Positions 1 to 64,000 of a DNA stretch of 64,000 nt are shown piece after piece (positions within the stretch are counted from its first letter, which is position 1; every line of letters starts with the position of its first letter). The stretch lies in assembly GCA_003514055.1 (NCBI GenBank), contig DOSG01000002.1, positions 79,825-143,824 of the forward strand, read 5' to 3'. The DNA comes from Candidatus Yanofskybacteria bacterium. Lineage in GTDB: Bacteria; Patescibacteriota; Minisyncoccia; 2-02-FULL-40-12; GWA2-44-9. The notes beneath the pieces are model-generated. The model was not told the DNA's origin. It did not search any database and saw nothing but the letters and a program-made list of their open reading frames with translations. A program made the position numbers and the translations under genes.

Positions 1-183
1 CAGTCATTGGGACTGACTTATATTCTTGTAGTTCTAGTTTCGTGATTAGAGAATATGGTGTCGGGACTTATTTGAAAGAAGGCAGGAATGAACTTACCTT
101 TACTCCGACAAGAACTGGCTCAGTTAAATTTAGCTGTGCCATGGGCATGTATACAGGCATAATTAATGTCGTAGATTAAAATC

Positions 184-2415
184 ATGGAACATACTAAAAA
201 AATATATACAATTAAGGGGATGCACTGCGCCTCTTGCGTGTTGATGATTGAGAAGTCACTAAAAAAGATTGATGGCGTTGTGGAGGCAAACGTTAATTTA
301 GCTAACGAGAAAGCTACGATTACCTTCGATCGTAATAAGGTTGATGACAACAAGATTATGTCAACAGTTTCTAGTGCTGGCTACGAAGCCATGGTTCAAG
401 AAGAGACCATGAGTGCCGATGAGCATAGGGAGCACATGGTTAAAGATCTCGGTAAGTTGAAGTGGGAAGTGGTGGTTAGTCTTGTATTGGGTGGGCTAAT
501 ATTGTGGGGCAGTTTTCCAGGATTGATGGATACGGCACCAGCGATTTTGAGGAATTTTTGGCTGCAGCTAATTATTGCCACTCCAGTTCAATTCTGGTTT
601 GGCAGGCAGTTCTATAAATCGGCAATTAGAGCTATCGCTCATGGAAATGCGAACATGGATGTTCTCGTGGTTATAGGCACGACCGTGGCGTATATCTATT
701 CCATATTCGTAATTATCTTCCCCGAATACGTCAAAGCAATTGGAGTCGAAGCAATGCCATACTTCGATGTCTCTTCGTTGATAATTGGGCTAATACTTTT
801 GGGAAGATTTCTGGAGTCGCGAGCGAAGCTGGGAACGTCGGAAGCGATCAAAAAATTACTACAACTTCAGGCCAAAAGTGCACGGGTAATTCGAGATGGG
901 ATTGAAGTTGATGTGCCCATTGAGGCTGTGGTTATCGGCGATCTGATTAGGGTTAAGCCTGGCGAGAAAATTCCCGTTGATGGAATTATTATGGAGGGCG
1001 AATCATGGGTAGATGAATCCATGATTACTGGCGAGAGTATGCCAGTAACTAAAAAGAAGAATGATTCGGTTGTTGGGGCTACCATAAACAAGAATGGAGC
1101 TTTTATCTTTCGGGCGGAGAAAATTGGATCGGAGACCATGTTAGCCAGAATTGTAAAAATGGTTCAGGAAGCTCAAGGCAGTAAGGCGCCGATTCAGCGA
1201 TTGGCCGATCAAGTTTCGTCGTATTTTGTTCCGATTGTTATTGTGCTTGCCATCGTTACCTTCGGCGTTTGGTATATTTGGGGGCCCGCGCCGACGCTAT
1301 CCTATGCTCTACTTAATGCAATTGCCGTACTTATAATTGCTTGTCCGTGTGCTATGGGTTTAGCCACGCCAACGGCAATAATGGTTGGTACGGGAAAGGG
1401 TGCCGAGAATGGGATTCTTATTAAAGATGCCGAGAGCCTGGAGATCGCCCACAAGGTTGATGCGGTAATATTCGACAAAACCGGAACGCTTACAGTCGGC
1501 AAGCCGGAAGTAACCGATGTTAAATTCGTTGAAGGTTATGACGAGAAGGCAATTTTGAGAATAGCCGCTTCACTGGAAGTTAATTCGGAGCATCCTTTGG
1601 CTGAGAGTATAGTCAACCAGGCCAAGAGGCTGAATATAGGTATTCAAGCGGTGGTAGGTTTTAGGGCGATTCCTGGACTTGGTGTCGAGGGTGTAATTGG
1701 TGACACTAAATATAGTATTGGTAGTAGGAAGCTATCCGAAAATAATGGCATAGATCTCGGGGATTTAAAGCACTCGATAGACTCGCTTGAAGATAGCGCT
1801 AAGACGGTAATGATTCTTGGATCTGAGGATGGAGTCATCGGTTTGATCGCTGTGGCAGATGTAATTAAGGACAGCGCCGTTGCCGGCGTAGAAGTTCTTA
1901 AGCAAATGGGGATCGAGGTTATTATGCTAACGGGTGATAATAAAAAAACGGCTAATGCTATCGCTGCGAAATTAAACATAGGCAGGGTATTGGCTGAGGT
2001 TTTGCCAGATGAGAAAGAGGCCGAAGTAAAAAGAGTCCAGTCGGAGAATAAGATCGTGGCTATGATAGGTGATGGTATCAACGATGCGCCGGCCCTAGCT
2101 CAAGCCGATGTCGGCATTGCTATGGGTAGCGGCACCGACGTCGCCATCGAAGCGGCCGACATAACATTAGTTAATAAAAACTTGAGATCGATCGCGTCAG
2201 CGATAAGTCTTTCTAGGCAAACCATGAAGACGATCAGGTTGAATCTGTTTTGGGCGTTTGGATATAATATTATTCTAATTCCCGTAGCCATGGGCGCACT
2301 GTACCCGTTCTTCGGTTTGTTATTGAATCCGATATTCGCTTCGGCGGCGATGGCACTTAGCTCGGTGTCGGTGGTATCGAATTCGCTTCTATTGAAACGT
2401 AAAAAAATAATTTGA
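184..2415 (+). CDS. copA: Copper-translocating P1B-type ATPase
   Basis: N-terminal HMA motif GMHCASCV; CPC metal motif ([11 protein letters not shown]); DKTGTLT phosphorylation site; GDGINDAP hinge; 743 aa. Confidence 0.9.
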
Positions 2416-2443
2416 TAGGCGATGCTATCGAATTGGTGAAATA

Positions 2444-2480
2444 GGTAGTAGGTTATAGCATAAGACGGGCCAACGGCCCG
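2444..2480 (+). terminator. Perfect hairpin after copA (agcataagacgggcc-aac-ggcccgtcttatgct), followed by TGcTATAAT
   Basis: inverted repeat read directly from the sequence. Confidence 0.5.
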
Positions 2481-2536
2481 TCTTATGCTATAATGCGTAC
2501 AACAATAATTGTAACTGGCGACTTATCGCTGATGGT

Positions 2537-3565
2537 ATGACCGACAAAAATAAAAGTATCATATATGCTACCGTGGGGTTTATGTTTATGGCCGTATTCT
2601 TTGTTTTGGGGTACACGCATAATGATCAGGAGATAAAAGATTTTACTAAGACTAATATTGTTAAAGAAAAGATTACTGTCGAGCCCACGCCGAGTCCTGC
2701 GAGTAAAAATGGGGCCTCTATTATTTTTGTGGGCGATGTCATGACGTCACGAACAGTGGCTCAGAAAATGAAAAAGAATGGGTATGATTATCCGTTCTCA
2801 GCCATGGCGGGATATCTAAAAAGCGCTGACATGGTTTTCGCTAATCTAGAGACGCCCATAACGTCTGGGCCAAGCGTAAGTAGTGGAGATGTCGTTTTCC
2901 GTTCTGACCCAGAGGTTGCCGGTGCCTTGGCTCGCGCTAATATCAAAATAGTTTCTTTGGCCAACAATCATTCGATGAATTTTGGTGTTCAGGGCATAGC
3001 CGATACTTTCAAATATCTTATATCGGCTGGTGTCGATTTCGTGGGTGCCGGTAATAATGAAGTGGAAGCTTATGGGCCAAAATACATAAATATAAACGGG
3101 ATCAAGTTCGCGTTCTTGGCTTTTACTGATATCGACGTACTTCCTCCAGGAGCCGCTATAGAAGTGATTCAGCCAGGCGTAGCTATAATGGATTTAGCTA
3201 AGGCCAAGAAGGCAATTCAGGTAGCTAAAGGCATTGCCGATGTGATTGTTGTCTCGATGCACTCGGGTACAGAATATACCGACGTGCCCAATCAAAGACA
3301 AACAAGTTTCGCTCGAGGCGCTGTGGATGCGGGCGCTGATTTGGTTATTGGGCATCATCCGCATTGGACTCAAACGGTAGAGGAATATAAGGGCAAATAC
3401 ATTTTCTACAGTTTAGGCAATTTTGTATTTGATCAGATGTGGTCACAGAAAACCCGTGAAGGTGAAATTGTAAAAATATATTTTTCAAAGGATGGAGTCG
3501 AAAAATACGATTTGACTAGAATCGTTATTGACGATTATTCTAGGCCAAGGATAGTCCAGCCCTAA
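2537..3565 (+). CDS. CapA/PgsA-like metallophosphoesterase (poly-gamma-glutamate capsule synthesis family), membrane-anchored
   Basis: N-terminal TM segment; GDVM.., NNHSMNFG, GHHPHW motifs typical of the CapA family. Confidence 0.55.
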   Translation: MTDKNKSIIYATVGFMFMAVFFVLGYTHNDQEIKDFTKTNIVKEKITVEPTPSPASKNGASIIFVGDVMTSRTVAQKMKKNGYDYPFSAMAGYLKSADMVFANLETPITSGPSVSSGDVVFRSDPEVAGALARANIKIVSLANNHSMNFGVQGIADTFKYLISAGVDFVGAGNNEVEAYGPKYININGIKFAFLAFTDIDVLPPGAAIEVIQPGVAIMDLAKAKKAIQVAKGIADVIVVSMHSGTEYTDVPNQRQTSFARGAVDAGADLVIGHHPHWTQTVEEYKGKYIFYSLGNFVFDQMWSQKTREGEIVKIYFSKDGVEKYDLTRIVIDDYSRPRIVQP

Positions 3566-3675
3566 CGGACATTTTCTCATCAAGGGCCCGCTTCTTGGTT
3601 CTCGGGGCGCGAGATTAGACATGAGCCGTATGGCTCATTTGTTTTTTTCGAGGAAAAAGGTATAAATAAATTGCG

Positions 3676-5517
3676 ATGCCAGACGATAATATTTCAAAAA
3701 TAAAAGAGCGGCTAGACGTAGTCGGAGTCCTTTCTGGCTATATCAAAGTTCAGAAGGCGGGTATGAATTTCAAGGCACGTTGCCCGTTTCATAATGAGAA
3801 GACGCCATCTTTCTATATATCGCCAGAGAGGCAGATTTGGCATTGTTTTGGTTGTCAAAAAGGCGGCGATATATTTGCTTTCGTAAAAGAGATCGAGGGC
3901 GTCGAATTTCCAGATGCTATGCGCATACTGGCTCAGAAAGCTGGCATACAATTACAGCACTACGAGCTAATCGATCAGAAAAAAGACGAGAAAGCCATTC
4001 TGTATGATATCGTCGAATTAGCAACTAAGTTTTTCGAGAAACAACTTAGGGCCTCTAGAACGGGCATGCAGGCACTAAAGTATTTGAAAGAAAGAGGCCT
4101 CGAAGAGGGCACCATAGATGAATTTAGATTGGGCTTTGCGGCTAACGATTGGGAGGCCTTGTCATCTTTTTTAAGAGAGAGGGGATATAAGGAGCAAGAT
4201 ATCGTGGCCGCGGGTATGGCCATCAAGAGAGAAAATAAGAGTGGCGCTTATGACCGATTTCGTTCTCGAATTATATTCCCCATATTTGATCTAAACGGGA
4301 GGGTGGTCGGCTTCACGGGCAGAGTGTTTCAAGCAGAAAGACCGTTAGAGACTAAGGGCGAAGAGCCAGCTAAATATATTAACACGCCCCAGACTTCCAT
4401 TTATGACAAAAGTATGGTATTGTACGGCTTAAGTAAGGCGAAACAGAGTATACGCCAATCAGACAAATGTCTGCTGGTCGAGGGCAATATGGATGCCCTC
4501 ATGTCGTACCAGGCCGGCGTTACTAATGTAGTCGCCACATCCGGCACAGCGCTGACACCAAATCATTTAAAAATCCTACAGCGCTATACAAGTAATTTGG
4601 ATTTCTCATTCGATACCGATCAGGCCGGAGCGATAGCAACAAGAAGGGGCATAGGCCTCGCCTTAGCCCAAAATTTCAGTGTAAAAGTAGTTTCAATAGA
4701 AGATCCTTTATGCAAGGATCCGGCTGACTTTGTCCAGAAGCATGGTTCCAAATGGGCCGAGTTAGTTTCTGCATCAAAGCCGGTCATACAGTTCTATTTC
4801 GACAATTTGAGATCGCAGATAAACCCGTCATCGGTTGACGGGAAGAAAGCCGTTATTGCGGCGCTGGCACCTTTTATAAGAAGAATTGTCAGCAAAGTTG
4901 AGAAGGACCATTGGATTAGTCACTTGGCATCCTTTTTAAAAACTAAGGAAGAGGCACTTGAGGCTGATGTCTTAGCGGCTAAAGATGATTTAGGTGTTTA
5001 TGAAGGGGGTTCGAATGTCTCGGCTGGGCCAGTCCCAACGGTGGCTGCCGTGGGGTGGGCACCTGATAATGAATTGGCTGTGGATATACTTAGCGAGGCG
5101 CTGTTATCCATCATCATAAAGAATCCATCGATTTTTAAAGATGAGCTGGTCAAGATCAATCTGGACTTAATTGATCCTCGCGTATCTGGTGTTGTGACGG
5201 TGCTATCTAAGCTAGATCTAGAGAACTTTAATTTCGCCGAGGTCGTTAAGGGTTTTGACGGTGCGGCGGCGATGAAGCTAGAGTTTGCCTTCCTGAGGTC
5301 ACAAGAACTCTGGAAAGATTTTCAAGACGAAGATCTAAGGATAGAATTCAAGTCTGTTTTGCAAAAAATAGTTCACCGTTCGATTGTCGCTCGTCTAGTC
5401 AATCTCGAATACGAGATGAAAGAAGCCGAGATGACGGGTGATAAAGATAAGATTAGTGAATTGATATCGAAGTTCACAAATCTAACCAAGGAATTGGTTG
5501 AGATAAATAACATATAA
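3676..5517 (+). CDS. dnaG: DNA primase
   Basis: Zn-ribbon [11 protein letters not shown]...CFGC; TOPRIM region ([10 protein letters not shown]); 613 aa; immediately upstream of rpoD. Confidence 0.9.
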
Positions 5518-5518
5518 A

Positions 5519-6712
5519 ATGGCCAAAAAAACAAAAAAGACGACTGCGAAGAAAGCGATCAAGCCCAAGAATAAAGTTAAAGCTCCAAAAACCAAGAAGA
5601 AGGTAGCTAAGAAGTCTAAAGCTCCTGGTAAGATAATTTTAAGCGAAAGCAGCGTTCTTGCTTTGATCGAAAAAGGACGCCACAGAGGCTTTGTAACTCA
5701 GGCCGAAGTCTTAAATTCTTTTCCCAATATTGAGAAGGATATTAAGGGCCTAGAGGCCTTGTATGACAAACTCGATGCGGCAAATGTTAATGTTATTGAA
5801 TCTGGCAGGGTTTTTCATGAAGAATCAGTCAAAGAGTACGATGCTAAGAAAAAAATCGAAACTGAGTTTGGCGATTCTTCGTCAGATTCGGTGCAGATGT
5901 ATTTGAAAGAGATCGGGCAATATCCACTTTTAACTAGCGAGGAAGAAATTGAATTGGCTAAAAGAATTGAGAAGGACGACGAAGCGGCTCGTCAGAAGCT
6001 GGCTCTTTCGAACTTAAGATTGGTGGTCTCGATCGCCAAGAAGTACGTGGGGCGCTCGGCTAATTTGACTCTGCTTGATTTGATTCAAGAGGGGAATATT
6101 GGGTTATTTAAGGCCGTAGAAAAGTTTGATTACAAAAAGGGATATAAATTCTCAACCTATGCTACTTGGTGGATTAGGCAAGCTATTACTCGTGCCTTAG
6201 CTGACCAAGGCAGAACTATCCGCATTCCGGTGCACATGGTTGAGACTATAAATAAATACCAACAGGTAGTACGACGCTTAGTGCAGGATCTTGGTCGTGA
6301 GCCTATGCCGGAAGAGACTGCTTCAGAGATGGGCATTGCCGTGGATAAGGTTAGGCACATCATGAAGATCTCACAGGAAACGATTTCTCTCGAAGCGCCG
6401 GTGGGCGATGATGATGATCAGGATTCAAGTCTAGAGAGTTTTATTCCAGACGAAGATACGATTTCGCCATCGATGTCCGCCGCTAGAAAAATATTAAAAT
6501 CATATATTAACGAAATCATCGCCGACTTAACTCCAAGAGAGCAGAAAATACTAGATATGAGATTTGGATTGACCGATGGCGTGACTCACACTCTCGAAGA
6601 GGTTGGTAAGGTGTTTGCCGTTACTCGCGAGCGTATTAGACAAATTGAAGCCAAGGCTTTGGATAAAATTCGACAACATCACAAGTTGGGCAAGTTAAAG
6701 GGCTACGAATAG
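5519..6712 (+). CDS. rpoD: RNA polymerase primary sigma factor (sigma-70 family) with lysine-rich N-terminal tail
   Basis: region 2.4 [13 protein letters not shown]; region 4 [23 protein letters not shown]; dnaG-rpoD synteny. Confidence 0.9.
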
Positions 6713-6725
6713 CCGAGACAACTCG

Positions 6726-6770
6726 TCTCAAATCAAATGGCGGCCTTTGGCCGCCATTTGATTTGAGACC
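6726..6770 (+). terminator. Long perfect hairpin after rpoD (tctcaaatcaaatggcggcc-tttg-ggccgccatttgatttgaga)
   Basis: 20-bp perfect inverted repeat; no T-run follows, so the terminator role is inferred. Confidence 0.4.
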
Positions 6771-6858
6771 CTTGAATGCACGGAGTTCTTCTGTTAAAAT
6801 ATCTAAGTTCTTATAGAACAATACATTCCGCGATAGCTCAATGGTAGAGCGGCTCCCT

Positions 6859-7387
6859 GTGGAGACTATTCCTTCGAAATAGCGCTATAATGTTATTAAT
6901 GAAGGATAAAAGAACCTATGCCGATCGTCGCGAGGAATTGATAAAAGCGGTCGCCAAAAGGCGACGCAAAGTCAAAAGTCTAGCGATAGAATATAAGGGT
7001 GGCAAATGCCAAGTTTGTGGATATTGTAAGTATCAAGGAGCTCTTGATATGCACCACATATCTGATAAGCAATTTGGCATCGGAGATAAAGGATATACGA
7101 GATCTTGGGAAAAGATTAAACAAGAACTTGATAAATGTATCCTTGTCTGCGCAAATTGTCATCGTGAGATAGAAGGCGGCATAACGCAGCTTTCCGATCG
7201 AAAGACGGATTGAAACTTTTCGGGATAACGGTGAAGCCCTAGTCCGCCGACTGGTGGATGGGTAATACCGTGGGAACCTCGTAAATTTTACGAGGGCGCC
7301 GTAGAGACTAGATACCGAAACGCCTAAATCGTAAGGTAAGATAGGGCGAAGATATAGTCCACCCCGTGTCGTAAGACATGGATTACG
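6859..7387 (+). mobile_element. Group I self-splicing intron (approximate boundaries) with an ORF in its 5' part
   Basis: Conserved core elements in the expected order: R-like gtagagactaga (~7296-7307), S-like aagatatagtcc (~7341-7352). P8-like hairpin cgccta...tagggcg between them. P9-like GNRA hairpin ccgtgtc-gtaa-gacatgg, then G before the 3' exon. Confidence 0.6.
6890..7213 (+). CDS. HNH homing endonuclease (intron-encoded)
   Basis: CQVCGYC...DMHHISDK...N...VCANCH pattern (CxxC...HH...N...CxxCH); 107 aa; lies entirely inside the intron. Confidence 0.75.
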   Translation: MLLMKDKRTYADRREELIKAVAKRRRKVKSLAIEYKGGKCQVCGYCKYQGALDMHHISDKQFGIGDKGYTRSWEKIKQELDKCILVCANCHREIEGGITQLSDRKTD

Positions 7388-9011
7388 TGTAAGGAGAAGG
7401 TTCCAGGTTCGAGTCCTGGTCGCGGAGCAGAGGGTTCAAACCAGCGCCCGAAAGGGCGTTTTGGTTTGGATTAGAGCCACTTTTTGGCGGTTCTAAAGTT
7501 TGTTTTTGTAGTTTTGCCTGTTCTGCCCTTTCTTTTATCCTTAATATCGGTTTTTTATAGAATTTGCCCAATATCTCGCCGTTTAAAGTAAGGTTCGAGA
7601 ATATAAGCGACATGAACTCTCTTTTTGCCGGTATGTCGTCTTTTAGTGATTCGTATATTTCTTTTGATTTTCTGGCCAATTCCATAAAAGAACTACCGAG
7701 TAAGAGGAAATGAGTATTGTTTTGTTTTAATTTTGATTTTTCATCGATAACCCTTTGTTGATCCTGGTCCCACGTTTGGATATTACGGTTGTATTGGTCT
7801 TCAGATATCTTGCCGTCTAGCTTGTCTATATAGCAACGATCCTTGCGTTGCTGAAGAATCTGGAATTGTCGATCCAGATTCTCGGTTGCATTTTCAAAGT
7901 AATTAACTTCTTCCCGATGATTGCTTTTTAGTACTTCCTGGACCAGGGCAATTTCGTCCGGATCAAGCCCTTGGTGGAACCAGTCGAATATCTCCTTGGC
8001 CTGGGCCTCTATCCGGTCCTCACGTGCGAATTTTAGGCCCCTACAACCCTTATAGCCGTTACATCGGTAATAGGTTCGCCCTTTATGTATCTCACCACAT
8101 ACGGTGCCACCACAGGCCTTACAGTAAACCAACTGCTTAAAGAGGTGGAAGTGCTTCCTGTGTTTAGGCGTTGTTTTGGAATGCATGAGGGACTGCACCT
8201 GGTCAAATAACTCTTTCGATATCAATGCCGGGTGCTTGGCCGGATAGATAACACCTTTCCAAACCATCGAACCGTAGTAAAAGGGATCAGACAAAAGTTC
8301 TGCAATCCGGCTTTTAAGTATCTTTCGGCCGGACTCATTTCTTAAACCTTCTCGATATAACAGCTCAACAAGTGATTTTAGTGAATGCTGACCGGAAGCA
8401 TACAATTCAAACATACGACGAGCATACGGCGATTTATTCTCATCAACTATGTGGATCTTCCTGCCCTTTTCTCCGATGGTCTTATAGCCGATAGGGGGCC
8501 TAGTGGGAAGCCAGCCCTCTTTCAGTTTTTGTGCCTGGCCCTTTTTAACCTCCTCGGACAGGTTGTTTGAGTAAAACCTAGCAATAGCAATTTTCATATC
8601 CCATACCAGATTCTCGTGGGCCTTGGTATTCTTATTTGCTATGAAGTTCTCTTTTACGAAGTGTACTTTTCGGTTTTCATTCTCAAAAACCCAATCGCCC
8701 GCTATAATTGCTTCTTTTTGATTTCGAGTCATCCGATCGATTTTCTCGCATAAGATGTTGCCAGTATTATGGTCAACAGCATAATCAATCATCTGCTTAA
8801 ATATCTTTCGTGTCTGTTTTCCGCTTGCTGATTCTGGTACAGAGAACTCCTTAACGATCTTAAGGTTTTTGGAAGCAGCATAAGTCCTGAGCAACTCCGA
8901 TTGCGCGGCTAGGGAATACCCTTCTTCTGCCTGTTCTTTAGTGGATACCCGGCAATATAGAATTGCACAGTCGACTCTTATTCTTTGTATTTTTTGGTTT
9001 TCGGAAGCCAT
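7383..9011 (-). CDS. Large serine recombinase / integrase
   Basis: N-terminal resolvase catalytic domain (AILYCRVSTKEQ, YSLAAQ); recombinase domain; Zn-ribbon CKACGGTVCG...YYRCNGYKGC; coiled-coil C-terminus; 3' end overlaps the tRNA 3' exon on the opposite strand. Confidence 0.85.
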   Translation of the reverse strand: MASENQKIQRIRVDCAILYCRVSTKEQAEEGYSLAAQSELLRTYAASKNLKIVKEFSVPESASGKQTRKIFKQMIDYAVDHNTGNILCEKIDRMTRNQKEAIIAGDWVFENENRKVHFVKENFIANKNTKAHENLVWDMKIAIARFYSNNLSEEVKKGQAQKLKEGWLPTRPPIGYKTIGEKGRKIHIVDENKSPYARRMFELYASGQHSLKSLVELLYREGLRNESGRKILKSRIAELLSDPFYYGSMVWKGVIYPAKHPALISKELFDQVQSLMHSKTTPKHRKHFHLFKQLVYCKACGGTVCGEIHKGRTYYRCNGYKGCRGLKFAREDRIEAQAKEIFDWFHQGLDPDEIALVQEVLKSNHREEVNYFENATENLDRQFQILQQRKDRCYIDKLDGKISEDQYNRNIQTWDQDQQRVIDEKSKLKQNNTHFLLLGSSFMELARKSKEIYESLKDDIPAKREFMSLIFSNLTLNGEILGKFYKKPILRIKERAEQAKLQKQTLEPPKSGSNPNQNALSGAGLNPLLRDQDSNLEPSPYT

Positions 9012-9109
9012 TTCATTAAATTAGGGGTTGATTACATTAACGCTTAAGTTTGGAATCAATTCAAGTCTGTCATAATGGCTAATTTAGGTGGGATAAGCCT
9101 GGAGCAACT

Positions 9110-9245
9110 TTCCTAATATCCTTTATTTAAGCCATTTTTATAATGGTTTGATTCTCGACTTTTCCCAGCGGGTGATTTTCCGAAAAGTCTGATTTATGGC
9201 TAAAAAGTTCTGACCGGCTTTCCAAATATCCTTTATTTAAGCCAT
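9110..9245. repeat. Two ~32-bp direct repeats (tttccYaatatcctttatttaagccattDtt) about 100 bp apart, just upstream of the recombinase gene
   Basis: repeats read at ~9110-9142 and ~9213-9245. Confidence 0.5.
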
Positions 9246-9350
9246 TATTCTAGTAATTAATTTTAGACTTTTTATCTAAGACATTTTTATAACTTTTTCT
9301 TACTATTCTTATTTGTGTAAGCATAACCTTACGGGGCTATGCGATTATGT

Positions 9351-9749
9351 TTATAGGGGCTGTGAATTTTTATTTACACGTCTATCAACTACGCCGGTCT
9401 TATCCACAAATACCAGTGGTCTATATACGCAGACTGATCCATTTGTTGCTCTCTGGCTTTCTAGAAACCCCTTCTTAACGATTTTCTTTATGTTATTCAA
9501 GATGGTAATCCTGCTATTTTTTGAATTTAGGCCGATATCTTTTGCGATAGTATTGTGACTTACTCTGCACTGCCCCTTATTAAAAGTTCTCATAAGTATA
9601 GTTGCGTAGACTCTCATCTCTGAGTTTGTGAGTCCGCTACCCTTTATGATTTGATTAGGGACCATTGTAAACCCAAGCTCCTCCCATTTTTTAAGGCCTA
9701 ACCTTGATATTAGTTTTTGCAGAGCTATAGTTCGTCCTATTTGTTGCAT
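9351..9749 (-). CDS. Winged-helix/HTH DNA-binding protein (Rep- or repressor-like)
   Basis: HTH-like stretch SHNTIAKDIGLNSKNSRITILNNIKKIVKKGFLE; lies next to the recombinase. Confidence 0.4.
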   Translation of the reverse strand: MQQIGRTIALQKLISRLGLKKWEELGFTMVPNQIIKGSGLTNSEMRVYATILMRTFNKGQCRVSHNTIAKDIGLNSKNSRITILNNIKKIVKKGFLESQRATNGSVCVYRPLVFVDKTGVVDRRVNKNSQPL

Positions 9750-10037
9750 GGTTTATTTGTTGCCTCTTTTTTTGCTTGATTCTTAATAAGCCAACTAAAA
9801 AGCTGACATAGTGTTCTAAGATGTTCTTCCGCTTCAAGATCGGATTCAAAATCCTTCCCATATATTTTGCGGTATAGCTCTCGCATCTTTTTAATTTGTT
9901 CTTTAGATATAATCAAAGCCGCCGGCTCATGGGGATAAACCGGCGGCTTTGGTCCCCATGAAAATAAATAACCTGATGGTTATACCACCAGGTTATTCTG
10001 TCTTAACGACGATGACTAAGTATTAAGTGAGGTACAC

Positions 10038-10802
10038 TTACTTTCGCCTTTTTTTCTCGATGGAGATGATTTTTCCGATACTGCCTGCATCTATTGAGCG
10101 CGTCAGCTTTTCGGGGAACATTTCGCAGACTAGGTTTGCGAGTTTTTTTCTCGACATGTGACGATTCCTATAGATGAAGTCGGTCATCTCGCGACTCCCT
10201 TCTCTTCTAGTCCTGACCTGGAGTAGCCTGCTTTCTTCCCCAGATCTTTCTCCAGCGATGCGTTTCCAATTCTTGCTTATAAAGTCGATCAGATCCCGCT
10301 TGGTTGCATCTTTGTGAACCCCGATTGCGATAGGATACTCATCGCCGCGATTAACCACTTCTTTTAGTAAGGCCATGGGGCTGTTCCCGTTATCTGGGTC
10401 AAACCCACCGTCGTAAGTTGATAGATCTTCAGCTAGGTTAAAAATCTCAATAACCCCATAATCAAAATCTGGTTTTAGGTGGACAAATCTCTCTATGTCA
10501 TTATAGAAAATATATACCTTAGACAGGAACACAACGGCCCAATGTTTTATTGGAAACCCTGAGATCAGGTTCTCTATATCTCGGTTCAACTCTCTGTATA
10601 AGTCCCCGGACCCAAAATTAATCGGGAATGTTTGCTGGTTTATCTCTGGTAGTTCTTTATCTGAAATTGAAATCCCACTTGGAAGAATCCCATATTTTAC
10701 CCTAAGCTCTCTAGCGGTTTTTTGGAACGAGTCAGTTCTTAAGAAATCTCTAAAGGTATTAATAACCTTTTTGTTTGATTTATTTTTCCCCATGATTATC
10801 AC
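10038..10802 (-). CDS. Hypothetical protein (254 aa)
   Basis: long ORF with no recognisable motif. Confidence 0.45.
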   Translation of the reverse strand: MIIMGKNKSNKKVINTFRDFLRTDSFQKTARELRVKYGILPSGISISDKELPEINQQTFPINFGSGDLYRELNRDIENLISGFPIKHWAVVFLSKVYIFYNDIERFVHLKPDFDYGVIEIFNLAEDLSTYDGGFDPDNGNSPMALLKEVVNRGDEYPIAIGVHKDATKRDLIDFISKNWKRIAGERSGEESRLLQVRTRREGSREMTDFIYRNRHMSRKKLANLVCEMFPEKLTRSIDAGSIGKIISIEKKRRK

Positions 10803-11076
10803 AACCGTAGCGATTTTTAGTCAATTTTTCAAGTAGAGCAAGACCTTTTAATCATTGAGTGTTTGTGGTAAATTTAGCGTAACAATTCAGCCTAAACCAA
10901 TCGGGGCAACCTGATTAGCATGGCATCAAATACCGACGAAGATACTGAACCCATCGTTCAGGCTCCTTCGTCGGTCCATACCCGAAAGGGTGTGGGAGAG
11001 TGAAAGCTCTCGGCCTAGCGGTGGGTTTAGTGTTATACAAAACCCTGAGTCCCCATTAGCCGAGGCAAAATATACC

Positions 11077-11547
11077 ATGGGGACGAATCTCAAACGAATC
11101 ACGGTGAGCCTATTGCTAGTTGTTGGTGTGGTTGTACTTATCTCGGCATTGTCCTCTGGTGAACCAGGGAAGGATGTGGAAACAGTTGCCGCGTTTGATG
11201 TCCCAATGCTTGTTGGCAAGGACCTCTCCGGACTTGTAGCCGAATTGGGCATACCAGATAATAACAGCGAGCCGAATATGCTCCAAATAGAAAATGGGAC
11301 AAAAACATGGGAAAAAAGCTGGGAACGGGGCGACTATTTTCTTATGGCAACTTACGATGTAAAAACTAGAAACGTTATAGACTTGTTTATAGGTGCTGAA
11401 ACCGACGCCGGGTTTGTTCAGTTCCGGGATACAAAAAATATCTTGAAGGTAGGTGGACTATCCTCGAGTGCTACTGGTTACTCGGTCGAATTTGTAAAAG
11501 CAAGAAATACTCCGGGTTATACAGGTGCTGTTATTAAGGAGAGGTAA
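11077..11547 (+). CDS. Hypothetical membrane-anchored/secreted protein
   Basis: internal ATG followed by a hydrophobic segment (ITVSLLLVVGVVVLISAL). Confidence 0.45.
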   Translation: MGTNLKRITVSLLLVVGVVVLISALSSGEPGKDVETVAAFDVPMLVGKDLSGLVAELGIPDNNSEPNMLQIENGTKTWEKSWERGDYFLMATYDVKTRNVIDLFIGAETDAGFVQFRDTKNILKVGGLSSSATGYSVEFVKARNTPGYTGAVIKER

Positions 11548-11655
11548 ATAATGGGAGGATATCCCGACAAGGTTCAATACGATCTTGTCCAGTATCCATG
11601 TTGATTTTATTGTCTATTTCTGCGAGGATGTCTTCATCTAAATAATTTCAGCAAT

Positions 11656-12795
11656 ATGACGAGAAAAATTAATAAAATTGAGCTTCCAAAACCAATAGAC
11701 AAGAAAGAGATTACCTTGGATTCTTTAGTGTTAGACGACGACAATCCTCGCTTTGGGAGTACCCTGAACGGCAAAAGTCAGGAAGAAATCATAGAGAAAC
11801 TTGCCAAAGAGAAAAATCTATATGAGTTAATAGAATCATTCAGACAGAATGGTTACTACGAAGCAGAACCCCTGCTAGTTATCGGAGATAAAAAAAGTCC
11901 TGGTAAGTATATCGTCATTGAGGGCAATCGACGCGTAGCAGCTTTAAAAATACTTTTTGACTCAAACCTTTTAAAAAAATTCGGCTTTTCTAGTCCAAAC
12001 AATTTAAAACTTGAGGATTCTCTTGTGGAAAATCTCACCAAACACATTCCTGTGCAGGTTTATGGTAGTCGAAAAGATCTATGGAGCTACTTGGGCTTCA
12101 GGCATATTAAGGGGCCAATGCCGTGGGATCCTTATAGTAAGGCGCTTTATATTGTTAGTTTACATAAAGCTGGTACGTCAATAGACGAGATTGTTGAGCG
12201 CATAGGAGATCAAAATGCTCTAGTCGTGAAGATGTTTAATGGCATAAAGGTACTACAACAGGCAGAGCGCAAAAACCTTATTGAACCGGAAAATATAGCA
12301 AAGTTCGCCTTTTCCCATTTGTATACCATTCTTGGATACACAAATACGCAAAAGTTTCTTGGTCTTAAAATAAAAAGTGGGACTCTCTTAAAAGACAACC
12401 CCATACATGAAAAATATATTAAAAATCTGAAGTTACTCATTGAATTTATTTATGGTGATAAGGAGGGTAAATTCAAGTCGGTTATTCGGTCACAGAATCC
12501 TGATATCCGCCAATTAGACGCAGTCTTAAGCGACCCGAAATTAATAGCTGACCTAAAGGTAAACGTGAATCAGGTCGGATCTTTGAGTAATGTCTTTGCT
12601 GCTACCGGAGAGGCAGAGCAGATAGTCCCAGACTTAATAGCTGATGCTTTGGCAAAACTTAAAAAAGCAGCTGCCAACTTTCATACATATAAAAAAGTTG
12701 ACTCTTCCACAAGATCAATGATCGATGAAATAGCTGAGCTTGCCATAGATTTAACAAACAGACTCGATGCCAAGAAAAAAGGTAAAAAAAGCTAG
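11656..12795 (+). CDS. ParB-like / DUF262-like NTPase-nuclease domain protein
   Basis: DDDNPR box followed by YIVIEGNRRVAALK, resembling ParB Box I-II and the DUF262 DGQQR motif; 379 aa; 3' end overlaps the next gene by 29 nt. Confidence 0.5.
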   Translation: MTRKINKIELPKPIDKKEITLDSLVLDDDNPRFGSTLNGKSQEEIIEKLAKEKNLYELIESFRQNGYYEAEPLLVIGDKKSPGKYIVIEGNRRVAALKILFDSNLLKKFGFSSPNNLKLEDSLVENLTKHIPVQVYGSRKDLWSYLGFRHIKGPMPWDPYSKALYIVSLHKAGTSIDEIVERIGDQNALVVKMFNGIKVLQQAERKNLIEPENIAKFAFSHLYTILGYTNTQKFLGLKIKSGTLLKDNPIHEKYIKNLKLLIEFIYGDKEGKFKSVIRSQNPDIRQLDAVLSDPKLIADLKVNVNQVGSLSNVFAATGEAEQIVPDLIADALAKLKKAAANFHTYKKVDSSTRSMIDEIAELAIDLTNRLDAKKKGKKS

Positions 12796-13747
12796 ATCTT
12801 CTGCTCCTACTTTACGCCAGCTGATATCATTACCAAACCAAGCAGACGAGTTATCAGAGTTAGCAGATTGGGTAGAAGTTTCAGCATGGATTCAATCTGA
12901 CTATCAAGTTAGTCGGGAAGAGGTACTGTCTGTTTTTTCGTTTGCATCGGATAGTAATGATGCAGAAGAAAAAGTTTCAAAGTTGTGGGACGAATTAAAA
13001 ACCCGTGCTGTAATTCTCCAAGATCATTATCCCTTTGCGTTATCTCCCGGGGAAGAGATTTTTCAATTTAAAAATAACGACCGCTACAAGGCTTATCTTT
13101 TTTGTTTACTTCTTTCGTTTGTTGGACTTACAAAAATAAACTCCAGAACATTTCCCGCTGCAAGTATTTTTGAAGAGTTATGCTCTTCTGTCGCTCAGAA
13201 ATATATTTCAAGTGAGTCAGTTCCTGCGAAAAGCTTACATTTTGGTTGGCCGCGTAATAGCTGGCCCAGAAGACAAAGATCACTATTAAAGGCCCTGCCA
13301 GAGCTTATAAGGACCCTCGGAGATGGAGAAAATCTAATTGATGGTGTCAGAAGTGGACGAAGTGCTCATACAGGAGATGCGGGTCTAGATATTGCTGCTT
13401 GGCGTCCATTCGTAGATGAGAGAAGGGGCATGTTGGTATTTTTAGGGCAGTGTGCAACTTCTAGGGACCATAATAGTTACATGAAGAAATTAGGAGACCT
13501 CGATTCATTCCTACTAGAGTGTGTTAACTTTAATTTTCCAAACACCCTAGGGTTGTTTATACCCCATATCCTGAGCGACAACGATCAATCCCACAAGGAG
13601 TACTGGGAGAGAATAAAGAGAAGGAAGAATATCCCATTTGATAGAATTAGAATTGCTCTTTATGGCGAGTCTTGGTCAAACTCTAAACTAGATACTTTTT
13701 TAAGTAGTCAACGTAAAAAATTGAAACAGGAGCACTCTCTTACTTAA
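12767..13747 (+). CDS. Hypothetical protein, putative nuclease partner (DUF1524/His-Me-finger-like, tentative)
   Basis: C-terminal IPHILSDNDQSHKEYW...N...SNSK resembles the EHIxPQ...W...N...N pattern of DUF1524; translationally coupled to the ParB-like gene. Confidence 0.35.
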   Translation: MPRKKVKKARSSAPTLRQLISLPNQADELSELADWVEVSAWIQSDYQVSREEVLSVFSFASDSNDAEEKVSKLWDELKTRAVILQDHYPFALSPGEEIFQFKNNDRYKAYLFCLLLSFVGLTKINSRTFPAASIFEELCSSVAQKYISSESVPAKSLHFGWPRNSWPRRQRSLLKALPELIRTLGDGENLIDGVRSGRSAHTGDAGLDIAAWRPFVDERRGMLVFLGQCATSRDHNSYMKKLGDLDSFLLECVNFNFPNTLGLFIPHILSDNDQSHKEYWERIKRRKNIPFDRIRIALYGESWSNSKLDTFLSSQRKKLKQEHSLT

Positions 13748-14885
13748 GAACCTTGATCGTAAAGTCGTACTCTCCAGAGTCATCGTATTTTTTGCCGAAC
13801 ATTCTAGCCTGCCGCACTTTTTTAAAAGGAGAGTAGCTTTCTTTTATTAAACTAAGTTTTTGATTGCTCCTTTTTATGCTTTTCTGGATAATTTTTCGCA
13901 AAGGGTAATTATCTTTTGTGGATTGACCTATTCTACATACTATAATCCCATCTTTACTCATTATTTTAATAAGTGACTTCCATGTGTCAGAAAGAAAATC
14001 TATATATTTTTCTTGAGATGCAATTCTGTCATCTTTGGTTATCTTGCCTCGTGATGGAAATGGCTCGAATCCTAAGAACCATAGCCTTAGCCACTGGTCT
14101 TCCTCGTAAGATGTTATTTTTAAATATGGCGGAGACATTACTACTAGCGCGGCTTTCTTACTGGTGATCTTCTTTATGTTTCTATCAATATCTCTAACAT
14201 CTCCTAAGATACAATGCCCACGAGATTTAAATTTATGCTGTTTAGAGTTTGATAGTCTGAAATTTGTCCTGTCTCGTAAAACAGAGAAGGTGTCTATATG
14301 AGGAGCCTTCATTTTATTTTTGTGCCAGAATCTAACTGAGTAGCCTGGCTTCGGGCAATACGTATGGGGCAGGTTATTGCTTAAGTAAACCTTTTTTGTT
14401 TTTTGTGTTTCCCCGTGCAAGTAGCTAAGACATAATGTTTTAATAAAAAGACCCTCCTTTGTTTGCTCTTTTTTAAGTCGGTTCCTTAACCATAAAATCT
14501 GAAGTAGGGTTTTGCTATAGTATGCATGGCGGAAAAAAAGCGGCAACCTGGAAGCTTCTTCTCTGATAGAATTCTTATCGGCCGACTCAAACTCCTTCTC
14601 TAGTTTTTCGATGTATTTTAAGCAGGTAGCCAGTTTAATGGGCCTTGTTTTTGCTTGAGTAATCGCAAACGCCACAGGGTTTATATCATTGGCTATCGCC
14701 GCTCTTCCCAGTATTCTTGCTTCCAACAAGGTGGTTCCTCTACCTGAAAAGGGGTCTATAACTAAATCTCCTGGCTTTGAATGTTTTAAGATGGCGTCTC
14801 TAGCAAATTCTGGAGGGAACATGGCAAAATAAGGGCATAGTGCATGCATTGCATCATTGTAAGTTATTGAGGATATAATTTTCAT
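13740..14885 (-). CDS. DNA methyltransferase (N6-adenine or N4-cytosine, amino-MTase)
   Basis: AdoMet motif I DLVIDPFSGRGTT near the N-terminus and catalytic motif IV SPPY (VVMSPPYL) about 210 aa downstream. Confidence 0.8.
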   Translation of the reverse strand: MKIISSITYNDAMHALCPYFAMFPPEFARDAILKHSKPGDLVIDPFSGRGTTLLEARILGRAAIANDINPVAFAITQAKTRPIKLATCLKYIEKLEKEFESADKNSIREEASRLPLFFRHAYYSKTLLQILWLRNRLKKEQTKEGLFIKTLCLSYLHGETQKTKKVYLSNNLPHTYCPKPGYSVRFWHKNKMKAPHIDTFSVLRDRTNFRLSNSKQHKFKSRGHCILGDVRDIDRNIKKITSKKAALVVMSPPYLKITSYEEDQWLRLWFLGFEPFPSRGKITKDDRIASQEKYIDFLSDTWKSLIKIMSKDGIIVCRIGQSTKDNYPLRKIIQKSIKRSNQKLSLIKESYSPFKKVRQARMFGKKYDDSGEYDFTIKVLK

Positions 14886-15147
14886 TCCTGCTTTAAATTT
14901 AGCAAATTTATGAGACCTTGGCCAGAGTGGGTTAACAACAGGTGAAATTAAAGAAATCTATTCAATTTTTTTTGTAGTAAATCCAGGTCTCCGAATTCTT
15001 CGACCCAATCAATCTGTCTGAAATCGTCCTTCAGTGCGAGCTAGTAGCGCTGTTATAATGAGAGCCAGCATTATCTGACTTTTTAGTTATAACAAGTATG
15101 GACGGTAGAGCTAACTTCTGATAACCTTATCGCATTCCATCAGAAGG

Positions 15148-15756
15148 TTGAGACCTATGCGACTAATTATCGGCACCACAAATGAGGCCAAGGTTAAGCA
15201 AATTAAAGGAGCCTTGCTGCCACTGAAATTTCAAGTTGATGGCGTCAAAGATAAGAGTGTTCTTCCTGAAGTAATAGAGGATGGTGCGACTGCTCAAGAT
15301 AACGCCAGGAAGAAAGCCGTCGCATATGCCAAGGTATTGGGCGCAACAGTTTTATCAATGGATAACGCCCTATTTATTGATGGTCTGAACGAGAAAGAGC
15401 AGCCTGGCATTAATGTCCGGAGAATAAATAGTCGAGATGACCGTTCGGATGACCAAGAATTATTGAACCACTATAGTTCCTTAATCAGAAGGCTCGGAGA
15501 AAAAGTCGGGGGGCATTGGGAGTTTGCGATATGCGTAGCGACTCCAAGCGGCGAGACTCGTGAGACAACGATCATATCGCCAAGATTGTTTGTTGCTCAG
15601 TCGAGTTCGAAGATAGTACCAGGCTATCCGCTTGAGTCGATTCAAATTGAACCAGAGAGTGGAAAGTATATCTCCGAAATGAGCCAAGACGAACAGGACG
15701 TGTTTTGGCAGAAAGCAATCGGGAAAGAACTATGCAACTTTGTCGGATCATTGTAA
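15148..15756 (+). CDS. Ham1/RdgB-like non-canonical purine NTP pyrophosphatase (tentative)
   Basis: N-terminus RLIIGTTNEAKVKQIKGAL resembles the RdgB/Ham1 start; about 200 aa. Confidence 0.5.
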   Translation: MRPMRLIIGTTNEAKVKQIKGALLPLKFQVDGVKDKSVLPEVIEDGATAQDNARKKAVAYAKVLGATVLSMDNALFIDGLNEKEQPGINVRRINSRDDRSDDQELLNHYSSLIRRLGEKVGGHWEFAICVATPSGETRETTIISPRLFVAQSSSKIVPGYPLESIQIEPESGKYISEMSQDEQDVFWQKAIGKELCNFVGSL

Positions 15757-15770
15757 TCCCAGGCCCATTC

Positions 15771-15900
15771 GCCGACTAACGTCGGCTTTTTTATTCCAAA
15801 CAGATTCTGACATCAATGCATCAACGGAGCTAGCAGCGCTGCTATACGAAAGTTGACAAATGCCACGAGGGTGGTATTTTAGACTTAGTTTGCTCACAAA
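15771..15900 (+). promoter_or_regulatory. Intergenic module A: hairpin terminator (gccgactaacgtcggc+T7), conserved element ccaaacagattctgacatcaatgcatcaacggagc, then promoter TTGACA / ATGCCAC-gagg-GTGGTAT / TATTTTAG
   Basis: a homologous module occurs at 22086-22185. Confidence 0.6.
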
Positions 15901-15909
15901 GGATAGGCA

Positions 15910-16113
15910 ATGGCCAAACTGTCCATTAACGATATAAGACGGCGGATTAAACAAGCATCAGAGACCGGGCAAGCCTCGTGCGACATCGGGATTGAAGGGG
16001 CATTTCTAGTTCTCTTTGCTGGGATGTCCTTGAATGAAAGAAAACATATATCGAAACGAAAAAGTGAGGGGCGAAGAAGGCCAAACTCAAGCTCAAAGAA
16101 AAGAGCTCGCTGA
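15910..16113 (+). CDS. Small basic protein (67 aa), hypothetical
   Basis: ORF directly downstream of the operator-bearing promoter. Confidence 0.35.
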   Translation: MAKLSINDIRRRIKQASETGQASCDIGIEGAFLVLFAGMSLNERKHISKRKSEGRRRPNSSSKKRAR

Positions 16114-16228
16114 CCGAGAACGGTCATTTTTTAATCCAAACAGATCCTGGCATTCTTTACTCAGCGGAGCACCTATAAAAAGCCAGATAATACTGGCTTT
16201 TTGGTTGGACCTAATGTGGACGTTAGAA

Positions 16229-16927
16229 CTAATCTATCCTTTTCAAGACAAGGTCGCTGAACATACCCGGTATATTTTCGATTACCCACCCTGGCATATA
16301 TTTTTCAAACATAATTTTAAAATACTCCGAGCGTTCTTTCGCCTTACCTTTCCTGCGTAATTTATCGGGTAAAAAATCCTTATCAAATAGTGAATAATAT
16401 AATTCGAACACTTCGTGAGGCAAATGTCCGCTTTTTATTTCATCTCGAGTCAATTTATTGTTGGGATTTGCCAGAATCTCTTCTATGCACCTCCCTACGT
16501 CGCTCCCATAATAAGCAGTATCTGCCGGTGATATGCCGATTGCTTTAATTGATTTCAAGGAAGCCGCGGCTTCAATAAAAGAAGAGATGGCATTCCGAAG
16601 TATCGTCTGATCTTCTGGGCTTAGCCTTATCCGGGCGTATGCATATTCTCTAGTTTTAAATAGGAAGCTGTAACTATTGCCATAGCCTTCGGAAAGTCGG
16701 AATATATACTTTAGCCCGCCAATCGTCTTTTGTAAGGTATAGCGATTGTATGGTTGCTCCTCGCGTCGGAATGCGAAGGGGTAGGTCGTTGAATGATAAA
16801 TCTTTCCTTCTTCTAACTCTGGAAGGTTTTCTAACTCCAATTCTCGTTCGCTTTCGACGACTATGGGGGAGTTCGGCTTATGCTCTATAATCTTTTTGGC
16901 TTCGTTACTATTCCATTCTTGGCTCAT
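16229..16927 (-). CDS. Hypothetical protein (232 aa)
   Basis: long ORF on the minus strand inside the cassette region. Confidence 0.5.
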   Translation of the reverse strand: MSQEWNSNEAKKIIEHKPNSPIVVESERELELENLPELEEGKIYHSTTYPFAFRREEQPYNRYTLQKTIGGLKYIFRLSEGYGNSYSFLFKTREYAYARIRLSPEDQTILRNAISSFIEAAASLKSIKAIGISPADTAYYGSDVGRCIEEILANPNNKLTRDEIKSGHLPHEVFELYYSLFDKDFLPDKLRRKGKAKERSEYFKIMFEKYMPGWVIENIPGMFSDLVLKRID

Positions 16928-17099
16928 GATAATAATTCTACTATTAAATTTATTAAATGGTAGGGACGGCTAGATTAAATATTCAGATATTCTCTCAAGT
17001 CGGGGATATGCAAAAAATTCTCTTTTTTGATCACAGTTCTAACGTCATTCACAATGCGGAGCATTTTTCAGAGAGTGGCTTAAAACACCACTTTTTGAT

Positions 17100-17221
17100 A
17101 TTGCAAATATTAGGATTTTGTGCTATAATATAGACAATGTTGCACCATCTAATCTGGATGCGTGCAGGCAGACCGTAAACCAACGATCCAGCACAGCTGG
17201 ACGGATGGAAGGAGAGCGGCT
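17100..17221 (+). promoter_or_regulatory. Promoter TTGCAAAT...TGCTATAAT plus a conserved 52-nt leader (hairpin ccagc-aca-gctgg; RBS ggaaggagag) ahead of paralogue 1
   Basis: nearly identical to 23146-23264. Confidence 0.55.
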
Positions 17222-17650
17222 ATGGCAACTATGGTGTTGCTCGACAACAATGGCGAGAAAGTACGGACTCTCGGGTCGATCATCAATCCGAACCCGGATC
17301 TGGTCATCCCGCAGGGGTGGATGCTCAGTTGGGAAAATCAGTTCATGGAGGTCACTGCGACCGATCGTCTGAAAAATGCCGTGCTTACGCACGGGAAGGC
17401 CCGCGTCCTGGTCAATGTCGTGATGCAGACGCTCGTGGTCAGAATCGAGAGCCCGAATGTGAGGGATCTCGTGGAGGCAATCGACCTCATGGTTCAGTAC
17501 GTCGGGGGCGAGGTCGCTACGTTCAGCCCCTCCGCCGCCAACAATTCGTTCGTCGGCGGCATCAAGAACGACCTCGTCTTTCTTCGAAACATGGCGGTAC
17601 GGGCCATTCGCTCGCTACGGCAGCGAACTGGCTTCAAGATCGCGCGCTAA
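17222..17650 (+). CDS. GC-rich hypothetical protein, paralogue 1 (~142 aa)
   Basis: start MATMVLLDNNGEK after the RBS; 180 nt identical to the 23218-23398 copy, then diverged; own big-stem terminator downstream. Confidence 0.6.
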   Translation: MATMVLLDNNGEKVRTLGSIINPNPDLVIPQGWMLSWENQFMEVTATDRLKNAVLTHGKARVLVNVVMQTLVVRIESPNVRDLVEAIDLMVQYVGGEVATFSPSAANNSFVGGIKNDLVFLRNMAVRAIRSLRQRTGFKIAR

Positions 17651-17855
17651 GCGCTCACACCTCGCATCGAGACAGGGGATCCCAATCCTCGTCTGGTGCG
17701 GGGTCCTTTGTTTTTATACGTATCCAAGACTAATTAAATCTCCCCGAATTCTTACTCAATCCAGCGTTCTGAATGCGTTCCGTAGGCAGAGCAAAGCTTG
17801 ACAATAGCACTAGATGGTGCTATTGTTATTTTAACCTTAAAACTAGGAGAGTGTC

Positions 17856-18059
17856 ATGCGAATAGTTGCCGATGCGTCAAAACGTACATTGAAATTAACT
17901 GCCGAAACTGATATTGACGAGGATGAATTGATAAGAGCGAACTACGTAGTGGTAAGTTCCAAAAAGTGGTACCAATTTTGGAAAAAATCACCAACCGTTA
18001 AATTGACAATGGCTGGAGATAAGAATAAATATCTTCAGGCAATAGAAATCTCTTTCTAG
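17856..18059 (+). CDS. Small hypothetical protein (67 aa)
   Basis: promoter TTGACA-ATAGCAC-N6-GTGCTAT upstream; RBS aggaga; terminator gacccacagtgtgggtc follows. Confidence 0.4.
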   Translation: MRIVADASKRTLKLTAETDIDEDELIRANYVVVSSKKWYQFWKKSPTVKLTMAGDKNKYLQAIEISF

Positions 18060-18127
18060 GTGACCCACAGTGTGGGTCTTTCTTTTGCCTCAAAACAGTC
18101 TCTAACATCAAAGCGTTCGGGGAGTTA

Positions 18128-18162
18128 ACTTGATTATATCACGGAAACGTGGTATAATTATT
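18128..18162 (+). promoter_or_regulatory. Promoter TTGATT-N17-TGgTATAAT (extended -10)
   Basis: acttgattatatcacggaaacgtggtataattat; near-duplicate at 19808-19842. Confidence 0.55.
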
Positions 18163-18197
18163 CTAGTTCTCAAAAACCCAAGAAAGGAGTCAGTATA

Positions 18198-19322
18198 ATG
18201 AGTCTGAAACTGCGTCGGAGAGATAGACTATGGGTCATAACCCAAGGCCTGCCGCACGCTGTCGTGGCGGAAGTCCTCCTCGATCCTTGGGATCAGGTGG
18301 GCGAAGTCGTTCTGTATGCAGATTCCTCCGAGCAAGTTCAGCTCGAGGTTCTGCGTCTTGCGGCCTCACATGTTCGACAGTACGTTCGACATCGGACGGC
18401 TTCGGCTTTCGGTGGCCTCATGGTTGCCGAACATCGTAATCACAACCTGACGCGAGATGATTCCGACCGTTTCATGGATTTCTCGACGATCCCGTCGGAG
18501 ATTCAGGAGATGAATCGGGAGACGCTCACAAGAGGACTTCGCGAACTCCACATCAGTGTCTTTGCTGCCGTCCATCGGCGAGCCGAAGATGCAATCAGCG
18601 CCGCCATCGAACAAGTTGGCGTCGCTGGTCTCAAGTACGAAGTGATTCCCCAAAGGATGATCTTCGATACCGAGTTGATGGTTCGTTTCACCGTCGAAGA
18701 GCCGAACAGCTTCACCTTCTGGCACAGTCAGTCCAGGCCTGGTGGCGGGTTCGATCTCTACATCGTCCCGGCTTATCATCCCGTGATGAACGGGAAAGAG
18801 TCAGTTGGAATGGTCAACGGCGCTACAGATGCTTACATTCGCGGCAACGCGGTGAGAAGCATCTACTGCCCGGAGGACGCACAAGCAACAGATCCCAGTA
18901 AGAACTTCGGTACGAGCTGGAATCACGTGAAGCATCCGTTCTACGCGACAGGTCGTTCGATGGCGGTGAAGTTGATCACCACGAAGGTTCGTTCAGCCGA
19001 AAGCATGGAGGAGCTCACTCAGCTTCTGCGTGCTGCTCTCGGTCTGGACAACAAGTACGTGGACATCAGCGGCGGTTTCAATGCTCCGCTAAAGTGCGGG
19101 TACAATCGCATCGTTGAACTCGGCATCAGATCGCCCTATCCGCAAGCCGAGTACAGGCGCGGCGGTAACATCACTCGCGGTTCCGAACAACATTGCGTAT
19201 GGTCTTATCGAGTCCTCAAGGAAGAGGGGCAACTCGAGAAGGCCTACATTCCTTCCTGGTTTATCAAAGAAGGCTGGCTGAAGATCTACGAAGGCGCTGA
19301 AGAACGCCACGGTCTCTACTGA
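18198..19322 (+). CDS. GC-rich hypothetical protein (374 aa)
   Basis: strong RBS aaaggagtcagtataATG; GC content far above the surrounding DNA; terminator 19347-19396. Confidence 0.6.
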   Translation: MSLKLRRRDRLWVITQGLPHAVVAEVLLDPWDQVGEVVLYADSSEQVQLEVLRLAASHVRQYVRHRTASAFGGLMVAEHRNHNLTRDDSDRFMDFSTIPSEIQEMNRETLTRGLRELHISVFAAVHRRAEDAISAAIEQVGVAGLKYEVIPQRMIFDTELMVRFTVEEPNSFTFWHSQSRPGGGFDLYIVPAYHPVMNGKESVGMVNGATDAYIRGNAVRSIYCPEDAQATDPSKNFGTSWNHVKHPFYATGRSMAVKLITTKVRSAESMEELTQLLRAALGLDNKYVDISGGFNAPLKCGYNRIVELGIRSPYPQAEYRRGGNITRGSEQHCVWSYRVLKEEGQLEKAYIPSWFIKEGWLKIYEGAEERHGLY

Positions 19323-19494
19323 TGAGCAAGCTCAGAAATCACCTGCCCGCGAGAGCCCGCACATTACGTGCCCGCCTCGCGGGCTCTCTCTTTTTATACA
19401 AACGCATATTTTATTAAATCATTGTGAATACTAACCCAATCCAGCGTTCTGAATGCGTTCCGTAGGCAGAGCTGACAGCATTATTGCAAGTATA

Positions 19495-19524
19495 TTGACA
19501 AATACCACGCGAGTGGTATTCTAG
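19495..19524 (+). promoter_or_regulatory. Promoter with operator: TTGACA-a-ATACCAC-gcga-GTGGTAT-TCTAG
   Basis: perfect 7-bp inverted repeat between -35 and -10. Confidence 0.6.
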
Positions 19525-19556
19525 GTCAAGTTGATCGTTCTCTGAGGTAAGAGGCG

Positions 19557-19742
19557 ATGAATAAAAAACCACGTTCACCATATCGCAAGAAGCCTTTGCC
19601 TTGTCCTTTTGGATGTCCTGGGTGTTTAGGGAGATTTTTGGGCAAAAAATGTGAATGTTCGAATACGCTGTCAACGTGTCAGCGTGCTCGCAAAGGCGAG
19701 TGCAATGAGTGCCATGCCTGTCGTTCATGTCGAGATGCATGA
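19557..19742 (+). CDS. Cysteine-rich small peptide (61 aa, 12 Cys)
   Basis: CPFGCPGCLGRFLGKKCECSNTLSTCQRARKGECNECHACRSC; RBS gaggtaagagg; terminator caaaccgccatattggcggttt follows. Confidence 0.45.
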   Translation: MNKKPRSPYRKKPLPCPFGCPGCLGRFLGKKCECSNTLSTCQRARKGECNECHACRSCRDA

Positions 19743-19856
19743 TCAAACCGCCATATTGGCGGTTTTTATTTTCTAGATAGATCCTGATTTTATCCAGCGG
19801 AGTAGCACTTGATTATATCGTGTAAATGTGGTATAATTACTATACGGGGTGGCAAA

Positions 19857-20138
19857 ATGAATAAGGATACCGGGTGGATGATTGCTTCCGGGGTGGTAGG
19901 CTTCTTGTTCTTCTTGATCGCAAATTTCACAAACTTCTTTGCTGGCGCTAGTGTTCTGGCCGGCTGTCTCCAGCTTTGTGTTAATGCTTTTGTGTTCGTT
20001 GTCTGGGCCAGAGCATTCATGCGAAGCCATGGTTTTAAGAAGTTTGTGGCTTTCTTCGGAGTGATCGTCCCCGTCGGTATGGCGGGCGTTACTCTTTGGA
20101 GAATTCTAATCCCTGCAATCACAGCATCATTTGTTTGA
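19857..20138 (+). CDS. Small membrane protein (93 aa)
   Basis: two predicted TM segments; extended -10 promoter 19808-19842; terminator gaccgagaacggtc+T7 follows. Confidence 0.5.
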   Translation: MNKDTGWMIASGVVGFLFFLIANFTNFFAGASVLAGCLQLCVNAFVFVVWARAFMRSHGFKKFVAFFGVIVPVGMAGVTLWRILIPAITASFV

Positions 20139-20265
20139 TGCTCGCTGACCGAGAACGGTCTTTTTTTGTTGCAAAATAGGTTCTGATATTGATGCGTCAG
20201 CGAAGTTGGCGGCATTGCTACGTGAAAGCCAGACAAAGCTGGCTTTTTGGTTGAATCTGGTATAG

Positions 20266-20760
20266 ATGCCGGGGCTATGCTACGATTGGATCATGAATAT
20301 CATGCGGATATTATTGTATACTCTGGTTGCACTATTATTATGCTTGGTGGTCGTCTGGCTTGCTGTTGGAATTTGGAATGTCGATAAAGTTTACGGAAAG
20401 AAGATGTTTGGCTACCAAGAAGACAAAATTTGTATTGAATGTTTCAATGGTACTCGTACGGGTACTTGTCCACAACTGATGGATGATAAGCTCACATATC
20501 CACGCGCCGCTGAATCAACAGAAATGATGGATTCGGCGCCTAATGATAGTTCGGATTATTCCGATAGCCATGTTATTAGAAATGGGTTTTGCACTCAATT
20601 TCACTCTACATTAACTACCGAAGGGCAGGATTATATTAAAAGATTCCAGACGATGCCAATACCGGAGAAGAGTTATGCTGAGTCGCTTGGGGTAGCTTGG
20701 CGATATGTGGGAGATTTTTTTGTTGCTATTATCTGTCGCACCATTGGATGTAAAATGTAG
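20266..20760 (+). CDS. Membrane-anchored Cys-containing hypothetical protein (164 aa)
   Basis: N-terminal TM segment; terminator 20808-20850. Confidence 0.45.
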   Translation: MPGLCYDWIMNIMRILLYTLVALLLCLVVVWLAVGIWNVDKVYGKKMFGYQEDKICIECFNGTRTGTCPQLMDDKLTYPRAAESTEMMDSAPNDSSDYSDSHVIRNGFCTQFHSTLTTEGQDYIKRFQTMPIPEKSYAESLGVAWRYVGDFFVAIICRTIGCKM

Positions 20761-20912
20761 TTTATTATTTAATCCAAGTAGACTCTGGCCTCATTCACCA
20801 GACCGATCAAACTAAAACACCGTATCTTATGCGGTGTTTTAGTTTGATCGGTCACTTATTCGTCGTAGAGTAGGCCACGTATGGCATACTCTTAACTCGG
20901 GAATATAGATGT

Positions 20913-22040
20913 TTATCTCAGCTCTTTGATCATCCGTAGCTTCAAGCTTACGGCCGTTCCAATTGCAGTCAGGCTGAACAGAGAAATAACGGCATACCCT
21001 ACGAATGGAATGAACCAGAGGATAATATATGCGGCCACGCCAATTAACATAGTCTTCCAGCTAACGTCGAAATTCGTTTTCTTAGTAAGCCATTTATATA
21101 GAAGTGAACCTATGAATATCGGAGTTAAGGCACAGCTAAGGATACTAAGAGCAACAATACTTATGATGCCTAAAATTCCAAGCGGAATTCCAACGACCGT
21201 AACCAGAAGTAGAATAGATATTACGGGTAAGATAATAACAGTGACGAACCCCTTTCCAAGTGCGGCCCAGGGAGACTTGAAGGCAGTCTCAACTGCTTCA
21301 ACGCTGTAGCGTCTGAACATGATACCCATTAAGAATACTAGGACAATCATCATCAAGGCCTTCATGATCAACCAGAATGATATGAAAGCTTTGATAGGTC
21401 GACTTTCGTTACGCATCGCTTTCGATTCATAAGAAACTGTGCCAAGAATTTTTGCCTCGCTATCTCTAGACATTTCATTGGGTGAACGATAGGTAAGATT
21501 GCCGCTAATAACAGCTTTCGGTCCCAATTTCAATTGAGTGGCATCGACAATAATATCTCCAGTCACGGTGGAATTTATATATACCAATGCTCCTGCTATC
21601 CGAGCCTTACCTCGAACAGAAGCCTCGACATTAATTGAATTGCCGCCAAGTAAGAGGTCGCCACCCACTTGGCCACCGGAAACCGTAATCTGATTGCCGC
21701 CTATCATGGCATCGCCGCCAACGTTGCCCTGAATAAAAACAGTATTGCCGATAATCTTAACGTCGTCGTCGACATTGGCAGTAATGACAACATTGTTGCC
21801 AGCTGAAAAGAGATCTTGGCTGACCTGGTTACTTATGAGGACGGATTGACCTGCCGCAAAGAGATCTCCGATTATTGTACCAGTGACGGATACGCTACTG
21901 CCGGCGATATACAGATCATCGCTGACTATCTCTGACGAGCCGACGGTTGGGTTGCTTCCGCTCGTAAATGTCGCACCAAGAGCTACCGCTGGCAACAAAA
22001 GTGCCATGGCAACAAAGAGTATAATTTTTTGTTTGTTCAT
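20913..22040 (-). CDS. Bactofilin-like (beta-helical repeat) protein with signal peptide and C-terminal TM domain
   Basis: repeated G-rich beta-solenoid units (IIGDLFAAGQSV.., VGGDAMIGGNQITVSGG.., GDIIVDA..) followed by four TM helices. Confidence 0.5.
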   Translation of the reverse strand: MNKQKIILFVAMALLLPAVALGATFTSGSNPTVGSSEIVSDDLYIAGSSVSVTGTIIGDLFAAGQSVLISNQVSQDLFSAGNNVVITANVDDDVKIIGNTVFIQGNVGGDAMIGGNQITVSGGQVGGDLLLGGNSINVEASVRGKARIAGALVYINSTVTGDIIVDATQLKLGPKAVISGNLTYRSPNEMSRDSEAKILGTVSYESKAMRNESRPIKAFISFWLIMKALMMIVLVFLMGIMFRRYSVEAVETAFKSPWAALGKGFVTVIILPVISILLLVTVVGIPLGILGIISIVALSILSCALTPIFIGSLLYKWLTKKTNFDVSWKTMLIGVAAYIILWFIPFVGYAVISLFSLTAIGTAVSLKLRMIKELR

Positions 22041-22152
22041 ATCTATACTATAGCAAGTATCAGCAAATTTTCCAAAAATTCTCTAGCCGACTAGCGTCGG
22101 TTTTTTATTCCCAACAGATTTTGGCCTCATTTGCTCAGCGTGATGCACTTGA

Positions 22153-22185
22153 TTGACAGAACGCGATTTCGGTGGTATTATTAAT
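22153..22185 (+). promoter_or_regulatory. Promoter TTGACA...GTGGTAT half-site...TATTATTAAT
   Basis: member of the operator-promoter family; left half-site degenerate. Confidence 0.45.
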
Positions 22186-22211
22186 ATATCCTGAAATCTG
22201 GAGGTTGTGCC

Positions 22212-22421
22212 ATGCCCGACATTCGTAAGTGTGCAGTCTGTCGCGTTGAGTTTGACTTCGACGAGTCCGGGCTAGAGGGTCCAAACGACGTCGTGGTCTG
22301 CGGCGCGGTCTGTGCCAAAAAGTCTGCCGCCAGTCGTGGAAGCGAATATGTGATCCACGACGGCGAGGGGGCGGTAGTTGAGACGAACATCACTCCTGGC
22401 ATCAAGACTCACCGCTGGTAA
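22212..22421 (+). CDS. GC-rich small Cys protein (zinc-ribbon-like CxxC...CxxxC), 69 aa
   Basis: CAVCRVEF...VVVCGAVC; RBS ggagg. Confidence 0.45.
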   Translation: MPDIRKCAVCRVEFDFDESGLEGPNDVVVCGAVCAKKSAASRGSEYVIHDGEGAVVETNITPGIKTHRW

Positions 22422-22462
22422 TCTTATCTCGAACGCCACATCAAGGAACAGGAGGAGTGCAA

Positions 22463-22678
22463 ATGAAAGTCACGGTTCTCGAGAAACCGACCGGAGGAAC
22501 GTGGTCACGATCTGAGGTTGAGGCTATCATGGGGACAATGACCGAAGTCGAACAGCTACCGAGGCTGCCGAATCGTATCGTGCTCATGAACAAGCCGCTC
22601 CGTGGTTCGATCTCGTGCGCTCTGGGCCACACCAACTACGTCGCGCGAGAAGTGGACTACCACGATCGCTGGGCCTAG
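22463..22678 (+). CDS. GC-rich small hypothetical protein (72 aa)
   Basis: RBS aggagg; terminator 22683-22740. Confidence 0.4.
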   Translation: MKVTVLEKPTGGTWSRSEVEAIMGTMTEVEQLPRLPNRIVLMNKPLRGSISCALGHTNYVAREVDYHDRWA

Positions 22679-22861
22679 CTATCGGCCCGCCTACTTGGCG
22701 ACGGAAACCCGTCGACTCAAGTCGGCGGGCTTCTTTTTTTATCCATATCCAGCTGAGTCTTTTTGGGTGTTTGCCGAGGTTGTCGATCTGAATATGTTCT
22801 GTGAGCGAAGCAAGGCATGCGGATGGTTTACGAATATCGTTTTAATTGATATGCTAAAGTT

Positions 22862-23062
22862 ATGCAAAAAATAGCTACAAAAGTATTCGTCGGGGCGTCT
22901 GTCGCTTTCGGTATTATCGGACTGTCGATGGTTGTGACAACATCTCCTGAAAGCAACGGCCCGAATGTTGTTCTGTTGAAACTTCTCTTCACTAGCGTCA
23001 TTGTCATTTTAACCTCGTTCGCTCTAAGTGTAGCCAGTAAGTATCTCAACAATAAGTCCTAA
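22862..23062 (+). CDS. Small membrane protein (66 aa)
   Basis: two hydrophobic helices; terminator aaaagtgcc-ttaaat-gggcactttttgg. Confidence 0.4.
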   Translation: MQKIATKVFVGASVAFGIIGLSMVVTTSPESNGPNVVLLKLLFTSVIVILTSFALSVASKYLNNKS

Positions 23063-23264
23063 TCTCAGTTAGGTTATAGAATTGATGCCCAAGAGGAGAG
23101 GGGCGCGTCTTTCAAAAAGTGCCTTAAATGGGCACTTTTTGGTATTGCAAACGTTACAGTTTCGTGCTATAATATAAATAATGTTGTGGCGTCTAACCTG
23201 GGCGTCGCGAACAGACCGTAAACCAACGATCCAGCACAGCTGGACGGATGGAAGGAGAGCGGCT

Positions 23265-23693
23265 ATGGCAACTATGGTGTTGCTCGACAACAATGGCGAG
23301 AAAGTACGGACTCTCGGGTCGATCATCAATCCGAACCCGGATCTGGTCATCCCGCAGGGGTGGATGCTCAGTTGGGAAAATCAGTTCATGGAGGTCCTCG
23401 CAAAGGACCACCTGAACAACGCCGTACTAACGCATGGGAAGGCTCTCGTTCTGGTCACCGCTATGATGAGTACGGTTGTGGTCCGGATTGAGAGCCCGAA
23501 CGTGAAGGACCTGGTCGAGGCGATCGACCTCGTGACCCGGTACCTTGGCGGCGAGGTTGCCACCTTCAGCCCCAACGCCGCCAACAATTCGTTCATTGGC
23601 GGTATCAAGAATGACCTCATCTTCCTTTGGGGGAAGACGACTCAGGCCATTCGCTCGCTACGGCAGCGGATTGGTTTCAAGATCGCACGCTAA
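23265..23693 (+). CDS. GC-rich hypothetical protein, paralogue 2 (~142 aa)
   Basis: same promoter, leader and first ~45 codons as 17222-17650. Confidence 0.6.
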   Translation: MATMVLLDNNGEKVRTLGSIINPNPDLVIPQGWMLSWENQFMEVLAKDHLNNAVLTHGKALVLVTAMMSTVVVRIESPNVKDLVEAIDLVTRYLGGEVATFSPNAANNSFIGGIKNDLIFLWGKTTQAIRSLRQRIGFKIAR

Positions 23694-23771
23694 GCGTGCA
23701 TGCCTCGCATCGAGACAGGGGACCTCAATCCTTGTCTAGTGCGAGGCCCTTTGTTTTTATTCGTACCGAAT

Positions 23772-25073
23772 TTATTTTAGGAACCAAGCCTTAACGACTT
23801 CTTCAGATGGTTTGTTGCGGAAGCCGGCCGATATCGATATCAGGGGCCTTACTTCTGGATCGAGAGCATCATCCCAGGCGAAATTACCGACGTTAATCCT
23901 GACGATATTCGTTGCATCTCGGACCACCGAAAAGAAGGAATTAAAAGCTTTGGCTTGCTCGTTGTAATCACTTTCAAGGGCTCTGATCGATGGGTTTTTG
24001 GAATCGAGATATTCGACTGGGCCAGCAAAAGTGCCGTCTGTATAGCTGGATGGTGCGAAGAATAGAGATACCTTTATTCCCTTCGCAATGGCCTTTCGGT
24101 TAACATCTTCGATCATTCTTCCCATCGCCGCATCGAATGATTCTTCTCCGTCTATTTTGTACTTGCCAGGTATAGCGTATATTTTTATCTCAATCACGTC
24201 GGCTTCCTTGTAATAATCATATTTTGTCCAATCTTCCTTTCCGTTTTTGCCGTCGATAAACCCGTATATATTCAGATCAGTCATTATCTCTCCTTTAAAA
24301 TTCTCCTTGACCTTAGATATGAGTTTTTTCCATAATCTATTCGCAAGCTCCTCGTGTCTAGTAAACGTTGGGTCCTGGAACATGGGCGATATGGACATAA
24401 TATCGACTCCAGCTTCCTGGTACATCTTACCCTTCTCTGATAATCGCGATTCCCATTTTTCGAAGTAATTGGAAATCCATTCTTCCGTATGTGAACTGTT
24501 GAAGTCTTCGTAATCTTTCGCGACGTCTGTGGTAATATCTCCTTTTATCCCAGACAATATGAATTTCCCGATATTCACGAAGGCCAGATTTCTTTTTATG
24601 CCAAGTTTCATCCCGCGTGAATGGGCGGCTTCTACGAGCTTCTCCAGATCCTCGGAGTTTATTGATTCGTCACGCATATCGTTCCAGAATGTTTCGTCAG
24701 CTAACTGATATGAAGTACTTTTATAGTCTGTCTCGTCGTCATATAGAGCCCTGTCAAAATCGTGTATGAATATCTCTTTGGCGCCAAGAGTTCTTACTCG
24801 TTCGAATGAACTCTCAATATTGGCCTGCGTCGTTTCGAACATTCCCATATTGTAGTTTCGGCCCCATGTGTCGTACATATTAACCGCTTTTATTTGAGGC
24901 AGAGGGGATGGAGAAACCGATACTTCATATTTGTGTACTATAAATTCTCCACGGCACCAGGGAGGAGTCGGCCATGGTCCGACAGGTGGGCAGATATTGG
25001 AAGCGAACATCGCGCCGATTAGTAGAAGAAGGATCGCCGCGATGATCGCAAGATAGATAAAAGTTTTTCTCAT
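23772..25073 (-). CDS. Membrane-anchored glycoside-hydrolase-like (TIM-barrel) protein, tentative
   Basis: N-terminal TM segment; 433 aa; overall composition only, no specific motif confirmed. Confidence 0.35.
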   Translation of the reverse strand: MRKTFIYLAIIAAILLLLIGAMFASNICPPVGPWPTPPWCRGEFIVHKYEVSVSPSPLPQIKAVNMYDTWGRNYNMGMFETTQANIESSFERVRTLGAKEIFIHDFDRALYDDETDYKSTSYQLADETFWNDMRDESINSEDLEKLVEAAHSRGMKLGIKRNLAFVNIGKFILSGIKGDITTDVAKDYEDFNSSHTEEWISNYFEKWESRLSEKGKMYQEAGVDIMSISPMFQDPTFTRHEELANRLWKKLISKVKENFKGEIMTDLNIYGFIDGKNGKEDWTKYDYYKEADVIEIKIYAIPGKYKIDGEESFDAAMGRMIEDVNRKAIAKGIKVSLFFAPSSYTDGTFAGPVEYLDSKNPSIRALESDYNEQAKAFNSFFSVVRDATNIVRINVGNFAWDDALDPEVRPLISISAGFRNKPSEEVVKAWFLK

Positions 25074-25503
25074 ATATTAATTATTTTATTGGAACACTAG
25101 TATATTTAATCATTAAAAGGAGTGCGGAGCAACGAGAATGAAAAAGACATCCAGTATCATTTATATCTATTGGCAGTAATTTTTTGCTGAGATTATCGAT
25201 TAAACTGAATTTATTGAATGCGTGGACGTTTAAAATGGATTGTGATTAAATTTAAAAATGGTTATAGATATAGAATTAACCTTGAACAGGTTTGGATTCG
25301 GTAAAATCGACGCGAATAAATTTCAGCTGTTTTGCTTCAGGTTTTCTAGGTGGGAGATCCCTGGCAAGTATTCTATTTCCTTCGAGATAAATTGGCGAGT
25401 TAAAGAATAAGCTCCCGCCTTAATGCGTCTGGATTTAAGACCTTGACAGCCTAACGAAACTGATGTATTTCTTGAATAAGCACATTTACAAAGGAGCTGG
25501 CAC

Positions 25504-26628
25504 ATGGCGAATTGGTGGGAATCAGAACCAGAAAAAACTCAAGAACAAAAAGACTATGAGGCGGGTCAAAAAGAGGGATCGCAATGTAATTCGATGGGCG
25601 CAGCATTTAGGCACGATGTTCTTGTGGGCTTCCACAGTGAGGCATTCGAGAGAGGGTTTGATAATGGTTATGCTAACCAGCCGGAGCCTCCCAGAGAAGA
25701 GCCCGATGTGGATGAAGGATCAAGCTCAGACGATGATGACTATGGTAGCTATAGTTATTCGTCTTCTTCCAGTAGCACAAACATCTCTTCTCCGCCCGGA
25801 GACTCACCTAGCAATGCTATAGGGCGGGTTATCTTGGGTAGTATTATTGTTGTCTTGGTGATGTTCTGTACTCTAATTATGGGGCCAAATCATCAACATG
25901 TAGCGAATGATGATACTCAACCATCATATCGCGAGGCAATCATAAATGAACCGACGCATGTATCACCATCGGAAGATGGACCTCGCAAGACTATCCCAAA
26001 AAGCGTTGAAGACATTAATCGTATCGACAAGAGCCTCGGTGATAATAATGAAGATAAAAATCTTGACGCCGTATTCGACACATCCATTGTCCATTCCATA
26101 GATGTGGAGCTCGAAAGAGACTATTTTGCTTCTCATTGGGGCACAGTAGACACAAGATCGGCCAAGAAACATTTCAGGATATCAAAGTCTTTTTCTCGGA
26201 AGGTCCTAGTAAGTGGACATCTAGCTTCTAGCGAGGCGTTTACTGCTCCCGAATGGAAGTTAGATCTGGAAGAGTGTAATGCTCTCAACGATCCAGAAGG
26301 AGATAGGGAGGTTGAGATGATATTTTTTCAGATAAATCCTGACGATATTCTGGTGGGCGAGGAGATGAATAAGGCTTACGATGAACTAGGGTTAAGAGCA
26401 GATCCCTATGCACTAGCCGCCGTAAATCATAAAGATAAAACATTCTCGCGCCGCTATCCGAATATGACATTTTGGAGTATTCCGCAAGATTCCAAAGACT
26501 ATCAGGTTTTAATGTTCAGAGAGATCAAATCCGAAGATACGCTTAATATATATTGCGGCCATGTTCCTTTCTCGTGGCACTATATGGCATTTGGTGTTAA
26601 TTGGTGGTATGCCGGAATCAGGAAATAA
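25504..26628 (+). CDS. Hypothetical membrane-anchored protein with acidic/Ser-rich low-complexity region
   Basis: SSSDDDDYGSYSYSSSSSS tract followed by a TM segment. Confidence 0.45.
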   Translation: MANWWESEPEKTQEQKDYEAGQKEGSQCNSMGAAFRHDVLVGFHSEAFERGFDNGYANQPEPPREEPDVDEGSSSDDDDYGSYSYSSSSSSTNISSPPGDSPSNAIGRVILGSIIVVLVMFCTLIMGPNHQHVANDDTQPSYREAIINEPTHVSPSEDGPRKTIPKSVEDINRIDKSLGDNNEDKNLDAVFDTSIVHSIDVELERDYFASHWGTVDTRSAKKHFRISKSFSRKVLVSGHLASSEAFTAPEWKLDLEECNALNDPEGDREVEMIFFQINPDDILVGEEMNKAYDELGLRADPYALAAVNHKDKTFSRRYPNMTFWSIPQDSKDYQVLMFREIKSEDTLNIYCGHVPFSWHYMAFGVNWWYAGIRK

Positions 26629-26775
26629 CAATCTGTCCAGAATATGGACTTGATGGCCAACAATGGCCATCTTTTTTTATAATTCTATAGTGAAGTCCAA
26701 CGATAGTTTTAGAGAGCAATCTTTTAATTATTTTATAAAAATGACAGAATAGGAGTAAATGCAAAATATAATTAT

Positions 26776-27819
26776 ATGGATAACAAACATCATTCTCATT
26801 ATTTTCTACTTTTAGCGCTCGCGACATCGATTATCGTCTTGTATTTTGTAGCTAAGCCATTTTTAAGTCCATTGATATTGGCTGCTGTATTCGCGTTTCT
26901 CTTCCAGGTGATCTACAAAAAGTTTTTAGGTATTTTCATAAATCGAGAGAGCTTGGCGGCATTTCTCACAACTCTCGTCGCTATTATTCTGATCTTATTA
27001 CCGATCGTGCTTTTGGGAACTCAGATCTTCAAAGAATCTAGCCAGCTGTATCAATCCCTCGTGCATAGCGGTGGAGGAAATTTTGTTGATTCGATGGAAA
27101 ATATATTAAACCAAGCCCGCACTATTCTCCCGATTCCTGCAGATTTTGAATTCAACTTTGATCAATATGCTAGGCAGGGGCTAGACGTGCTGATTAGAAA
27201 CTTTGGCGCAGTGTTTTCAAGTTTTGCCAAGATATTACTCAATACGTTCGTATTCCTTATTGCTTTTTATTTCTTTCTCAAAGACGGCGATAGACTAAAA
27301 AATTATCTCATTGCGCTGAGTCCCCTCAACGATACGGATGATGATTTCATTGTGTCACGCTTGAAGGTGGCCGTGTCCGCGGCTATGAAAGGAAACTTAG
27401 CTATTGGGCTCGTTCAAGGAGCTTTAACCGGTATTGGTTTTGCAATCTTCGGCGTGCCTAATCCCGCGCTTTGGGGAGGCGTTGCCGTTGTGGCTGCTTT
27501 TCTTCCTGGTATTGGAACGGCGCTGGTCATTACTCCGGCGATCATCTTTTTGTTTCTTACCAATAGCACATTTGGTGGAGTTGGGCTCCTGGTGTGGGGG
27601 ATGATAGCAGTTGGCCTTATCGATAACCTCTTGGGCCCCAAGCTTGTTGGCCGTGGTATGCAGCTACATTCGCTTGCGGTATTCATCTCCGTCTTGGGTG
27701 GACTGGCTTTCTTTGGTCCGTTGGGATTCCTTTTGGGGCCACTTGCTATGAGTGTTTGCATGGCCTTGATTGATATATACGTCTTACTTAAGGTGCGAGA
27801 GAATAAGATTATGAGTTAG
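26776..27819 (+). CDS. AI-2E family transporter (PerM/YdiK-like)
   Basis: 347 aa, about 8 TM segments; characteristic NLLGPKLVGRGMQLHSLAVFISVLGG region. Confidence 0.65.
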   Translation: MDNKHHSHYFLLLALATSIIVLYFVAKPFLSPLILAAVFAFLFQVIYKKFLGIFINRESLAAFLTTLVAIILILLPIVLLGTQIFKESSQLYQSLVHSGGGNFVDSMENILNQARTILPIPADFEFNFDQYARQGLDVLIRNFGAVFSSFAKILLNTFVFLIAFYFFLKDGDRLKNYLIALSPLNDTDDDFIVSRLKVAVSAAMKGNLAIGLVQGALTGIGFAIFGVPNPALWGGVAVVAAFLPGIGTALVITPAIIFLFLTNSTFGGVGLLVWGMIAVGLIDNLLGPKLVGRGMQLHSLAVFISVLGGLAFFGPLGFLLGPLAMSVCMALIDIYVLLKVRENKIMS

Positions 27820-27863
27820 TCTTATTGGTCATATAAATCTTTTAAAAATCGTATAATAAATTT

Positions 27864-28631
27864 ATGAAAAACATATTTATGAAAATATTTGCCGGTGTCT
27901 CTTATGTCGCCATGGTAGTGGTGAATTTTTTGGCTAATAGTTTGCCCATTAATAATCGTTCCACCGGAGAGATATCGAATGCCTATCCTAACCTATTTGC
28001 ACCAGCGGGCGTGACTTTTTCTATCTGGGGCTTGATTTATCTTCTACTGGCTGGCTATGTGATTTATCAATTTACAAAAAGCGGTCAGCAAAGAGAGGGG
28101 ATTTTCAGAAAGATCAACCCACTTTTTATCGCCACCTCTCTTGCTAACATGACGTGGATATTTGCTTGGCACTATGACTATATCGGCCTCTCAGTTTTTA
28201 TAATGGCGATATTACTCGTTCTTCTTATTAAGATCGCAGATGTTCTTCGCGCGGAGCGATTTACTTCGTCGGAGAAGTTTTTTATTTGGGCGCCATTTAG
28301 CGTGTACTTTGGCTGGATTACCGTGGCAGCGATTGCTAATATAACGGTATTTTTGATCAGTATTGGTTGGAAGGGATTTGGAGTTGCTGACTTTGTCTGG
28401 ACTAGCATTATTTTAATCGTCGGCGCGCTCATTGGTATCTTGCGCATGCGCAAAGATAAAAATATTGCCTATGGTCTAGTGCTGATCTGGGCGTATTTGG
28501 GGATTCTTTTGAAGCACCTATCGGCCGACGGTTTTAATGGGCAATATCCCAGCATCATTGTCGCAGTAATTATATGCCTAGTTATGTTTATATTTTTTGT
28601 GGGGAGGATATCTTATGGCAAGCAGTATTAA
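27864..28631 (+). CDS. Trp-rich polytopic membrane protein (TspO/MBR-like, tentative)
   Basis: W-rich TM helices (FSIWGLIYLLLAGY, FAWHYDY, YFGWITVAAIANI). Confidence 0.3.
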   Translation: MKNIFMKIFAGVSYVAMVVVNFLANSLPINNRSTGEISNAYPNLFAPAGVTFSIWGLIYLLLAGYVIYQFTKSGQQREGIFRKINPLFIATSLANMTWIFAWHYDYIGLSVFIMAILLVLLIKIADVLRAERFTSSEKFFIWAPFSVYFGWITVAAIANITVFLISIGWKGFGVADFVWTSIILIVGALIGILRMRKDKNIAYGLVLIWAYLGILLKHLSADGFNGQYPSIIVAVIICLVMFIFFVGRISYGKQY

Positions 28632-28778
28632 CTATTTCGATTGCAATTGTAGCTCTTATTATTGTCGGCGGAAGAGGGCAGGATTTTATTGATAGTATCC
28701 ATTCTGCTTATAACGGCGAATATCTTCTTATGTCTCTCGTCATTGCGATGCCCCTTTAATCCTGGACGGATTTTTGCT

Positions 28779-29336
28779 ATGGTACTCATGCCTATGAATA
28801 GTCTTACAGACGAACAATTAGTCCAGAAATACCTCGGGAAAGACGATAAAGCCCTAGAGGGGCTTATTAAGCGATATCTGCCCATTATTTTTGGTTTTGT
28901 TAAAAGATATACCGGTAATCAAGATACTGCCTCTGACGTTGCACAGGAAGTTTTCGTTAAAGTCTGGAAAAATCTTAAAAATTTTGATCAGTCTAAAAGT
29001 TTTCGAACTTGGATATTCACCATTGCAAAACGAACGGCCATTGATGAGCTAAGAAAAAAGAATGCTTTGCCTTTCTCTGTTTTGAAGGAAAACGGATTCC
29101 CCGAATCTATAGTTGATGAATCTCCGTCAATTCCGGATCAGATATTTGCCCAAGAACAATCTAGGAAGCTCTCAGCGGCCTTGGCTAGGCTACCAGTAGG
29201 CTATAATTCCGTAATCAATCTATATTCTAATAACGGTCTAAATTTTAGGGAGATTGCCATTTTACTCAATGAACCGCTGAATACCGTAAAGAGTAGATAT
29301 AGGCGAGGCCTAGCTTTGTTAAGGAAGCTACTCTAG
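28779..29336 (+). CDS. ECF-type RNA polymerase sigma factor
   Basis: region 2 (DVAQEVFVKVWKNLKNFD, WIFTIAKRTAIDELRKK); region 4 HTH (LNFREIAILLNEPLNTVKSRYRRGLALLRKLL); start taken at an internal ATG. Confidence 0.7.
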   Translation: MVLMPMNSLTDEQLVQKYLGKDDKALEGLIKRYLPIIFGFVKRYTGNQDTASDVAQEVFVKVWKNLKNFDQSKSFRTWIFTIAKRTAIDELRKKNALPFSVLKENGFPESIVDESPSIPDQIFAQEQSRKLSAALARLPVGYNSVINLYSNNGLNFREIAILLNEPLNTVKSRYRRGLALLRKLL

Positions 29337-29344
29337 ATATACAA

Positions 29345-29842
29345 ATGATTTCAGGGCACAAAGGATGCACCAAAGTGCATCCTTTGTGCGTATTAGTATG
29401 TATGCGAGATCAAAAAGATAATCAACGATTTGAGGATATGCCCTCGGTTAGACTTCCTCGAAGCTTATTCTCGCGCATCATAAAAAGATTGGGCTTGGAG
29501 AAAGAGCTTATTCTGGCGAAGAGATATCTGGGTTTTTTTGTAGTCCTACTCATGATCTTTTTGTTCTTGTCGATCTTTGCCTTTATCGGAATAAAACATG
29601 TCTTATCAGAATCTAACCTAGAATTTTTCATCTCTCTTATATTCTCTGATCCTGGCGTAGTGATTAAATATTGGGACAGTTTTGCTTTTGCGGCCTTTGA
29701 GTCGATGCCTGGCATCACGGCCACGGCACTACTTCTTTCAGTAGCTTTTCTAGCCCTTTTTATCAGACTCGCTGCTCTTGCTTTTGAAAAACTTTTTACG
29801 GTTATTAAATTAATTAATAAACAGAAACATGGACACAAATAG
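29345..29842 (+). CDS. Putative anti-sigma-factor-like membrane protein
   Basis: position right after the ECF sigma gene; TM segments; no motif. Confidence 0.3.
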   Translation: MISGHKGCTKVHPLCVLVCMRDQKDNQRFEDMPSVRLPRSLFSRIIKRLGLEKELILAKRYLGFFVVLLMIFLFLSIFAFIGIKHVLSESNLEFFISLIFSDPGVVIKYWDSFAFAAFESMPGITATALLLSVAFLALFIRLAALAFEKLFTVIKLINKQKHGHK

Positions 29843-30395
29843 TTCGGATTTATCCACTACGAGTAAAATATTGGACTTTATTAAGTCAAAAAAAATAGTT
29901 GTTGTTATCGTAGCCCTTTTTGGTTTTGCCATGCTCTTGGGGACATTTAGCGTCGGAGTCGCAGTCGGATATCGTAAGGCTAAGTTCTCGTATGCCTGGG
30001 GAGAAAATTATCATCGAAATTTTGCCGGACCAAGGGATGGATTCATGGGAGAATTTAACCAAGAATTGAATGGCGGCGATTTCATCGGTGGGCATGGTAC
30101 TTTTGGGCAGATAATCAACATGGCTGGTTCTGAGCTGGTAGTCCGAGGCAAGGACAATGTTGAGAAAATTATAGTTATTAACGCGAATACTGATATTAGA
30201 CGCTTCAAAGATGCGATTCAAATGAAAGATCTCACAATTGACGAATCGATTGTAGTGATTGGAGAACCTAACGACAAAGGCCAGACCGTGGCTAAATTCA
30301 TTAGAATTATGCCTGCTTCCCCGACAGACCGGCCATTGCCTGCTTCGCCAGGGCTTCAGCGAGGCGAGCCGTCTCCTCGTTTACCACGAAGATAA
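29829..30395 (+). CDS. Hypothetical membrane-anchored protein
   Basis: N-terminal TM segment; 188 aa. Confidence 0.4.
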   Translation: MDTNSSDLSTTSKILDFIKSKKIVVVIVALFGFAMLLGTFSVGVAVGYRKAKFSYAWGENYHRNFAGPRDGFMGEFNQELNGGDFIGGHGTFGQIINMAGSELVVRGKDNVEKIIVINANTDIRRFKDAIQMKDLTIDESIVVIGEPNDKGQTVAKFIRIMPASPTDRPLPASPGLQRGEPSPRLPRR

Positions 30396-30401
30396 AAATA
30401 T

Positions 30402-32138
30402 ATGAATAAAATATTACAAATAATTTTAAAACGGAAGATATTATTGGGCATGGGGTTTTTAGTCATCGCTCTTGGCTCGTATTTCTTTTTTCGAGGAGAC
30501 GCCACGATAGAAACTAAATATGTATTAGCGGCCGTCGAAAAAGGAACCATCGTTGCCTCTATCACTGGCAGTGGTCAGATCTCTGCCCTGCAGCAAGTGG
30601 ATGTTAAGCCAAAGGTTTCGGGTAGTATAACTTATGTTGGGGTTAAGGCCGGACAGCAAGTTTACGCGGGTCAAGCCTTAGCTTACTTAGACTCGCAAGA
30701 TGCTCAGCGGTCGGTGCGTGATGCTCAGATTAGCCTCGAGAGCGCCCAAATATCTTTGGAGAAAATGCGTCGTAGTCAGGAGACGAGCGGGGAGACTACG
30801 ACAGATAATCTAGCTCAGTCATACAAGGACGGATATAGCAAGGTCTCGGATGCATTTTTAAATCTACCAAATTTAGTTGAATTAGCGCGAGGCGTCCTTT
30901 ATGACAACAATGTCGAAGCTGGTGGTTGTGGCAATGTTTGCGAGTATGGCAACTTAGCTTATCAAGACTTTAGAGAGGAATTTAAATCTATAACCTCTCG
31001 AGCTGAATACGATTATAAAATCGCTAAAGACGCCTATGATCCTAATTTCAAGACTTATAGAGATGTAAGATTAGATGCTTCGCCGGAAGAAATAACGTCA
31101 ATTATAGAAACGACAGAAAATACGGTTGAACTTTTAGCCCAAGCCATTAAAAGCGAGCAGAACATGCTAGATGCTCTAGTGAGCAATATTAACGACGAAG
31201 CATCGAAGCAAGGCCATAAAGGACAGATACGACAACAATTAGTTACCTTCCAAAATAGTATTGGAAGCGGAGTGAGTAATTTAAATAGCATTCTTTCAAG
31301 TCTAGGTAACGCTAGGCGGTCAATCGAATCAGCCCAAAGATCTCTTGAAGATTCGGCGCTTTCTAATCCAATAGACATAAGAAGTCAGGAGAATACAGTT
31401 GCGCAGAGACAAGCGGCATTGCAGGATGCGAAGAGTAACCTAGCAGACTATGCAGTTCGTGCGCCATTTGCTGGAATCGTGGCCAAATCAGATATTGAAA
31501 TTGGAGATTCGGCATCGAGTGGTACGATAATAGCGACATTGCTGACCAAACAAACCATTGCTCAAATATCGTTGAACGAAGTTGATATTTCTCAAGTCGA
31601 AGTTGGACAAAAGGCTACACTTACTTTTGACGCAGTAGAAGATTTAGCTCTCACGGGAAAAGTATTAGAAGTTGATTCCCTAGGAACGGTTAGCCAGGGT
31701 GTGGTTAGTTATAATGTTAAAATCGGATTTGATACTCAAGATGAGCGAATTAAATCTGGCATGAGTGTTTCTGCCGCTATTATCACTGATTCTAAGCAAG
31801 ACGTTTTGGTGGTGCCTAACTCAGCCATCAAATCTGCTAGTAGTGGAAGTTACATAGAAATACCAGGAGACAAATTGGATGCCGAATCGGCGGCTAGTCT
31901 TTTAAATAGTACTGGCATTTCTCTATCTTCTGCCATACAAAGGCAGACGATTGAAACGGGATTATCTAATGACGCTATTACCGAAGTCACGAGTGGTCTT
32001 AATGAGGGAGATCTTGTTATAGTTCGAACCATCGCCGCCTCAACTCAAACTACGACAAGTCAGGGCCAAAACAGTCTATTCCCGGTAGGCGGAAGTGCTA
32101 CTGGCGGCGGAGGAGGCAACAGGACGCAGATGCGCTAA
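30402..32138 (+). CDS. Efflux periplasmic adaptor (membrane-fusion protein, HlyD/MacA family)
   Basis: N-terminal TM segment; lipoyl-like and coiled-coil regions; directly upstream of the ABC ATPase and permease. Confidence 0.75.
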   Translation: MNKILQIILKRKILLGMGFLVIALGSYFFFRGDATIETKYVLAAVEKGTIVASITGSGQISALQQVDVKPKVSGSITYVGVKAGQQVYAGQALAYLDSQDAQRSVRDAQISLESAQISLEKMRRSQETSGETTTDNLAQSYKDGYSKVSDAFLNLPNLVELARGVLYDNNVEAGGCGNVCEYGNLAYQDFREEFKSITSRAEYDYKIAKDAYDPNFKTYRDVRLDASPEEITSIIETTENTVELLAQAIKSEQNMLDALVSNINDEASKQGHKGQIRQQLVTFQNSIGSGVSNLNSILSSLGNARRSIESAQRSLEDSALSNPIDIRSQENTVAQRQAALQDAKSNLADYAVRAPFAGIVAKSDIEIGDSASSGTIIATLLTKQTIAQISLNEVDISQVEVGQKATLTFDAVEDLALTGKVLEVDSLGTVSQGVVSYNVKIGFDTQDERIKSGMSVSAAIITDSKQDVLVVPNSAIKSASSGSYIEIPGDKLDAESAASLLNSTGISLSSAIQRQTIETGLSNDAITEVTSGLNEGDLVIVRTIAASTQTTTSQGQNSLFPVGGSATGGGGGNRTQMR

Positions 32139-32166
32139 TAATAACTTGTGACGAGTCTATCAAGCC

Positions 32167-32874
32167 ATGATCAAGTGTAATAATATATTCAAGATATATA
32201 AAAGCGGAGATATAGAAACTAGTGCTCTTAAGGGAGTTAGTTTTGAAATTACTGATGGTGAATTTGTAGCTATTATGGGTCCATCAGGATCTGGGAAATC
32301 AACATTGATGCATATCATCGGAGCCCTGGATATCCCCACAAGCGGCGAATATATTCTCGATGGACATGATGTCTCTAATTTGACTGACGACGAATTGGCT
32401 GATACCAGAAAAGATAAATTGGGATTTGTTTTCCAGGCATTTAACTTATTGCCAAGAGCTACTGTGCTTAGGAACGTAATATTGCCTTTGGTATATGCCG
32501 GAGTTCCCAAAGAAGAGCGTGAGCTAAAAGCTCGACGGGCTCTTATTAATGCCGGGATGGATGAATCTCACTTCCATCATAGGTCAAATCAGCTCTCGGG
32601 AGGGCAGATTCAACGTGTTGCTATAGCTCGAGCCTTGGTTAATGATCCCTCTTTAATTCTCGCAGATGAACCCACCGGTAATTTGGATACAAAAACAGGA
32701 GAAATAGTTTTGAATACTTTCCAGGCTCTTAACGAAAAGCAAAATAGAACTATCGTTCTCATCACTCATGAGCGAGAGGTGGCCGAACATGCTGATAGAA
32801 TTATAACCATCAAAGACGGACTAATCGTGGAGGATAAGATAAATAAAAATAAGCGTCACGCAAATCTATCATGA
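32167..32874 (+). CDS. ABC transporter ATP-binding protein (MacB/LolD type)
   Basis: Walker [10 protein letters not shown]; signature [15 protein letters not shown]; Walker [12 protein letters not shown]. Confidence 0.9.
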
Positions 32875-34094
32875 TCATTTCTGATTTATTCGAAGAAACA
32901 TATTCAGCCTTGCTAGCGAATAAGGCCAGATCTGGTCTTACGGTTCTTGGCATTGTCATCGGTATCGGTTCAGTTATCGCTATGATCTCAATTGGGCAAG
33001 GAGCCAAGGGGACTATTGAATCGAGCATCCAAAACTTGGGATCTAATTTGGTTATCGTAATGCCCGGTGCTCAGCGAGGCGTTGGCATTCAGGTCAATGC
33101 CGGTCGTGGTAGCGCTCAGACATTAACTCAAGATGACGCTGATGCACTTAAGGAGCAAGTAGTTTTAGCGAATGATGTCGCCCCAGAACTTTCTAGTCGG
33201 TATCAGATAACGGCTAAGGGAACTAATACCAATACTCAAGTAGTTGGAACGGTGCCGAGTTATTTAACAGTCAGAAATGTTGAGCTTGAAGATGGTTCAT
33301 TTATCAGTGAGCAGAATCTCAGAAGTTTATCCAAAGTAGTAGTATTGGGGCCAACGGTAAGAGATGATCTTTTCGGTGAAGGAGTAAGTCCCATCGGCCA
33401 ATCAATCCGTATCCGTTCTGTTCAGTTCAAAGTTATTGGAGTGATGAAAGCTAAAGGGGGAAGTGGATTTAATAATCCCGACAATACGATGTATATACCC
33501 CTTTCTACCGCGCAAAAGTTTTTGGCTGGAAATGCATCGGTAAGTCAAATAAGCGTCCAGGCTGTTGATCAGAACTCTATGGCGGAATTACAAGCCCAGA
33601 TTACTGCCCTACTACTCGATAGGCACAATATCTCAGATCCGGCCCTTGCTGACTTTAGTACACTTAATCAGGCAGATATTGTAGCGACGGCATCTTCGGT
33701 TACCGATACCTTTACTATTCTTCTTGCCGCAGTCGCGGGCATATCCTTAGTTGTCGGGGGAATTGGCATTATGAATATGATGTTGACCACGGTTACGGAG
33801 AGAACGAGAGAGATAGGGTTAAGAAAGGCTATCGGCGCCAAGAGAAAAGATATTAATTTACAATTTTTAGCCGAAGCCGTACTGCTTACCTTTTCTGGAG
33901 GAGCGCTAGGAATAATATTCGGATGGGTCGTCAGTCTGCTAGTCTCAAGATTTGGTGGCATAGCGACATCGATTTCAATATCTTCAATTTTATTAGCATT
34001 CGGCGTCTCAGCCGCTATTGGGATTGTATTTGGCTACTACCCGGCTTCTCGGGCGGCTAAATTAAATCCCATAGAGGCGCTACGTTTCGAATAA
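32871..34094 (+). CDS. ABC transporter permease (FtsX/MacB family)
   Basis: 407 aa, four TM segments with a large periplasmic loop; overlaps the ATPase gene (operon). Confidence 0.85.
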   Translation: MIISDLFEETYSALLANKARSGLTVLGIVIGIGSVIAMISIGQGAKGTIESSIQNLGSNLVIVMPGAQRGVGIQVNAGRGSAQTLTQDDADALKEQVVLANDVAPELSSRYQITAKGTNTNTQVVGTVPSYLTVRNVELEDGSFISEQNLRSLSKVVVLGPTVRDDLFGEGVSPIGQSIRIRSVQFKVIGVMKAKGGSGFNNPDNTMYIPLSTAQKFLAGNASVSQISVQAVDQNSMAELQAQITALLLDRHNISDPALADFSTLNQADIVATASSVTDTFTILLAAVAGISLVVGGIGIMNMMLTTVTERTREIGLRKAIGAKRKDINLQFLAEAVLLTFSGGALGIIFGWVVSLLVSRFGGIATSISISSILLAFGVSAAIGIVFGYYPASRAAKLNPIEALRFE

Positions 34095-34104
34095 CAAAAA
34101 TACC

Positions 34105-34545
34105 ATGAAGAAACTTTTATTAGTGGCGATAGTAGTCGCAGTGATAGTTGGAGGTGGAGCGTTTTATGGAGGCATGAAATATGCTCAGGCTGGAAAAGGG
34201 AATTTTGCTAACTTAACTTCGGAACAGCGTCAACAATTCGCGGATAATGCTGGAGCTGGTCTTAGAAATGGTCCGAGCAGAGGTAGTATGGGCGCAGGAG
34301 TTATCTCGGGAGAGATCATCTCAAAAGACGACAAGAGTGTAACTGTTAAAATGAGAGATGGTGGTTCAAAGATTGTGTTCTATTCCGGCTCGACAGAGAT
34401 TGGAAAGTTTACCAAGGGCGTTGTCTCCGACTTGAGCATCGGAGAAACCGTAACAACTAATGGTACTGCGAATTCTGATGGAAGCCTGACAGCTCAATCA
34501 ATCCAAATCAGACCTTTGCTACCAAGTCCAACGCCATCCAATTAA
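34105..34545 (+). CDS. Secreted hypothetical protein
   Basis: signal/TM N-terminus; 146 aa. Confidence 0.4.
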   Translation: MKKLLLVAIVVAVIVGGGAFYGGMKYAQAGKGNFANLTSEQRQQFADNAGAGLRNGPSRGSMGAGVISGEIISKDDKSVTVKMRDGGSKIVFYSGSTEIGKFTKGVVSDLSIGETVTTNGTANSDGSLTAQSIQIRPLLPSPTPSN

Positions 34546-34629
34546 TAGCAAGCCCAAGTTGCACATATCGATTGCCGAGCGCTCCCTTACTCTTTAGTCA
34601 ATCTGACATGAATATGATAAAATTTTCGT

Positions 34630-34806
34630 ATGAATAAAACTAGGATAACTTATTCTATTCTTGCAATATTGTTTGGCGTATTCATGGTTGTGTACGGTGG
34701 ATACGACGATAGTCCAGGAGCGCAAGGACTCGGACTGATAGCGGCTATTGTTGGTATCGTGGGCATTATAAAGAGCAAAAAGAGAATCTCTAGCCAAAAT
34801 AATTGA
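34630..34806 (+). CDS. Small membrane protein (58 aa), absent from the ORF track
   Basis: two hydrophobic helices (ILAILFGVFMVVYGG, LIAAIVGIVGII) with a basic tail; the antisense 67-aa ORF looks non-coding. Confidence 0.35.
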   Translation: MNKTRITYSILAILFGVFMVVYGGYDDSPGAQGLGLIAAIVGIVGIIKSKKRISSQNN

Positions 34807-34820
34807 TTACATATTATTCT

Positions 34821-35207
34821 ATGTATAAAAAAATATTAATATTAGGCGTGTTTCTTGCTGCGGGGGTATTAATTCTCGTCTTTACAGCTAAAGACAATAC
34901 AAATAAGAGCTCTACGGTAAGCCCGACTGCTAGTCCATCCATCACTCCAAAATCTCAAGATACATCTTCTGGGCATACTCTTTTAGATGTTGCTAGTCAT
35001 AATGGCAGACCAAGCTGCTGGAGCGTGGTTAATGGAAAGATTTATGACCTTACTTCGTGGATTGATAAACATCCCGGTGGCTCTGATCGCATTCTTAAGA
35101 TATGTGGGACTGATGGCTCGGCCAATTTTAACAATCAGCATGGAGGTAAGCAGAAACCGGCTGATCAATTAGTTAATTTCTATGTTGGAGATTTGTCGGT
35201 GCGATAG
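34821..35207 (+). CDS. Cytochrome b5-like heme-binding domain protein, secreted/anchored
   Basis: HNGRPSCWSVVNGKIYDLTSWIDKHPGG (cyt b5 HPGG motif); signal peptide. Confidence 0.75.
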   Translation: MYKKILILGVFLAAGVLILVFTAKDNTNKSSTVSPTASPSITPKSQDTSSGHTLLDVASHNGRPSCWSVVNGKIYDLTSWIDKHPGGSDRILKICGTDGSANFNNQHGGKQKPADQLVNFYVGDLSVR

Positions 35208-35362
35208 ACCATGGAGTGCCCGATATACGTGTTGATCTTATGCAACACTAATTAAGGCTCGATTTTTCCTCTTTTCAACCCGCAAAATAGGGGAGGAACG
35301 TTCATTTCTCCTTGCTAAAACAGTAAGATTGATGGCCTAGACAGGTCTAAGCTGTTGCGATT

Positions 35363-35392
35363 GACGAAACCGCCTGTTTATGCTATAATTAA
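35363..35392 (+). promoter_or_regulatory. Promoter TTGACG-N17-TGcTATAAT ahead of a GC-rich gene
   Basis: ttgacgaaaccgcctgtttatgctataatt. Confidence 0.5.
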
Positions 35393-35474
35393 TACAACAG
35401 TGATGGTAGGGACCTTCACAACAGAATACGTTAGATTTGGTGCTTTTTTTCTTGTATCCATAAGGAGCTTGAGG

Positions 35475-36734
35475 ATGAAGAAGATCGACAGGACTGCCGA
35501 ATTCCCTCAGTTGAGGGACGGCGAAGTGTATGCGGACTGGACGGGAGCGGCGCTTCCACCGGTATCGCTCATCAGCAAGTTCGCGACGTTTCTGACGTCG
35601 CATCTGCTGGGTAACCCACACTCATCGCACCGGGCATCGCAGACCGCCTCCGACATGGTGACGGCGACGCGAGCGAGAATTCTGTCGTATCTCAACGCTT
35701 CCAGCGATGAATACGATGTGGTCTTTACCCCGAACGCGACCGGTGCGATCCGTATCCTCGAACACTTCGTGTTCCGGGGCGGTGAGCTTCTGCTCACCGC
35801 GGACAACCATAACTCGGTCAACGGCTTGCGGGAAACCGCAAAACGTGACGGAGGGGTGGTGCGCTACGCGCCCATCAATGGCAATCTCGGGATCGACGTA
35901 GATGGGTTGGTCCGACTGCTCGACTACCCGCGTACGGAAGGTGGGAACAAGCTCTTCGCCTACCCGGCGAAGAGCAATTACTCGGGGGTGTGTCATCCGC
36001 TCGAGCTAGTCGGGATGGCGCAGGAACGCGGGTGGTACGTCCTTCTGGACGCCGCCGCGTACAACGCGAACTGCCGTCTCGATCTGAGCGCGGTCAAGCC
36101 GGACTTCGTTCCGGTGTCGTTCTACAAGATGTTCGGGTTCCCAACGGGTGTCGGTTGCCTGATCATCAAGAAGACGGCCTACGCAGCGCTGGCCAAGAAG
36201 TGGTTCGCCGGCGGCTCGATCCGACTGGTGTCGGTCGCCACCGACTACTTTACCCATGATCGTGGGGCGTCGAAGTACGAGGACGGAACCATCAACTTCC
36301 AGATGATCCCGGCGATCATGGAAGGGCTCGAGTTCCTCGAGGAGTTTGGGGATCGGAATCGGCACGCCATCGCGTTGGCTACCCAGCTCCGTGACGAGCT
36401 CAAGGGCTTGGCAGTGGGAGACGCCTTGTTCGTCATTCACAGCCCGCGTGGTACGGACACCGTGGCTTGCGCCGTTCGCAAAGACGGCGAATACTTGTCA
36501 GTGAGAAGGTTTGAAGAGTTCGCCTCTGAGCGTGGAGTTCACGTCCGGGCGGGCGACTTCTGCAACCCCGGGGCTAACGAGCAGGTGTATGGCTTCGTGG
36601 TCGACCCAAACGAGCCGCAATTCGATGCGGCTCCCAACGGGAGCATCAGAATTTCATTTGGCTACGCCAACGTGGCGAGCGATGTTTCACGGATTCTCGA
36701 GGTGGCAAGGGAGTACTTGGACCACATCCAGTAG
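35475..36734 (+). CDS. GC-rich class-V aminotransferase-fold PLP enzyme (MOCOS/cysteine-desulfurase-like)
   Basis: SFYKMFGFPTGVGCL resembles the PLP-lysine region of the molybdenum-cofactor sulfurase/NifS family; RBS taaggag. Confidence 0.55.
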   Translation: MKKIDRTAEFPQLRDGEVYADWTGAALPPVSLISKFATFLTSHLLGNPHSSHRASQTASDMVTATRARILSYLNASSDEYDVVFTPNATGAIRILEHFVFRGGELLLTADNHNSVNGLRETAKRDGGVVRYAPINGNLGIDVDGLVRLLDYPRTEGGNKLFAYPAKSNYSGVCHPLELVGMAQERGWYVLLDAAAYNANCRLDLSAVKPDFVPVSFYKMFGFPTGVGCLIIKKTAYAALAKKWFAGGSIRLVSVATDYFTHDRGASKYEDGTINFQMIPAIMEGLEFLEEFGDRNRHAIALATQLRDELKGLAVGDALFVIHSPRGTDTVACAVRKDGEYLSVRRFEEFASERGVHVRAGDFCNPGANEQVYGFVVDPNEPQFDAAPNGSIRISFGYANVASDVSRILEVAREYLDHIQ

Positions 36735-36746
36735 GAGAGGTGACAC

Positions 36747-36938
36747 ATGAGCCAGGATCAGTCGAAGGTTGACTCGCGTATCAAGGTCGGCTCGATCGTG
36801 AGTCGCCGTGGGCAGGAATACAGGGTGACAGAGTTCACCCACGGCTGCTGCGGCGGCGACGAACAGGTTCGGGTCAGGGATGGCAACGGCTTTTCGGCCG
36901 GGCCGTTCTACACCGACAACGTCAAGTTCGTTCGATAG
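36747..36938 (+). CDS. GC-rich small protein (63 aa) with an HGCCGG motif
   Basis: RBS gagagg; terminator cccccgggggg...ccccggggttttt follows. Confidence 0.35.
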   Translation: MSQDQSKVDSRIKVGSIVSRRGQEYRVTEFTHGCCGGDEQVRVRDGNGFSAGPFYTDNVKFVR

Positions 36939-37128
36939 TCGTCTACGCGACGGCTATCAGCCCCCGGGGGGTTCTACCCCCGGGGTTTTTGTTTACTAAA
37001 TAAATTGCCCAACGAGCGATCATATAAAAATATCTGGATTAATATCCGCGTATTTAGGAAGGAATAAAAAGATGATCCATGAGTGGATCATCTTTTTATT
37101 CCTGGGGAACTATAAACGAGTCTTTGTC

Positions 37129-37692
37129 TTATTGCGGCATCTGCATGTATTGTGGCTCGCCGATTCTAACTGAGGCGTTGAACAATCCATACTGAGCTTT
37201 TGCTTGGGCGTTTGCATTCAAGTTATAATAAACTTCTTGAATGGCATTTCTAGCCTGAACTGGTCCGATGGTACGATTTTGTAGAGCTTGAGAGGATAAA
37301 GTTCCAGTCCAAGCTGAGATTGTCGATAATGAAGAGTCTACCATTAAGAGGTATTTTTGTTTATCGGCATCCGAGAGACCATTCGGATTTCTTTGAGCTT
37401 CTTCAAGGGCTTTAACTGCGTTGAATACTCCGGTATAAGCCAAATGTTCAGGAGAGTTTGATATCGTCGCCAACACTTCGCTCAAAGGCTTCCCTGCGTG
37501 GAAAGATGCACCTGAATCTAGGGGTCGATGGAATATCGCTCCATATAGACTTGTCAGTAGCGATGTGTCGACAGTGCAAGTTGCGTTAGCCGAGGCTACT
37601 TGAGTATGATTACTAACGAACATCCCTCCGAGTAGTCCTAGGCCGATCATTAGGAAAGAGACAATAAATATGTTGTGTTTTGATATTTGCAT
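37129..37692 (-). CDS. Secreted hypothetical protein
   Basis: N-terminal TM/signal segment; 187 aa. Confidence 0.45.
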   Translation of the reverse strand: MQISKHNIFIVSFLMIGLGLLGGMFVSNHTQVASANATCTVDTSLLTSLYGAIFHRPLDSGASFHAGKPLSEVLATISNSPEHLAYTGVFNAVKALEEAQRNPNGLSDADKQKYLLMVDSSLSTISAWTGTLSSQALQNRTIGPVQARNAIQEVYYNLNANAQAKAQYGLFNASVRIGEPQYMQMPQ

Positions 37693-37907
37693 TCAGTTGT
37701 TAAAATAAGTACTAAGTAATCACGAGTTTTGATGAAACTAGTAAATTATCGGTGCTTAAATTAAGTTAATTATTCTACCGCGGGCTACGACCTGGGTAGC
37801 GAGTTAAAAAATACTACCCATTTTGATCCCGATCACTTTTGATGCCGTACAAAGCATCTATACATTGCAATTGATCGCTGATGCGGATAGCTAGTAGGCT
37901 TTAGAAT

Positions 37908-38564
37908 CTACTTTGAGAGGATGAGGGCTATCTTTATGGTGGCATCCATGGTCTTGGCAGAATTATTCCAATCTGCCGCTGCTTGCTTGAGCGTATCAAA
38001 AGAATAAATCATACCATTGCCTTGAGTGGTGCCTGGATCATTTACTATGAATCCAGAGGCATTGTAGCCGCGCACCACGATCATGTGGTAAAAAGGCCCT
38101 GAGTCCGTGTAGATCGGCAATAATCGGGCATTTATTGGCAGGAGAACGACATGGCCTCTGCTCAGCTCTTTCTTTAAATCCTTTTCGGTGTAATCTCTTA
38201 TTTGCTTAACGGTTATGTCAAATACTTTTTCAGCCATTCGAGAAGTGGTGTAAGCGCCAGTGTCGGCGTTGTAGCCAATATTGTTTGCCTCCCATTTTCT
38301 TAGTTTGGCTATATATTCTTGGGCTAGGGCTACTGTTAACTCATTATCTCTGTTGCCTTCGAAATAGGCGTGAGCCATGGCGATGCTTGTCTCTTCGCAA
38401 TCTTCGTTACGGTCCCATCTCCCCGTCGGAGCTTGATCAGTAAAGGGTACGGCCAGAACGAGGGTCTCGGGTAGTGGCCAGTTAGTCATTACGATGATCA
38501 GTCCGATAAGGCCCAGTCCGAGCAGGCTCATCGTGCGTCTGTGCGTCGAAAAAATATTTTGCAT
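37908..38564 (-). CDS. Peptidase C39-like (C39_2) domain protein, secreted
   Basis: LAVPFTDQAPTGRWDRNEDCEETSIAMAHAYF; signal anchor. Confidence 0.5.
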   Translation of the reverse strand: MQNIFSTHRRTMSLLGLGLIGLIIVMTNWPLPETLVLAVPFTDQAPTGRWDRNEDCEETSIAMAHAYFEGNRDNELTVALAQEYIAKLRKWEANNIGYNADTGAYTTSRMAEKVFDITVKQIRDYTEKDLKKELSRGHVVLLPINARLLPIYTDSGPFYHMIVVRGYNASGFIVNDPGTTQGNGMIYSFDTLKQAAADWNNSAKTMDATIKIALILSK

Positions 38565-38573
38565 ATTGGTGGA

Positions 38574-39338
38574 TTATTTTGAAACAACGATCATGACGGA
38601 TTTGCTTTCGTCGATTGTGTCGATGGCATGATCCCAATCAGCCGTGGCATTGTTAATGGTCGAGAATGAATATAGATAATTCTCGCCGTTTCTTGTGCCA
38701 GAATCATTGGTGATAATTTTTGTGGCTGTATAGCCGCGAATTACTAACATATGATAAATTGGCCCCGGTTGCTTATAGTTCGGATTATTGAGTTTGCGGC
38801 CATTAACCGGAATTATAAGTACTTTACCTGCTAGTAGGGCCGATTTAATATCGTTTTCGGTAAAGTTTTTTACTAGGTTAGTTTTAAGGCCGTATACCGA
38901 TTCAATCATTTCTGCAGTTTCTACTGCGTCAGTATCTAAATAGTAGCCGAAATTCGTATCCTGCCACTTAGTCAATTTGGTAATTTCTATTTCCACCTCG
39001 GCGGCCGGAATTTTTTCTCTTGTGTCGCCGGCAAAGTATGCCCCGGCCATTATGGCGCTAGCTTCTTCGCAGGCTTCATTGTGAAGTTGGTCCCAATTGC
39101 CGATCGGCGCCTGGGGCGTGAAGGGAACAGCGAGAGAAAAACTCAGAGGAGTTTCTGAGGGTTTACTTGCCGATGGACTTGGGCTTGGTGAAACTAATGT
39201 GCCGGTCGGCGTAGGTGAGATACTGGGACTTGGGGTCTGTGTTGGTTGTGGATTTTTACCATATCCAAACAGTACAATCCCGACTATTGCAACGACAAGA
39301 ATTACGCCGATTATATTGATTGATTTGTTGATGGTCAT
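38574..39338 (-). CDS. Peptidase C39-like domain protein, tandem paralogue with a P/S/T-rich linker
   Basis: VPFTPQAPIGNWDQLHNEACEEASAIMAGAYF. Confidence 0.5.
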   Translation of the reverse strand: MTINKSINIIGVILVVAIVGIVLFGYGKNPQPTQTPSPSISPTPTGTLVSPSPSPSASKPSETPLSFSLAVPFTPQAPIGNWDQLHNEACEEASAIMAGAYFAGDTREKIPAAEVEIEITKLTKWQDTNFGYYLDTDAVETAEMIESVYGLKTNLVKNFTENDIKSALLAGKVLIIPVNGRKLNNPNYKQPGPIYHMLVIRGYTATKIITNDSGTRNGENYLYSFSTINNATADWDHAIDTIDESKSVMIVVSK

Positions 39339-39481
39339 TTCTCAGTATTTATTTTTTTAGATTATACATTCAATAGTAAGCCGATACAAAATTTAAGTTA
39401 TTACAGTCTAAATGATTGTTCGGGCCGTTGTAACCTATTTGGTCTTGAGGCGGCACCATTTGTAATAAGAGTAATGAAACG

Positions 39482-39868
39482 TTGATGAATATGATAGACA
39501 AACACTATAATCCCATACACTCAAGTACCAACTTCGGGTATACTAGTTTACATTTTTGGCGACCAATCTTAAAAGCGGCTGGAATTGTTATTTTTCTTGG
39601 GGTAGTTATCTTATTGTTGGTTGGTGGTGTGATATTCGGGGCGTCTCAATTTGTGACAATTTTTTCGAGTTCCACCGAAGCTGCAGACCAGACTAGATTA
39701 GCCCAGGCAGGCTTAGAGACTATGAAGAAAATGGTGGGTGACCAGGAAGCTTGGTCAGCGGCAATCAAAAGCGAGTATGATGGTATTTTTACTAATCAAT
39801 CCGTAGACAAGCGTGGGCTTAGCTGGTTTGATGGCTATATAACTGAAGCAGACCATTCTATCGATTAA
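39482..39868 (+). CDS. Hypothetical membrane protein
   Basis: TM segment; 128 aa. Confidence 0.4.
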   Translation: MMNMIDKHYNPIHSSTNFGYTSLHFWRPILKAAGIVIFLGVVILLLVGGVIFGASQFVTIFSSSTEAADQTRLAQAGLETMKKMVGDQEAWSAAIKSEYDGIFTNQSVDKRGLSWFDGYITEADHSID

Positions 39869-39938
39869 ACCGGCTATGATGTACAAATTAAATCAGCCTC
39901 CAGTGGGGGGCTGATTTAATCAAGTAAAGGCCCATCAC

Positions 39939-40562
39939 TTATGCTGGATCATATAGTAATTTGAGCTTCGCCAGTCCACGATGTAGTTGTACGGCAATGG
40001 TATTTTTTGATTGTCCGGTGACGAGTGAGATTTCTTCGAGCGATAAGTCTTGGCTATATTTCATACGCATCACCTCTTGGTATTTTTTAGGAAGTCGCTG
40101 TATCAATATAAGCGCTTTCTTGCCGTCGAGCATATCTATAAGGCGTCCAGAGTTATCATTCCCAGGTTCGAACCCTTTCTCTAGCAGGGCATCAAGTGAG
40201 GTTGTCTTTCGTTTCCTATATTCGTCGACGATAAGATTGTTGAGAACATGATAGAGAAAGGCTTTCATAATTTCGATCTTTCCGCCCTTGACTATATAAC
40301 TCCAAGTTTTAATGAATGTATTCTGGACTAAATCTTCGCTAGTCATGCGGTTACGTATCTTAAAAAAGGCATACGAGCGAAGCTTTTTTTCGTAATCTCC
40401 GTGAACTATAGTAAATGCCACCTTTTGTTGTATTTCTTGAGTGGTTTCGTCCATGTTTATGAATAAAGCGGCCAAATTGCACATTATCGTGCGAGGAGTG
40501 ATAGTGTAGATCAATTGTGACCCCTTTTTTGCACAATAGCCAGCTGTAATAATTTTGATCAT
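39939..40562 (-). CDS. Sigma-70/ECF-family sigma factor
   Basis: region 4 HTH LSLEEISLVTGQSKNTIAVQLHRGLAKLK; region 2-like VQNTFIKTWSY. Confidence 0.55.
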   Translation of the reverse strand: MIKIITAGYCAKKGSQLIYTITPRTIMCNLAALFINMDETTQEIQQKVAFTIVHGDYEKKLRSYAFFKIRNRMTSEDLVQNTFIKTWSYIVKGGKIEIMKAFLYHVLNNLIVDEYRKRKTTSLDALLEKGFEPGNDNSGRLIDMLDGKKALILIQRLPKKYQEVMRMKYSQDLSLEEISLVTGQSKNTIAVQLHRGLAKLKLLYDPA

Positions 40563-41161
40563 TGGCAGGCTTCATTATTATGAAACCAATAAAAAACAAG
40601 AATAGTATAGGAATCGAGGCCATAGGCCCTGATTTTGTGAAGCGTTTATGGGAGGAAAGTTGGACATACATCAGAACGGTAGTCGATGTGGTTCGAGAAC
40701 CGGTCCTGATTCTTAACAAAGACCTTCGAGTGATGGCGGCTAATGATTCCTTCTATAGACTTTTCCAAGTCGAGTCAAAAGATACCGAAGGAAAGGTTGT
40801 CTATGAACTCGGAAATGGTCAATGGAATATTCCATCGCTTCGGAAACTCCTCGAAGATATATTGCCCAGAAATTCATTTTTCAAAGGCTTCGAGGTTGCT
40901 CACGAGTTTCCTGTTATAGGCCGTAAGGTCATGATTTTAAATGCTAGACAGATCCATCCCAAAGAGGAGATGACTTCAAAATTATTTCCACCGATTATAC
41001 TTCTGGCCATGGAAGATGTTACAGACATGATGCTTGTCGCCGAGACTCTCGCTAGTCATGCTAATCAAGTCGAATCCAAGTTCGCGGAGCGTGCGCATAA
41101 ATTGGAGGTTAACATTGAGAAGCTGGAGCAAGAGATTGTAAAACTTAAGAAAATATCATAA
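40562..41161 (+). CDS. PAS-domain protein with C-terminal coiled coil
   Basis: PVLILNKDLRVMAANDSFYRLFQVESKDTEGKVVYEL resembles the PAS core. Confidence 0.4.
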   Translation: MAGFIIMKPIKNKNSIGIEAIGPDFVKRLWEESWTYIRTVVDVVREPVLILNKDLRVMAANDSFYRLFQVESKDTEGKVVYELGNGQWNIPSLRKLLEDILPRNSFFKGFEVAHEFPVIGRKVMILNARQIHPKEEMTSKLFPPIILLAMEDVTDMMLVAETLASHANQVESKFAERAHKLEVNIEKLEQEIVKLKKIS

Positions 41162-41198
41162 TCGTCTAGGTAAAATAAAAAATAATTAATAAAAACAT

Positions 41199-41447
41199 AT
41201 GGGAATTATATTATGGATCATATTCGGCGCATTAGTTGGCTGGGTGGCTTCTATGATAATGAAGACCGACGCTGAGCAGGGAGCATTGTTAAATATAGCA
41301 GTGGGTATCGTCGGAGCAGTTATAGGTGGTTGGTTGATGAGCGTTATCGGAGCAAGTGGTGTTGGGGGATTTAATCTATACAGTTTTGTGGTGGCATTGA
41401 TTGGTGCGTGTGTATTAATCGCAATAGTGAAAGCATTACGTCGCTAA
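41199..41447 (+). CDS. GlsB/YeaQ/YmgE family (transglycosylase-associated) small membrane protein
   Basis: MGIILWIIFGALVGWVA... with Gly-rich TM helices; 82 aa. Confidence 0.7.
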   Translation: MGIILWIIFGALVGWVASMIMKTDAEQGALLNIAVGIVGAVIGGWLMSVIGASGVGGFNLYSFVVALIGACVLIAIVKALRR

Positions 41448-41475
41448 AAAATATTAACAACATAACATTAAAAAT

Positions 41476-41826
41476 ATGGACTCATACAATTCTCCAACTA
41501 CGAAGCCGTTATTTAGAGGCGCTCAGGTCGTGTGGTACATTTTATCGATTTTAGAGGTGCTGCTTGCTTTTCGTCTTATATTAAAATTGATGGCAGCAAA
41601 TCCTGGCGCGGGCTTTACGAATCTTATCTATTCTGTGACTTGGCCATTTATCGCACCTTTTCTAGCGGTGTTTCCAAAGACTGTTGTAGAAAGTAGCGTC
41701 TTCGAATGGACTACTCTTCTCGCTATGTTTGTATATTGGATGATAGCCATGGCAATCATTAGATTATTTCTAATGAGCAAGACCGTATCAACTCCAGAAG
41801 CAGCAGCCAAGCTTAACGAAAAATAA
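41476..41826 (+). CDS. YggT-like small membrane protein (tentative)
   Basis: 116 aa, two TM helices. Confidence 0.35.
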   Translation: MDSYNSPTTKPLFRGAQVVWYILSILEVLLAFRLILKLMAANPGAGFTNLIYSVTWPFIAPFLAVFPKTVVESSVFEWTTLLAMFVYWMIAMAIIRLFLMSKTVSTPEAAAKLNEK

Positions 41827-41830
41827 TATC

Positions 41831-42700
41831 ATGAAAATATTTGGAAAAATTTTGATGGTCGCGCTGGTAGTTTCTTTTGTCCTTGACGTGTCTGGGGCTA
41901 GTCTAGCTGCGACTACGATAAATCTTGGCGCGGCTGGTAATTTTGCAGTACTCGGAAGTTCAACGATTACCAATATCGGGTCTACTGTTGTAAACGGAGA
42001 CCTAGGATTGAATCCTGGTGCTTCGGTTACGGGATTTCCGCCTGGAGTAGTCAATGGTACGCAGCACATAACTGATGGCGTGGCTGCTCAGGCGCAGATA
42101 GACCTAGTTACGGCTTATAATTTGGCTAGCACGCAAGCTGGTGCCGTAATAATATCTGGCGATCTGGGTGGATTGACCCTGACGCCGGGAGTATATAATT
42201 CTGCGACATCAATCGGCCTTACTGGCGGATTAACCCTAGATGGTCAGGGGAACCAAAATGCAGTGTTTATTTTTCAGATTGGCTCTACGCTAACTACAGC
42301 ATCGGGAAGTACGATAAATCTTATAAATGGCGCTCAAGCTTGTAACGTTTTTTGGCAAGTTGGTTCTTCTGCTACACTAGGAACAAATTCAAGCTTTTCC
42401 GGGACTATCTTGGCATTCGCGTCTGTCACGGCGACTACTGGTGCGTCAATCAACGGCAGGGTGTTGGCACGGAATGGCGCGGTAACTCTCGACACAAGCC
42501 CGATCACTAGGCCAGTATGTATAGTAGCGACACCAACGCCAACTTCTTCGTCAACGCCGATACCAACGGTATCGCCTACAATAACACCAACTCCAACACC
42601 TTCGCCAACACCGACAGCGTCGCCTACGGTAACTCCGGCTCCTACGGTTACCCCAACTCCAACACCGAAGTTGCCAAATACGGGTTTCGGCCCAAATTAA
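41831..42700 (+). CDS. Secreted DUF3494 (ice-binding-like) beta-solenoid protein with P/T-rich stalk and LPNTG sorting motif
   Basis: NLGAAGNFAVLGSSTITNIGSTVVNGDLGLNPGASVTGF; C-terminal ...TPTPKLPNTGFGPN then a stop. Confidence 0.6.
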   Translation: MKIFGKILMVALVVSFVLDVSGASLAATTINLGAAGNFAVLGSSTITNIGSTVVNGDLGLNPGASVTGFPPGVVNGTQHITDGVAAQAQIDLVTAYNLASTQAGAVIISGDLGGLTLTPGVYNSATSIGLTGGLTLDGQGNQNAVFIFQIGSTLTTASGSTINLINGAQACNVFWQVGSSATLGTNSSFSGTILAFASVTATTGASINGRVLARNGAVTLDTSPITRPVCIVATPTPTSSSTPIPTVSPTITPTPTPSPTPTASPTVTPAPTVTPTPTPKLPNTGFGPN

Positions 42701-42748
42701 GTAAATCTTCTCTGGTAGTGTCAGGCGTGAATTTAATTATATAAATAT

Positions 42749-43309
42749 TTGTATACACGAATTATAAGATGGTGGTTATCGGGTATAGTTTTACTTGGAC
42801 TTCCGGCCATATTTTTTATATATAGTTTGGCATATCCCGGGTTAAATCAAAAAGGCGATAGAATTGGGATCCCAGTACGGATTAAAATCGTAAGCATTGG
42901 TGTTGATGCGGTGATTGAGCAGGTGGCGATAACAGATGATGGGCTCATGGATGTTCCAAAGTTCCCGGTAAATACTGGATGGTATAGTTTGGGCCCTCGT
43001 CCAGGAGAAAGCGGCAGTGCGGTGATTGATGGTCATGTCGACGATGAACGTGGCGATAAGGCAGTATTCTCAGATTTACATAATCTAAGACCGGGAGATA
43101 AGATTGAGGTTCAAGACGATAGGGGCTTGCTAGTGTCATTTATAGTGCGCGAAAGTCGTCGATATGATCCAGATGCAGACTCTTCTGAAATATTTATATC
43201 CAATGATGAAAGATCGCACCTAAATCTAATTACCTGTGAAGGTACTTGGGACGAAGCATCTAAAAGCTATTCCCAACGATTAGTGGTATTTACCGACAGA
43301 GAGATGTGA
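42749..43309 (+). CDS. Sortase
   Basis: catalytic His (IDGHVD) and TLxTC Cys (NLITCEG); N-terminal TM segment. Confidence 0.8.
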   Translation: MYTRIIRWWLSGIVLLGLPAIFFIYSLAYPGLNQKGDRIGIPVRIKIVSIGVDAVIEQVAITDDGLMDVPKFPVNTGWYSLGPRPGESGSAVIDGHVDDERGDKAVFSDLHNLRPGDKIEVQDDRGLLVSFIVRESRRYDPDADSSEIFISNDERSHLNLITCEGTWDEASKSYSQRLVVFTDREM

Positions 43310-43369
43310 GCCAAGATTTAATCCCAGGGATTCCCATGGCACATAATCTGTGTTATAATAAGAGTCAAA

Positions 43370-44503
43370 ATGAGAATAGCTACCAACGTAACTAGAGAAT
43401 ATCTTGGAGGTATAACTCGGTCAAACATCAATTTTTTAGATTCAATCCACGGAGAAGGAGATGGTGTAATTGGCCTTGAGTTAAATGCAAAAAGATACGT
43501 ACTTGAGCCTACGATGTTTCGACATCTTTCTTTGGATTGGTTTGCGCATCACATTATAAACATTCACGACATCTCGATATATAAAGCTATATATAGCTCT
43601 AAATCTCTGGGAGACCTCGAGAAAAAGTATAGGGCTATCATAAATATAATTAAAGATATTCTGGCCAAGGATAAGCCAGATGTCGTATTTTTGAATGGGA
43701 CATATTATGTACCATGGCTGATTTCCATAGCCGCCCACGAGTTAAAAATACCAATAGTGTTGCGGTATGCGGGAGTATATACAAAAGAGACAGAGCATCT
43801 CAAGCCGAAGCTTAGGAAGTTTTTCAATCAGATAGAGAAATCATTTAGAAAGAGGGTGAGCCGCTTCGTTTTCCCGTCGCGTTTATGCAAGGACCTTGTT
43901 GAGAAAGAAATATATAAAGGAGAGATTGAGAATGCCTTTATAATTCCCAACTCATTTAACGTGAAAGAGGACTATACGATTTTTAGGACGACCGAAAGGA
44001 GGATCGCTGCCATTGGTAGGTGGGATAGCATAAAGAATTTTAAAGCCTTTTTTGATATTCACAAGGCATTACAAAAAGATGGTTGGAGGCACGAGGCATC
44101 GTTTGTAACTAGCGACTCAAAAATAATGGGGATGCCGAAGAGCATAAATAGACTCGCCTCGATGACTCATGAAGAGTTGTTGAATTTCTATTCTGCCCAG
44201 GGACTAATTATCTGCCCTTCTATATTTGAGACATTTGGTAACGTCCCGATGGAGGCGGTCTGCATGGGGATACCCGTCCTTGTAAGCGAGAACATGGGAT
44301 GTGCCGAAATATTAAAAATAGCCGGTCTGGAGAATATGGTGATTTCTTTTAAAGATATGAAGGAGGTTACGAAGAGAGTTAAACTACTTTGTGGACAGCA
44401 AATAATGCCTAAGCAGATAAATAATGTTCGAAAGATTCTCAATTCTAAGTTAATAAATGCTGAAATAGTAGCGATTCTTAGGGATGCCATTAGTCATAAG
44501 TAG
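43370..44503 (+). CDS. Glycosyltransferase family 4 (GT-B)
   Basis: ETFGNVPMEAVCMGIPVLVSENMG (E-x7-E-like GT4 motif). Confidence 0.75.
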   Translation: MRIATNVTREYLGGITRSNINFLDSIHGEGDGVIGLELNAKRYVLEPTMFRHLSLDWFAHHIINIHDISIYKAIYSSKSLGDLEKKYRAIINIIKDILAKDKPDVVFLNGTYYVPWLISIAAHELKIPIVLRYAGVYTKETEHLKPKLRKFFNQIEKSFRKRVSRFVFPSRLCKDLVEKEIYKGEIENAFIIPNSFNVKEDYTIFRTTERRIAAIGRWDSIKNFKAFFDIHKALQKDGWRHEASFVTSDSKIMGMPKSINRLASMTHEELLNFYSAQGLIICPSIFETFGNVPMEAVCMGIPVLVSENMGCAEILKIAGLENMVISFKDMKEVTKRVKLLCGQQIMPKQINNVRKILNSKLINAEIVAILRDAISHK

Positions 44504-44618
44504 GTCTCAATATTTTCAAATTAACGGGCTAAGCTTAGGTATTAAAAAAAGCCATTTAAAAATGGCTTTTGGCGTTTTTATATTAGAAATATTTGGGGGA
44601 AAGTGGTTAAATTGATGT

Positions 44619-45572
44619 ATGGAAATCCAAAAGAAACGGCTGGAAGAAATACAGAAGGTACTTGTTCGGACATTCTTTATGAATTTGGTGGCCTGTTTAA
44701 TCAAGATAGTTCTCGGATTTTATACTGGCATTTTAGCAATTGCAGCGGATGGATTTCATTCTCTTGGAGACTCGCTGTCTAATATAATTGGATTTTTGGG
44801 TATACGATTGGCGAAGAAGAAGCCCGACGATAAATACGCCTATGGTTATGACAAATTCGAATCCTTCGTAACGCTTTTAATTGTTTCGATAATATCTGTT
44901 ACTTGCTATAAGATTTTCGAAGGTGGCATTCATCGTCTGATGCATCCGCAGGAGATTCAGGTCAATCCATTTATGATGATAATCGTTGTGGCTTCTATAG
45001 GTATAAACATTATCACTATTTGGTATGAAGGTGGGGCCGGCAGAAGTTTAAAAAGTGAGTTCTTGATCGCAGATTCTAATGAAACCAAGAGCGATCTGTG
45101 GGTTTCGAGTCTAGTCGTTGCTGGCGTTCTGATAATTAGCAGGATCGGATGGAATTGGCTAGATGGGGCACTATCATTACTAGTCGGCCTGTTTGTGCTG
45201 AGGGTTATATGGGAAATAATCGTGTCTACCGCTAAGACTTTGGCTGATGGCCAAGTCGTATCACCTTCTGCGGTAACTAAAATAGTTCTAGCCGTACCTG
45301 GCGTAGAATTTTGTCATGCGGTTCGTTCGAGGGGCAGGGAAGAAGCATTTTATTTAGATTTGCACTTGGGCACAAATAAGGATTTAACGATTGAGGAGGC
45401 CCACGATGATATTTGTCATCAGGCTAAAATTGCCCTACATAAGGCATTCCCAGGTCTCAAATCGGCAAATATTCATATCGAACCAGATAATGAAGATGGC
45501 AGAGGAAGAGCCAATAGTGTCTTTAGAAAACGCGACTCCTATAATCACGGCAAGGAGTTGCTGGCGAAATAA
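44619..45572 (+). CDS. Cation diffusion facilitator (CDF) family metal transporter
   Basis: ADGFHSLGDSLSNIIGFLG signature; 6 TM segments plus a cytoplasmic C-terminal domain. Confidence 0.85.
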   Translation: MEIQKKRLEEIQKVLVRTFFMNLVACLIKIVLGFYTGILAIAADGFHSLGDSLSNIIGFLGIRLAKKKPDDKYAYGYDKFESFVTLLIVSIISVTCYKIFEGGIHRLMHPQEIQVNPFMMIIVVASIGINIITIWYEGGAGRSLKSEFLIADSNETKSDLWVSSLVVAGVLIISRIGWNWLDGALSLLVGLFVLRVIWEIIVSTAKTLADGQVVSPSAVTKIVLAVPGVEFCHAVRSRGREEAFYLDLHLGTNKDLTIEEAHDDICHQAKIALHKAFPGLKSANIHIEPDNEDGRGRANSVFRKRDSYNHGKELLAK

Positions 45573-45611
45573 CTTGTGGACGAAAATTTACGTTAGTGAT
45601 TAAATATAATT

Positions 45612-45950
45612 ATGAGTGAAAAAACACCGGATACATTTGAGCAAAAAGTTGAGCACATCCCTACGCCAGACGAGGTTAGTGAGATAATAAGGCAGATGGT
45701 AGGAGGGGAATTTCAGGAGACTAAGAGATGTTTAGACGCTAAGGGTAATTTGTATCGAATCGATGCGATTGCTCCAGGAACAAGAGAAGGCGAGTCTCTG
45801 GAGATATTTTATATAAGGAAAGGAGTTTATCCGAGCGGTGATCAAGCGGCAGAGACGGAAATTCATAGCGTCTATGTTGGAGATGATTATTGCGGACCGG
45901 CAGGCCCGCAAGCCTCATTAGCTGATGGTCAGTGGGTGCTGACTAGCTAA
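45612..45950 (+). CDS. Hypothetical protein (112 aa)
   Basis: ORF only. Confidence 0.4.
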   Translation: MSEKTPDTFEQKVEHIPTPDEVSEIIRQMVGGEFQETKRCLDAKGNLYRIDAIAPGTREGESLEIFYIRKGVYPSGDQAAETEIHSVYVGDDYCGPAGPQASLADGQWVLTS

Positions 45951-45987
45951 CGAGAGGCATTACGCCCTCGAAAGCGTAACGATAGAC

Positions 45988-46017
45988 TTGACGAATACCA
46001 CGTAGGTGGTATTTTAG
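45988..46017 (+). promoter_or_regulatory. Promoter with operator: TTGACG-a-ATACCAC-gtag-GTGGTAT-TTTAG
   Basis: same architecture as 15853-15880 and 19495-19524. Confidence 0.55.
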
Positions 46018-46085
46018 TTTAAGCTCATTATCGTGGAAGGCGAAGATTATGAAGACAATCGCAAATCCTTCTTTCGAGAAGACTT

Positions 46086-46415
46086 ATGGCACATAAGCCA
46101 ATTGCTCCTAGAGCCTCAAGGCGTGTAGGAAGTTTTTTGGTGATAATGATTACTAGAGCGATCAGCAGGTACATCGCTCAAGTGATTGAGGAAGAACCTC
46201 TAGTATTGAAAGTTGAAGAATCGGGGCCCTACTCTAGATTAAAAGGTGAAGACTTTGTAATAATGGAGAATGATTCTCTGCGAGCTCAAGGAGATGATGA
46301 GACTGCACAAGAACTTCTTCGAGAAGCGGTTCGACGTGGCAAACCGCTTCGTTCTGGCCTGAAAAGCCTAGGAGTTAAGAATGGAAAATTGCATGAGATT
46401 CTGCCAGTAGAGTAA
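46086..46415 (+). CDS. Hypothetical protein (109 aa)
   Basis: ORF downstream of the operator promoter; terminator 46432-46490. Confidence 0.4.
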   Translation: MAHKPIAPRASRRVGSFLVIMITRAISRYIAQVIEEEPLVLKVEESGPYSRLKGEDFVIMENDSLRAQGDDETAQELLREAVRRGKPLRSGLKSLGVKNGKLHEILPVE

Positions 46416-46703
46416 TCTCTTTTTTGTTGATGGGGTCCGTGCCCTGCATGCAAAAGGCTTTGCCTTTTGCATGCAGGGTCTTTTTGTTTCTATATTTGTG
46501 ATAGAATTATGTACATACTGAGTAGTTAATATTTAATGAAAAACTGGCTAAGATCTAACTCGCTAGGCATTCTATTAATTATTGTGGCCGTTGCCATTTT
46601 AGTTGGCATAGTTTTTTTGGCAACCAGTCGAAATTTATCTGCTGTGATTTTTTAATCGCCAACGGTTGCCAATAATTTAAAAAAACGGTAGACTGTTGAT
46701 ATT

Positions 46704-46826
46704 ATGGCAAAACGAAAAGGAGCATTGAGCAGTCTGAACAGGAAGTCGCATTCTCACAAGACTAAGAAACGTCTTGCGGCAAAAGCGCTTCTGTTAGCTA
46801 AGATAGCCGCTAAAAGACGGAAATAG
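46704..46826 (+). CDS. Very basic 40-aa protein (MAKRKGALSSLNRKSHSHKTKKRLAAKALLLAKIAAKRRK), ribosomal-protein-like composition
   Basis: short ORF below the track threshold. Confidence 0.25.
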   Translation: MAKRKGALSSLNRKSHSHKTKKRLAAKALLLAKIAAKRRK

Positions 46827-46993
46827 ACTTTAGCTTTTAAGTAAATAAAACGGCCTTTTAGGGCGTTTTATTGTTGATTTTGGTTCAAATAGTCAAGACA
46901 ATTGACAAAATAAGATAAATGGAGCATTATTGATATACAAAGAGACGTGGTCGGGTTTCTAAAAAAATAAAAAGAGTTATACAATTTAAAAAA

Positions 46994-47194
46994 ATGACTG
47001 GAACAATTAAGACACTTACGGAAAAAGGTTTTGGATTTATCTCTCGCGAAGGTGAAACGAAAGATCTTTTCTTTCACTCTAACGATTTGGTAGGCGTAAC
47101 CTATGCCGAGCTGAGACTTGGCGATAGCGTCACCTTTGATGTCGTTGATGGCGACAAGGGACCTAGCGCTAAGAATGTAGCAAAGGCTCAGTAA
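46994..47194 (+). CDS. Cold-shock protein (CspA family)
   Basis: GTIKTLTEKGFGFISREG...DLFFHSNDL (RNP-1/RNP-2 motifs); terminator 47207-47240. Confidence 0.9.
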   Translation: MTGTIKTLTEKGFGFISREGETKDLFFHSNDLVGVTYAELRLGDSVTFDVVDGDKGPSAKNVAKAQ

Positions 47195-47370
47195 ACCGAT
47201 TTAAAAAACCAGCCCCCCAGTCGGGGGCTGGTTTTTTATTATCTAAAATTCGTCGAGATAGTAGTATCTATACAAGATTAGTGGAGCCGTCGGATATGAC
47301 GGCTTTTATGTTTAGGTGAGCCTTATTGATTCTTCTCGTGATAGTATTAGGATATATCTAGATAATTGGC

Positions 47371-47652
47371 ATGGAGACTGGCATGGCCTTAGCACCTTTC
47401 ATGGTGATCACATTCCTAGTTTGCTTAGTAGTCGCGTATCTATATATGACGATTAAGTGTTTTGCTCAAAAGAGATATAGTTCGGCGGCGAATCTAATAT
47501 TGCGCATGTTTGCGAACATTACGTGTGAGCCTTGTAGGGAGAGTTGCGATAATCATAAAAAACTTATCGCTCGAGCCATATTGTTCTCATTGCTTATGGC
47601 TATTGTCCTCACTCTTACTGTTTATCTTGCCATCACCTATTCTGCTCGCTAA
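47371..47652 (+). CDS. Small membrane protein (93 aa)
   Basis: two TM helices. Confidence 0.4.
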   Translation: METGMALAPFMVITFLVCLVVAYLYMTIKCFAQKRYSSAANLILRMFANITCEPCRESCDNHKKLIARAILFSLLMAIVLTLTVYLAITYSAR

Positions 47653-47765
47653 CCACCTTGCCTAGGTGGTTTTATGTTTAACTGGTAGTATGTCGCAGTT
47701 TATGGCCAGATTTTTTATTTCATTGCGAGCCGCTTGTAATATAGAAATAACGTGGTATAATGCGG

Positions 47766-47795
47766 CCGTGATTCGTGTTGGTTCGTAAGCAACTT
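47766..47795 (+). promoter_or_regulatory. Promoter TTGTAA-N17-TGgTATAAT ahead of a GC-rich gene
   Basis: cttgtaatatagaaataacgtggtataatg. Confidence 0.5.
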
Positions 47796-47843
47796 GGGTG
47801 ACTACTACCAGAGGCCAGATGCCTAAAAAGTAGTGGAGGAATT

Positions 47844-48359
47844 ATGGAAAGACTAAAACGGTTGATGGCCGAAGCCGAGGCTCTCATCATCGGGTCCGAT
47901 GATGAGCCGAATAGCGGCAAGAATTTCGATGACGTGGTCATCGGTGTCTTGCCGGATGGGCTGAAGAGGCTCGGTGTCCTCATCGGGCGCAAGTACGACC
48001 AGATCAAGGCGATGGTCAGGGAGGGTATCCACCTGTGTGACGCCGACGAGGGCCTTGAGCCCCACGAACACACGTCGGAACACAAGGAGTTCCACGCGAA
48101 GGTCCGCGCCGCCGAGGCGGAGCTGAAGTTCGTCAAGGATCTCTTCTGGGGTCTGGTGAAGATCGAATTCCCGGACGCCAACGACAAGGGAGAGCTGCTC
48201 GTTTGCATCGGCTTCGAGTTGGTGGCGAGGAAGAGCGAACCGAAACTCGACGGTTTGCGCCAGACACTGAATGCCATGGGCGTCGACTTCAAGGTTGTGC
48301 GTGCGTCTGTGGGCGACACGCCTCAGATCTTGGTGCCTGGATCCAAGGCCCGCAACTAG
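47844..48359 (+). CDS. GC-rich hypothetical protein (171 aa)
   Basis: RBS ggagga; hairpin terminator 48367-48420. Confidence 0.5.
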   Translation: MERLKRLMAEAEALIIGSDDEPNSGKNFDDVVIGVLPDGLKRLGVLIGRKYDQIKAMVREGIHLCDADEGLEPHEHTSEHKEFHAKVRAAEAELKFVKDLFWGLVKIEFPDANDKGELLVCIGFELVARKSEPKLDGLRQTLNAMGVDFKVVRASVGDTPQILVPGSKARN

Positions 48360-48507
48360 TCAGCGCGGGGTCTATTCAATCCCATGGTAGACGAAGCTTC
48401 GAGCTCCGTCTACCATGGGATTTTTACTTTTTAGGCTCATTTATGGACACGTATTGTAAAATGTGGGCTATTAGTGTAGTCTATGGCTATATAAATTAAA
48501 CAAAAAC

Positions 48508-49830
48508 ATGAAAAACACAGCAGTATTCCTATTAATCTTGGTCGTTATTACAGGAGGAATCTTTAGTAATTCGTTAATCGCCAGCGCTTCGGTGCCAACA
48601 TTATCAATCAATCCGACTGGTAGCGGCGACTCGGTTCAAATAAGTGTGTATGGTGATGCTAATTCAAGCGTGGTTTTGTATTATCAGCAATCAGGCTACT
48701 ACAGTGTCCAATCTCAATATATTGGATCGACCAATTACAGTGGCTATCTATCGACTACTATTAATAAATCGACATACAATATAAATTCTGGAAGTTCGGT
48801 TTACGTCGTAGTTAATAATCAGCAATCTTCAAGTGCTAATTGGCCATATTCATATGGCTATAATTATGGCGGGACGCCATCTGTCAGTCAGACGAGCATC
48901 TCTTTAACTATCGGGCAATCTACTAACGTGACAGTCTCTGGCGGATCTGCGCCTTATAGTATGTACCCTGGTTCGCCAAATTTGTATCAGGCTTCAATAA
49001 GCGGGAATACGCTTACTCTTGTGGGGCAGAATACGGGCTCAGATACGCTCAGAATTTGTTCTTCGGGAAGCACGACTAGCTGTGCCAATCTTTACATAAA
49101 CATAAATACCAGTGGTACTGGTTATAATAGCCAGGTGTCATTGGGACAAAATAGCGTTTCTATTAATTCTGGAAGCAGTGCCACGATAAGCATTTATGGT
49201 AGCGGAAGCTATTATATATCGAGTAACTCTAATCCTAATATTGCCACTGCCACGATAAGCGGGAATATTATGACCGTTTATGGTGTTAGCTACGGTAGTG
49301 ATAATATCACTGTCTGCCAGAGTGGTGGCCAGTGCGCAGTCTTATACGTATCAGTTGGATATGGGAATAACAACAATTACTCATCCGTATCTTTCAGCCA
49401 GGTGAATCCAGTTCTATCGATTGGACAAGTTATGAATGTGTCAGTCTATGGAGGGGATACTACTAATTACAATGTTGCTTATAATTCTAATACGAGCGTA
49501 GTGCAATCTAGCTTGAGCGGAGGAGCCTTGACGATAACCGGTTTGACCAATGGATCTAGTGCTATCGTTGTCTGTTCGTCGGCCCGTAGCTGTGCGGCAA
49601 TATCTGTGACCGTTGGCTCTGGTAGCGTATTGGGAGCTCAGAATAACTGGACATATTGTGCCGCTGAGAATGGTTATTGTAATTTTTATGGAACTCAGTT
49701 AGTTAGGTACGGAGCGAATGGGGTTTATTATTATAGAACTTTATCTGGCGGTGTCACCTGTACTAACGCCGTATTCGGAGATCCGATATTCGGCGTTGCT
49801 AAGCAATGTAGCTATGGTGGGAGTAGATAG
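48508..49830 (+). CDS. Secreted S/G/T/N-rich protein with about four ~90-aa internal repeats (Ig-like)
   Basis: signal peptide; repeated ...ISGNTLTL.G...GSD...VCSS....C... units. Confidence 0.5.
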   Translation: MKNTAVFLLILVVITGGIFSNSLIASASVPTLSINPTGSGDSVQISVYGDANSSVVLYYQQSGYYSVQSQYIGSTNYSGYLSTTINKSTYNINSGSSVYVVVNNQQSSSANWPYSYGYNYGGTPSVSQTSISLTIGQSTNVTVSGGSAPYSMYPGSPNLYQASISGNTLTLVGQNTGSDTLRICSSGSTTSCANLYININTSGTGYNSQVSLGQNSVSINSGSSATISIYGSGSYYISSNSNPNIATATISGNIMTVYGVSYGSDNITVCQSGGQCAVLYVSVGYGNNNNYSSVSFSQVNPVLSIGQVMNVSVYGGDTTNYNVAYNSNTSVVQSSLSGGALTITGLTNGSSAIVVCSSARSCAAISVTVGSGSVLGAQNNWTYCAAENGYCNFYGTQLVRYGANGVYYYRTLSGGVTCTNAVFGDPIFGVAKQCSYGGSR

Positions 49831-49842
49831 GCTTGCCATGAC

Positions 49843-49890
49843 TAATTAAGACAAACAAAAATACCACCGAGGTGGTATTTTTGTTTGTCT
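49843..49890 (+). terminator. Perfect 18-bp-arm hairpin (gacaaacaaaaataccac-cgag-gtggtatttttgtttgtc) whose tip is the ATACCAC-N4-GTGGTAT motif
   Basis: read directly from the sequence. Confidence 0.55.
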
Positions 49891-49952
49891 TAATATTATT
49901 TGGAAATAACGATAATTACTGGTAAATTAGTTATATAGATTAATATCTTTAC

Positions 49953-50537
49953 GTGAAAATCGAAGACAAAATCGAAGCCCTAGAAGAAGAGCTTAAGCGT
50001 CTAACTAAGCTGGTCTATCACGATGAGCTGACTGGCATATTAAATCGGAGGGGGTTCTCAAAAGAGGCCGAGGAGCAATTTAAAAGTATTTCTCTTGGCG
50101 ATACATTAGTCGAAAGGAGAACGCATAATCAGATTCCGTATGCGGTTATATTTATTGATCTGGATGATTTTAAGAAAATTAATGATACATATGGCCACGC
50201 AATCGGTGATATTGCATTGAAGACCGTATCTAGTGTACTTGCCGAACAGTTACGCGGTGGTGACGTGTTTGGTAGGTGGGGAGGAGAGGAGTTTGTCGTC
50301 GGCTTGTTGGGTGCAAGCGCTGAACTAGCTAGGCATGTTGCTGAGAAATTGCGAGTTGCGATTGAACGATGCGTCATAAAAACAGAAGAGGGGCACTCGA
50401 TCAATTTAAGTGCCAGTTTCGGCGTGAAAGAGCACGATAATGAGAAAAGTGTTTCGGAGATGCTCGATAGTGCGGACGATGCCATGTACGAAGCTAAGAA
50501 AAATGGCAAAAACCGAGTAGTGGTCTATAAAAAATAA
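49953..50537 (+). CDS. GGDEF-domain diguanylate cyclase with N-terminal coiled coil
   Basis: active-site RWGGEEFVV; GTG start. Confidence 0.85.
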   Translation: MKIEDKIEALEEELKRLTKLVYHDELTGILNRRGFSKEAEEQFKSISLGDTLVERRTHNQIPYAVIFIDLDDFKKINDTYGHAIGDIALKTVSSVLAEQLRGGDVFGRWGGEEFVVGLLGASAELARHVAEKLRVAIERCVIKTEEGHSINLSASFGVKEHDNEKSVSEMLDSADDAMYEAKKNGKNRVVVYKK

Positions 50538-50576
50538 TTTAGCTTATATACGGAATAAAAAACACCCGAAAGGGTG

Positions 50577-50828
50577 TTATAGCCATTTTCTCATTCTCGT
50601 ACATAATACTTTTGCAAGAACTACGAATCCGGCAATGGGTAGGAATATTACGTATACGGCGCCTAGCAAAGGTGCAGAAAATAACGTCTCAATGAGGCTG
50701 AGTCTAAAAAAGATCTGCTTGGGTTCTCCTTCGATGATAGAACCATCTTCAAGAGGAATAAGTTCCCATTTTTTTACGTTAAGATAGTAGCTTCGCTTAG
50801 CAAGCTCGCCACCATGATAGATTCTCAT
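50577..50828 (-). CDS. Small membrane protein (83 aa)
   Basis: RBS ggagga; C-terminal TM helices. Confidence 0.4.
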   Translation of the reverse strand: MRIYHGGELAKRSYYLNVKKWELIPLEDGSIIEGEPKQIFFRLSLIETLFSAPLLGAVYVIFLPIAGFVVLAKVLCTRMRKWL

Positions 50829-50958
50829 GTACTCCTCCGATGTGAATGTTCTGCCTATACTTTATATCTTATTTTCGAGTATGTAAATTGACTGTGCTGA
50901 GTTCGCGTTTATTGACGAGGGCTGTAGTTATGGTACTTTTTTACATAGACACTTAACA

Positions 50959-51468
50959 ATGCTAGGAGTAGTTATGGATAGCCGCAAAGTCGAAAGACGA
51001 CCTACGCCTATATATGGATTTGGTGTCTTTGCCATTGAAGATATCGAGCCCGGTGAAGTTATAGGGGAATTTCTTGCCGAAATTAGATGGTCAGAAAATG
51101 CCGCATCGTTACCAGTGGATGATTTTTTTTCTGGCAGACATGCTATACAGTTTAGGAAGCATTGGTGGCGAGATGGGCGAGTCGATGGTATCGCCAGATA
51201 CATAGCTCATTCTTGTAACCCAAATTGCGGTATAGTCGATTTGTTCAAAGTAGTTTCAATGAAAAGAATAAAAGCCGGAGAAGAAGTCACTTGGGATTAT
51301 GCCATGACCGAAGAAGAGCATCCACCATTTGAGTGCAAGTGCGGAAGCTCTAATTGTCGCGGAGTAGTATGCGGCTTCCGCCCGATGACATTGGAACAAA
51401 AAGAGGATTTTGTTTCTAGGTGCGGTGGGATGATATCCGATTGGCTACTAACAGAGTATAACCTATAA
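50959..51468 (+). CDS. SET-domain protein (putative protein-lysine methyltransferase)
   Basis: NHSCNPNC, EEVTWDY and post-SET CKCGSSNCRG motifs. Confidence 0.8.
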   Translation: MLGVVMDSRKVERRPTPIYGFGVFAIEDIEPGEVIGEFLAEIRWSENAASLPVDDFFSGRHAIQFRKHWWRDGRVDGIARYIAHSCNPNCGIVDLFKVVSMKRIKAGEEVTWDYAMTEEEHPPFECKCGSSNCRGVVCGFRPMTLEQKEDFVSRCGGMISDWLLTEYNL

Positions 51469-51496
51469 GGGTAGAGCCACTATGTGGCTCTTTTAA

Positions 51497-52495
51497 TTAC
51501 TTGTACATGGTGGCATTAACCACGGCCATGGTCTCGTCGGCATTTGACCTGGCGATAGCATTCCCTTTCTCTAAAATACTTTCTATATAATCCGGATTCT
51601 CGGTTATCTTCTTTCTATTTGTCTGGAATGTGGCTAGAAAAGAATTTACAATATCAGAGAAGGCGTCTTTGAATTCACCCATGACTTTCTCGCCTTTTAA
51701 ATGACGTCCAATAATAATATCTATTTTTTTGTGCTCGTTCTCATCGGAAGATAGCTCTTTTGCCAAGAATATATGATTTTTAAGGGCATTGCTCATTTGA
51801 CCTTCAAAAGCCGTTTCGGCTTTTTTAATTTTCTGGATTACTTCGTCTGGTGAGTCGGTTAAAAATATTGCTGTTTCTGGCGAAGTTTTACTCATTTTCC
51901 CGTCTCCCTTGAGGGATAAGATCCTAAGTGATTCGACTTGATGAGCTTTGGGTAAGGAAAATACTTCGCCGTAGTTTTTATTGAATCTACGGGCGAGTTC
52001 TCTAGTGACTTCTATGTGTGACAATTGATCTTCGCCGACAGGAATTTCTTTAGCTCGATTTATTAAAATGTCCGCGGCCATAAGCACGGGGTATAGCAAG
52101 AGTAGGGCATTGGCATTTTCTGGTTGGAGAGTGCTTTTTAGTTTCTCCTTAAGCGTGGGCACTCTTAATAATTCTGCCACTGATATTAATCTCGAGAGAA
52201 TCAGAGTTAATGAGCTGACTTGATTTGCAATGGCCGACTGTATGTATATAGTAGTTGTGTCTGGGTCTAAGCCTAGAGCGATATAATCGGCTACTACCTC
52301 ATTGGTGTATTTCTTAACAAGTGCTGGTTCATTGTCGGTGAGGGCATGTATATCGGCGACAAAAACTAGAGGTCTGTAGCCTTGAGATTGGAGCTTAACG
52401 ATAGGTTTAACGGCACCTAGATAGTTTGCAACTGTTAAATTACCTGTTGGCCTGATTCCTGTAAATATATCTACTTTATATTCTGGTTTACTCAT
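51497..52495 (-). CDS. trpS: Tryptophan--tRNA ligase
   Basis: HIGH-like region (FTGIRPTGNLTVANYLGA); KMSKS (GKMSKT); 332 aa. Confidence 0.85.
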   Translation of the reverse strand: MSKPEYKVDIFTGIRPTGNLTVANYLGAVKPIVKLQSQGYRPLVFVADIHALTDNEPALVKKYTNEVVADYIALGLDPDTTTIYIQSAIANQVSSLTLILSRLISVAELLRVPTLKEKLKSTLQPENANALLLLYPVLMAADILINRAKEIPVGEDQLSHIEVTRELARRFNKNYGEVFSLPKAHQVESLRILSLKGDGKMSKTSPETAIFLTDSPDEVIQKIKKAETAFEGQMSNALKNHIFLAKELSSDENEHKKIDIIIGRHLKGEKVMGEFKDAFSDIVNSFLATFQTNRKKITENPDYIESILEKGNAIARSNADETMAVVNATMYK

Positions 52496-52586
52496 AATAC
52501 GTTAAATGTTACCACTAAATACTTGTCGGGTCTATGTATAAAATATTAGGAAGTTAAAAATTGTGATAATATTGATTTAGATCTCC

Positions 52587-52889
52587 TTGCAAGGTGTCAT
52601 CATGATCCGTTTTGATAAAACTGGCAGAACGGTGACGATATATCAAGACGATGAATACATTGGGTGTATCCCGCACTTAAACAAGAATCTTGTAATTGGT
52701 GGCGTGACTATAAGTCCAGCCGATCTCCGCTTGGTTACTAGGCGACTGGCTTTCGAGCGAGGAGAGGTCATTTGCGATTGCTGTGGTGAAATAGCAAAAT
52801 TTGCCGAACATAGGCCAGCGCATGATGCTTATGATTGTGCCGCATGCGAGAATAGAATTTTGGTTAAGAGAGAGTGGGCAACCGGCTAA
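52587..52889 (+). CDS. Hypothetical Cys-rich small protein (100 aa)
   Basis: CDCCGE...CAACEN; terminator follows. Confidence 0.4.
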   Translation: MQGVIMIRFDKTGRTVTIYQDDEYIGCIPHLNKNLVIGGVTISPADLRLVTRRLAFERGEVICDCCGEIAKFAEHRPAHDAYDCAACENRILVKREWATG

Positions 52890-52957
52890 TGCCGGTTTTA
52901 TTTACACGTCCACGACGTTCTGATATAAGGGTAGTAGATCATTAACAGACGGAACGG

Positions 52958-53611
52958 ATGGGTGTGACCATGAACGCTTCGACACGAAGCGCCGTGATTA
53001 GTCTTGACCAGGGAATAGGTGGCACTTTGGGGATAAAGACTTTCTTTTCCGATCATGGCTTACGAAGAGCCTGGGAAAGATCGTCGATAATAACCATTCC
53101 AGAGATGATTAGAATATTAGATACTGGCCTTTACGTGCCAGTGGGTTACGAAGATGGAACCAAGAAAGAGCATCGCCTTTTTTATAGCATAGATGACCGG
53201 TTCCACTTGGTGGCCGTTCAAGATAGGATCAATCATGAGGTGATTACAATCCTTGGACCTCGGTTTAGATTTAGAATAACCGATGAAGCTATGCGCGCAG
53301 CTATGCAGATGATCGAGCGGAGCCCAATAGAAATATCTAAAGCAGAGCGATACGGTAATTACTATGTGACTTGTAGGGCGTATAGTAACGAATTTAGACA
53401 AGAGATCAATCACAAATTGTTAGCTTGTTCGATAGCTGATTACGGTAATATAAAATCGTTGATGAACAGCCGAATGTTTAAAGATGATCTCGTGACAGCA
53501 CTTAAGAAGAAGAATCTGCAGAGACTGATAAAGGTAATATATATAAGTAAGACTAGATCGGGCAAGCCTCGTCCGTATACGCTAAATGAAGTGTTTGGCT
53601 CCAATAGTTAA
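52958..53611 (+). CDS. Hypothetical protein (217 aa)
   Basis: ORF only. Confidence 0.4.
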   Translation: MGVTMNASTRSAVISLDQGIGGTLGIKTFFSDHGLRRAWERSSIITIPEMIRILDTGLYVPVGYEDGTKKEHRLFYSIDDRFHLVAVQDRINHEVITILGPRFRFRITDEAMRAAMQMIERSPIEISKAERYGNYYVTCRAYSNEFRQEINHKLLACSIADYGNIKSLMNSRMFKDDLVTALKKKNLQRLIKVIYISKTRSGKPRPYTLNEVFGSNS

Positions 53612-53674
53612 CCCGCCTATTCTGGCGGATTTTAGTTGCTCAAATCGTAAGTTTGATAATATAATGTAAATCTC

Positions 53675-54376
53675 ATGCCTAGCCTGAACGATGCGAAAAA
53701 ACGATTAAGGGTCAAAGCGGACCCGATTAAGGCAAAAATATTGCAAGGGTTTTTCAAGACAGCTAAGGGTGAATATGGTTATGGTGATTTATTTCTGGGT
53801 GTTACTGTGCCGGAAATAAGAAAAATCGCCGTGGCCAGCGAGGGACTTAGTCTGCCCAGCATAGAGAGACTGCTACATTCTAAAATTCATGAAGAAAGGC
53901 TTCTAGCCTTGTTGATTTTGGTTAATGCCTACGGATTGGCTGATAATTCTGGCAAGCATACGATATGTAAATTTTATATTTCGAACCGTCGATCTATCAA
54001 TAATTGGGATCTAGTAGATCTGTCGGCTCCTAAAATTGTCGGAGATTATCTGTTGGGTAGAAATAAAAAAGCCTTACATAGGCTAGCTATTTCCGAGAAC
54101 TTATGGGATCGACGAATTTCTATAATCTCTACTTATTCTTTTATTAGAAAAAATAAATTCTCAGAAACCCTAAAGATAGCTAGGATTTTATTAGGCGATG
54201 ATCACGATCTTATTCATAAGGCCGTGGGTTGGATGCTACGCGAAGTTGGGAATAGATCGAGGTCGACCGAAGAACTATTTTTAAAAAAACACTATAAGCA
54301 AATGCCAAGAACGATGCTGCGCTATGCCATTGAGAAGTTTCCAGAGAAGTTGAGGATAAAATATTTGGCTAGATAG
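53675..54376 (+). CDS. DNA alkylation repair protein (AlkC/AlkD-like HEAT-repeat glycosylase), tentative
   Basis: size and helical-repeat pattern; no catalytic motif. Confidence 0.5.
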   Translation: MPSLNDAKKRLRVKADPIKAKILQGFFKTAKGEYGYGDLFLGVTVPEIRKIAVASEGLSLPSIERLLHSKIHEERLLALLILVNAYGLADNSGKHTICKFYISNRRSINNWDLVDLSAPKIVGDYLLGRNKKALHRLAISENLWDRRISIISTYSFIRKNKFSETLKIARILLGDDHDLIHKAVGWMLREVGNRSRSTEELFLKKHYKQMPRTMLRYAIEKFPEKLRIKYLAR

Positions 54377-54432
54377 CCAGGGCTTTCTCTTGGGATTTTT
54401 GATAGGGCATTAAAGTAGTGTAGAATTAGAGA

Positions 54433-56715
54433 GTGGAGAGAAGAAATCTCGAAAAATATGATCCGGTAAAACCGGAAGATCTACGTAAGCGGGAACTTTT
54501 TGATTTACTGGCGGATGCTCAGAAGAAGGCTGAGTTAGAAAAAATAATGGCCAGAGCGCAAATGGAAAATTGCGATTCTTTTCATACTCTAGCCGCTAGA
54601 GAAGATAACCAGGAGAAGAAGGAGGCCCTGCTATTGGCAATAAAAGTGTCTGAAAGAGTTAAGGAGCTGGGCGGCGTGGCTATGGTGGCCGGCGGCTATG
54701 CCCGCGATGCGGTTATGGCTAAGCTGGGGATGGGTAGACCATCGAAAGATATCGACTTAGAAATATATGGTGTTGAATTGGCCGTACTTGAATCTGAGCT
54801 CTCCAATCTTGGCGTAGTGAATAAAGTTGGTCAGTCGTTCGGAGTTTTGAAAATAGGAGAATTAGATATAGCTATCCCTAGGCGCGATTCAAAAACTGGG
54901 GATGGGCACAGAGGTTTTGATGTTGAGGGGGATCCAAATATGTTAATGGTAGATGCCGCGCGCAGGCGAGACTTTACAATAAACGCCATGCTGCTTAATC
55001 CGTTGACTGGCGAAGTAATTGATTATTATGGTGGGGTAGAGGATATAAAAGAAAAAACTATCAAGATTGTTGACCCCAAGACTTTTGCCGATGATCCGCT
55101 TAGGGTATTGAGGGCGGCGCAATTCGCTGGAAGATTTGGTTTTGGTATCGACCTCGAAACCGTAAAAATTTGTAGGGATATGAGCGTAGAGCAATTGCCC
55201 AAGGAAAGAGTCGGAGAGGAATGGATAAAATTATTATTAAAATCCGATAGGCCCAGTATCGGACTTGAGGCCATGAGATGGCTGGGAGTCATTGAAAAAT
55301 TGCACCCCGAATTAGCCGCGTTAGTTGGTGTGCCGCAGAATCCTGAGTATCACCCTGAGGGCGACGTATGGAATCATGTGAAAATAGTATTAGATACTGC
55401 ATCTGAAATATGTAGAAGAGAAGGCCTGGATCAGGTGGCTGCTAAGACTTTAATGCTGGCCGCCTTATGTCACGACTTGGGAAAACCAGAGAAAACGACG
55501 ACTGATGAAAATGGTCGTATTATATCTCATGACCACGATGATGCCGGTGTTGAGCCTACCAAAAGCCTGCTAAGCAATTTCAATATTCCAAAAGATCTGA
55601 TAACGAGAGTGGCCGCATTAGTTAAGAATCACATGAAGCCGTTAATGACGAGAGAAGTGACAGATCATGGCGTGCGACGCTTGGCCGATAAATTGTCTCC
55701 AGCGACTATAAAGGAGGCGGTATTATTAACTGAAGCCGATTTGATGGGGCTTAGTAGGTATCCTTTCCTCGGTCCTGAAATACTTGAGAAAGCCGATGAG
55801 CTTGCCATTAAAGAATCAAAGCCTCAATCAATTATATCTGGCAAGATGTTAATTGAGTTGGGCCTTAAGCCGGGTCCAGAGATGGGTCAAGTTTTGAAAA
55901 AGCTCTTTCAGCTGCAACTTGATGGTAAATTCGTGGATATAGAGGGAGGGATGAGATATGCTCATTTGGAAAAATTCATTACTGAATCGCTAGGAAAGAA
56001 CATAGCGCCGGAATTGCTTCTGAATGGTGAGCAATTAACAAAAGAAGATATGGTCGGATACGTTGAACAGAGATTACTAGATGAAGGAACCCAAGATATG
56101 GGGACTTTAGTGATGACCATGATTCTAATGGGCAAAGAGTTACCGCTGATCTTAGAAAGGAATAAGAAGGCTATCTTAACGGCCCACAAGTACGGCCCGA
56201 TATGGTTTTCACATTTAGATCGTGAATTTTACGAGACATCATGGAAGTCATTCTATGGTCAATTTGAGGCCGGAGGTGATACGACAATGGCGCCACTCAG
56301 AAAGTTGACGTATGATAAGCAACTTGATAGGGGACTAGAGTTAATCCTTCGTTCCGATTTAGAATCAATTGATATTTATAAAAAGAGTTTAGACACAAAT
56401 CCAGTTGAGTCATCTGGCATCTTTGCTCTATACGAAACCGATGAGTACCCGTTTGAATTTGGCATGCTCTCCGGTTTCAGAATCATGATTCAATTTAATC
56501 CGACCAAAAAGCGGCTATCGGTTTCGGTACTGGATGAAAATACGGATAGAGTCGCCGATATCGATAGAGAGATACGAGACTTAATCCCAGACTTGGCCGA
56601 GGCCAGGAAGGTCGGCTACTTAACCATGGACTATAAAACAGATGGAACCTCTTTCAACATGGCTGACGCTAGAGAGATTTATGTAAAATTGTCGAATCAT
56701 CTAAGGATTAACTAA
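54433..56715 (+). CDS. CCA-adding tRNA nucleotidyltransferase with HD domain and a ~300-aa C-terminal extension
   Basis: Pol-beta NT motif GGYARD...DIDLEIYG; HD motif LAALCHDLGKP; 760 aa. Confidence 0.65.
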   Translation: MERRNLEKYDPVKPEDLRKRELFDLLADAQKKAELEKIMARAQMENCDSFHTLAAREDNQEKKEALLLAIKVSERVKELGGVAMVAGGYARDAVMAKLGMGRPSKDIDLEIYGVELAVLESELSNLGVVNKVGQSFGVLKIGELDIAIPRRDSKTGDGHRGFDVEGDPNMLMVDAARRRDFTINAMLLNPLTGEVIDYYGGVEDIKEKTIKIVDPKTFADDPLRVLRAAQFAGRFGFGIDLETVKICRDMSVEQLPKERVGEEWIKLLLKSDRPSIGLEAMRWLGVIEKLHPELAALVGVPQNPEYHPEGDVWNHVKIVLDTASEICRREGLDQVAAKTLMLAALCHDLGKPEKTTTDENGRIISHDHDDAGVEPTKSLLSNFNIPKDLITRVAALVKNHMKPLMTREVTDHGVRRLADKLSPATIKEAVLLTEADLMGLSRYPFLGPEILEKADELAIKESKPQSIISGKMLIELGLKPGPEMGQVLKKLFQLQLDGKFVDIEGGMRYAHLEKFITESLGKNIAPELLLNGEQLTKEDMVGYVEQRLLDEGTQDMGTLVMTMILMGKELPLILERNKKAILTAHKYGPIWFSHLDREFYETSWKSFYGQFEAGGDTTMAPLRKLTYDKQLDRGLELILRSDLESIDIYKKSLDTNPVESSGIFALYETDEYPFEFGMLSGFRIMIQFNPTKKRLSVSVLDENTDRVADIDREIRDLIPDLAEARKVGYLTMDYKTDGTSFNMADAREIYVKLSNHLRIN

Positions 56716-57039
56716 ATGGATATAAAAAAACTGTCTAAAATAACTAAGGAGATAAAATCAGCTTATGCCGAACTGAATCGAAAGAAGGGTAGGCCTGTTT
56801 TTAAAGTTAAAGATTATTCTGATGTTTTCGTTGGCGATGTCGGTGATCTGGTTAAATTTTTGGGTAGTTATTCAAGGCGACCGAGCAAGGAGATTCTCAA
56901 GAAGATAGAACATGAACTAGCCGATTGTCTTTGGTCTGTCCTGGTAATATCAGATGAGTTGGGAGTTGATATTGAGAAAGAGTTTCTGATTAACATGGAA
57001 TATTTAAAACAGAAATATTTCGAGAAAAAGAGCAAATAA
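56716..57039 (+). CDS. MazG-like nucleotide pyrophosphohydrolase domain protein
   Basis: EHELADCLWSVLVISDELGVDIE motif; 107 aa. Confidence 0.6.
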   Translation: MDIKKLSKITKEIKSAYAELNRKKGRPVFKVKDYSDVFVGDVGDLVKFLGSYSRRPSKEILKKIEHELADCLWSVLVISDELGVDIEKEFLINMEYLKQKYFEKKSK

Positions 57040-57138
57040 TAGCGAGTAAAACGCCGCCCCGCTTAGCGGGGCGGCGTTTTACTATTCTCTCCAATTGTTC
57101 TATATTCTCCCCAGATCATTTACAAGTAGGAGCTTGCC

Positions 57139-58866
57139 ATGCGTTATCTTAACGAATCAAACATTAGGCCCGTGGCTGATCTTCTTGGCGAGGTGGTCCA
57201 GGAAAAGGATCTGAATATCGGTATATATTTTTCTGGCGATGCTATGAGCTTTCGACGACTAGGCTGGTCCGTGGGTAATGTTGCTGCTTATGTTTCCGAT
57301 GCGACTAAGGTTGGTTCCCGAGTGGCCATTATGTTGCCCAACTGTCCACAGTTTGTGATAGCTTACCTGGCGACATTATCGGCCGGGAGAACGGTTGTGC
57401 CTATCAATTTTATTACAATCAAGGAGCGTCTTGAGGCTCGGCAGAGCGTTAATGAAATAATGCCCACGGAAAAGATAGTCCATCAAATAATGGACTCTAG
57501 GCCAAGTTTAATTTTTGTAGCCGATTTTCTGTATCCAGTTTTAATGAAGATAAAGCCGAACTGGCCGATGACCATAGTCGTCGTCGATGTTATTGACGGA
57601 ATCCCTGCGGCCTTACGGCCAGCTGCTAGACTTATTGCATGGAAAAATAATCGGCGAGCTAATATCTCTGGAATTTACGAAACCTTCACCGATATCGTTG
57701 AAGGTAACCATAAATATCCTCAGGTCAATTTTAACCCCGACGATGTCGCAATCATCCAGTATACGGGAGGAACTACCGGATTACAGAAGGGCGCAGTTCT
57801 TACTTACAGAAATATTCTATCGAATATGTGGCAAATGATGGAGATAATTAGTCCTTTCGTCAAAGAAGGTCAAGAAGTTATGCTGGGAACGCTACCGTTC
57901 TTTCATATCTATGGGCTAGCCGTCTGCATCAATGCTTGTCTCATCGGTCTGAAATCTCCGTTGGTAATCATTCCAACTATAAATCCTAAAGATATCGTTA
58001 AAAGAATTAAGTCGCACAGGATTACAATTTTCCCGAGCATAAACAGAGTCTTCAAAGATGTGGCCGCCTTAAATAATAAGTTCGATCTAGCTCATATGTT
58101 GGCATCTCTTAGGCTGTGCATTAGCGGTGCTGGGCCTATTGATGAATCTATTGTTCAAGATTTCCAACGTTTTACTAAGGTCAAGATCCTTCGTGCCTAT
58201 GGTCTATCAGAAGCATCTCCGGCTGTTTCGGTTTGCTTGCCAGGAAGTATACAGCCAAACAATACGCGTGGAAGCATGATAGGTACCCTAGTCCCAGGCA
58301 CTAAGGTGAAGATCATAGATTTTGACGATAAGGAGATTAATGATGGTGGAGTCGGCATCATTTGGGTCAATGGTCCTCAGGTTATGAAGGGCTATTGGGA
58401 TAACGATAGCGAAACGGCGGGAGCTCTAGCAACTATTGATGACGAGATTTGGCTGAAGACTGGTGACCTGGGCTACGTATTAAATGGTCAGCTTTTCTTC
58501 GCCGGCCGACAGAAGCACATGGCCACCATAAACGCCGAGAACATATATCACTGCGACGTTGAGAGGTATATACAAGCATTAGACGGCATATATGGCGTAG
58601 CACTAGCGACTATCCCTGACAAAAAGTCTGGTGAAGCTATTGCGGCGGTAATCGCCTTCAAGGACGATCACCCAAAAGATAGCGGCGTTACTGAAAGAAT
58701 AAAGACTCGACTTGCAGATATAGCCGTGAATAGATATCATATTCCGAAAGAGATTATTATTGTGACTCCGAAAGAATTTGATACCCTCAAGAATGAACTT
58801 GGTAAAGTGGACGAAGCCCACCTAAGCGGCTTCGTTGCTCGTCGTTTACGGATTCAAATGTCCTGA
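57139..58866 (+). CDS. AMP-dependent synthetase/ligase (long-chain fatty-acid--CoA ligase-like)
   Basis: AMP-binding motif IIQYTGGTTGLQKGAVLTYRN; 575 aa. Confidence 0.85.
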   Translation: MRYLNESNIRPVADLLGEVVQEKDLNIGIYFSGDAMSFRRLGWSVGNVAAYVSDATKVGSRVAIMLPNCPQFVIAYLATLSAGRTVVPINFITIKERLEARQSVNEIMPTEKIVHQIMDSRPSLIFVADFLYPVLMKIKPNWPMTIVVVDVIDGIPAALRPAARLIAWKNNRRANISGIYETFTDIVEGNHKYPQVNFNPDDVAIIQYTGGTTGLQKGAVLTYRNILSNMWQMMEIISPFVKEGQEVMLGTLPFFHIYGLAVCINACLIGLKSPLVIIPTINPKDIVKRIKSHRITIFPSINRVFKDVAALNNKFDLAHMLASLRLCISGAGPIDESIVQDFQRFTKVKILRAYGLSEASPAVSVCLPGSIQPNNTRGSMIGTLVPGTKVKIIDFDDKEINDGGVGIIWVNGPQVMKGYWDNDSETAGALATIDDEIWLKTGDLGYVLNGQLFFAGRQKHMATINAENIYHCDVERYIQALDGIYGVALATIPDKKSGEAIAAVIAFKDDHPKDSGVTERIKTRLADIAVNRYHIPKEIIIVTPKEFDTLKNELGKVDEAHLSGFVARRLRIQMS

Positions 58867-58943
58867 CCGGCACGCTAGTGCCGGTTTTATTTTGTTCACA
58901 ATCTATTATAATTATGCCAGCATCTTCAAAAGAGGCGATTTAT

Positions 58944-59462
58944 ATGAGGAACATGACTGTTGGTATTATGTTCTTTCTGGCGTTATCTCTGGGCGAGGTC
59001 ACGTTAGCTCAAGAAAGTAGTCTTTCTATTAGAATAAAGTTGTCGGAGTTTAGGCTGGATGTATATGATGGCGATATCATAATTGCCAACTTCGATATAG
59101 CCACGCCAGCGGTTATGCCCAAGAACCTACCAGTAGAGGCGTTGATAAGAAATTTCGAAATGAATCCGCGCTGGTATCCAACAGAGTTGACTAGAGAGTA
59201 TTATCTTAAAAGAAGGGGCATAGCCCTGCCCAAAGTATTAGAGTTTGGTGATCCAAGAAATGCTATGGGTCGGGCAATTATCAGGCTAGATTTTATCAAG
59301 CCCGGTGTGATGCCTAGCGCTGTTGCGATTCACGGTACGAATGATGAGAAATCTATCGGTACTTCGATTTCGAGGGGCTGCATAAGAATGCGCAATGTCG
59401 ACGTAGAAGGATTGGTGAATCTAATAGGTCGAAATAAAGCGAGAGTTATCTTCGAAAAATAA
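58944..59462 (+). CDS. L,D-transpeptidase (YkuD family), secreted
   Basis: HGTNDEKSIGTSISRGCIRM (catalytic His/Cys); signal peptide. Confidence 0.8.
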   Translation: MRNMTVGIMFFLALSLGEVTLAQESSLSIRIKLSEFRLDVYDGDIIIANFDIATPAVMPKNLPVEALIRNFEMNPRWYPTELTREYYLKRRGIALPKVLEFGDPRNAMGRAIIRLDFIKPGVMPSAVAIHGTNDEKSIGTSISRGCIRMRNVDVEGLVNLIGRNKARVIFEK

Positions 59463-59777
59463 AACCGGCTGACGCCGGTTTTTAATTTATTGAGGGCTGG
59501 GATTTGGTAAAGAGCCAGATTCGACCGTAACTATTGGAGGAGTGTAATAGAAGTATGACCTTATGCCACGGTAGAGGGCCTGGTAGTATCCTTGCCAGAA
59601 ACAGAACATGACTACTATTAATGCGAAAGCTAGCCACCCTGATAATCTTTTGTTCTCGTCGGTCATCGCCTTATCCTTGCTTTTTTGTGAAGTATTCTTG
59701 GCTAAGTATCAATCTTTTATTTGTAAATTGCAAGTCCATCTGCTAAAATTAATGCTAGTAAATTAATCTAAAAAAGT

Positions 59778-60548
59778 ATGGATGAAATAAATAATAATTT
59801 GCCAATTGGGAATGACAGCGGGGCGTCACTCAAGGATATTCCACCCAAGCCATTTTGGGATGGAATTAGCCCGAACACAATGATAATCTCCGGTGCGATT
59901 GTCATCGCTGGATTACTAATAGGTCTAGCAGTAATTTATTCGAATGGTGGATTCAAGGGGCTTCTTGACGATAGTGGCCAAGCTGCAGAATTGCCTTCGT
60001 CGGCTAGCTTAATTGATGATGACACTATACTTGGCGAAAAAAAGGCTAAACTAACGATTGTTGAGTTTAGTGATTTTCAGTGTCCTTATTGCAGAAAATT
60101 CTGGCAAGATACTCTTCCTCAGATTAAGAAAGAATATATAGACACTGGCAAAGTAAATTTCGTATACAGAGATTATCCATTATCTATACATCCTATGGCC
60201 AATCCGTCGGCCGAGGCAACTGAATGTGCCGATGAGCAGGGTAAGTATTGGCAGATGAACGATAAGATATTCGCGGAACAAGTCAAAAAAGGTGAAGGTA
60301 CAGTTCAGTATACTCTTAATGAAATTAAGAAATGGGCTGGCGAGATAGGCTTAGATACTAAAACATTTAACTCGTGCTTAGATACGCGCAAATTCAAGAA
60401 TGAAATTGCCAAAGACTTGAGTGACGGCACCGCTCAGGGGGTAGAAGGCACGCCAGCATTCTTCATAGGCTCGCAAGTAATGTCCGGAGCTTATCCATTC
60501 GCACAATTCAAGATGATCATCGATGAGGAATTGGCTAAAGTAAAGTAG
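59778..60548 (+). CDS. DsbA-family thiol:disulfide oxidoreductase, membrane-anchored
   Basis: CPYC active site (FQCPYCRKF); N-terminal TM segment. Confidence 0.8.
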   Translation: MDEINNNLPIGNDSGASLKDIPPKPFWDGISPNTMIISGAIVIAGLLIGLAVIYSNGGFKGLLDDSGQAAELPSSASLIDDDTILGEKKAKLTIVEFSDFQCPYCRKFWQDTLPQIKKEYIDTGKVNFVYRDYPLSIHPMANPSAEATECADEQGKYWQMNDKIFAEQVKKGEGTVQYTLNEIKKWAGEIGLDTKTFNSCLDTRKFKNEIAKDLSDGTAQGVEGTPAFFIGSQVMSGAYPFAQFKMIIDEELAKVK

Positions 60549-60904
60549 CCGCTCCGCCTCAAGCCTACGACTCGACCGATAGTTGTCCGCCTCCTGCGGG
60601 CGTCCACTGTCTACACTCTCGGCCCTCGGAAGATCCTATCCTTTATTAACTCTGATAGAGAATAATGATTCAGCCCTCGGGCCTGCGAGAGTTCTCGCTG
60701 TAGGCTTGGGCCTTCGTTTAATTAACAATGCTAAGACTTGGGATGTGGATTTCGAGAGGCCCGCGCAGGCTCGACTACGCCGTCTCGGAGGGATGGTGCT
60801 TTAGCCCATCCTCCAAGTCTCTGTAGGGAGAGGGTGATTTTTCAACAGAAAAATACAGCCCGTACTCGAGAAAGCCATATTCCAAGTCGGTCAAGCATAA
60901 CGAC

Positions 60905-61453
60905 ATGAGAGAGAAGGCTTTAAAATTGTTGAATGAGAAAATAGTGAATACTAACATGAAGAAGCACTCACTAGCCGTGGGTGCTATTATGTTTGCCTTA
61001 GCTGAACATTTCGGCGAGAATGAACAGGATTGGGAGGTGGCTGGAATATTGCACGATATTGATTACGAGGAGACAAATAAGGAATTGGATAAGCACTCAA
61101 TCTTAGGATCTAAATATGTTGAGGAGGCGGGTTTTTCGAAAGAGATTGCTCGCGCAGTTTTAACTCATAATGTTATGCACGGTATCCCAGCCGAGACTAG
61201 ATTCGAGAAAGCACTGGTGGCCGCGGATCCGATGTCGGGCCTTATCACTGCCGCGGCACTAGTCCTGCCATCTAAAAAATTGGCTGACGTCAAATCAGAG
61301 AGTATAGTCAATCGTTTCCATGAAAAGAGTTTTGCCAAGGGTGCGAATCGTGACTGTATTAGGGTTTGTGAGCAGATCGACTTATCGTTGGAAAAATTCG
61401 CAGAGATCTCCCTTGTAGCCATGCAATCTATCTCAGATCAGCTAGGTTTGTAG
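60905..61453 (+). CDS. HD-domain phosphohydrolase
   Basis: H...HD motif (KKHSLAVG...AGILHDIDY). Confidence 0.55.
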   Translation: MREKALKLLNEKIVNTNMKKHSLAVGAIMFALAEHFGENEQDWEVAGILHDIDYEETNKELDKHSILGSKYVEEAGFSKEIARAVLTHNVMHGIPAETRFEKALVAADPMSGLITAAALVLPSKKLADVKSESIVNRFHEKSFAKGANRDCIRVCEQIDLSLEKFAEISLVAMQSISDQLGL

Positions 61454-61642
61454 ATGGATATCGAGGCATTTGCTATTTTGGCGAGAAGTATGTTATAATA
61501 GGTTTACAGTAGGTTTTCTCGATAGTCTCTCTAAGTTTCTTAGCGGGGGCGCGGGAGGTCGTCCTACAAATAAATAGATATATTTGCGCAAAGATGAGTG
61601 GCTAATTATATGCCACGCGTTGATCTCGCAGATAAAATATAA

Positions 61643-61981
61643 GTGGCTAAGAAATTATATATAGGGAATCTTTCCTATAACACCAACGATGCTCAGCTCA
61701 GAGACTTTTTTGCTCAGGCTGGTACCGTTGAATCAGCATCTGTCCTTATGGACAAGATGACTGGCCGATCCAGAGGTTTTGGATTCGTTGAGATGGCTAG
61801 TGACGAAGAGGCTGCCAAGGCTGTTGAGACTCTCAATGGCGTGGAACTCGACGGCAGAAAGCTTGTCGTAAACGAAGCTAGACCGATGACCGACAAACCC
61901 CCAAGGCGCAGTTTCGGTGGAGGCATGGGTGGCGGAAACCGAGGCGGTGGCAGAGGTTTTGGCGGAGGCAGAGACTACTAA
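61643..61981 (+). CDS. RRM-type RNA-binding protein with Gly-rich tail
   Basis: RNP-2 LYIGNL and RNP-1 RGFGFVEM; C-terminal GGGMGGGNRGGGRGFGGGR. Confidence 0.85.
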   Translation: MAKKLYIGNLSYNTNDAQLRDFFAQAGTVESASVLMDKMTGRSRGFGFVEMASDEEAAKAVETLNGVELDGRKLVVNEARPMTDKPPRRSFGGGMGGGNRGGGRGFGGGRDY

Positions 61982-62078
61982 TCGTTGTCTTTAGAAACAC
62001 CGGCCCGAAAGGGCCGGTGTTTTGTTTTTATAAACGAATCGCATATAATAGTCCCAGACCTTTGAAAGGGGTAAGGAA

Positions 62079-62648
62079 GTGGCAGACGTCACCGTTGTGG
62101 TTGGACCAATGCGATCTGGTAAGTCTGAAGAGATCATTGGCGAAGCCAATAAATATCTAATTGCTGGGATGAAAGTTCTCGTTGTTAAGCCCGCGATTGA
62201 TAAGAGAACTACCGGCGCCATAGCCTCTAGAAAGTGGGATGGCGGGAAGCCCGTTTTAACGAAAGAATTGTCGGCCATGGAGGTAAAAGACGAGGAGCAT
62301 TTGAGAAGCTTGATTAGAAGATATAATCCCGAGATTATAATCGCGGATGAATGCCAGTTTTTTGATAGTTGGTTTTATGATGTAATGCTCTATGCGGCTA
62401 AATATTTGGATATTCCGGTTTGGCTGTCGGGTCTGGACCTAGATGCTTGGAAAAGGCCATTCCTAATCATGCCTAACTTGCTAGCATTGGCAGACGTCGT
62501 GATTAAAAAGACCGCCGTTTGTTCGAAGTGTCGTCATCTCGGTGCACGCTTTACTCAAAAATTATCGGGGACATCTTCGCAAATTGAAGTTGGGGATGTT
62601 CAGTATGAGCCAAGGTGCGAGAAGTGCCACGTCTTGCCATCGGTATAG
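62079..62648 (+). CDS. tdk: Thymidine kinase
   Basis: P-loop GPMRSGKSEE; C-terminal Zn motif CSKC...CEKCH. Confidence 0.85.
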   Translation: MADVTVVVGPMRSGKSEEIIGEANKYLIAGMKVLVVKPAIDKRTTGAIASRKWDGGKPVLTKELSAMEVKDEEHLRSLIRRYNPEIIIADECQFFDSWFYDVMLYAAKYLDIPVWLSGLDLDAWKRPFLIMPNLLALADVVIKKTAVCSKCRHLGARFTQKLSGTSSQIEVGDVQYEPRCEKCHVLPSV

Positions 62649-62773
62649 GTGCGCTAGAGACACCTATCCATTAGTCTCAACTCAAGAATGAATTGATTGA
62701 GTGTTAGGAAGTACCCAGTTGCGAAGCGCGATTGGGTACTTTTTTAATATGTAATATTATGTAGAATAGTCGT

Positions 62774-63118
62774 ATGCAGTTATTCAAGTTTCCGAAAAAC
62801 GATAAGAGATATCATTGGACTAATCACGTTATGCGCAAGATGCTTTATTATGGCTTAACGCCGGATAAGGTTAAGAGAATAATGCGCAATCCCAAAAGGA
62901 GCGAGAACGGCATTGCCGAAGACACGATTGCCGTGATGCAGCCATCGGGCAGTAAGACTAAGCCAACGGAGATCTGGGCCATGTATGCTAGTCGGCCAAA
63001 GTCTCAACAGAAAGTTATAATCACGGCTTGGCGTTATCCAGGCATAAGCCCAGTCCGAGATGAAATTCCCATCCCAAGTGATATACTTGAAGAATTAAGA
63101 GCTGAGGGAATAATATAA
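62774..63118 (+). CDS. Hypothetical protein (114 aa)
   Basis: ORF only. Confidence 0.4.
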   Translation: MQLFKFPKNDKRYHWTNHVMRKMLYYGLTPDKVKRIMRNPKRSENGIAEDTIAVMQPSGSKTKPTEIWAMYASRPKSQQKVIITAWRYPGISPVRDEIPIPSDILEELRAEGII

Positions 63119-63942
63119 TGAAAATTGGATGTCATGTATCAATCGCGGGAGGAATACAAAATGCGCCGAAGAGGGCGGCGGATTTGGGGTGCGAGATTCT
63201 CCAGTTATTTACGCGCTCACCGCAGGGCGGCGCGGCACCTGAGTTAACAGAAGAACTAATCTCGGAATTTAAATCTGAGACGAAGAAATGGAATCAAGAA
63301 AATTATTATATTCATACGCCATACTACATTAACTTTGCTTCAGTCAAGGAAAACGTTAGAAAAGCTTCTGTGCGTGTTGTTCGAGAGGAGCTTGAGAGAG
63401 GTTCTTTAATTGGTGCCAAATATGTAATGACTCATTTGGGTAGCGCTAAGGATTATAAAAACAAAGGAGAGGCTCTTGATGTAGTAGTCAAAAGTATCAA
63501 AGAGATTGTTGATGGCTACAGAGGGAAGACAGTTTTTTTACTTGAGATATCAGCCGGAGCGGGCGATACGATTGGTAGTACATTCGAAGATTTAGGATAC
63601 ATTCTCGATAATACGAGTGATAAGATTGGCATATGTCTTGATTCGGCTCACATGTTTGCATCGGGATACGATATCAAATCCAAAGATGGTTTTGAAGCGG
63701 TCATGGGGAAAATAAAAAATACAGTTGGCTTAGAGAAAATAAAATTAATCCATGCCAACGATTCGATGGTTGGCTTAGGCGAGAAAAAAGATCGTCATGA
63801 GCATATAGGTAAGGGCGAGATCGGGGAGGAGGGATTTGTAAGTTTGATGGCGCAATTTCCAGAAGTCGATATGATATTGGAGACCGATCATGATGGCGTC
63901 GAGGATGATATTAAAAAGCTGAAGAAGCTCAGAGGCTATTAG
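63118..63942 (+). CDS. nfo: Endonuclease IV (AP endonuclease family 2, TIM barrel)
   Basis: N-terminus MKIGCHVSIAGG...; conserved His/Asp/Glu metal ligands spaced as in the Nfo family. Confidence 0.7.
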   Translation: MKIGCHVSIAGGIQNAPKRAADLGCEILQLFTRSPQGGAAPELTEELISEFKSETKKWNQENYYIHTPYYINFASVKENVRKASVRVVREELERGSLIGAKYVMTHLGSAKDYKNKGEALDVVVKSIKEIVDGYRGKTVFLLEISAGAGDTIGSTFEDLGYILDNTSDKIGICLDSAHMFASGYDIKSKDGFEAVMGKIKNTVGLEKIKLIHANDSMVGLGEKKDRHEHIGKGEIGEEGFVSLMAQFPEVDMILETDHDGVEDDIKKLKKLRGY

Positions 63943-64000
63943 CGTGTTAAGAATATCAATTTTTCGAGTACGGGCTGTATTTCTCTACTGAGAAATCGCC

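Follow-up and report, generated by a model that had tools for sequence, protein, structure and literature searches.

A predicted 61-residue cysteine-rich protein of Candidatus Yanofskybacteria and the palindromic promoter module that it shares with other small orphan genes

The DNA considered here, referred to as the window in the following, comprises 64,000 nucleotides of contig DOSG01000002.1 (assembly GCA_003514055.1) of a Candidatus Yanofskybacteria bacterium. It represents chromosomal DNA of a CPR bacterium from the Parcubacteria and features, among others, dnaG-rpoD as well as genes for a TyrRS, a CCA-adding enzyme and a MacB-type efflux system. Between approximately 15.8 and 23.7 kb it harbors a block of small orphan genes with a higher G+C content (48% vs. 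43%), in which every gene comes with a promoter and a terminator of its own, with conserved intergenic modules lying in between. The locus described in detail is part of this block and displays the following features:

19437-19472, plus strand: upstream inter-cassette module CAATCCAGCGTTCTGAATGCGTTCCGTAGGCAGAGC, conserved and identical to 17757-17792
19495-19522, plus strand: sigma-70-type promoter with 10 of 12 matches plus the TG
19502-19519, no strand: perfect 7-4-7 palindrome ATACCAC-GCGA-GTGGTAT in the promoter spacer
19534-19558, plus strand: 5'UTR hairpin in which AUCGU/UCUC pairs with AGAG/GCGAU
19557-19742, plus strand: predicted coding sequence of a basic 61-aa protein with 10 cysteines, stop codon TGA at 19740-19742
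19745-19772, plus strand: intrinsic terminator with a 9-bp stem (AAACCGCCA/TGGCGGTTT), a 3-nt loop and a T-run
19414-19746, minus strand: antisense open reading frame of 108/110 aa, publicly annotated as a hypothetical protein (KKR37740.1 and others)

The open reading frame at 19557-19742 had been pointed out in an earlier note as a peptide with 12 cysteines, and its translation is exactly the one quoted there; the count of cysteines, however, amounts to 10 (residues 16, 20, 23, 32, 34, 41, 49, 52, 55, and 58), accompanied by one histidine. Among the 358 open reading frames of at least 40 aa in the window it has the highest cysteine share (16.4% compared to a mean of 2.2%), which corresponds to a binomial P of ~5e-5 per open reading frame and to ~0.017 when multiplied by their number. 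The product is strongly basic, with 14 lysine and arginine residues facing four aspartate and glutamate residues, a pI of 9.4 and a net charge of +10, and it has a GRAVY of -0.89 and three aromatic residues. A hydrophobic or signal segment was not found in the 61 residues, the maximum Kyte-Doolittle value over 11 residues being 1.12, and a double-glycine leader motif (GG/GA) is likewise absent from the sequence. A start codon further upstream was considered and rejected, since an in-frame stop two codons before the ATG leaves this ATG as the only possible start.

The signals around the frame are those of a stand-alone transcription unit, as the earlier note had proposed: a promoter, a Shine-Dalgarno sequence and a terminator are all present. 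The promoter consists of the -35 hexamer TTGACA (19495-19500), a spacer of 16 nt, the extended TG (19514-19515) and the -10 hexamer TATTCT (19517-19522), by which the transcription start would be placed at about 19529. The palindrome ATACCAC-N4-GTGGTAT that had been assigned to this promoter is perfect and lies at 19502-19519, with its right arm GTGGTAT being at the same time the extended -10 element (TGnTAT). A Shine-Dalgarno-like GAGG/AGAGG is located 3-13 nt before the ATG; this AGAGG, together with the AU of the start codon, is masked by the 5'UTR hairpin (-12.4 kcal/mol, z = -2.95), the equivalent of which in the relative described below comprises 11 bp (-10.8 kcal/mol, z = -2.0). The claimed terminator of its own was recovered as well, directly 3' of the gene and with a T-run; its stem-loop (19745-19765) reaches -12.7 kcal/mol (z = -3.7). 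The gene would thus give rise to a monocistronic transcript of about 240 nt, reaching from a near-consensus sigma-70 promoter to an own intrinsic terminator, and the hairpin over the ribosome-binding site may damp its translation. Upstream of the promoter, the module at 19437-19472 occurs in two exact copies in the window where none is expected (repeat family D5), and looser modules related to it follow terminators elsewhere (repeat families D2 and D3).

One relative of this cassette was found, namely on two JGI metagenome contigs (L005 and L006) that are identical to each other across the locus. Positions 19476-19796 of the window align to positions 5920-6243 of L005 with 82% nucleotide identity, and the alignment begins just upstream of the -35 element and ends just past the terminator. 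Within it, hardly any change is seen from the promoter through to the ATG, and both hexamers are identical, while the DNA further upstream has diverged; the terminator of the relative is weaker and bulged, with the U-run after it being kept. The encoded relative has 63 aa and 83% identity (BLAST), retains all ten cysteines plus the histidine, differs by an in-frame insertion of 6 nt between C16 and C20, and ends at the same position with TAA in place of TGA. Conservation of the frame in relatives, on which the earlier note had made its proposal depend, is therefore found in the one relative available, where the frame is intact. Based on this one independent relative and its 27 substitutions, which are distributed over codon positions 1, 2, and 3 as 8, 4, and 15, the excess at position 3 of the peptide frame is significant (binomial P = 0.014), and the estimated rates (Nei-Gojobori) are dN 0.08 and dS 0.56, giving a dN/dS of 0.15. 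Similar ratios characterize the neighboring cassette genes, which code for a 374-aa protein (0.16) and a 69-aa protein (0.21). The gene for the former lies on this same contig in a number of public assemblies, among them GCA_001795995.1 (MGLH01000001.1) and Rifle-aquifer metagenomes.

Public records show either no gene at this locus or the antisense open reading frame of 108 aa, which was called as a hypothetical protein in Candidatus Yanofskybacteria GW2011 genomes (GenBank KKR37740.1, KKR41021.1, KKT15478.1, and KKT53106.1). This frame extends over the peptide promoter, and its start is not preceded by a visible Shine-Dalgarno sequence. It is the sole stop-free antisense frame over the peptide gene and has a dN/dS of 1.8. 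A dN/dS of 0.15 for the peptide frame as opposed to 1.8 for the antisense frame indicates that the peptide is the gene, and the annotated open reading frame is judged to be its non-coding shadow. As the exact 61-aa sequence is absent from a collection of 15 billion proteins and the public loci are empty or annotated in antisense, the comparison of the two sequences identifies 19557-19742 as a genuine, hitherto unannotated protein-coding gene under purifying selection.

The palindrome in the promoter is not confined to this gene. When up to two mismatches are allowed, the pattern occurs four times in the window as opposed to 0.09 expected occurrences, and none of 100 shuffled sequences reached four. 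The underlying module has the architecture TTGAC-N2-3-ATRCCAC-N4-GTGGTATT and was found at three promoters in the window and at five within the 12 kb of L005, where each precedes a different small gene. Besides the peptide promoter, the window contains the following members and one variant:

15853-15884, plus strand: sister promoter TTGACA-AATGCCAC-GAGG-GTGGTATTTTAG, upstream of a 67-aa open reading frame (15910-16113)
45988-46019, plus strand: sister promoter TTGACG-AATACCAC-GTAG-GTGGTATTTTAG, upstream of a 109-aa orphan open reading frame (46086-46415)
17798-17831, plus strand: variant promoter ATAGCAC-N6-GTGCTAT (family D6) with covarying arms, upstream of a 67-aa open reading frame (17856-18059)

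The arms of the module are invariant save for one A/G position, while the center varies (GAGG, GCGA, GTAG, GAGA, GGGG, GTAA, and TTAA). Across 11 elements, 98.9% of the cells of the 8-bp arms are complementary, and two of the changes are double-sided. Outside of this lineage, the promoter pattern had five unrelated singleton matches in 185,579 GTDB species genomes and no match in IMG/VR. The palindrome motif is thus real and selected, and it represents a shared cassette module that is essentially lineage-confined. Since the module stands before at least seven other unrelated small genes, the palindrome is not a switch specific for the peptide.

The right arm is accounted for by its identity with the extended -10 element, which is why the mirror-image left arm is the feature that needs an explanation. 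Operator control of the peptide promoter is plausible, with a repressor being proposed from the form of the site: the dyad recurs at several promoters, its half-sites are conserved and its center is free. Like the operators of lambda/434 CI-Cro, LexA and TetR-type repressors, it is an 18-bp dyad (7-4-7) situated between the -35 and -10 elements; it overlaps the extended -10 and recurs at several promoters, its center being variable, as in repressor operators. In difference to the known repressor operators, one half-site, the right one, doubles as a promoter element, and the cognate protein is only proposed. Among the open reading frames of the island no candidate repressor was found, the sole HTH-like protein nearby being a Rep-like winged-helix protein (9351-9749). 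In the simplest reading, a common dimeric repressor would occlude the extended -10, so that the peptide would be co-regulated with the other cassettes without a signal of its own; the palindrome itself is part of a promoter module common to a set of small orphan-gene cassettes of the lineage. Two other arrangements were considered and rejected. Distortion of the promoter by a MerR-type regulator needs a spacer of 19-20 nt; the dyad of such a promoter is present here, but with 16 nt, or 16-17 nt among the sister promoters, the spacer is too short. On the minus strand, a divergent promoter would require 19 nt between its elements, and its -35-like element is absent from the sisters.

The same arms could also act as a strand-specific hairpin that derives from a palindromic repeat family, in which case the site would not be an operator and the promoter would be constitutive; such a hairpin could insulate against read-through or terminate it, or act as a recombination signal in single-stranded DNA that aids the shuffling of cassettes. 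Several observations fit such a structure. All three one-sided changes in the arms are G.U-compatible on the plus strand, the variant exhibits compensatory changes from C-G to G-C together with an N6 loop, and the loops are biased to G-N-R-R, with those of the orthologous pair (GCGA and GTAA) both being GNRA. In addition, a related copy is contained in a 17-bp terminator-like hairpin at 49852-49884, and the palindrome of the peptide promoter extends to an interrupted inverted repeat of 36 nt (TTGAC...GTCAA, 19495-19529) in both genomes. Against an operator speaks that the extended -10 alone explains half of the palindrome. Nevertheless, with the start site placed as above the hairpin would lie outside of the gene's own transcript, and a strong terminator is already found upstream of each cassette. 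Moreover, the independent events are few (two or three), and invariant arms around a variable center are also the exact look of a dimeric repressor site. A pure hairpin function is regarded as rather unlikely but as a rival to be taken seriously, and operator control by a shared repressor is retained as the working interpretation of the promoter.

With regard to the product, the encoded protein had no recognizable family. A word-indexed search of 5.8 billion proteins revealed no homologues, and a full HMMER scan of 1.84 billion representatives returned only two spurious tandem-repeat translations that repeatedly matched GCPGCLGRFLG. Relatives were likewise not detected in GTDB species genomes, in IMG/VR or in phage and plasmid collections, and family matches were found neither in Pfam (E up to 0.1) nor in PHROGs and PADLOC, with NCBIfam (E up to 10) providing none of relevance. 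Nine loci (L012-L020) representing four clusters of the 374-aa family did not contain the peptide according to tblastn and a search for the cysteine pattern, and nothing was found in the literature on Yanofskybacteria with cysteine-rich proteins. Sequence searches of the PDB, started from the peptide alone or from a profile of the two sequences, brought up zinc fingers only, all of them non-significant, e.g., a RanBP2-type finger of Nup153 (E = 0.22) and a PHD finger. An AF2 model from the single sequence, of low confidence with a pLDDT of 58, displays a beta-hairpin between CPGC and CEC, and the Foldseek results for this model carry no information.

Metal binding is the most reasonable reading of the cysteine array, and an intracellular location is suggested by the composition of the protein. 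The closest resemblance is to the CPxCG-related small zinc-finger motif, which is defined by proteins of less than 100 aa with a CPxCx and a second CxxC at a distance of 7-40 residues (PMC2253796). With 61 aa and no Pfam domain the peptide falls within this size class, it features C20-P-G-C23-L, which is conserved in the relative, and its C49-x2-C52, C52-x2-C55, and C55-x2-C58 begin 25-31 residues after C23. CPxCG proteins, e.g., Brz of Halobacterium salinarum (Tarasov et al., 2008; PMC2253796), likewise comprise 50-70 residues without any other domain and combine a CPxC knuckle, here C20-P-G-C23, with CxxC patterns within 7-40 residues; they are often basic, often missed by annotation and have been proposed to bind DNA, RNA or protein. 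This resemblance is one of motif, as CPxCG denotes a motif class rather than a family of homologues, and the peptide has no detected homology to any of its members. Further differences concern the ten cysteines of the peptide compared to the usual four, from which a cluster or more than a single site would be expected, and the mostly archaeal distribution of the class compared to the origin of the peptide from a CPR bacterium, in which zinc binding is predicted from the sequence.

Accordingly arranged, the features of the locus are read, with about even confidence, as a basic, intracellular protein of the zinc-finger type that is expressed from a shared palindrome promoter and belongs to a horizontally exchanged cassette of Yanofskybacteria. 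The product would be a strongly basic, cytoplasmic protein of 6.8 kDa, in which the ten invariant cysteines and one histidine would most likely hold two or three metal ions, with zinc as the default. An N-terminal site of the knuckle-hairpin type may be formed by C20-P-G-C23 and C32-x-C34, and a C-terminal site by C41/C49-x2-C52-x2-C55-x2-C58. The protein would probably bind nucleic acids or a partner protein, and would be neither an enzyme nor a secreted peptide. For the C-x2-C-x2-C-x2-C run, an Fe-S cluster or Cu(I) could be alternative ligands.

A different use of the same residues would be that of a metallothionein-like buffer, which holds several Zn, Cd or Cu ions in thiolate clusters and for which the palindrome would be the site of a metal-sensing regulator. 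Bacterial metallothioneins (SmtA/BmtA, MymT) comprise about 55-60 residues with approximately 9-10 cysteines plus histidine in CxC and CxxC motifs, so that their size and cysteine density resemble those of the peptide, in which cysteine contributes 16% of some 60 residues and both motifs occur as well. A heavy-metal P-type ATPase is encoded at 184-2415, but 17 kb away and outside of the island. Metallothioneins do not typically carry a net charge of +10 or three aromatic residues, and the strongly cationic peptide with its aromatics differs from them in this respect. Furthermore, it matched neither the profile of bacterial metallothioneins (PF02069) nor any other Pfam or NCBIfam profile, and a dedicated metal-responsive regulator or promoter was not found either: ArsR/SmtB, MerR or CsoR genes are missing among the called genes within 10 kb and the scanned open reading frames of the island, including the positions adjacent to the peptide gene, and the promoter is common to unrelated genes. 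The latter, comprising at least seven orphan genes, argue against a metal-specific switch, while the spacer of 16-17 nt excludes the MerR mechanism. A metallothionein-like function is thus considered quite improbable.

The earlier note had also thought of a defensin- or bacteriocin-like peptide or of a RiPP precursor, i.e., an exported antimicrobial in which the basic, proline-rich N-terminus would be a leader or the active part and the cysteines would be converted to disulfides or thioethers. Such a role would be in line with the cationic, cysteine-rich composition, with an N-terminus (KKPRSPYRKKPLP) that loosely recalls proline-rich antimicrobial peptides, with the host-attached life that is assumed for CPR bacteria, and with two genes for C39-like peptidases in the window (37908-39338). 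These genes are, however, located 18 kb from the peptide and lack a fusion to an ABC transporter. Neither the first nor the second of these proposals was borne out by the sequence: for a secreted defensin or class II bacteriocin, the Sec signal or other hydrophobic segment, the double-glycine leader and a nearby C39-ABC exporter are missing, and for a RiPP precursor, there was no match to the SCIFF profile TIGR03973 at E up to 10 and neither a maturase (radical SAM/SPASM, LanB/C/M, YcaO) nor a transporter nearby. Within 10 kb and on the 12-kb contig of the relative, no radical-SAM, Lan, YcaO or ABC/C39 export genes were found. The neighboring 374-aa family does not constitute a dedicated maturase, as it occurs in many Parcubacteria without the peptide. 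SCIFF/ranthipeptide precursors (TIGR03973; six cysteines in forty-five residues) are also short and have closely spaced cysteines in their C-terminal part; the spacing in the peptide is different and a radical-SAM maturase is not found nearby. SCIFF is a system of the Clostridia type. Overall, export as an antimicrobial or RiPP appears very unlikely. That the unit from promoter to terminator is a small structured RNA, or the open reading frame fortuitous and its conservation due to constraints on RNA or DNA, is very unlikely as well: the 245-nt transcript folds somewhat better than shuffled sequences (z = -2.9), the protein was never reported by any gene caller or database and a single relative is available, but the substitutions follow a three-base periodicity, the dN/dS of 0.15 is confined to the peptide frame among the open frames, the indel is in frame, every cysteine codon is kept, the stop position is the same with another codon, a good Shine-Dalgarno sequence is present, the Rfam search at the locus had no match, and the folding signal stems mostly from the terminator and the 5'UTR hairpin.

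The zinc-finger-type reading includes that the peptide cassette is part of a variable, horizontally exchanged island, and the genomic context provides several indications of such an exchange. Besides a PD-Lambda-5-like gene followed by an unassigned 326-aa gene, and a type II methyltransferase, the region after rpoD encodes:

7383-9011: large serine recombinase (Resolvase/Recombinase type), directly after rpoD
9351-9749: Rep-like winged-helix protein, after rpoD

The window and L005 share the cassettes of the peptide, the 374-aa and the 69-aa genes, with order and neighbors being different. The synonymous divergence of these cassette genes is low (pS 0.39-0.50) compared to that of two housekeeping genes of the same contigs (0.84-0.88, saturated), and the protein identities amount to 77-83% for the cassettes and 55-64% for the two housekeeping genes. 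As the cassettes are far less diverged than the housekeeping genes, their transfer between lineages is more recent than the split of the genomes, and this points to a horizontal exchange of the peptide cassette. The 374-aa family itself comprises 58 clusters in Parcubacteria and is found in many unrelated contexts; paralogy of the two 374-aa open reading frames in the window (18198 and 25504) was considered, and their comparison proved them unrelated. The arrangement resembles integron arrays in its small, mostly orphan genes, in the conserved repeat modules between them, in order and content that differ among related genomes, in cassettes that are less diverged than the core genome, and in a recombinase gene nearby. 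In contrast to the promoterless cassettes of integrons, each cassette here has its own promoter and terminator, the nearby recombinase is of the large serine type, no attC-type sites were seen, and an IntI tyrosine integrase was not present among the called genes.

Viewed more broadly, the locus might belong to a so far undescribed cassette system of CPR bacteria, in which self-contained units of orphan genes are shuffled, exchanged and switched together via ATACCAC-N4-GTGGTAT, and in which the protein with ten cysteines would be the reader of the palindrome or an effector directed at the host cell. To this far-reaching proposal we ascribe no more than a slim chance; if it were true, conserved palindrome-bearing intergenic modules would join units of promoter, gene and terminator, and the target of the effector would be the host cell of the epibiont. 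The immediate consequence is the correction of an annotation error, in which an antisense shadow was recorded in place of what is judged to be the real small gene across several GenBank, IMG, and UniRef records. Additionally, CPR bacteria, about whose small proteins very little is known, gain an orphan cysteine-rich micro-protein. Taken alone, the peptide is probably a small zinc-binding protein of an ordinary kind; more unusual are the lineage-restricted, modular palindrome promoters that drive exchanged orphan cassettes. A defined DNA motif with a small regulon may thus offer a handle on regulation and on the flux of accessory genes in organisms not yet cultured.

The window and L005, a metagenome contig carrying the one relative found of the 61-aa peptide gene, both hold a block composed of small orphan genes, every one of them equipped with a separate promoter and terminator. 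The features of this block are:

15780-23200 (L005 500-8250): the block itself
17058-17650 and 23102-23693: pair of paralogues (162-170 aa), in direct orientation
19414-19746 (-): 108-aa antisense ORF
19534-19558 (L005 5978-6002): 5'UTR hairpin of the 61-aa gene, pairing the Shine-Dalgarno region and the first AUG bases
22212-22421 (+): small cassette protein of 69 aa with CxxC...CxxxC motifs

Conserved intergenic modules connect the orphan genes, running from a post-terminator element (e.g., TTATTCCAAACAGATTCTGA..GCGGAGC) through a short upstream palindrome (e.g., TAGCAGCGCTGCTA) to the promoter. The order of the cassettes is not the same in the two genomes, and their synonymous divergence (pS 0.39-0.50) is far lower than that of two housekeeping genes compared between the same genomes (0.84-0.88). 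Most of the block is enclosed between the two paralogues, which are spaced by 6,043 nt, feature 89% identity across 300 nt and have a TTGCAA-17-TATAAT promoter in common; the pair might act as a substrate for recombination or for deletion. Outside the block, a terminator-like hairpin with a 17-bp stem (GACAAACAAAAATACCACCGAGGTGGTATTTTTGTTTGTC; 49852-49884), flanked by genes for a 440-aa protein (48508-49830) and a GGDEF protein (49953-50537), contains a copy of AATACCAC-N4-GTGGTATT, which suggests that this hairpin and the promoter palindromes belong to a single palindromic element family.

Elsewhere in the window, dnaG-rpoD is immediately followed on its downstream side by an island of mobile or defence type, and a peptidase neighbourhood lies further along:

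7383-14885: mobile or defence island
7383-9011 (-): large serine recombinase
9351-9749 (-): Rep-like winged-helix protein
10889-11011 (+): LOOT RNA match (Rfam RF03000; 76 bits, gathering score 46)
11656-12795: PD-Lambda-5_A-like/ParB-nuclease-like protein
12767-13747: its possible partner gene
13740-14885 (-): type II N6/N4 DNA methyltransferase
37908-39338 (-): two tandem Peptidase_C39_2-like genes

The LOOT RNA match is situated in the part resembling a mobile element, overlapping the beginning of an ORF (10990-11547). The Peptidase_C39_2-like genes are without an ABC transporter fusion and have an ice-binding-like protein (41831-42700) and a sortase (42749-43309) nearby.

Opposite the 61-aa gene, the 108-aa antisense ORF is annotated in KKR37740.1, KKR41021.1, KKT15478.1, and KKT53106.1, and gene calls in IMG and ENA place it likewise. 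Since this frame shows a dN/dS of 1.8 and crosses the promoter of the 61-aa gene, it is apparently a shadow ORF, with the 61-aa frame as the real gene. A comparable strand ambiguity concerns 15894-16127 (-) and 15910-16113 (+). The 5'UTR hairpin is present in both genomes although several substitutions have occurred (z = -2.95 in the window, -2.0 in L005), and may exert translational control. With a weak Prok-RING-like match and an L005 counterpart of 77% identity, the 69-aa protein is a second candidate zinc-binding micro-protein of the cassette block, besides the 61-aa protein.

Follow-up and report, generated by a model that had tools for sequence, protein, structure and literature searches.

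The locus raises the question of how a short, GC-rich pair of genes came to lie in the chromosome of a very small bacterium from groundwater, a member of Candidatus Yanofskybacteria (CPR/Patescibacteria), and of what the two products might do together. Within the 64,000-nt stretch of DNA that was analysed (hereafter the window), the pair forms a cassette of 1.63 kb at positions 35361-36990, with 60% GC in a host genome of 43% GC. The original prediction listed a promoter, a ribosome-binding site (RBS), two genes with characteristic motifs and a terminator, and each of these elements could be located by coordinates. We refer to the upstream gene as gene A and to the downstream gene as gene B.

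35361-35389, forward strand: sigma-70-type promoter with an extended -10 element, TGcTATAAT (11/12 match, TG present)
35361-35366, forward strand: -35 element TTGACG, followed by a 17-nt spacer
35381-35382 and 35384-35389, forward strand: TG and -10 element TATAAT
35396-35474, forward strand: 5' UTR of about 80 nt
35400-35419, forward strand: small conserved hairpin in the 5' UTR, GUGAUGGU-AGGG-ACCUUCAC
35462-35467, forward strand: RBS of gene A, AAGGAG, 7 nt upstream of the ATG at 35475
35475-36734, forward strand: gene A, a 419-aa PLP-dependent enzyme of the class V aminotransferase fold (Pfam Aminotran_5)
36734-36740, forward strand: RBS of gene B, GGAGAGG, overlapping the gene A stop and 6 nt before the ATG
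36747-36938, forward strand: gene B, a 63-aa orphan, predicted small beta-barrel, with the HGCCGG loop at 36840-36857
36962-36990, forward strand: intrinsic terminator, CCCCGGGGG-GTTCTA-CCCCCGGGG followed by TTTTTGTTT

The cassette is self-contained from promoter through terminator, as had been proposed, with its own promoter, two RBSs and a terminator. An 11/12 promoter match alone is not rare, as the window holds 4 versus 2.3 expected from shuffled sequences. The promoter call is made because of position and conservation: the -35, TG and -10 elements are invariant across five homologous loci while the sequence around them varies. The 5' UTR of gene A also contains GGACCTTCACAA, invariant in the 5 loci, and a pyrimidine-rich stretch able to pair with the SD sequence. 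A riboswitch or leader in this region was considered and rejected, with no Rfam match and a folding energy no better than that of shuffles (z ~0). The terminator stem consists of 9 bp, all G/C (36962-36985), with a T-run after it. A hairpin of different stem sequence lies at the equivalent position in the sister lineage, and homology between the lineages stops at the terminator. Both the promoter and the terminator are AT-rich and host-like.

Our data support the view that the cassette is a horizontally acquired, GC-rich insert in the Yanofskybacteria chromosome, because its GC and GC3 values are outlying and because substitutions show a GC-to-AT excess, i.e. a drift toward host composition. 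The mean GC of the window is 0.433 (sd 0.053 over 300-nt windows), and the island, at 0.60, is its strongest GC excursion. Gene A has a GC3 of 0.76 and gene B one of 0.78, compared with 0.33-0.52 for the neighbouring genes. On polarised branches, 19-40 GC-to-AT substitutions were counted against 7-14 AT-to-GC substitutions, roughly 3:1 on recent branches. The earlier reading of the composition as a mark of acquisition is thus borne out by both GC3 and this excess. The acquisition is not recent, as the cassette is also present, with 77% nucleotide identity, in the sister lineage. Dating of the transfer by dS was uninformative, as the island and the host genes on either side of it are both close to saturated at synonymous sites. 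The nearest relatives of gene A belong to other CPR bacteria and not to a GC-rich phylum. Hallmarks of a mobile element were not found: there are no flanking direct or inverted repeats, no tRNA in the whole window and no integrase gene called within 10 kb on either side.

A GC-rich fragment of another organism, joined into a CPR contig by an assembly or binning error, would give a similar picture, and one related contig (L012) is demonstrably chimeric. However, independent assemblies have yielded more than 24 contigs (up to 175 kb) with the same gene, context and junctions, orthologous C39 peptidase genes lie near the cassette in the sister lineage, and an AT-rich, host-like promoter and terminator do not suit a foreign fragment. 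We consider such an artefact to be very improbable indeed.

The assignment of gene A to the class V aminotransferase fold, which was already part of the original prediction, is confirmed by both profile and structure searches. Aminotran_5 (PF00266), its sole Pfam match, scores 136.8 bits against a cutoff of 21.5 (1.2e-39), above the gathering threshold, and covers residues 18-406, corresponding to profile positions 1-370 of 371. The AF2 model has a pLDDT of 92.6, and the top 50 Foldseek matches are all SufS, CsdA, CsdB or NFS2 (TM 0.81-0.85); structures of desulfurase-acceptor complexes are among the matches. In the PDB, the sequence matches are CsdA and SufS, with 77 bits to CsdA, compared with 183 bits and 32% identity to the N-terminal domain of human MOCOS, the latter an indicative comparison with an approximate query sequence. 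The predicted structure as a whole and its short active-site Cys loop (RxGxxC) are those of a type II desulfurase-like enzyme.

We also scored gene A against the NCBIfam equivalog models for SufS (TIGR01979/NF006791), CsdA (NF008126/TIGR03392), IscS/NifS, SclA and DndA. The best resemblance is to the SufS and CsdA models, and gene A falls below every cutoff: SufS, 112.9 versus 475.1; CsdA, 86 versus 607; NifS, 54 versus 531; IscS, 43.7 versus 548; SclA, 46.6 versus 525; DndA, 43 versus 480. Several homologues carry the JGI name 'molybdenum cofactor sulfurtransferase'. The earlier description of gene A as MOCOS/NifS-like is supported as regards its motifs and fails for a true MOCOS, since there is no MOSC domain and all NCBIfam desulfurase cutoffs are missed.

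Three elements around the active site bear on the chemistry of gene A.

36126-36128, forward strand: codon of K218, the Schiff-base lysine in SFYKMFGFPTG (residues 215-225), invariant in alignments
36561-36563, forward strand: codon of C363, the putative persulfide-forming Cys in R358-A-G-D-F-C363-N-P-G, conserved
36591-36641, forward strand: shortened loop after the active-site helix, residues ~373-389 (columns ~466-486 of the 20-sequence alignment, A2)

K218 lies in an S-x-x-K motif and aligns with the PLP lysine of CsdA (SGHKLYG). The conservation of this lysine had been named as a point on which the assignment could fail, and K218 is invariant in the 20-sequence alignment and in a 34-sequence alignment (A6). 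H112, D192 and R392 likewise do not vary in either, while C363 and R358 show no variation in A2 and a conservation of at least 90% in A6. The RTGHHC motif of SufS has the same R-x-G-x-x-C spacing as the C363 loop. C363 is equated with C364 of SufS and C430 of ABA3 by motif spacing and the literature (PMC3916724) rather than by residue-level structural alignment. We infer that gene A most likely desulfurates L-cysteine with PLP as its cofactor, as a member of the MOCOS/ABA3-N-terminal-like branch with a type II (SufS/CsdA-like) architecture.

The low scores against all curated desulfurase models could also be expected of another Aminotran_5 chemistry, i.e. that of a C-S lyase, a cysteine sulfinate desulfinase or a dedicated selenocysteine lyase. 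We know of no characterised stand-alone bacterial enzyme of the MOCOS-like branch, and this too leaves room for a different reaction. However, members of the family have kept the Cys of the RxGxxC loop and the arginines that bind the substrate with few or no exceptions, and C-S lyases need no such Cys. Moreover, the eukaryotic relatives, i.e. the N-terminal domains of ABA3 and MOCOS, are proven desulfurases (PMC3916724). Another chemistry accordingly appears improbable to us, and we retain the desulfurase assignment in what follows.

The neighbourhood of C363 has been remodelled. D361 stands where the family motif GCFCNPG has its first Cys, and the loop that follows has lost ~21 residues relative to every homologue in A2 that lies outside the clade. 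The shortened loop is also the sole low-confidence segment of the model, with mean pLDDT values of 73 for residues 371-380 and 59 for residues 381-390, and residues 383-385 below 50.

Gene B is a real gene, as indicated by a dN/dS of 0.14-0.18 (purifying selection), by translational coupling and by a GC3 like that of gene A. The spacer between the two genes is 12 nt and holds the GGAGAGG sequence, and the two genes are coupled in translation. In the sister lineage the spacer is 5 nt, with GAGGAG overlapping the gene A stop; the coupling is kept in the two lineages despite the difference in spacer length and frame. The HGCCGG motif is invariant in the three gene B variants, and its Cys34 and Cys35, which are adjacent, invariant and set in a loop rich in Gly, are the only cysteines of the protein. 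As the sample consists of three variants from one narrow lineage, the invariance of the pair carries little weight. The predicted fold is a small beta-barrel of the SH3/Tudor/KOW type with five strands, superposable on known members, in which the Cys-Cys pair would lie in the loop joining strands 2 and 3. In the fold search, the matches are small beta-barrels of a generic kind, with RNA, DNA or peptides as ligands, and we know of no precedent for an SH3-like barrel as a persulfide carrier.

Sequence searches with gene B returned no relatives beyond its own narrow clade among 1.8 billion representative proteins. No match was obtained to SufE/CsdE, IscU/SufU, TusA, rhodanese (E up to 1-10) or any other family in Pfam/NCBIfam, nor to PDB sequences at E up to 10. 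In a whole-library HMMER search with a gene B profile, the sole extra match was P0123, a 963-aa repeat protein with a Gly/Thr-rich stretch and no cysteines, which we judged to be spurious. A phage origin was also considered and rejected, with no IMG/VR relatives and a marginal match to phrog_8084, a phage family of unknown function, in one of two variants (E = 0.002).

The distribution of gene B is sharply delimited. It is found in every locus of the clade (L004-L011, L013 and L097-L101) and is lacking at every one of the ~90 homologous loci farther away in sequence (<=57% aa identity), where the enzyme stands alone, usually as a monocistronic insert. The presence of the partner reading frame in homologous loci was another point on which the original prediction could be judged: it is in frame and co-inherited at all clade loci, and absent from the more distant ones. 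L012/P0005, which had appeared to be a partner-less locus beside an ISL3 transposase, was rejected as a three-way mosaic, i.e. an assembly chimera, being 100% identical by turns to the window, to L004/L013 and to L096 at 3.3x coverage. Only one narrow Yanofskybacteria lineage has the pair, and gene B is a lineage-specific addition and no conserved feature of the enzyme family. Across 80 genomes, the neighbourhood of the enzyme family showed nothing in common beyond taxon-level synteny, with no MOSC, suf or rhodanese partner. Gene B was found solely beside the gene A variant that carries the ~21-residue deletion and the Cys-to-Asp change, a co-occurrence with the remodelled active-site neighbourhood that suggests, at the level of sequence, a co-adaptation of the two proteins.

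We tentatively propose that the cassette is an acquired two-gene operon of a desulfurase and a dedicated persulfide-accepting partner, a reading that we regard as quite possible while stopping short of calling it probable; the activity of gene A, the interaction and the sulfur transfer to Cys34/35 are what we infer. In such a reaction, K218 would hold PLP and cysteine would be bound as the external aldimine. C363 on the short RxGxxC loop would take the sulfur to form an enzyme persulfide, with release of alanine. Gene B, as an SH3-like barrel, would present the vicinal Cys34-Cys35 on an exposed loop, and this pair may accept the persulfide from C363. A sulfur or selenium relay by the two proteins is plausible in view of their adjacency, the coupling and the Cys-Cys loop. 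The more specific claim, that gene B represents an unrecognised type of persulfide acceptor or relay with a vicinal Cys-Cys loop, which replaces the MOSC domain for a MOCOS-type desulfurase and is co-adapted with the remodelled active-site lid (Cys-to-Asp and 21-residue deletion), is possible but doubtful.

The absence of the partner from ~90 loci where the enzyme is alone and usually monocistronic points in another direction, as do the generic RNA-, DNA- and peptide-binding barrels among the fold matches, the weak phrog_8084 match (E = 0.002) and the lack of similarity to any sulfur carrier. By these observations, gene A could be a stand-alone desulfurase and gene B a functional orphan unrelated to sulfur that was co-transferred with it, e.g. 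a small adaptor or an SH3/Tudor/KOW-type binder of nucleic acids or proteins. Such independence is hard to reconcile with a tight coupling that has been retained in two lineages while spacer and frame differ, with the strict co-occurrence with an enzyme variant remodelled beside the catalytic Cys, and with the fact that gene B has no cysteines besides the invariant, vicinal Cys34-Cys35 of its Gly-rich loop. We regard it as rather unlikely, and nevertheless as a serious possibility.

The Cys-Cys loop might also serve a different step of the same reaction. The C-terminal GCCG/GCUG centres of thioredoxin reductases appear to resemble the HGCCGG motif, which in gene B sits in a flexible loop, and the turnover of type II desulfurases is slow unless some thiol takes the persulfide away. 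Gene B could thus be a redox or resolving partner, whose GCCG-type dithiol attacks the C363 persulfide, frees sulfide or selenide and ends as a vicinal disulfide, so that the pair would be a generator of sulfide or selenide. The turnover of ABA3 is sped up by a partner thiol that reduces the persulfide (PMC8931425). However, the cassette contains no reductase to recycle such a vicinal disulfide, and nothing separates this resolving model from simple persulfide carriage. We give it a low probability, and return to gene B as a candidate persulfide acceptor.

If gene B does accept sulfur, persulfide hand-off would have been solved by a new kind of structure, and the few desulfurase partners would gain a new fold. 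Gene B would also provide a handle on a large uncharacterised bacterial branch of MOCOS-like desulfurases: homologues of the gene A type number in thousands, with no branch-specific model among the Pfam/NCBIfam models searched. The pair further bears on the supply of activated sulfur in CPR bacteria, which lack most cofactor pathways. Nevertheless, nothing in it is mechanistically unexpected for a desulfurase, and its reach is limited. The enzyme type is common and little studied, and gene B is unique to its clade, which makes the pair a modest curiosity and no new kind of system.

Among known proteins, gene B shares with DUF1918 (PF08940; Rv2302, PDB 2A7Y) a length of 60-80 aa and the UniRef name 'DUF1918 domain-containing', and Rv2302 is presumably also SH3-like. 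Membership was rejected, however, as the Pfam model matches 0/3 variants at E up to 10 while matching Rv2302 at 1e-27 (95.9 bits), and hhalign against a mycobacterial DUF1918 profile gives a probability of 0.07%. DUF1918 proteins also do not have the Cys-Cys loop seen in gene B.

The closest enzymes outside the clade are stand-alone CPR proteins from Magasanik-, Komeili-, Buchanan- and Saccharibacteria MAGs, named 'aminotransferase class V-fold PLP-dependent enzyme', with 50-57% identity to gene A, and in an NJ tree the clade of the window falls among them. They too are solitary inserts, often GC-enriched, in AT-rich genomes. Unlike gene A, they retain the GCFCNPG motif and the longer loop and have no small ORF downstream. 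Many CPR lineages contain an enzyme of the gene A type as an insert of a single, foreign-looking gene.

In ABA3, the desulfurase domain forms a persulfide on Cys430, which it passes either to the fused MOSC domain or to STR18, a small protein (PMC3916724, PMC8931425). Gene A appears to share with the Moco sulfurases MOCOS/ABA3 (EC 2.8.1.9) the motifs LFxYPAxSNxSG, DFVPxSFYKxFGFPTGxG, FEDGTxxF, R-x-G-x-F-C-N-x-G and GSxRISFGY, and its catalytic-type Cys lies in the same motif as Cys430 (PMC3916724). In the proposed pair, the persulfide would likewise go to a separate domain or small protein, as with MOSC and STR18 (PMC8931425). By contrast, gene A ends at residue 419 with no MOSC_N or MOSC, no MOSC gene is called within 10 kb on either side of the cassette, and the cassette shows no link to the molybdenum cofactor. 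It also differs in having Asp for the first Cys of GCFC and a shortened loop thereafter.

The SufS-SufE, SufS-SufU and CsdA-CsdE systems provide the best structural matches (TM 0.81-0.85), and gene A shares with type II desulfurases the short RxGxxC loop, the PLP lysine and the His/Asp/Arg active-site set. In sequence, gene A is distant from them, with 20-25% identity and scores below all NCBIfam cutoffs, and there are no suf or csd genes near the cassette. The acceptor role in type II enzymes is played by SufE, SufU or CsdE, and the operon logic is shared with the cassette, in which a desulfurase gene likewise comes first and the gene of a small partner with cysteines second. Gene B, however, is a predicted SH3-like barrel with a vicinal Cys-Cys pair, a fold other than those of SufE/CsdE and IscU/SufU.

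The window derives from the chromosome of Candidatus Yanofskybacteria (CPR/Patescibacteria) in aquifer metagenomes. Its GC-rich cassette contains gene A, a PLP-dependent enzyme, and gene B, a small protein with an HGCCGG loop (Cys34-Cys35). Every element named in the original prediction was found in its place:

Elements of the cassette
35361-35389: promoter; TTGACG, 17-nt spacer, TGcTATAAT
35462-35467: ribosome-binding site (RBS) of gene A, AAGGAG
35475-36734: gene A, 419 aa
between the two genes: 12-nt spacer containing GGAGAGG
36747-36938: gene B, 63 aa
36962-36990: terminator; 9-bp G/C stem and T-run

The promoter match by itself is not statistically unusual, with 4 matches of at least 11/12 in the window vs 2.3 expected; its -35, TG and -10 elements are invariant across five homologous loci despite the differing surrounding sequence. 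Homology with the sister lineage, i.e. related Yanofskybacteria strains with their own version of the cassette, begins at the promoter and stops at the terminator, and the description as a self-contained unit is therefore accurate. The sister terminator retains the hairpin with a different stem sequence. That the cassette is an assembly artefact is essentially excluded: gene A recurs with identical sequence and context on over 24 contigs, the longest of them 175 kb, GCA_000995875.1 and GCA_001795915.1 among them.

In the 5' UTR, a small hairpin (35400-35419) is common to both lineages, with GGACCTTCACAA invariant, and a pyrimidine-rich stretch (35443-35470) is able to pair with the SD in both through different sequences; this UTR has no Rfam match and folds no better than shuffled sequences. 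The stretch between the cassette and a convergent 187-aa gene has two perfectly complementary 20-nt arms (AGGAATAAAAAGATGATCCA / TGGATCATCTTTTTATTCCT, 37060-37103) around a 4-nt loop, an inverted repeat that is probably a bidirectional terminator.

The cassette is foreign by composition, as had been proposed: its GC content of 0.60 vs the window mean of 0.433 is the strongest excursion in the 64 kb, and GC3 reaches 0.76 in gene A and 0.78 in gene B vs 0.33-0.52 in neighbouring genes. The sister-lineage copy is close to an orthologous pair of C39-like peptidase genes, with immediate neighbours other than those of the window. DNA identity between the lineages is 77% for the cassette and 72% for the flanking C39 genes, and because synonymous sites are near saturation in both alike, the relative age of the cassette is not resolvable. 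When sister lineages were compared with the window as the outgroup, recent substitutions in the cassette were GC-to-AT in 19-40 cases vs AT-to-GC in 7-14; this marks a drift of the cassette toward the composition of its host, as expected of an acquired gene short of equilibrium. Hallmarks of a mobile element were not found: no integrase gene was called within 10 kb on either side, and there is no tRNA and no flanking repeat. The gene A homologue is also a GC outlier in several CPR genomes (gene at about 5001-7317 in each locus):

GC content of the gene A homologue and of its flanks
L015: gene 0.566, flank 0.425
L017: gene 0.550, flank 0.349
L094: gene 0.642, flank 0.524
L105: gene 0.408, flank 0.272
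L107: gene 0.540, flank 0.469

It is host-like in two further loci (L014 and L106), and in non-CPR phyla its GC matches the host. The distribution suggests that this gene type has spread laterally among CPR bacteria repeatedly.

Other parts of the window are compositionally uneven as well. Islets rich in GC (0.53 or more in 300-nt windows; mean 0.433) occur at 17126-17825, 18176-19400, 22126-22850, 23176-23825 and 47751-48475, and the islet ORFs tested (162, 374 and 170 aa) had no Pfam match; the islet at 22126-22850 has ORFs of 69 and 73 aa. Small inserts of foreign appearance seem to be scattered through the genome. An 11/12 sigma-70 match at 22153-22181 (+) (TTGACA, 17-nt spacer, TATTAT preceded by TG) stands directly upstream of two small GC-rich ORFs (22212-22678), one with CxxC...C...C, the same layout of promoter and GC-rich cassette as the PLP island. 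In L004, a sister-lineage locus, a foreign-looking 94-aa ORF of about 60% GC (761-1045, +) lies just upstream of the PLP cassette, and the window lacks an equivalent. A bactofilin-like membrane protein of 375 aa, encoded at 20913-22040 (-) in the window and at 1825-2958 (-) in the sister locus L097, is 13 kb from the cassette in the former vs about 0.8 kb in the latter, and a large insertion, deletion or rearrangement therefore separates the lineages; the intervening 13 kb carries AI-2E transporter, sigma-70, MacAB, DUF5666 and cytochrome b5 genes. Rfam gave a single family for the whole 64 kb, a LOOT RNA (RF03000; 10889-11011, +; 76.4 bits vs a gathering score of 46.4), and the window contains no tRNA genes.

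Gene A, annotated in GenBank as 'Cysteine desulfurase', matches Aminotran_5 at full length (1.2e-39, Pfam). The predicted PLP lysine, K218 in SFYKMFGFPTG, is invariant in alignments of 20 and 34 sequences, as are H112, D192 and R392; R358 and C363, the latter within an R-x-G-x-F-C-N-P-G motif, are invariant in the first and at least 90% conserved in the second. The AF2 model built from 34 homologues (pLDDT 92.6) superposes on the type II desulfurases SufS, CsdA, CsdB and NFS2 with TM 0.81-0.85, and the SufS-SufU and CsdA-CsdE complexes are among the superposing structures. A different Aminotran_5 chemistry is an unlikely rival reading: gene A scores far under every curated NCBIfam cutoff (e.g. 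SufS, 113 bits vs 475), and its nearest NCBIfam neighbours are nevertheless SufS and CsdA, which are also its top PDB sequence matches (E = 7e-21 and weaker). We are highly confident of the class of gene A: a cysteine desulfurase, acquired, MOCOS-N-terminal-like and type II in style. It belongs to a large stand-alone bacterial branch; of 8,000 candidates scored, 7,991 matched at an E value of 1e-20 or below.

The closest relatives outside the clade share 50-57% identity, the labelled ones being Magasanik-, Komeili-, Buchanan- and Saccharibacteria (CPR), and the neighbour-joining tree nests the window clade among them. In nine CPR loci of these relatives the homologue stands alone as an insert, without a partner gene after it, and no conserved neighbourhood was found among 80 genome loci. 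Co-occurrence with gene B holds for one variant: gene B lies immediately 3' of the 419-421-aa enzyme in every such locus (L001-L011, L013, L097-L101), and tblastn found none in about 90 other homologous loci. In the gene-B-bearing clade, D361 replaces the first Cys of GCFCNPG, and the loop after the catalytic cysteine is about 21 residues shorter than in all other homologues; this loop is the sole poorly predicted part of the AF2 model.

A seemingly gene-B-less locus, L012 (contig NODE_3922), with an ISL3 transposase after the enzyme, was rejected as a counter-example. At 3.3x coverage, the mosaic section (2301-4300) of this metagenome contig matches first the window strain, next the L004/L013 strain and then a third CPR genome (L096), each at 100% identity, and it is therefore an assembly chimera; the switches fall within conserved stretches of the PLP gene, and its protein record P0005 is a false 'hybrid'.

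We are highly confident that gene B ('hypothetical protein' in GenBank) is a real, functional gene. Comparing the window with two sister variants gives a dN/dS of 0.14-0.18, and comparing the latter with each other 0.39, vs 0.12-0.17 for gene A; the two genes also agree in GC3. Its RBS overlaps the gene A stop codon in both lineages, with the start codon 12 nt after that stop in the window and 5 nt in the sister lineage; the frame relative to gene A differs, and a read-through fusion is therefore ruled out. In 5.8 billion proteins, the word-indexed search yielded one other cluster only (P0002, 67 aa, 66% identity); running HMMER over all 1.84 billion representatives gave no further credible relative. 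Five additional loci came from scanning 241 million metagenome records for the pattern, and each was of sister type. With no relatives in IMG/VR and no match in Pfam, NCBIfam or PDB sequence searches, gene B is an orphan. The UniRef label 'DUF1918 domain-containing' was not reproduced by the Pfam model or hhalign.

That the two genes function together is a circumstantial reading, for which the main argument is the co-occurrence of gene B with the remodelled enzyme; its absence from the other loci would also fit an unrelated orphan that hitch-hiked. We hold with moderate confidence that gene B, which is lineage-specific and translationally coupled, works with gene A as its small partner. Its vicinal Cys-Cys loop might accept or resolve the C363 persulfide, a tentative proposal that we rate somewhat below an even chance; less probably, its dithiol would resolve the persulfide and set sulfide or selenide free. 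The originally proposed sulfur- or selenium-transfer pair is reasonable and only partly supported. What would be new is an orphan, predicted Cys-Cys beta-barrel, strictly associated with a remodelled enzyme variant and possibly a new kind of acceptor, in a pair limited to one narrow lineage.

The MOCOS/NifS-like label stands in part. The motif set of gene A appears to match that of the N-terminal domain of MOCOS/ABA3, the eukaryotic Moco sulfurase, and gene A shares 32% identity (183 bits) with what is presumably the human MOCOS N-terminal sequence. Several homologues carry the JGI name 'molybdenum cofactor sulfurtransferase'; gene A is without a MOSC domain, and its identification as a Moco sulfurase is therefore ruled out. 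By motif spacing and the literature, C363 of gene A is the counterpart of Cys430 in ABA3. There, Cys430 bears a persulfide and hands it on either to the MOSC domain or to STR18, a small sulfurtransferase (PMC3916724, PMC8931425).
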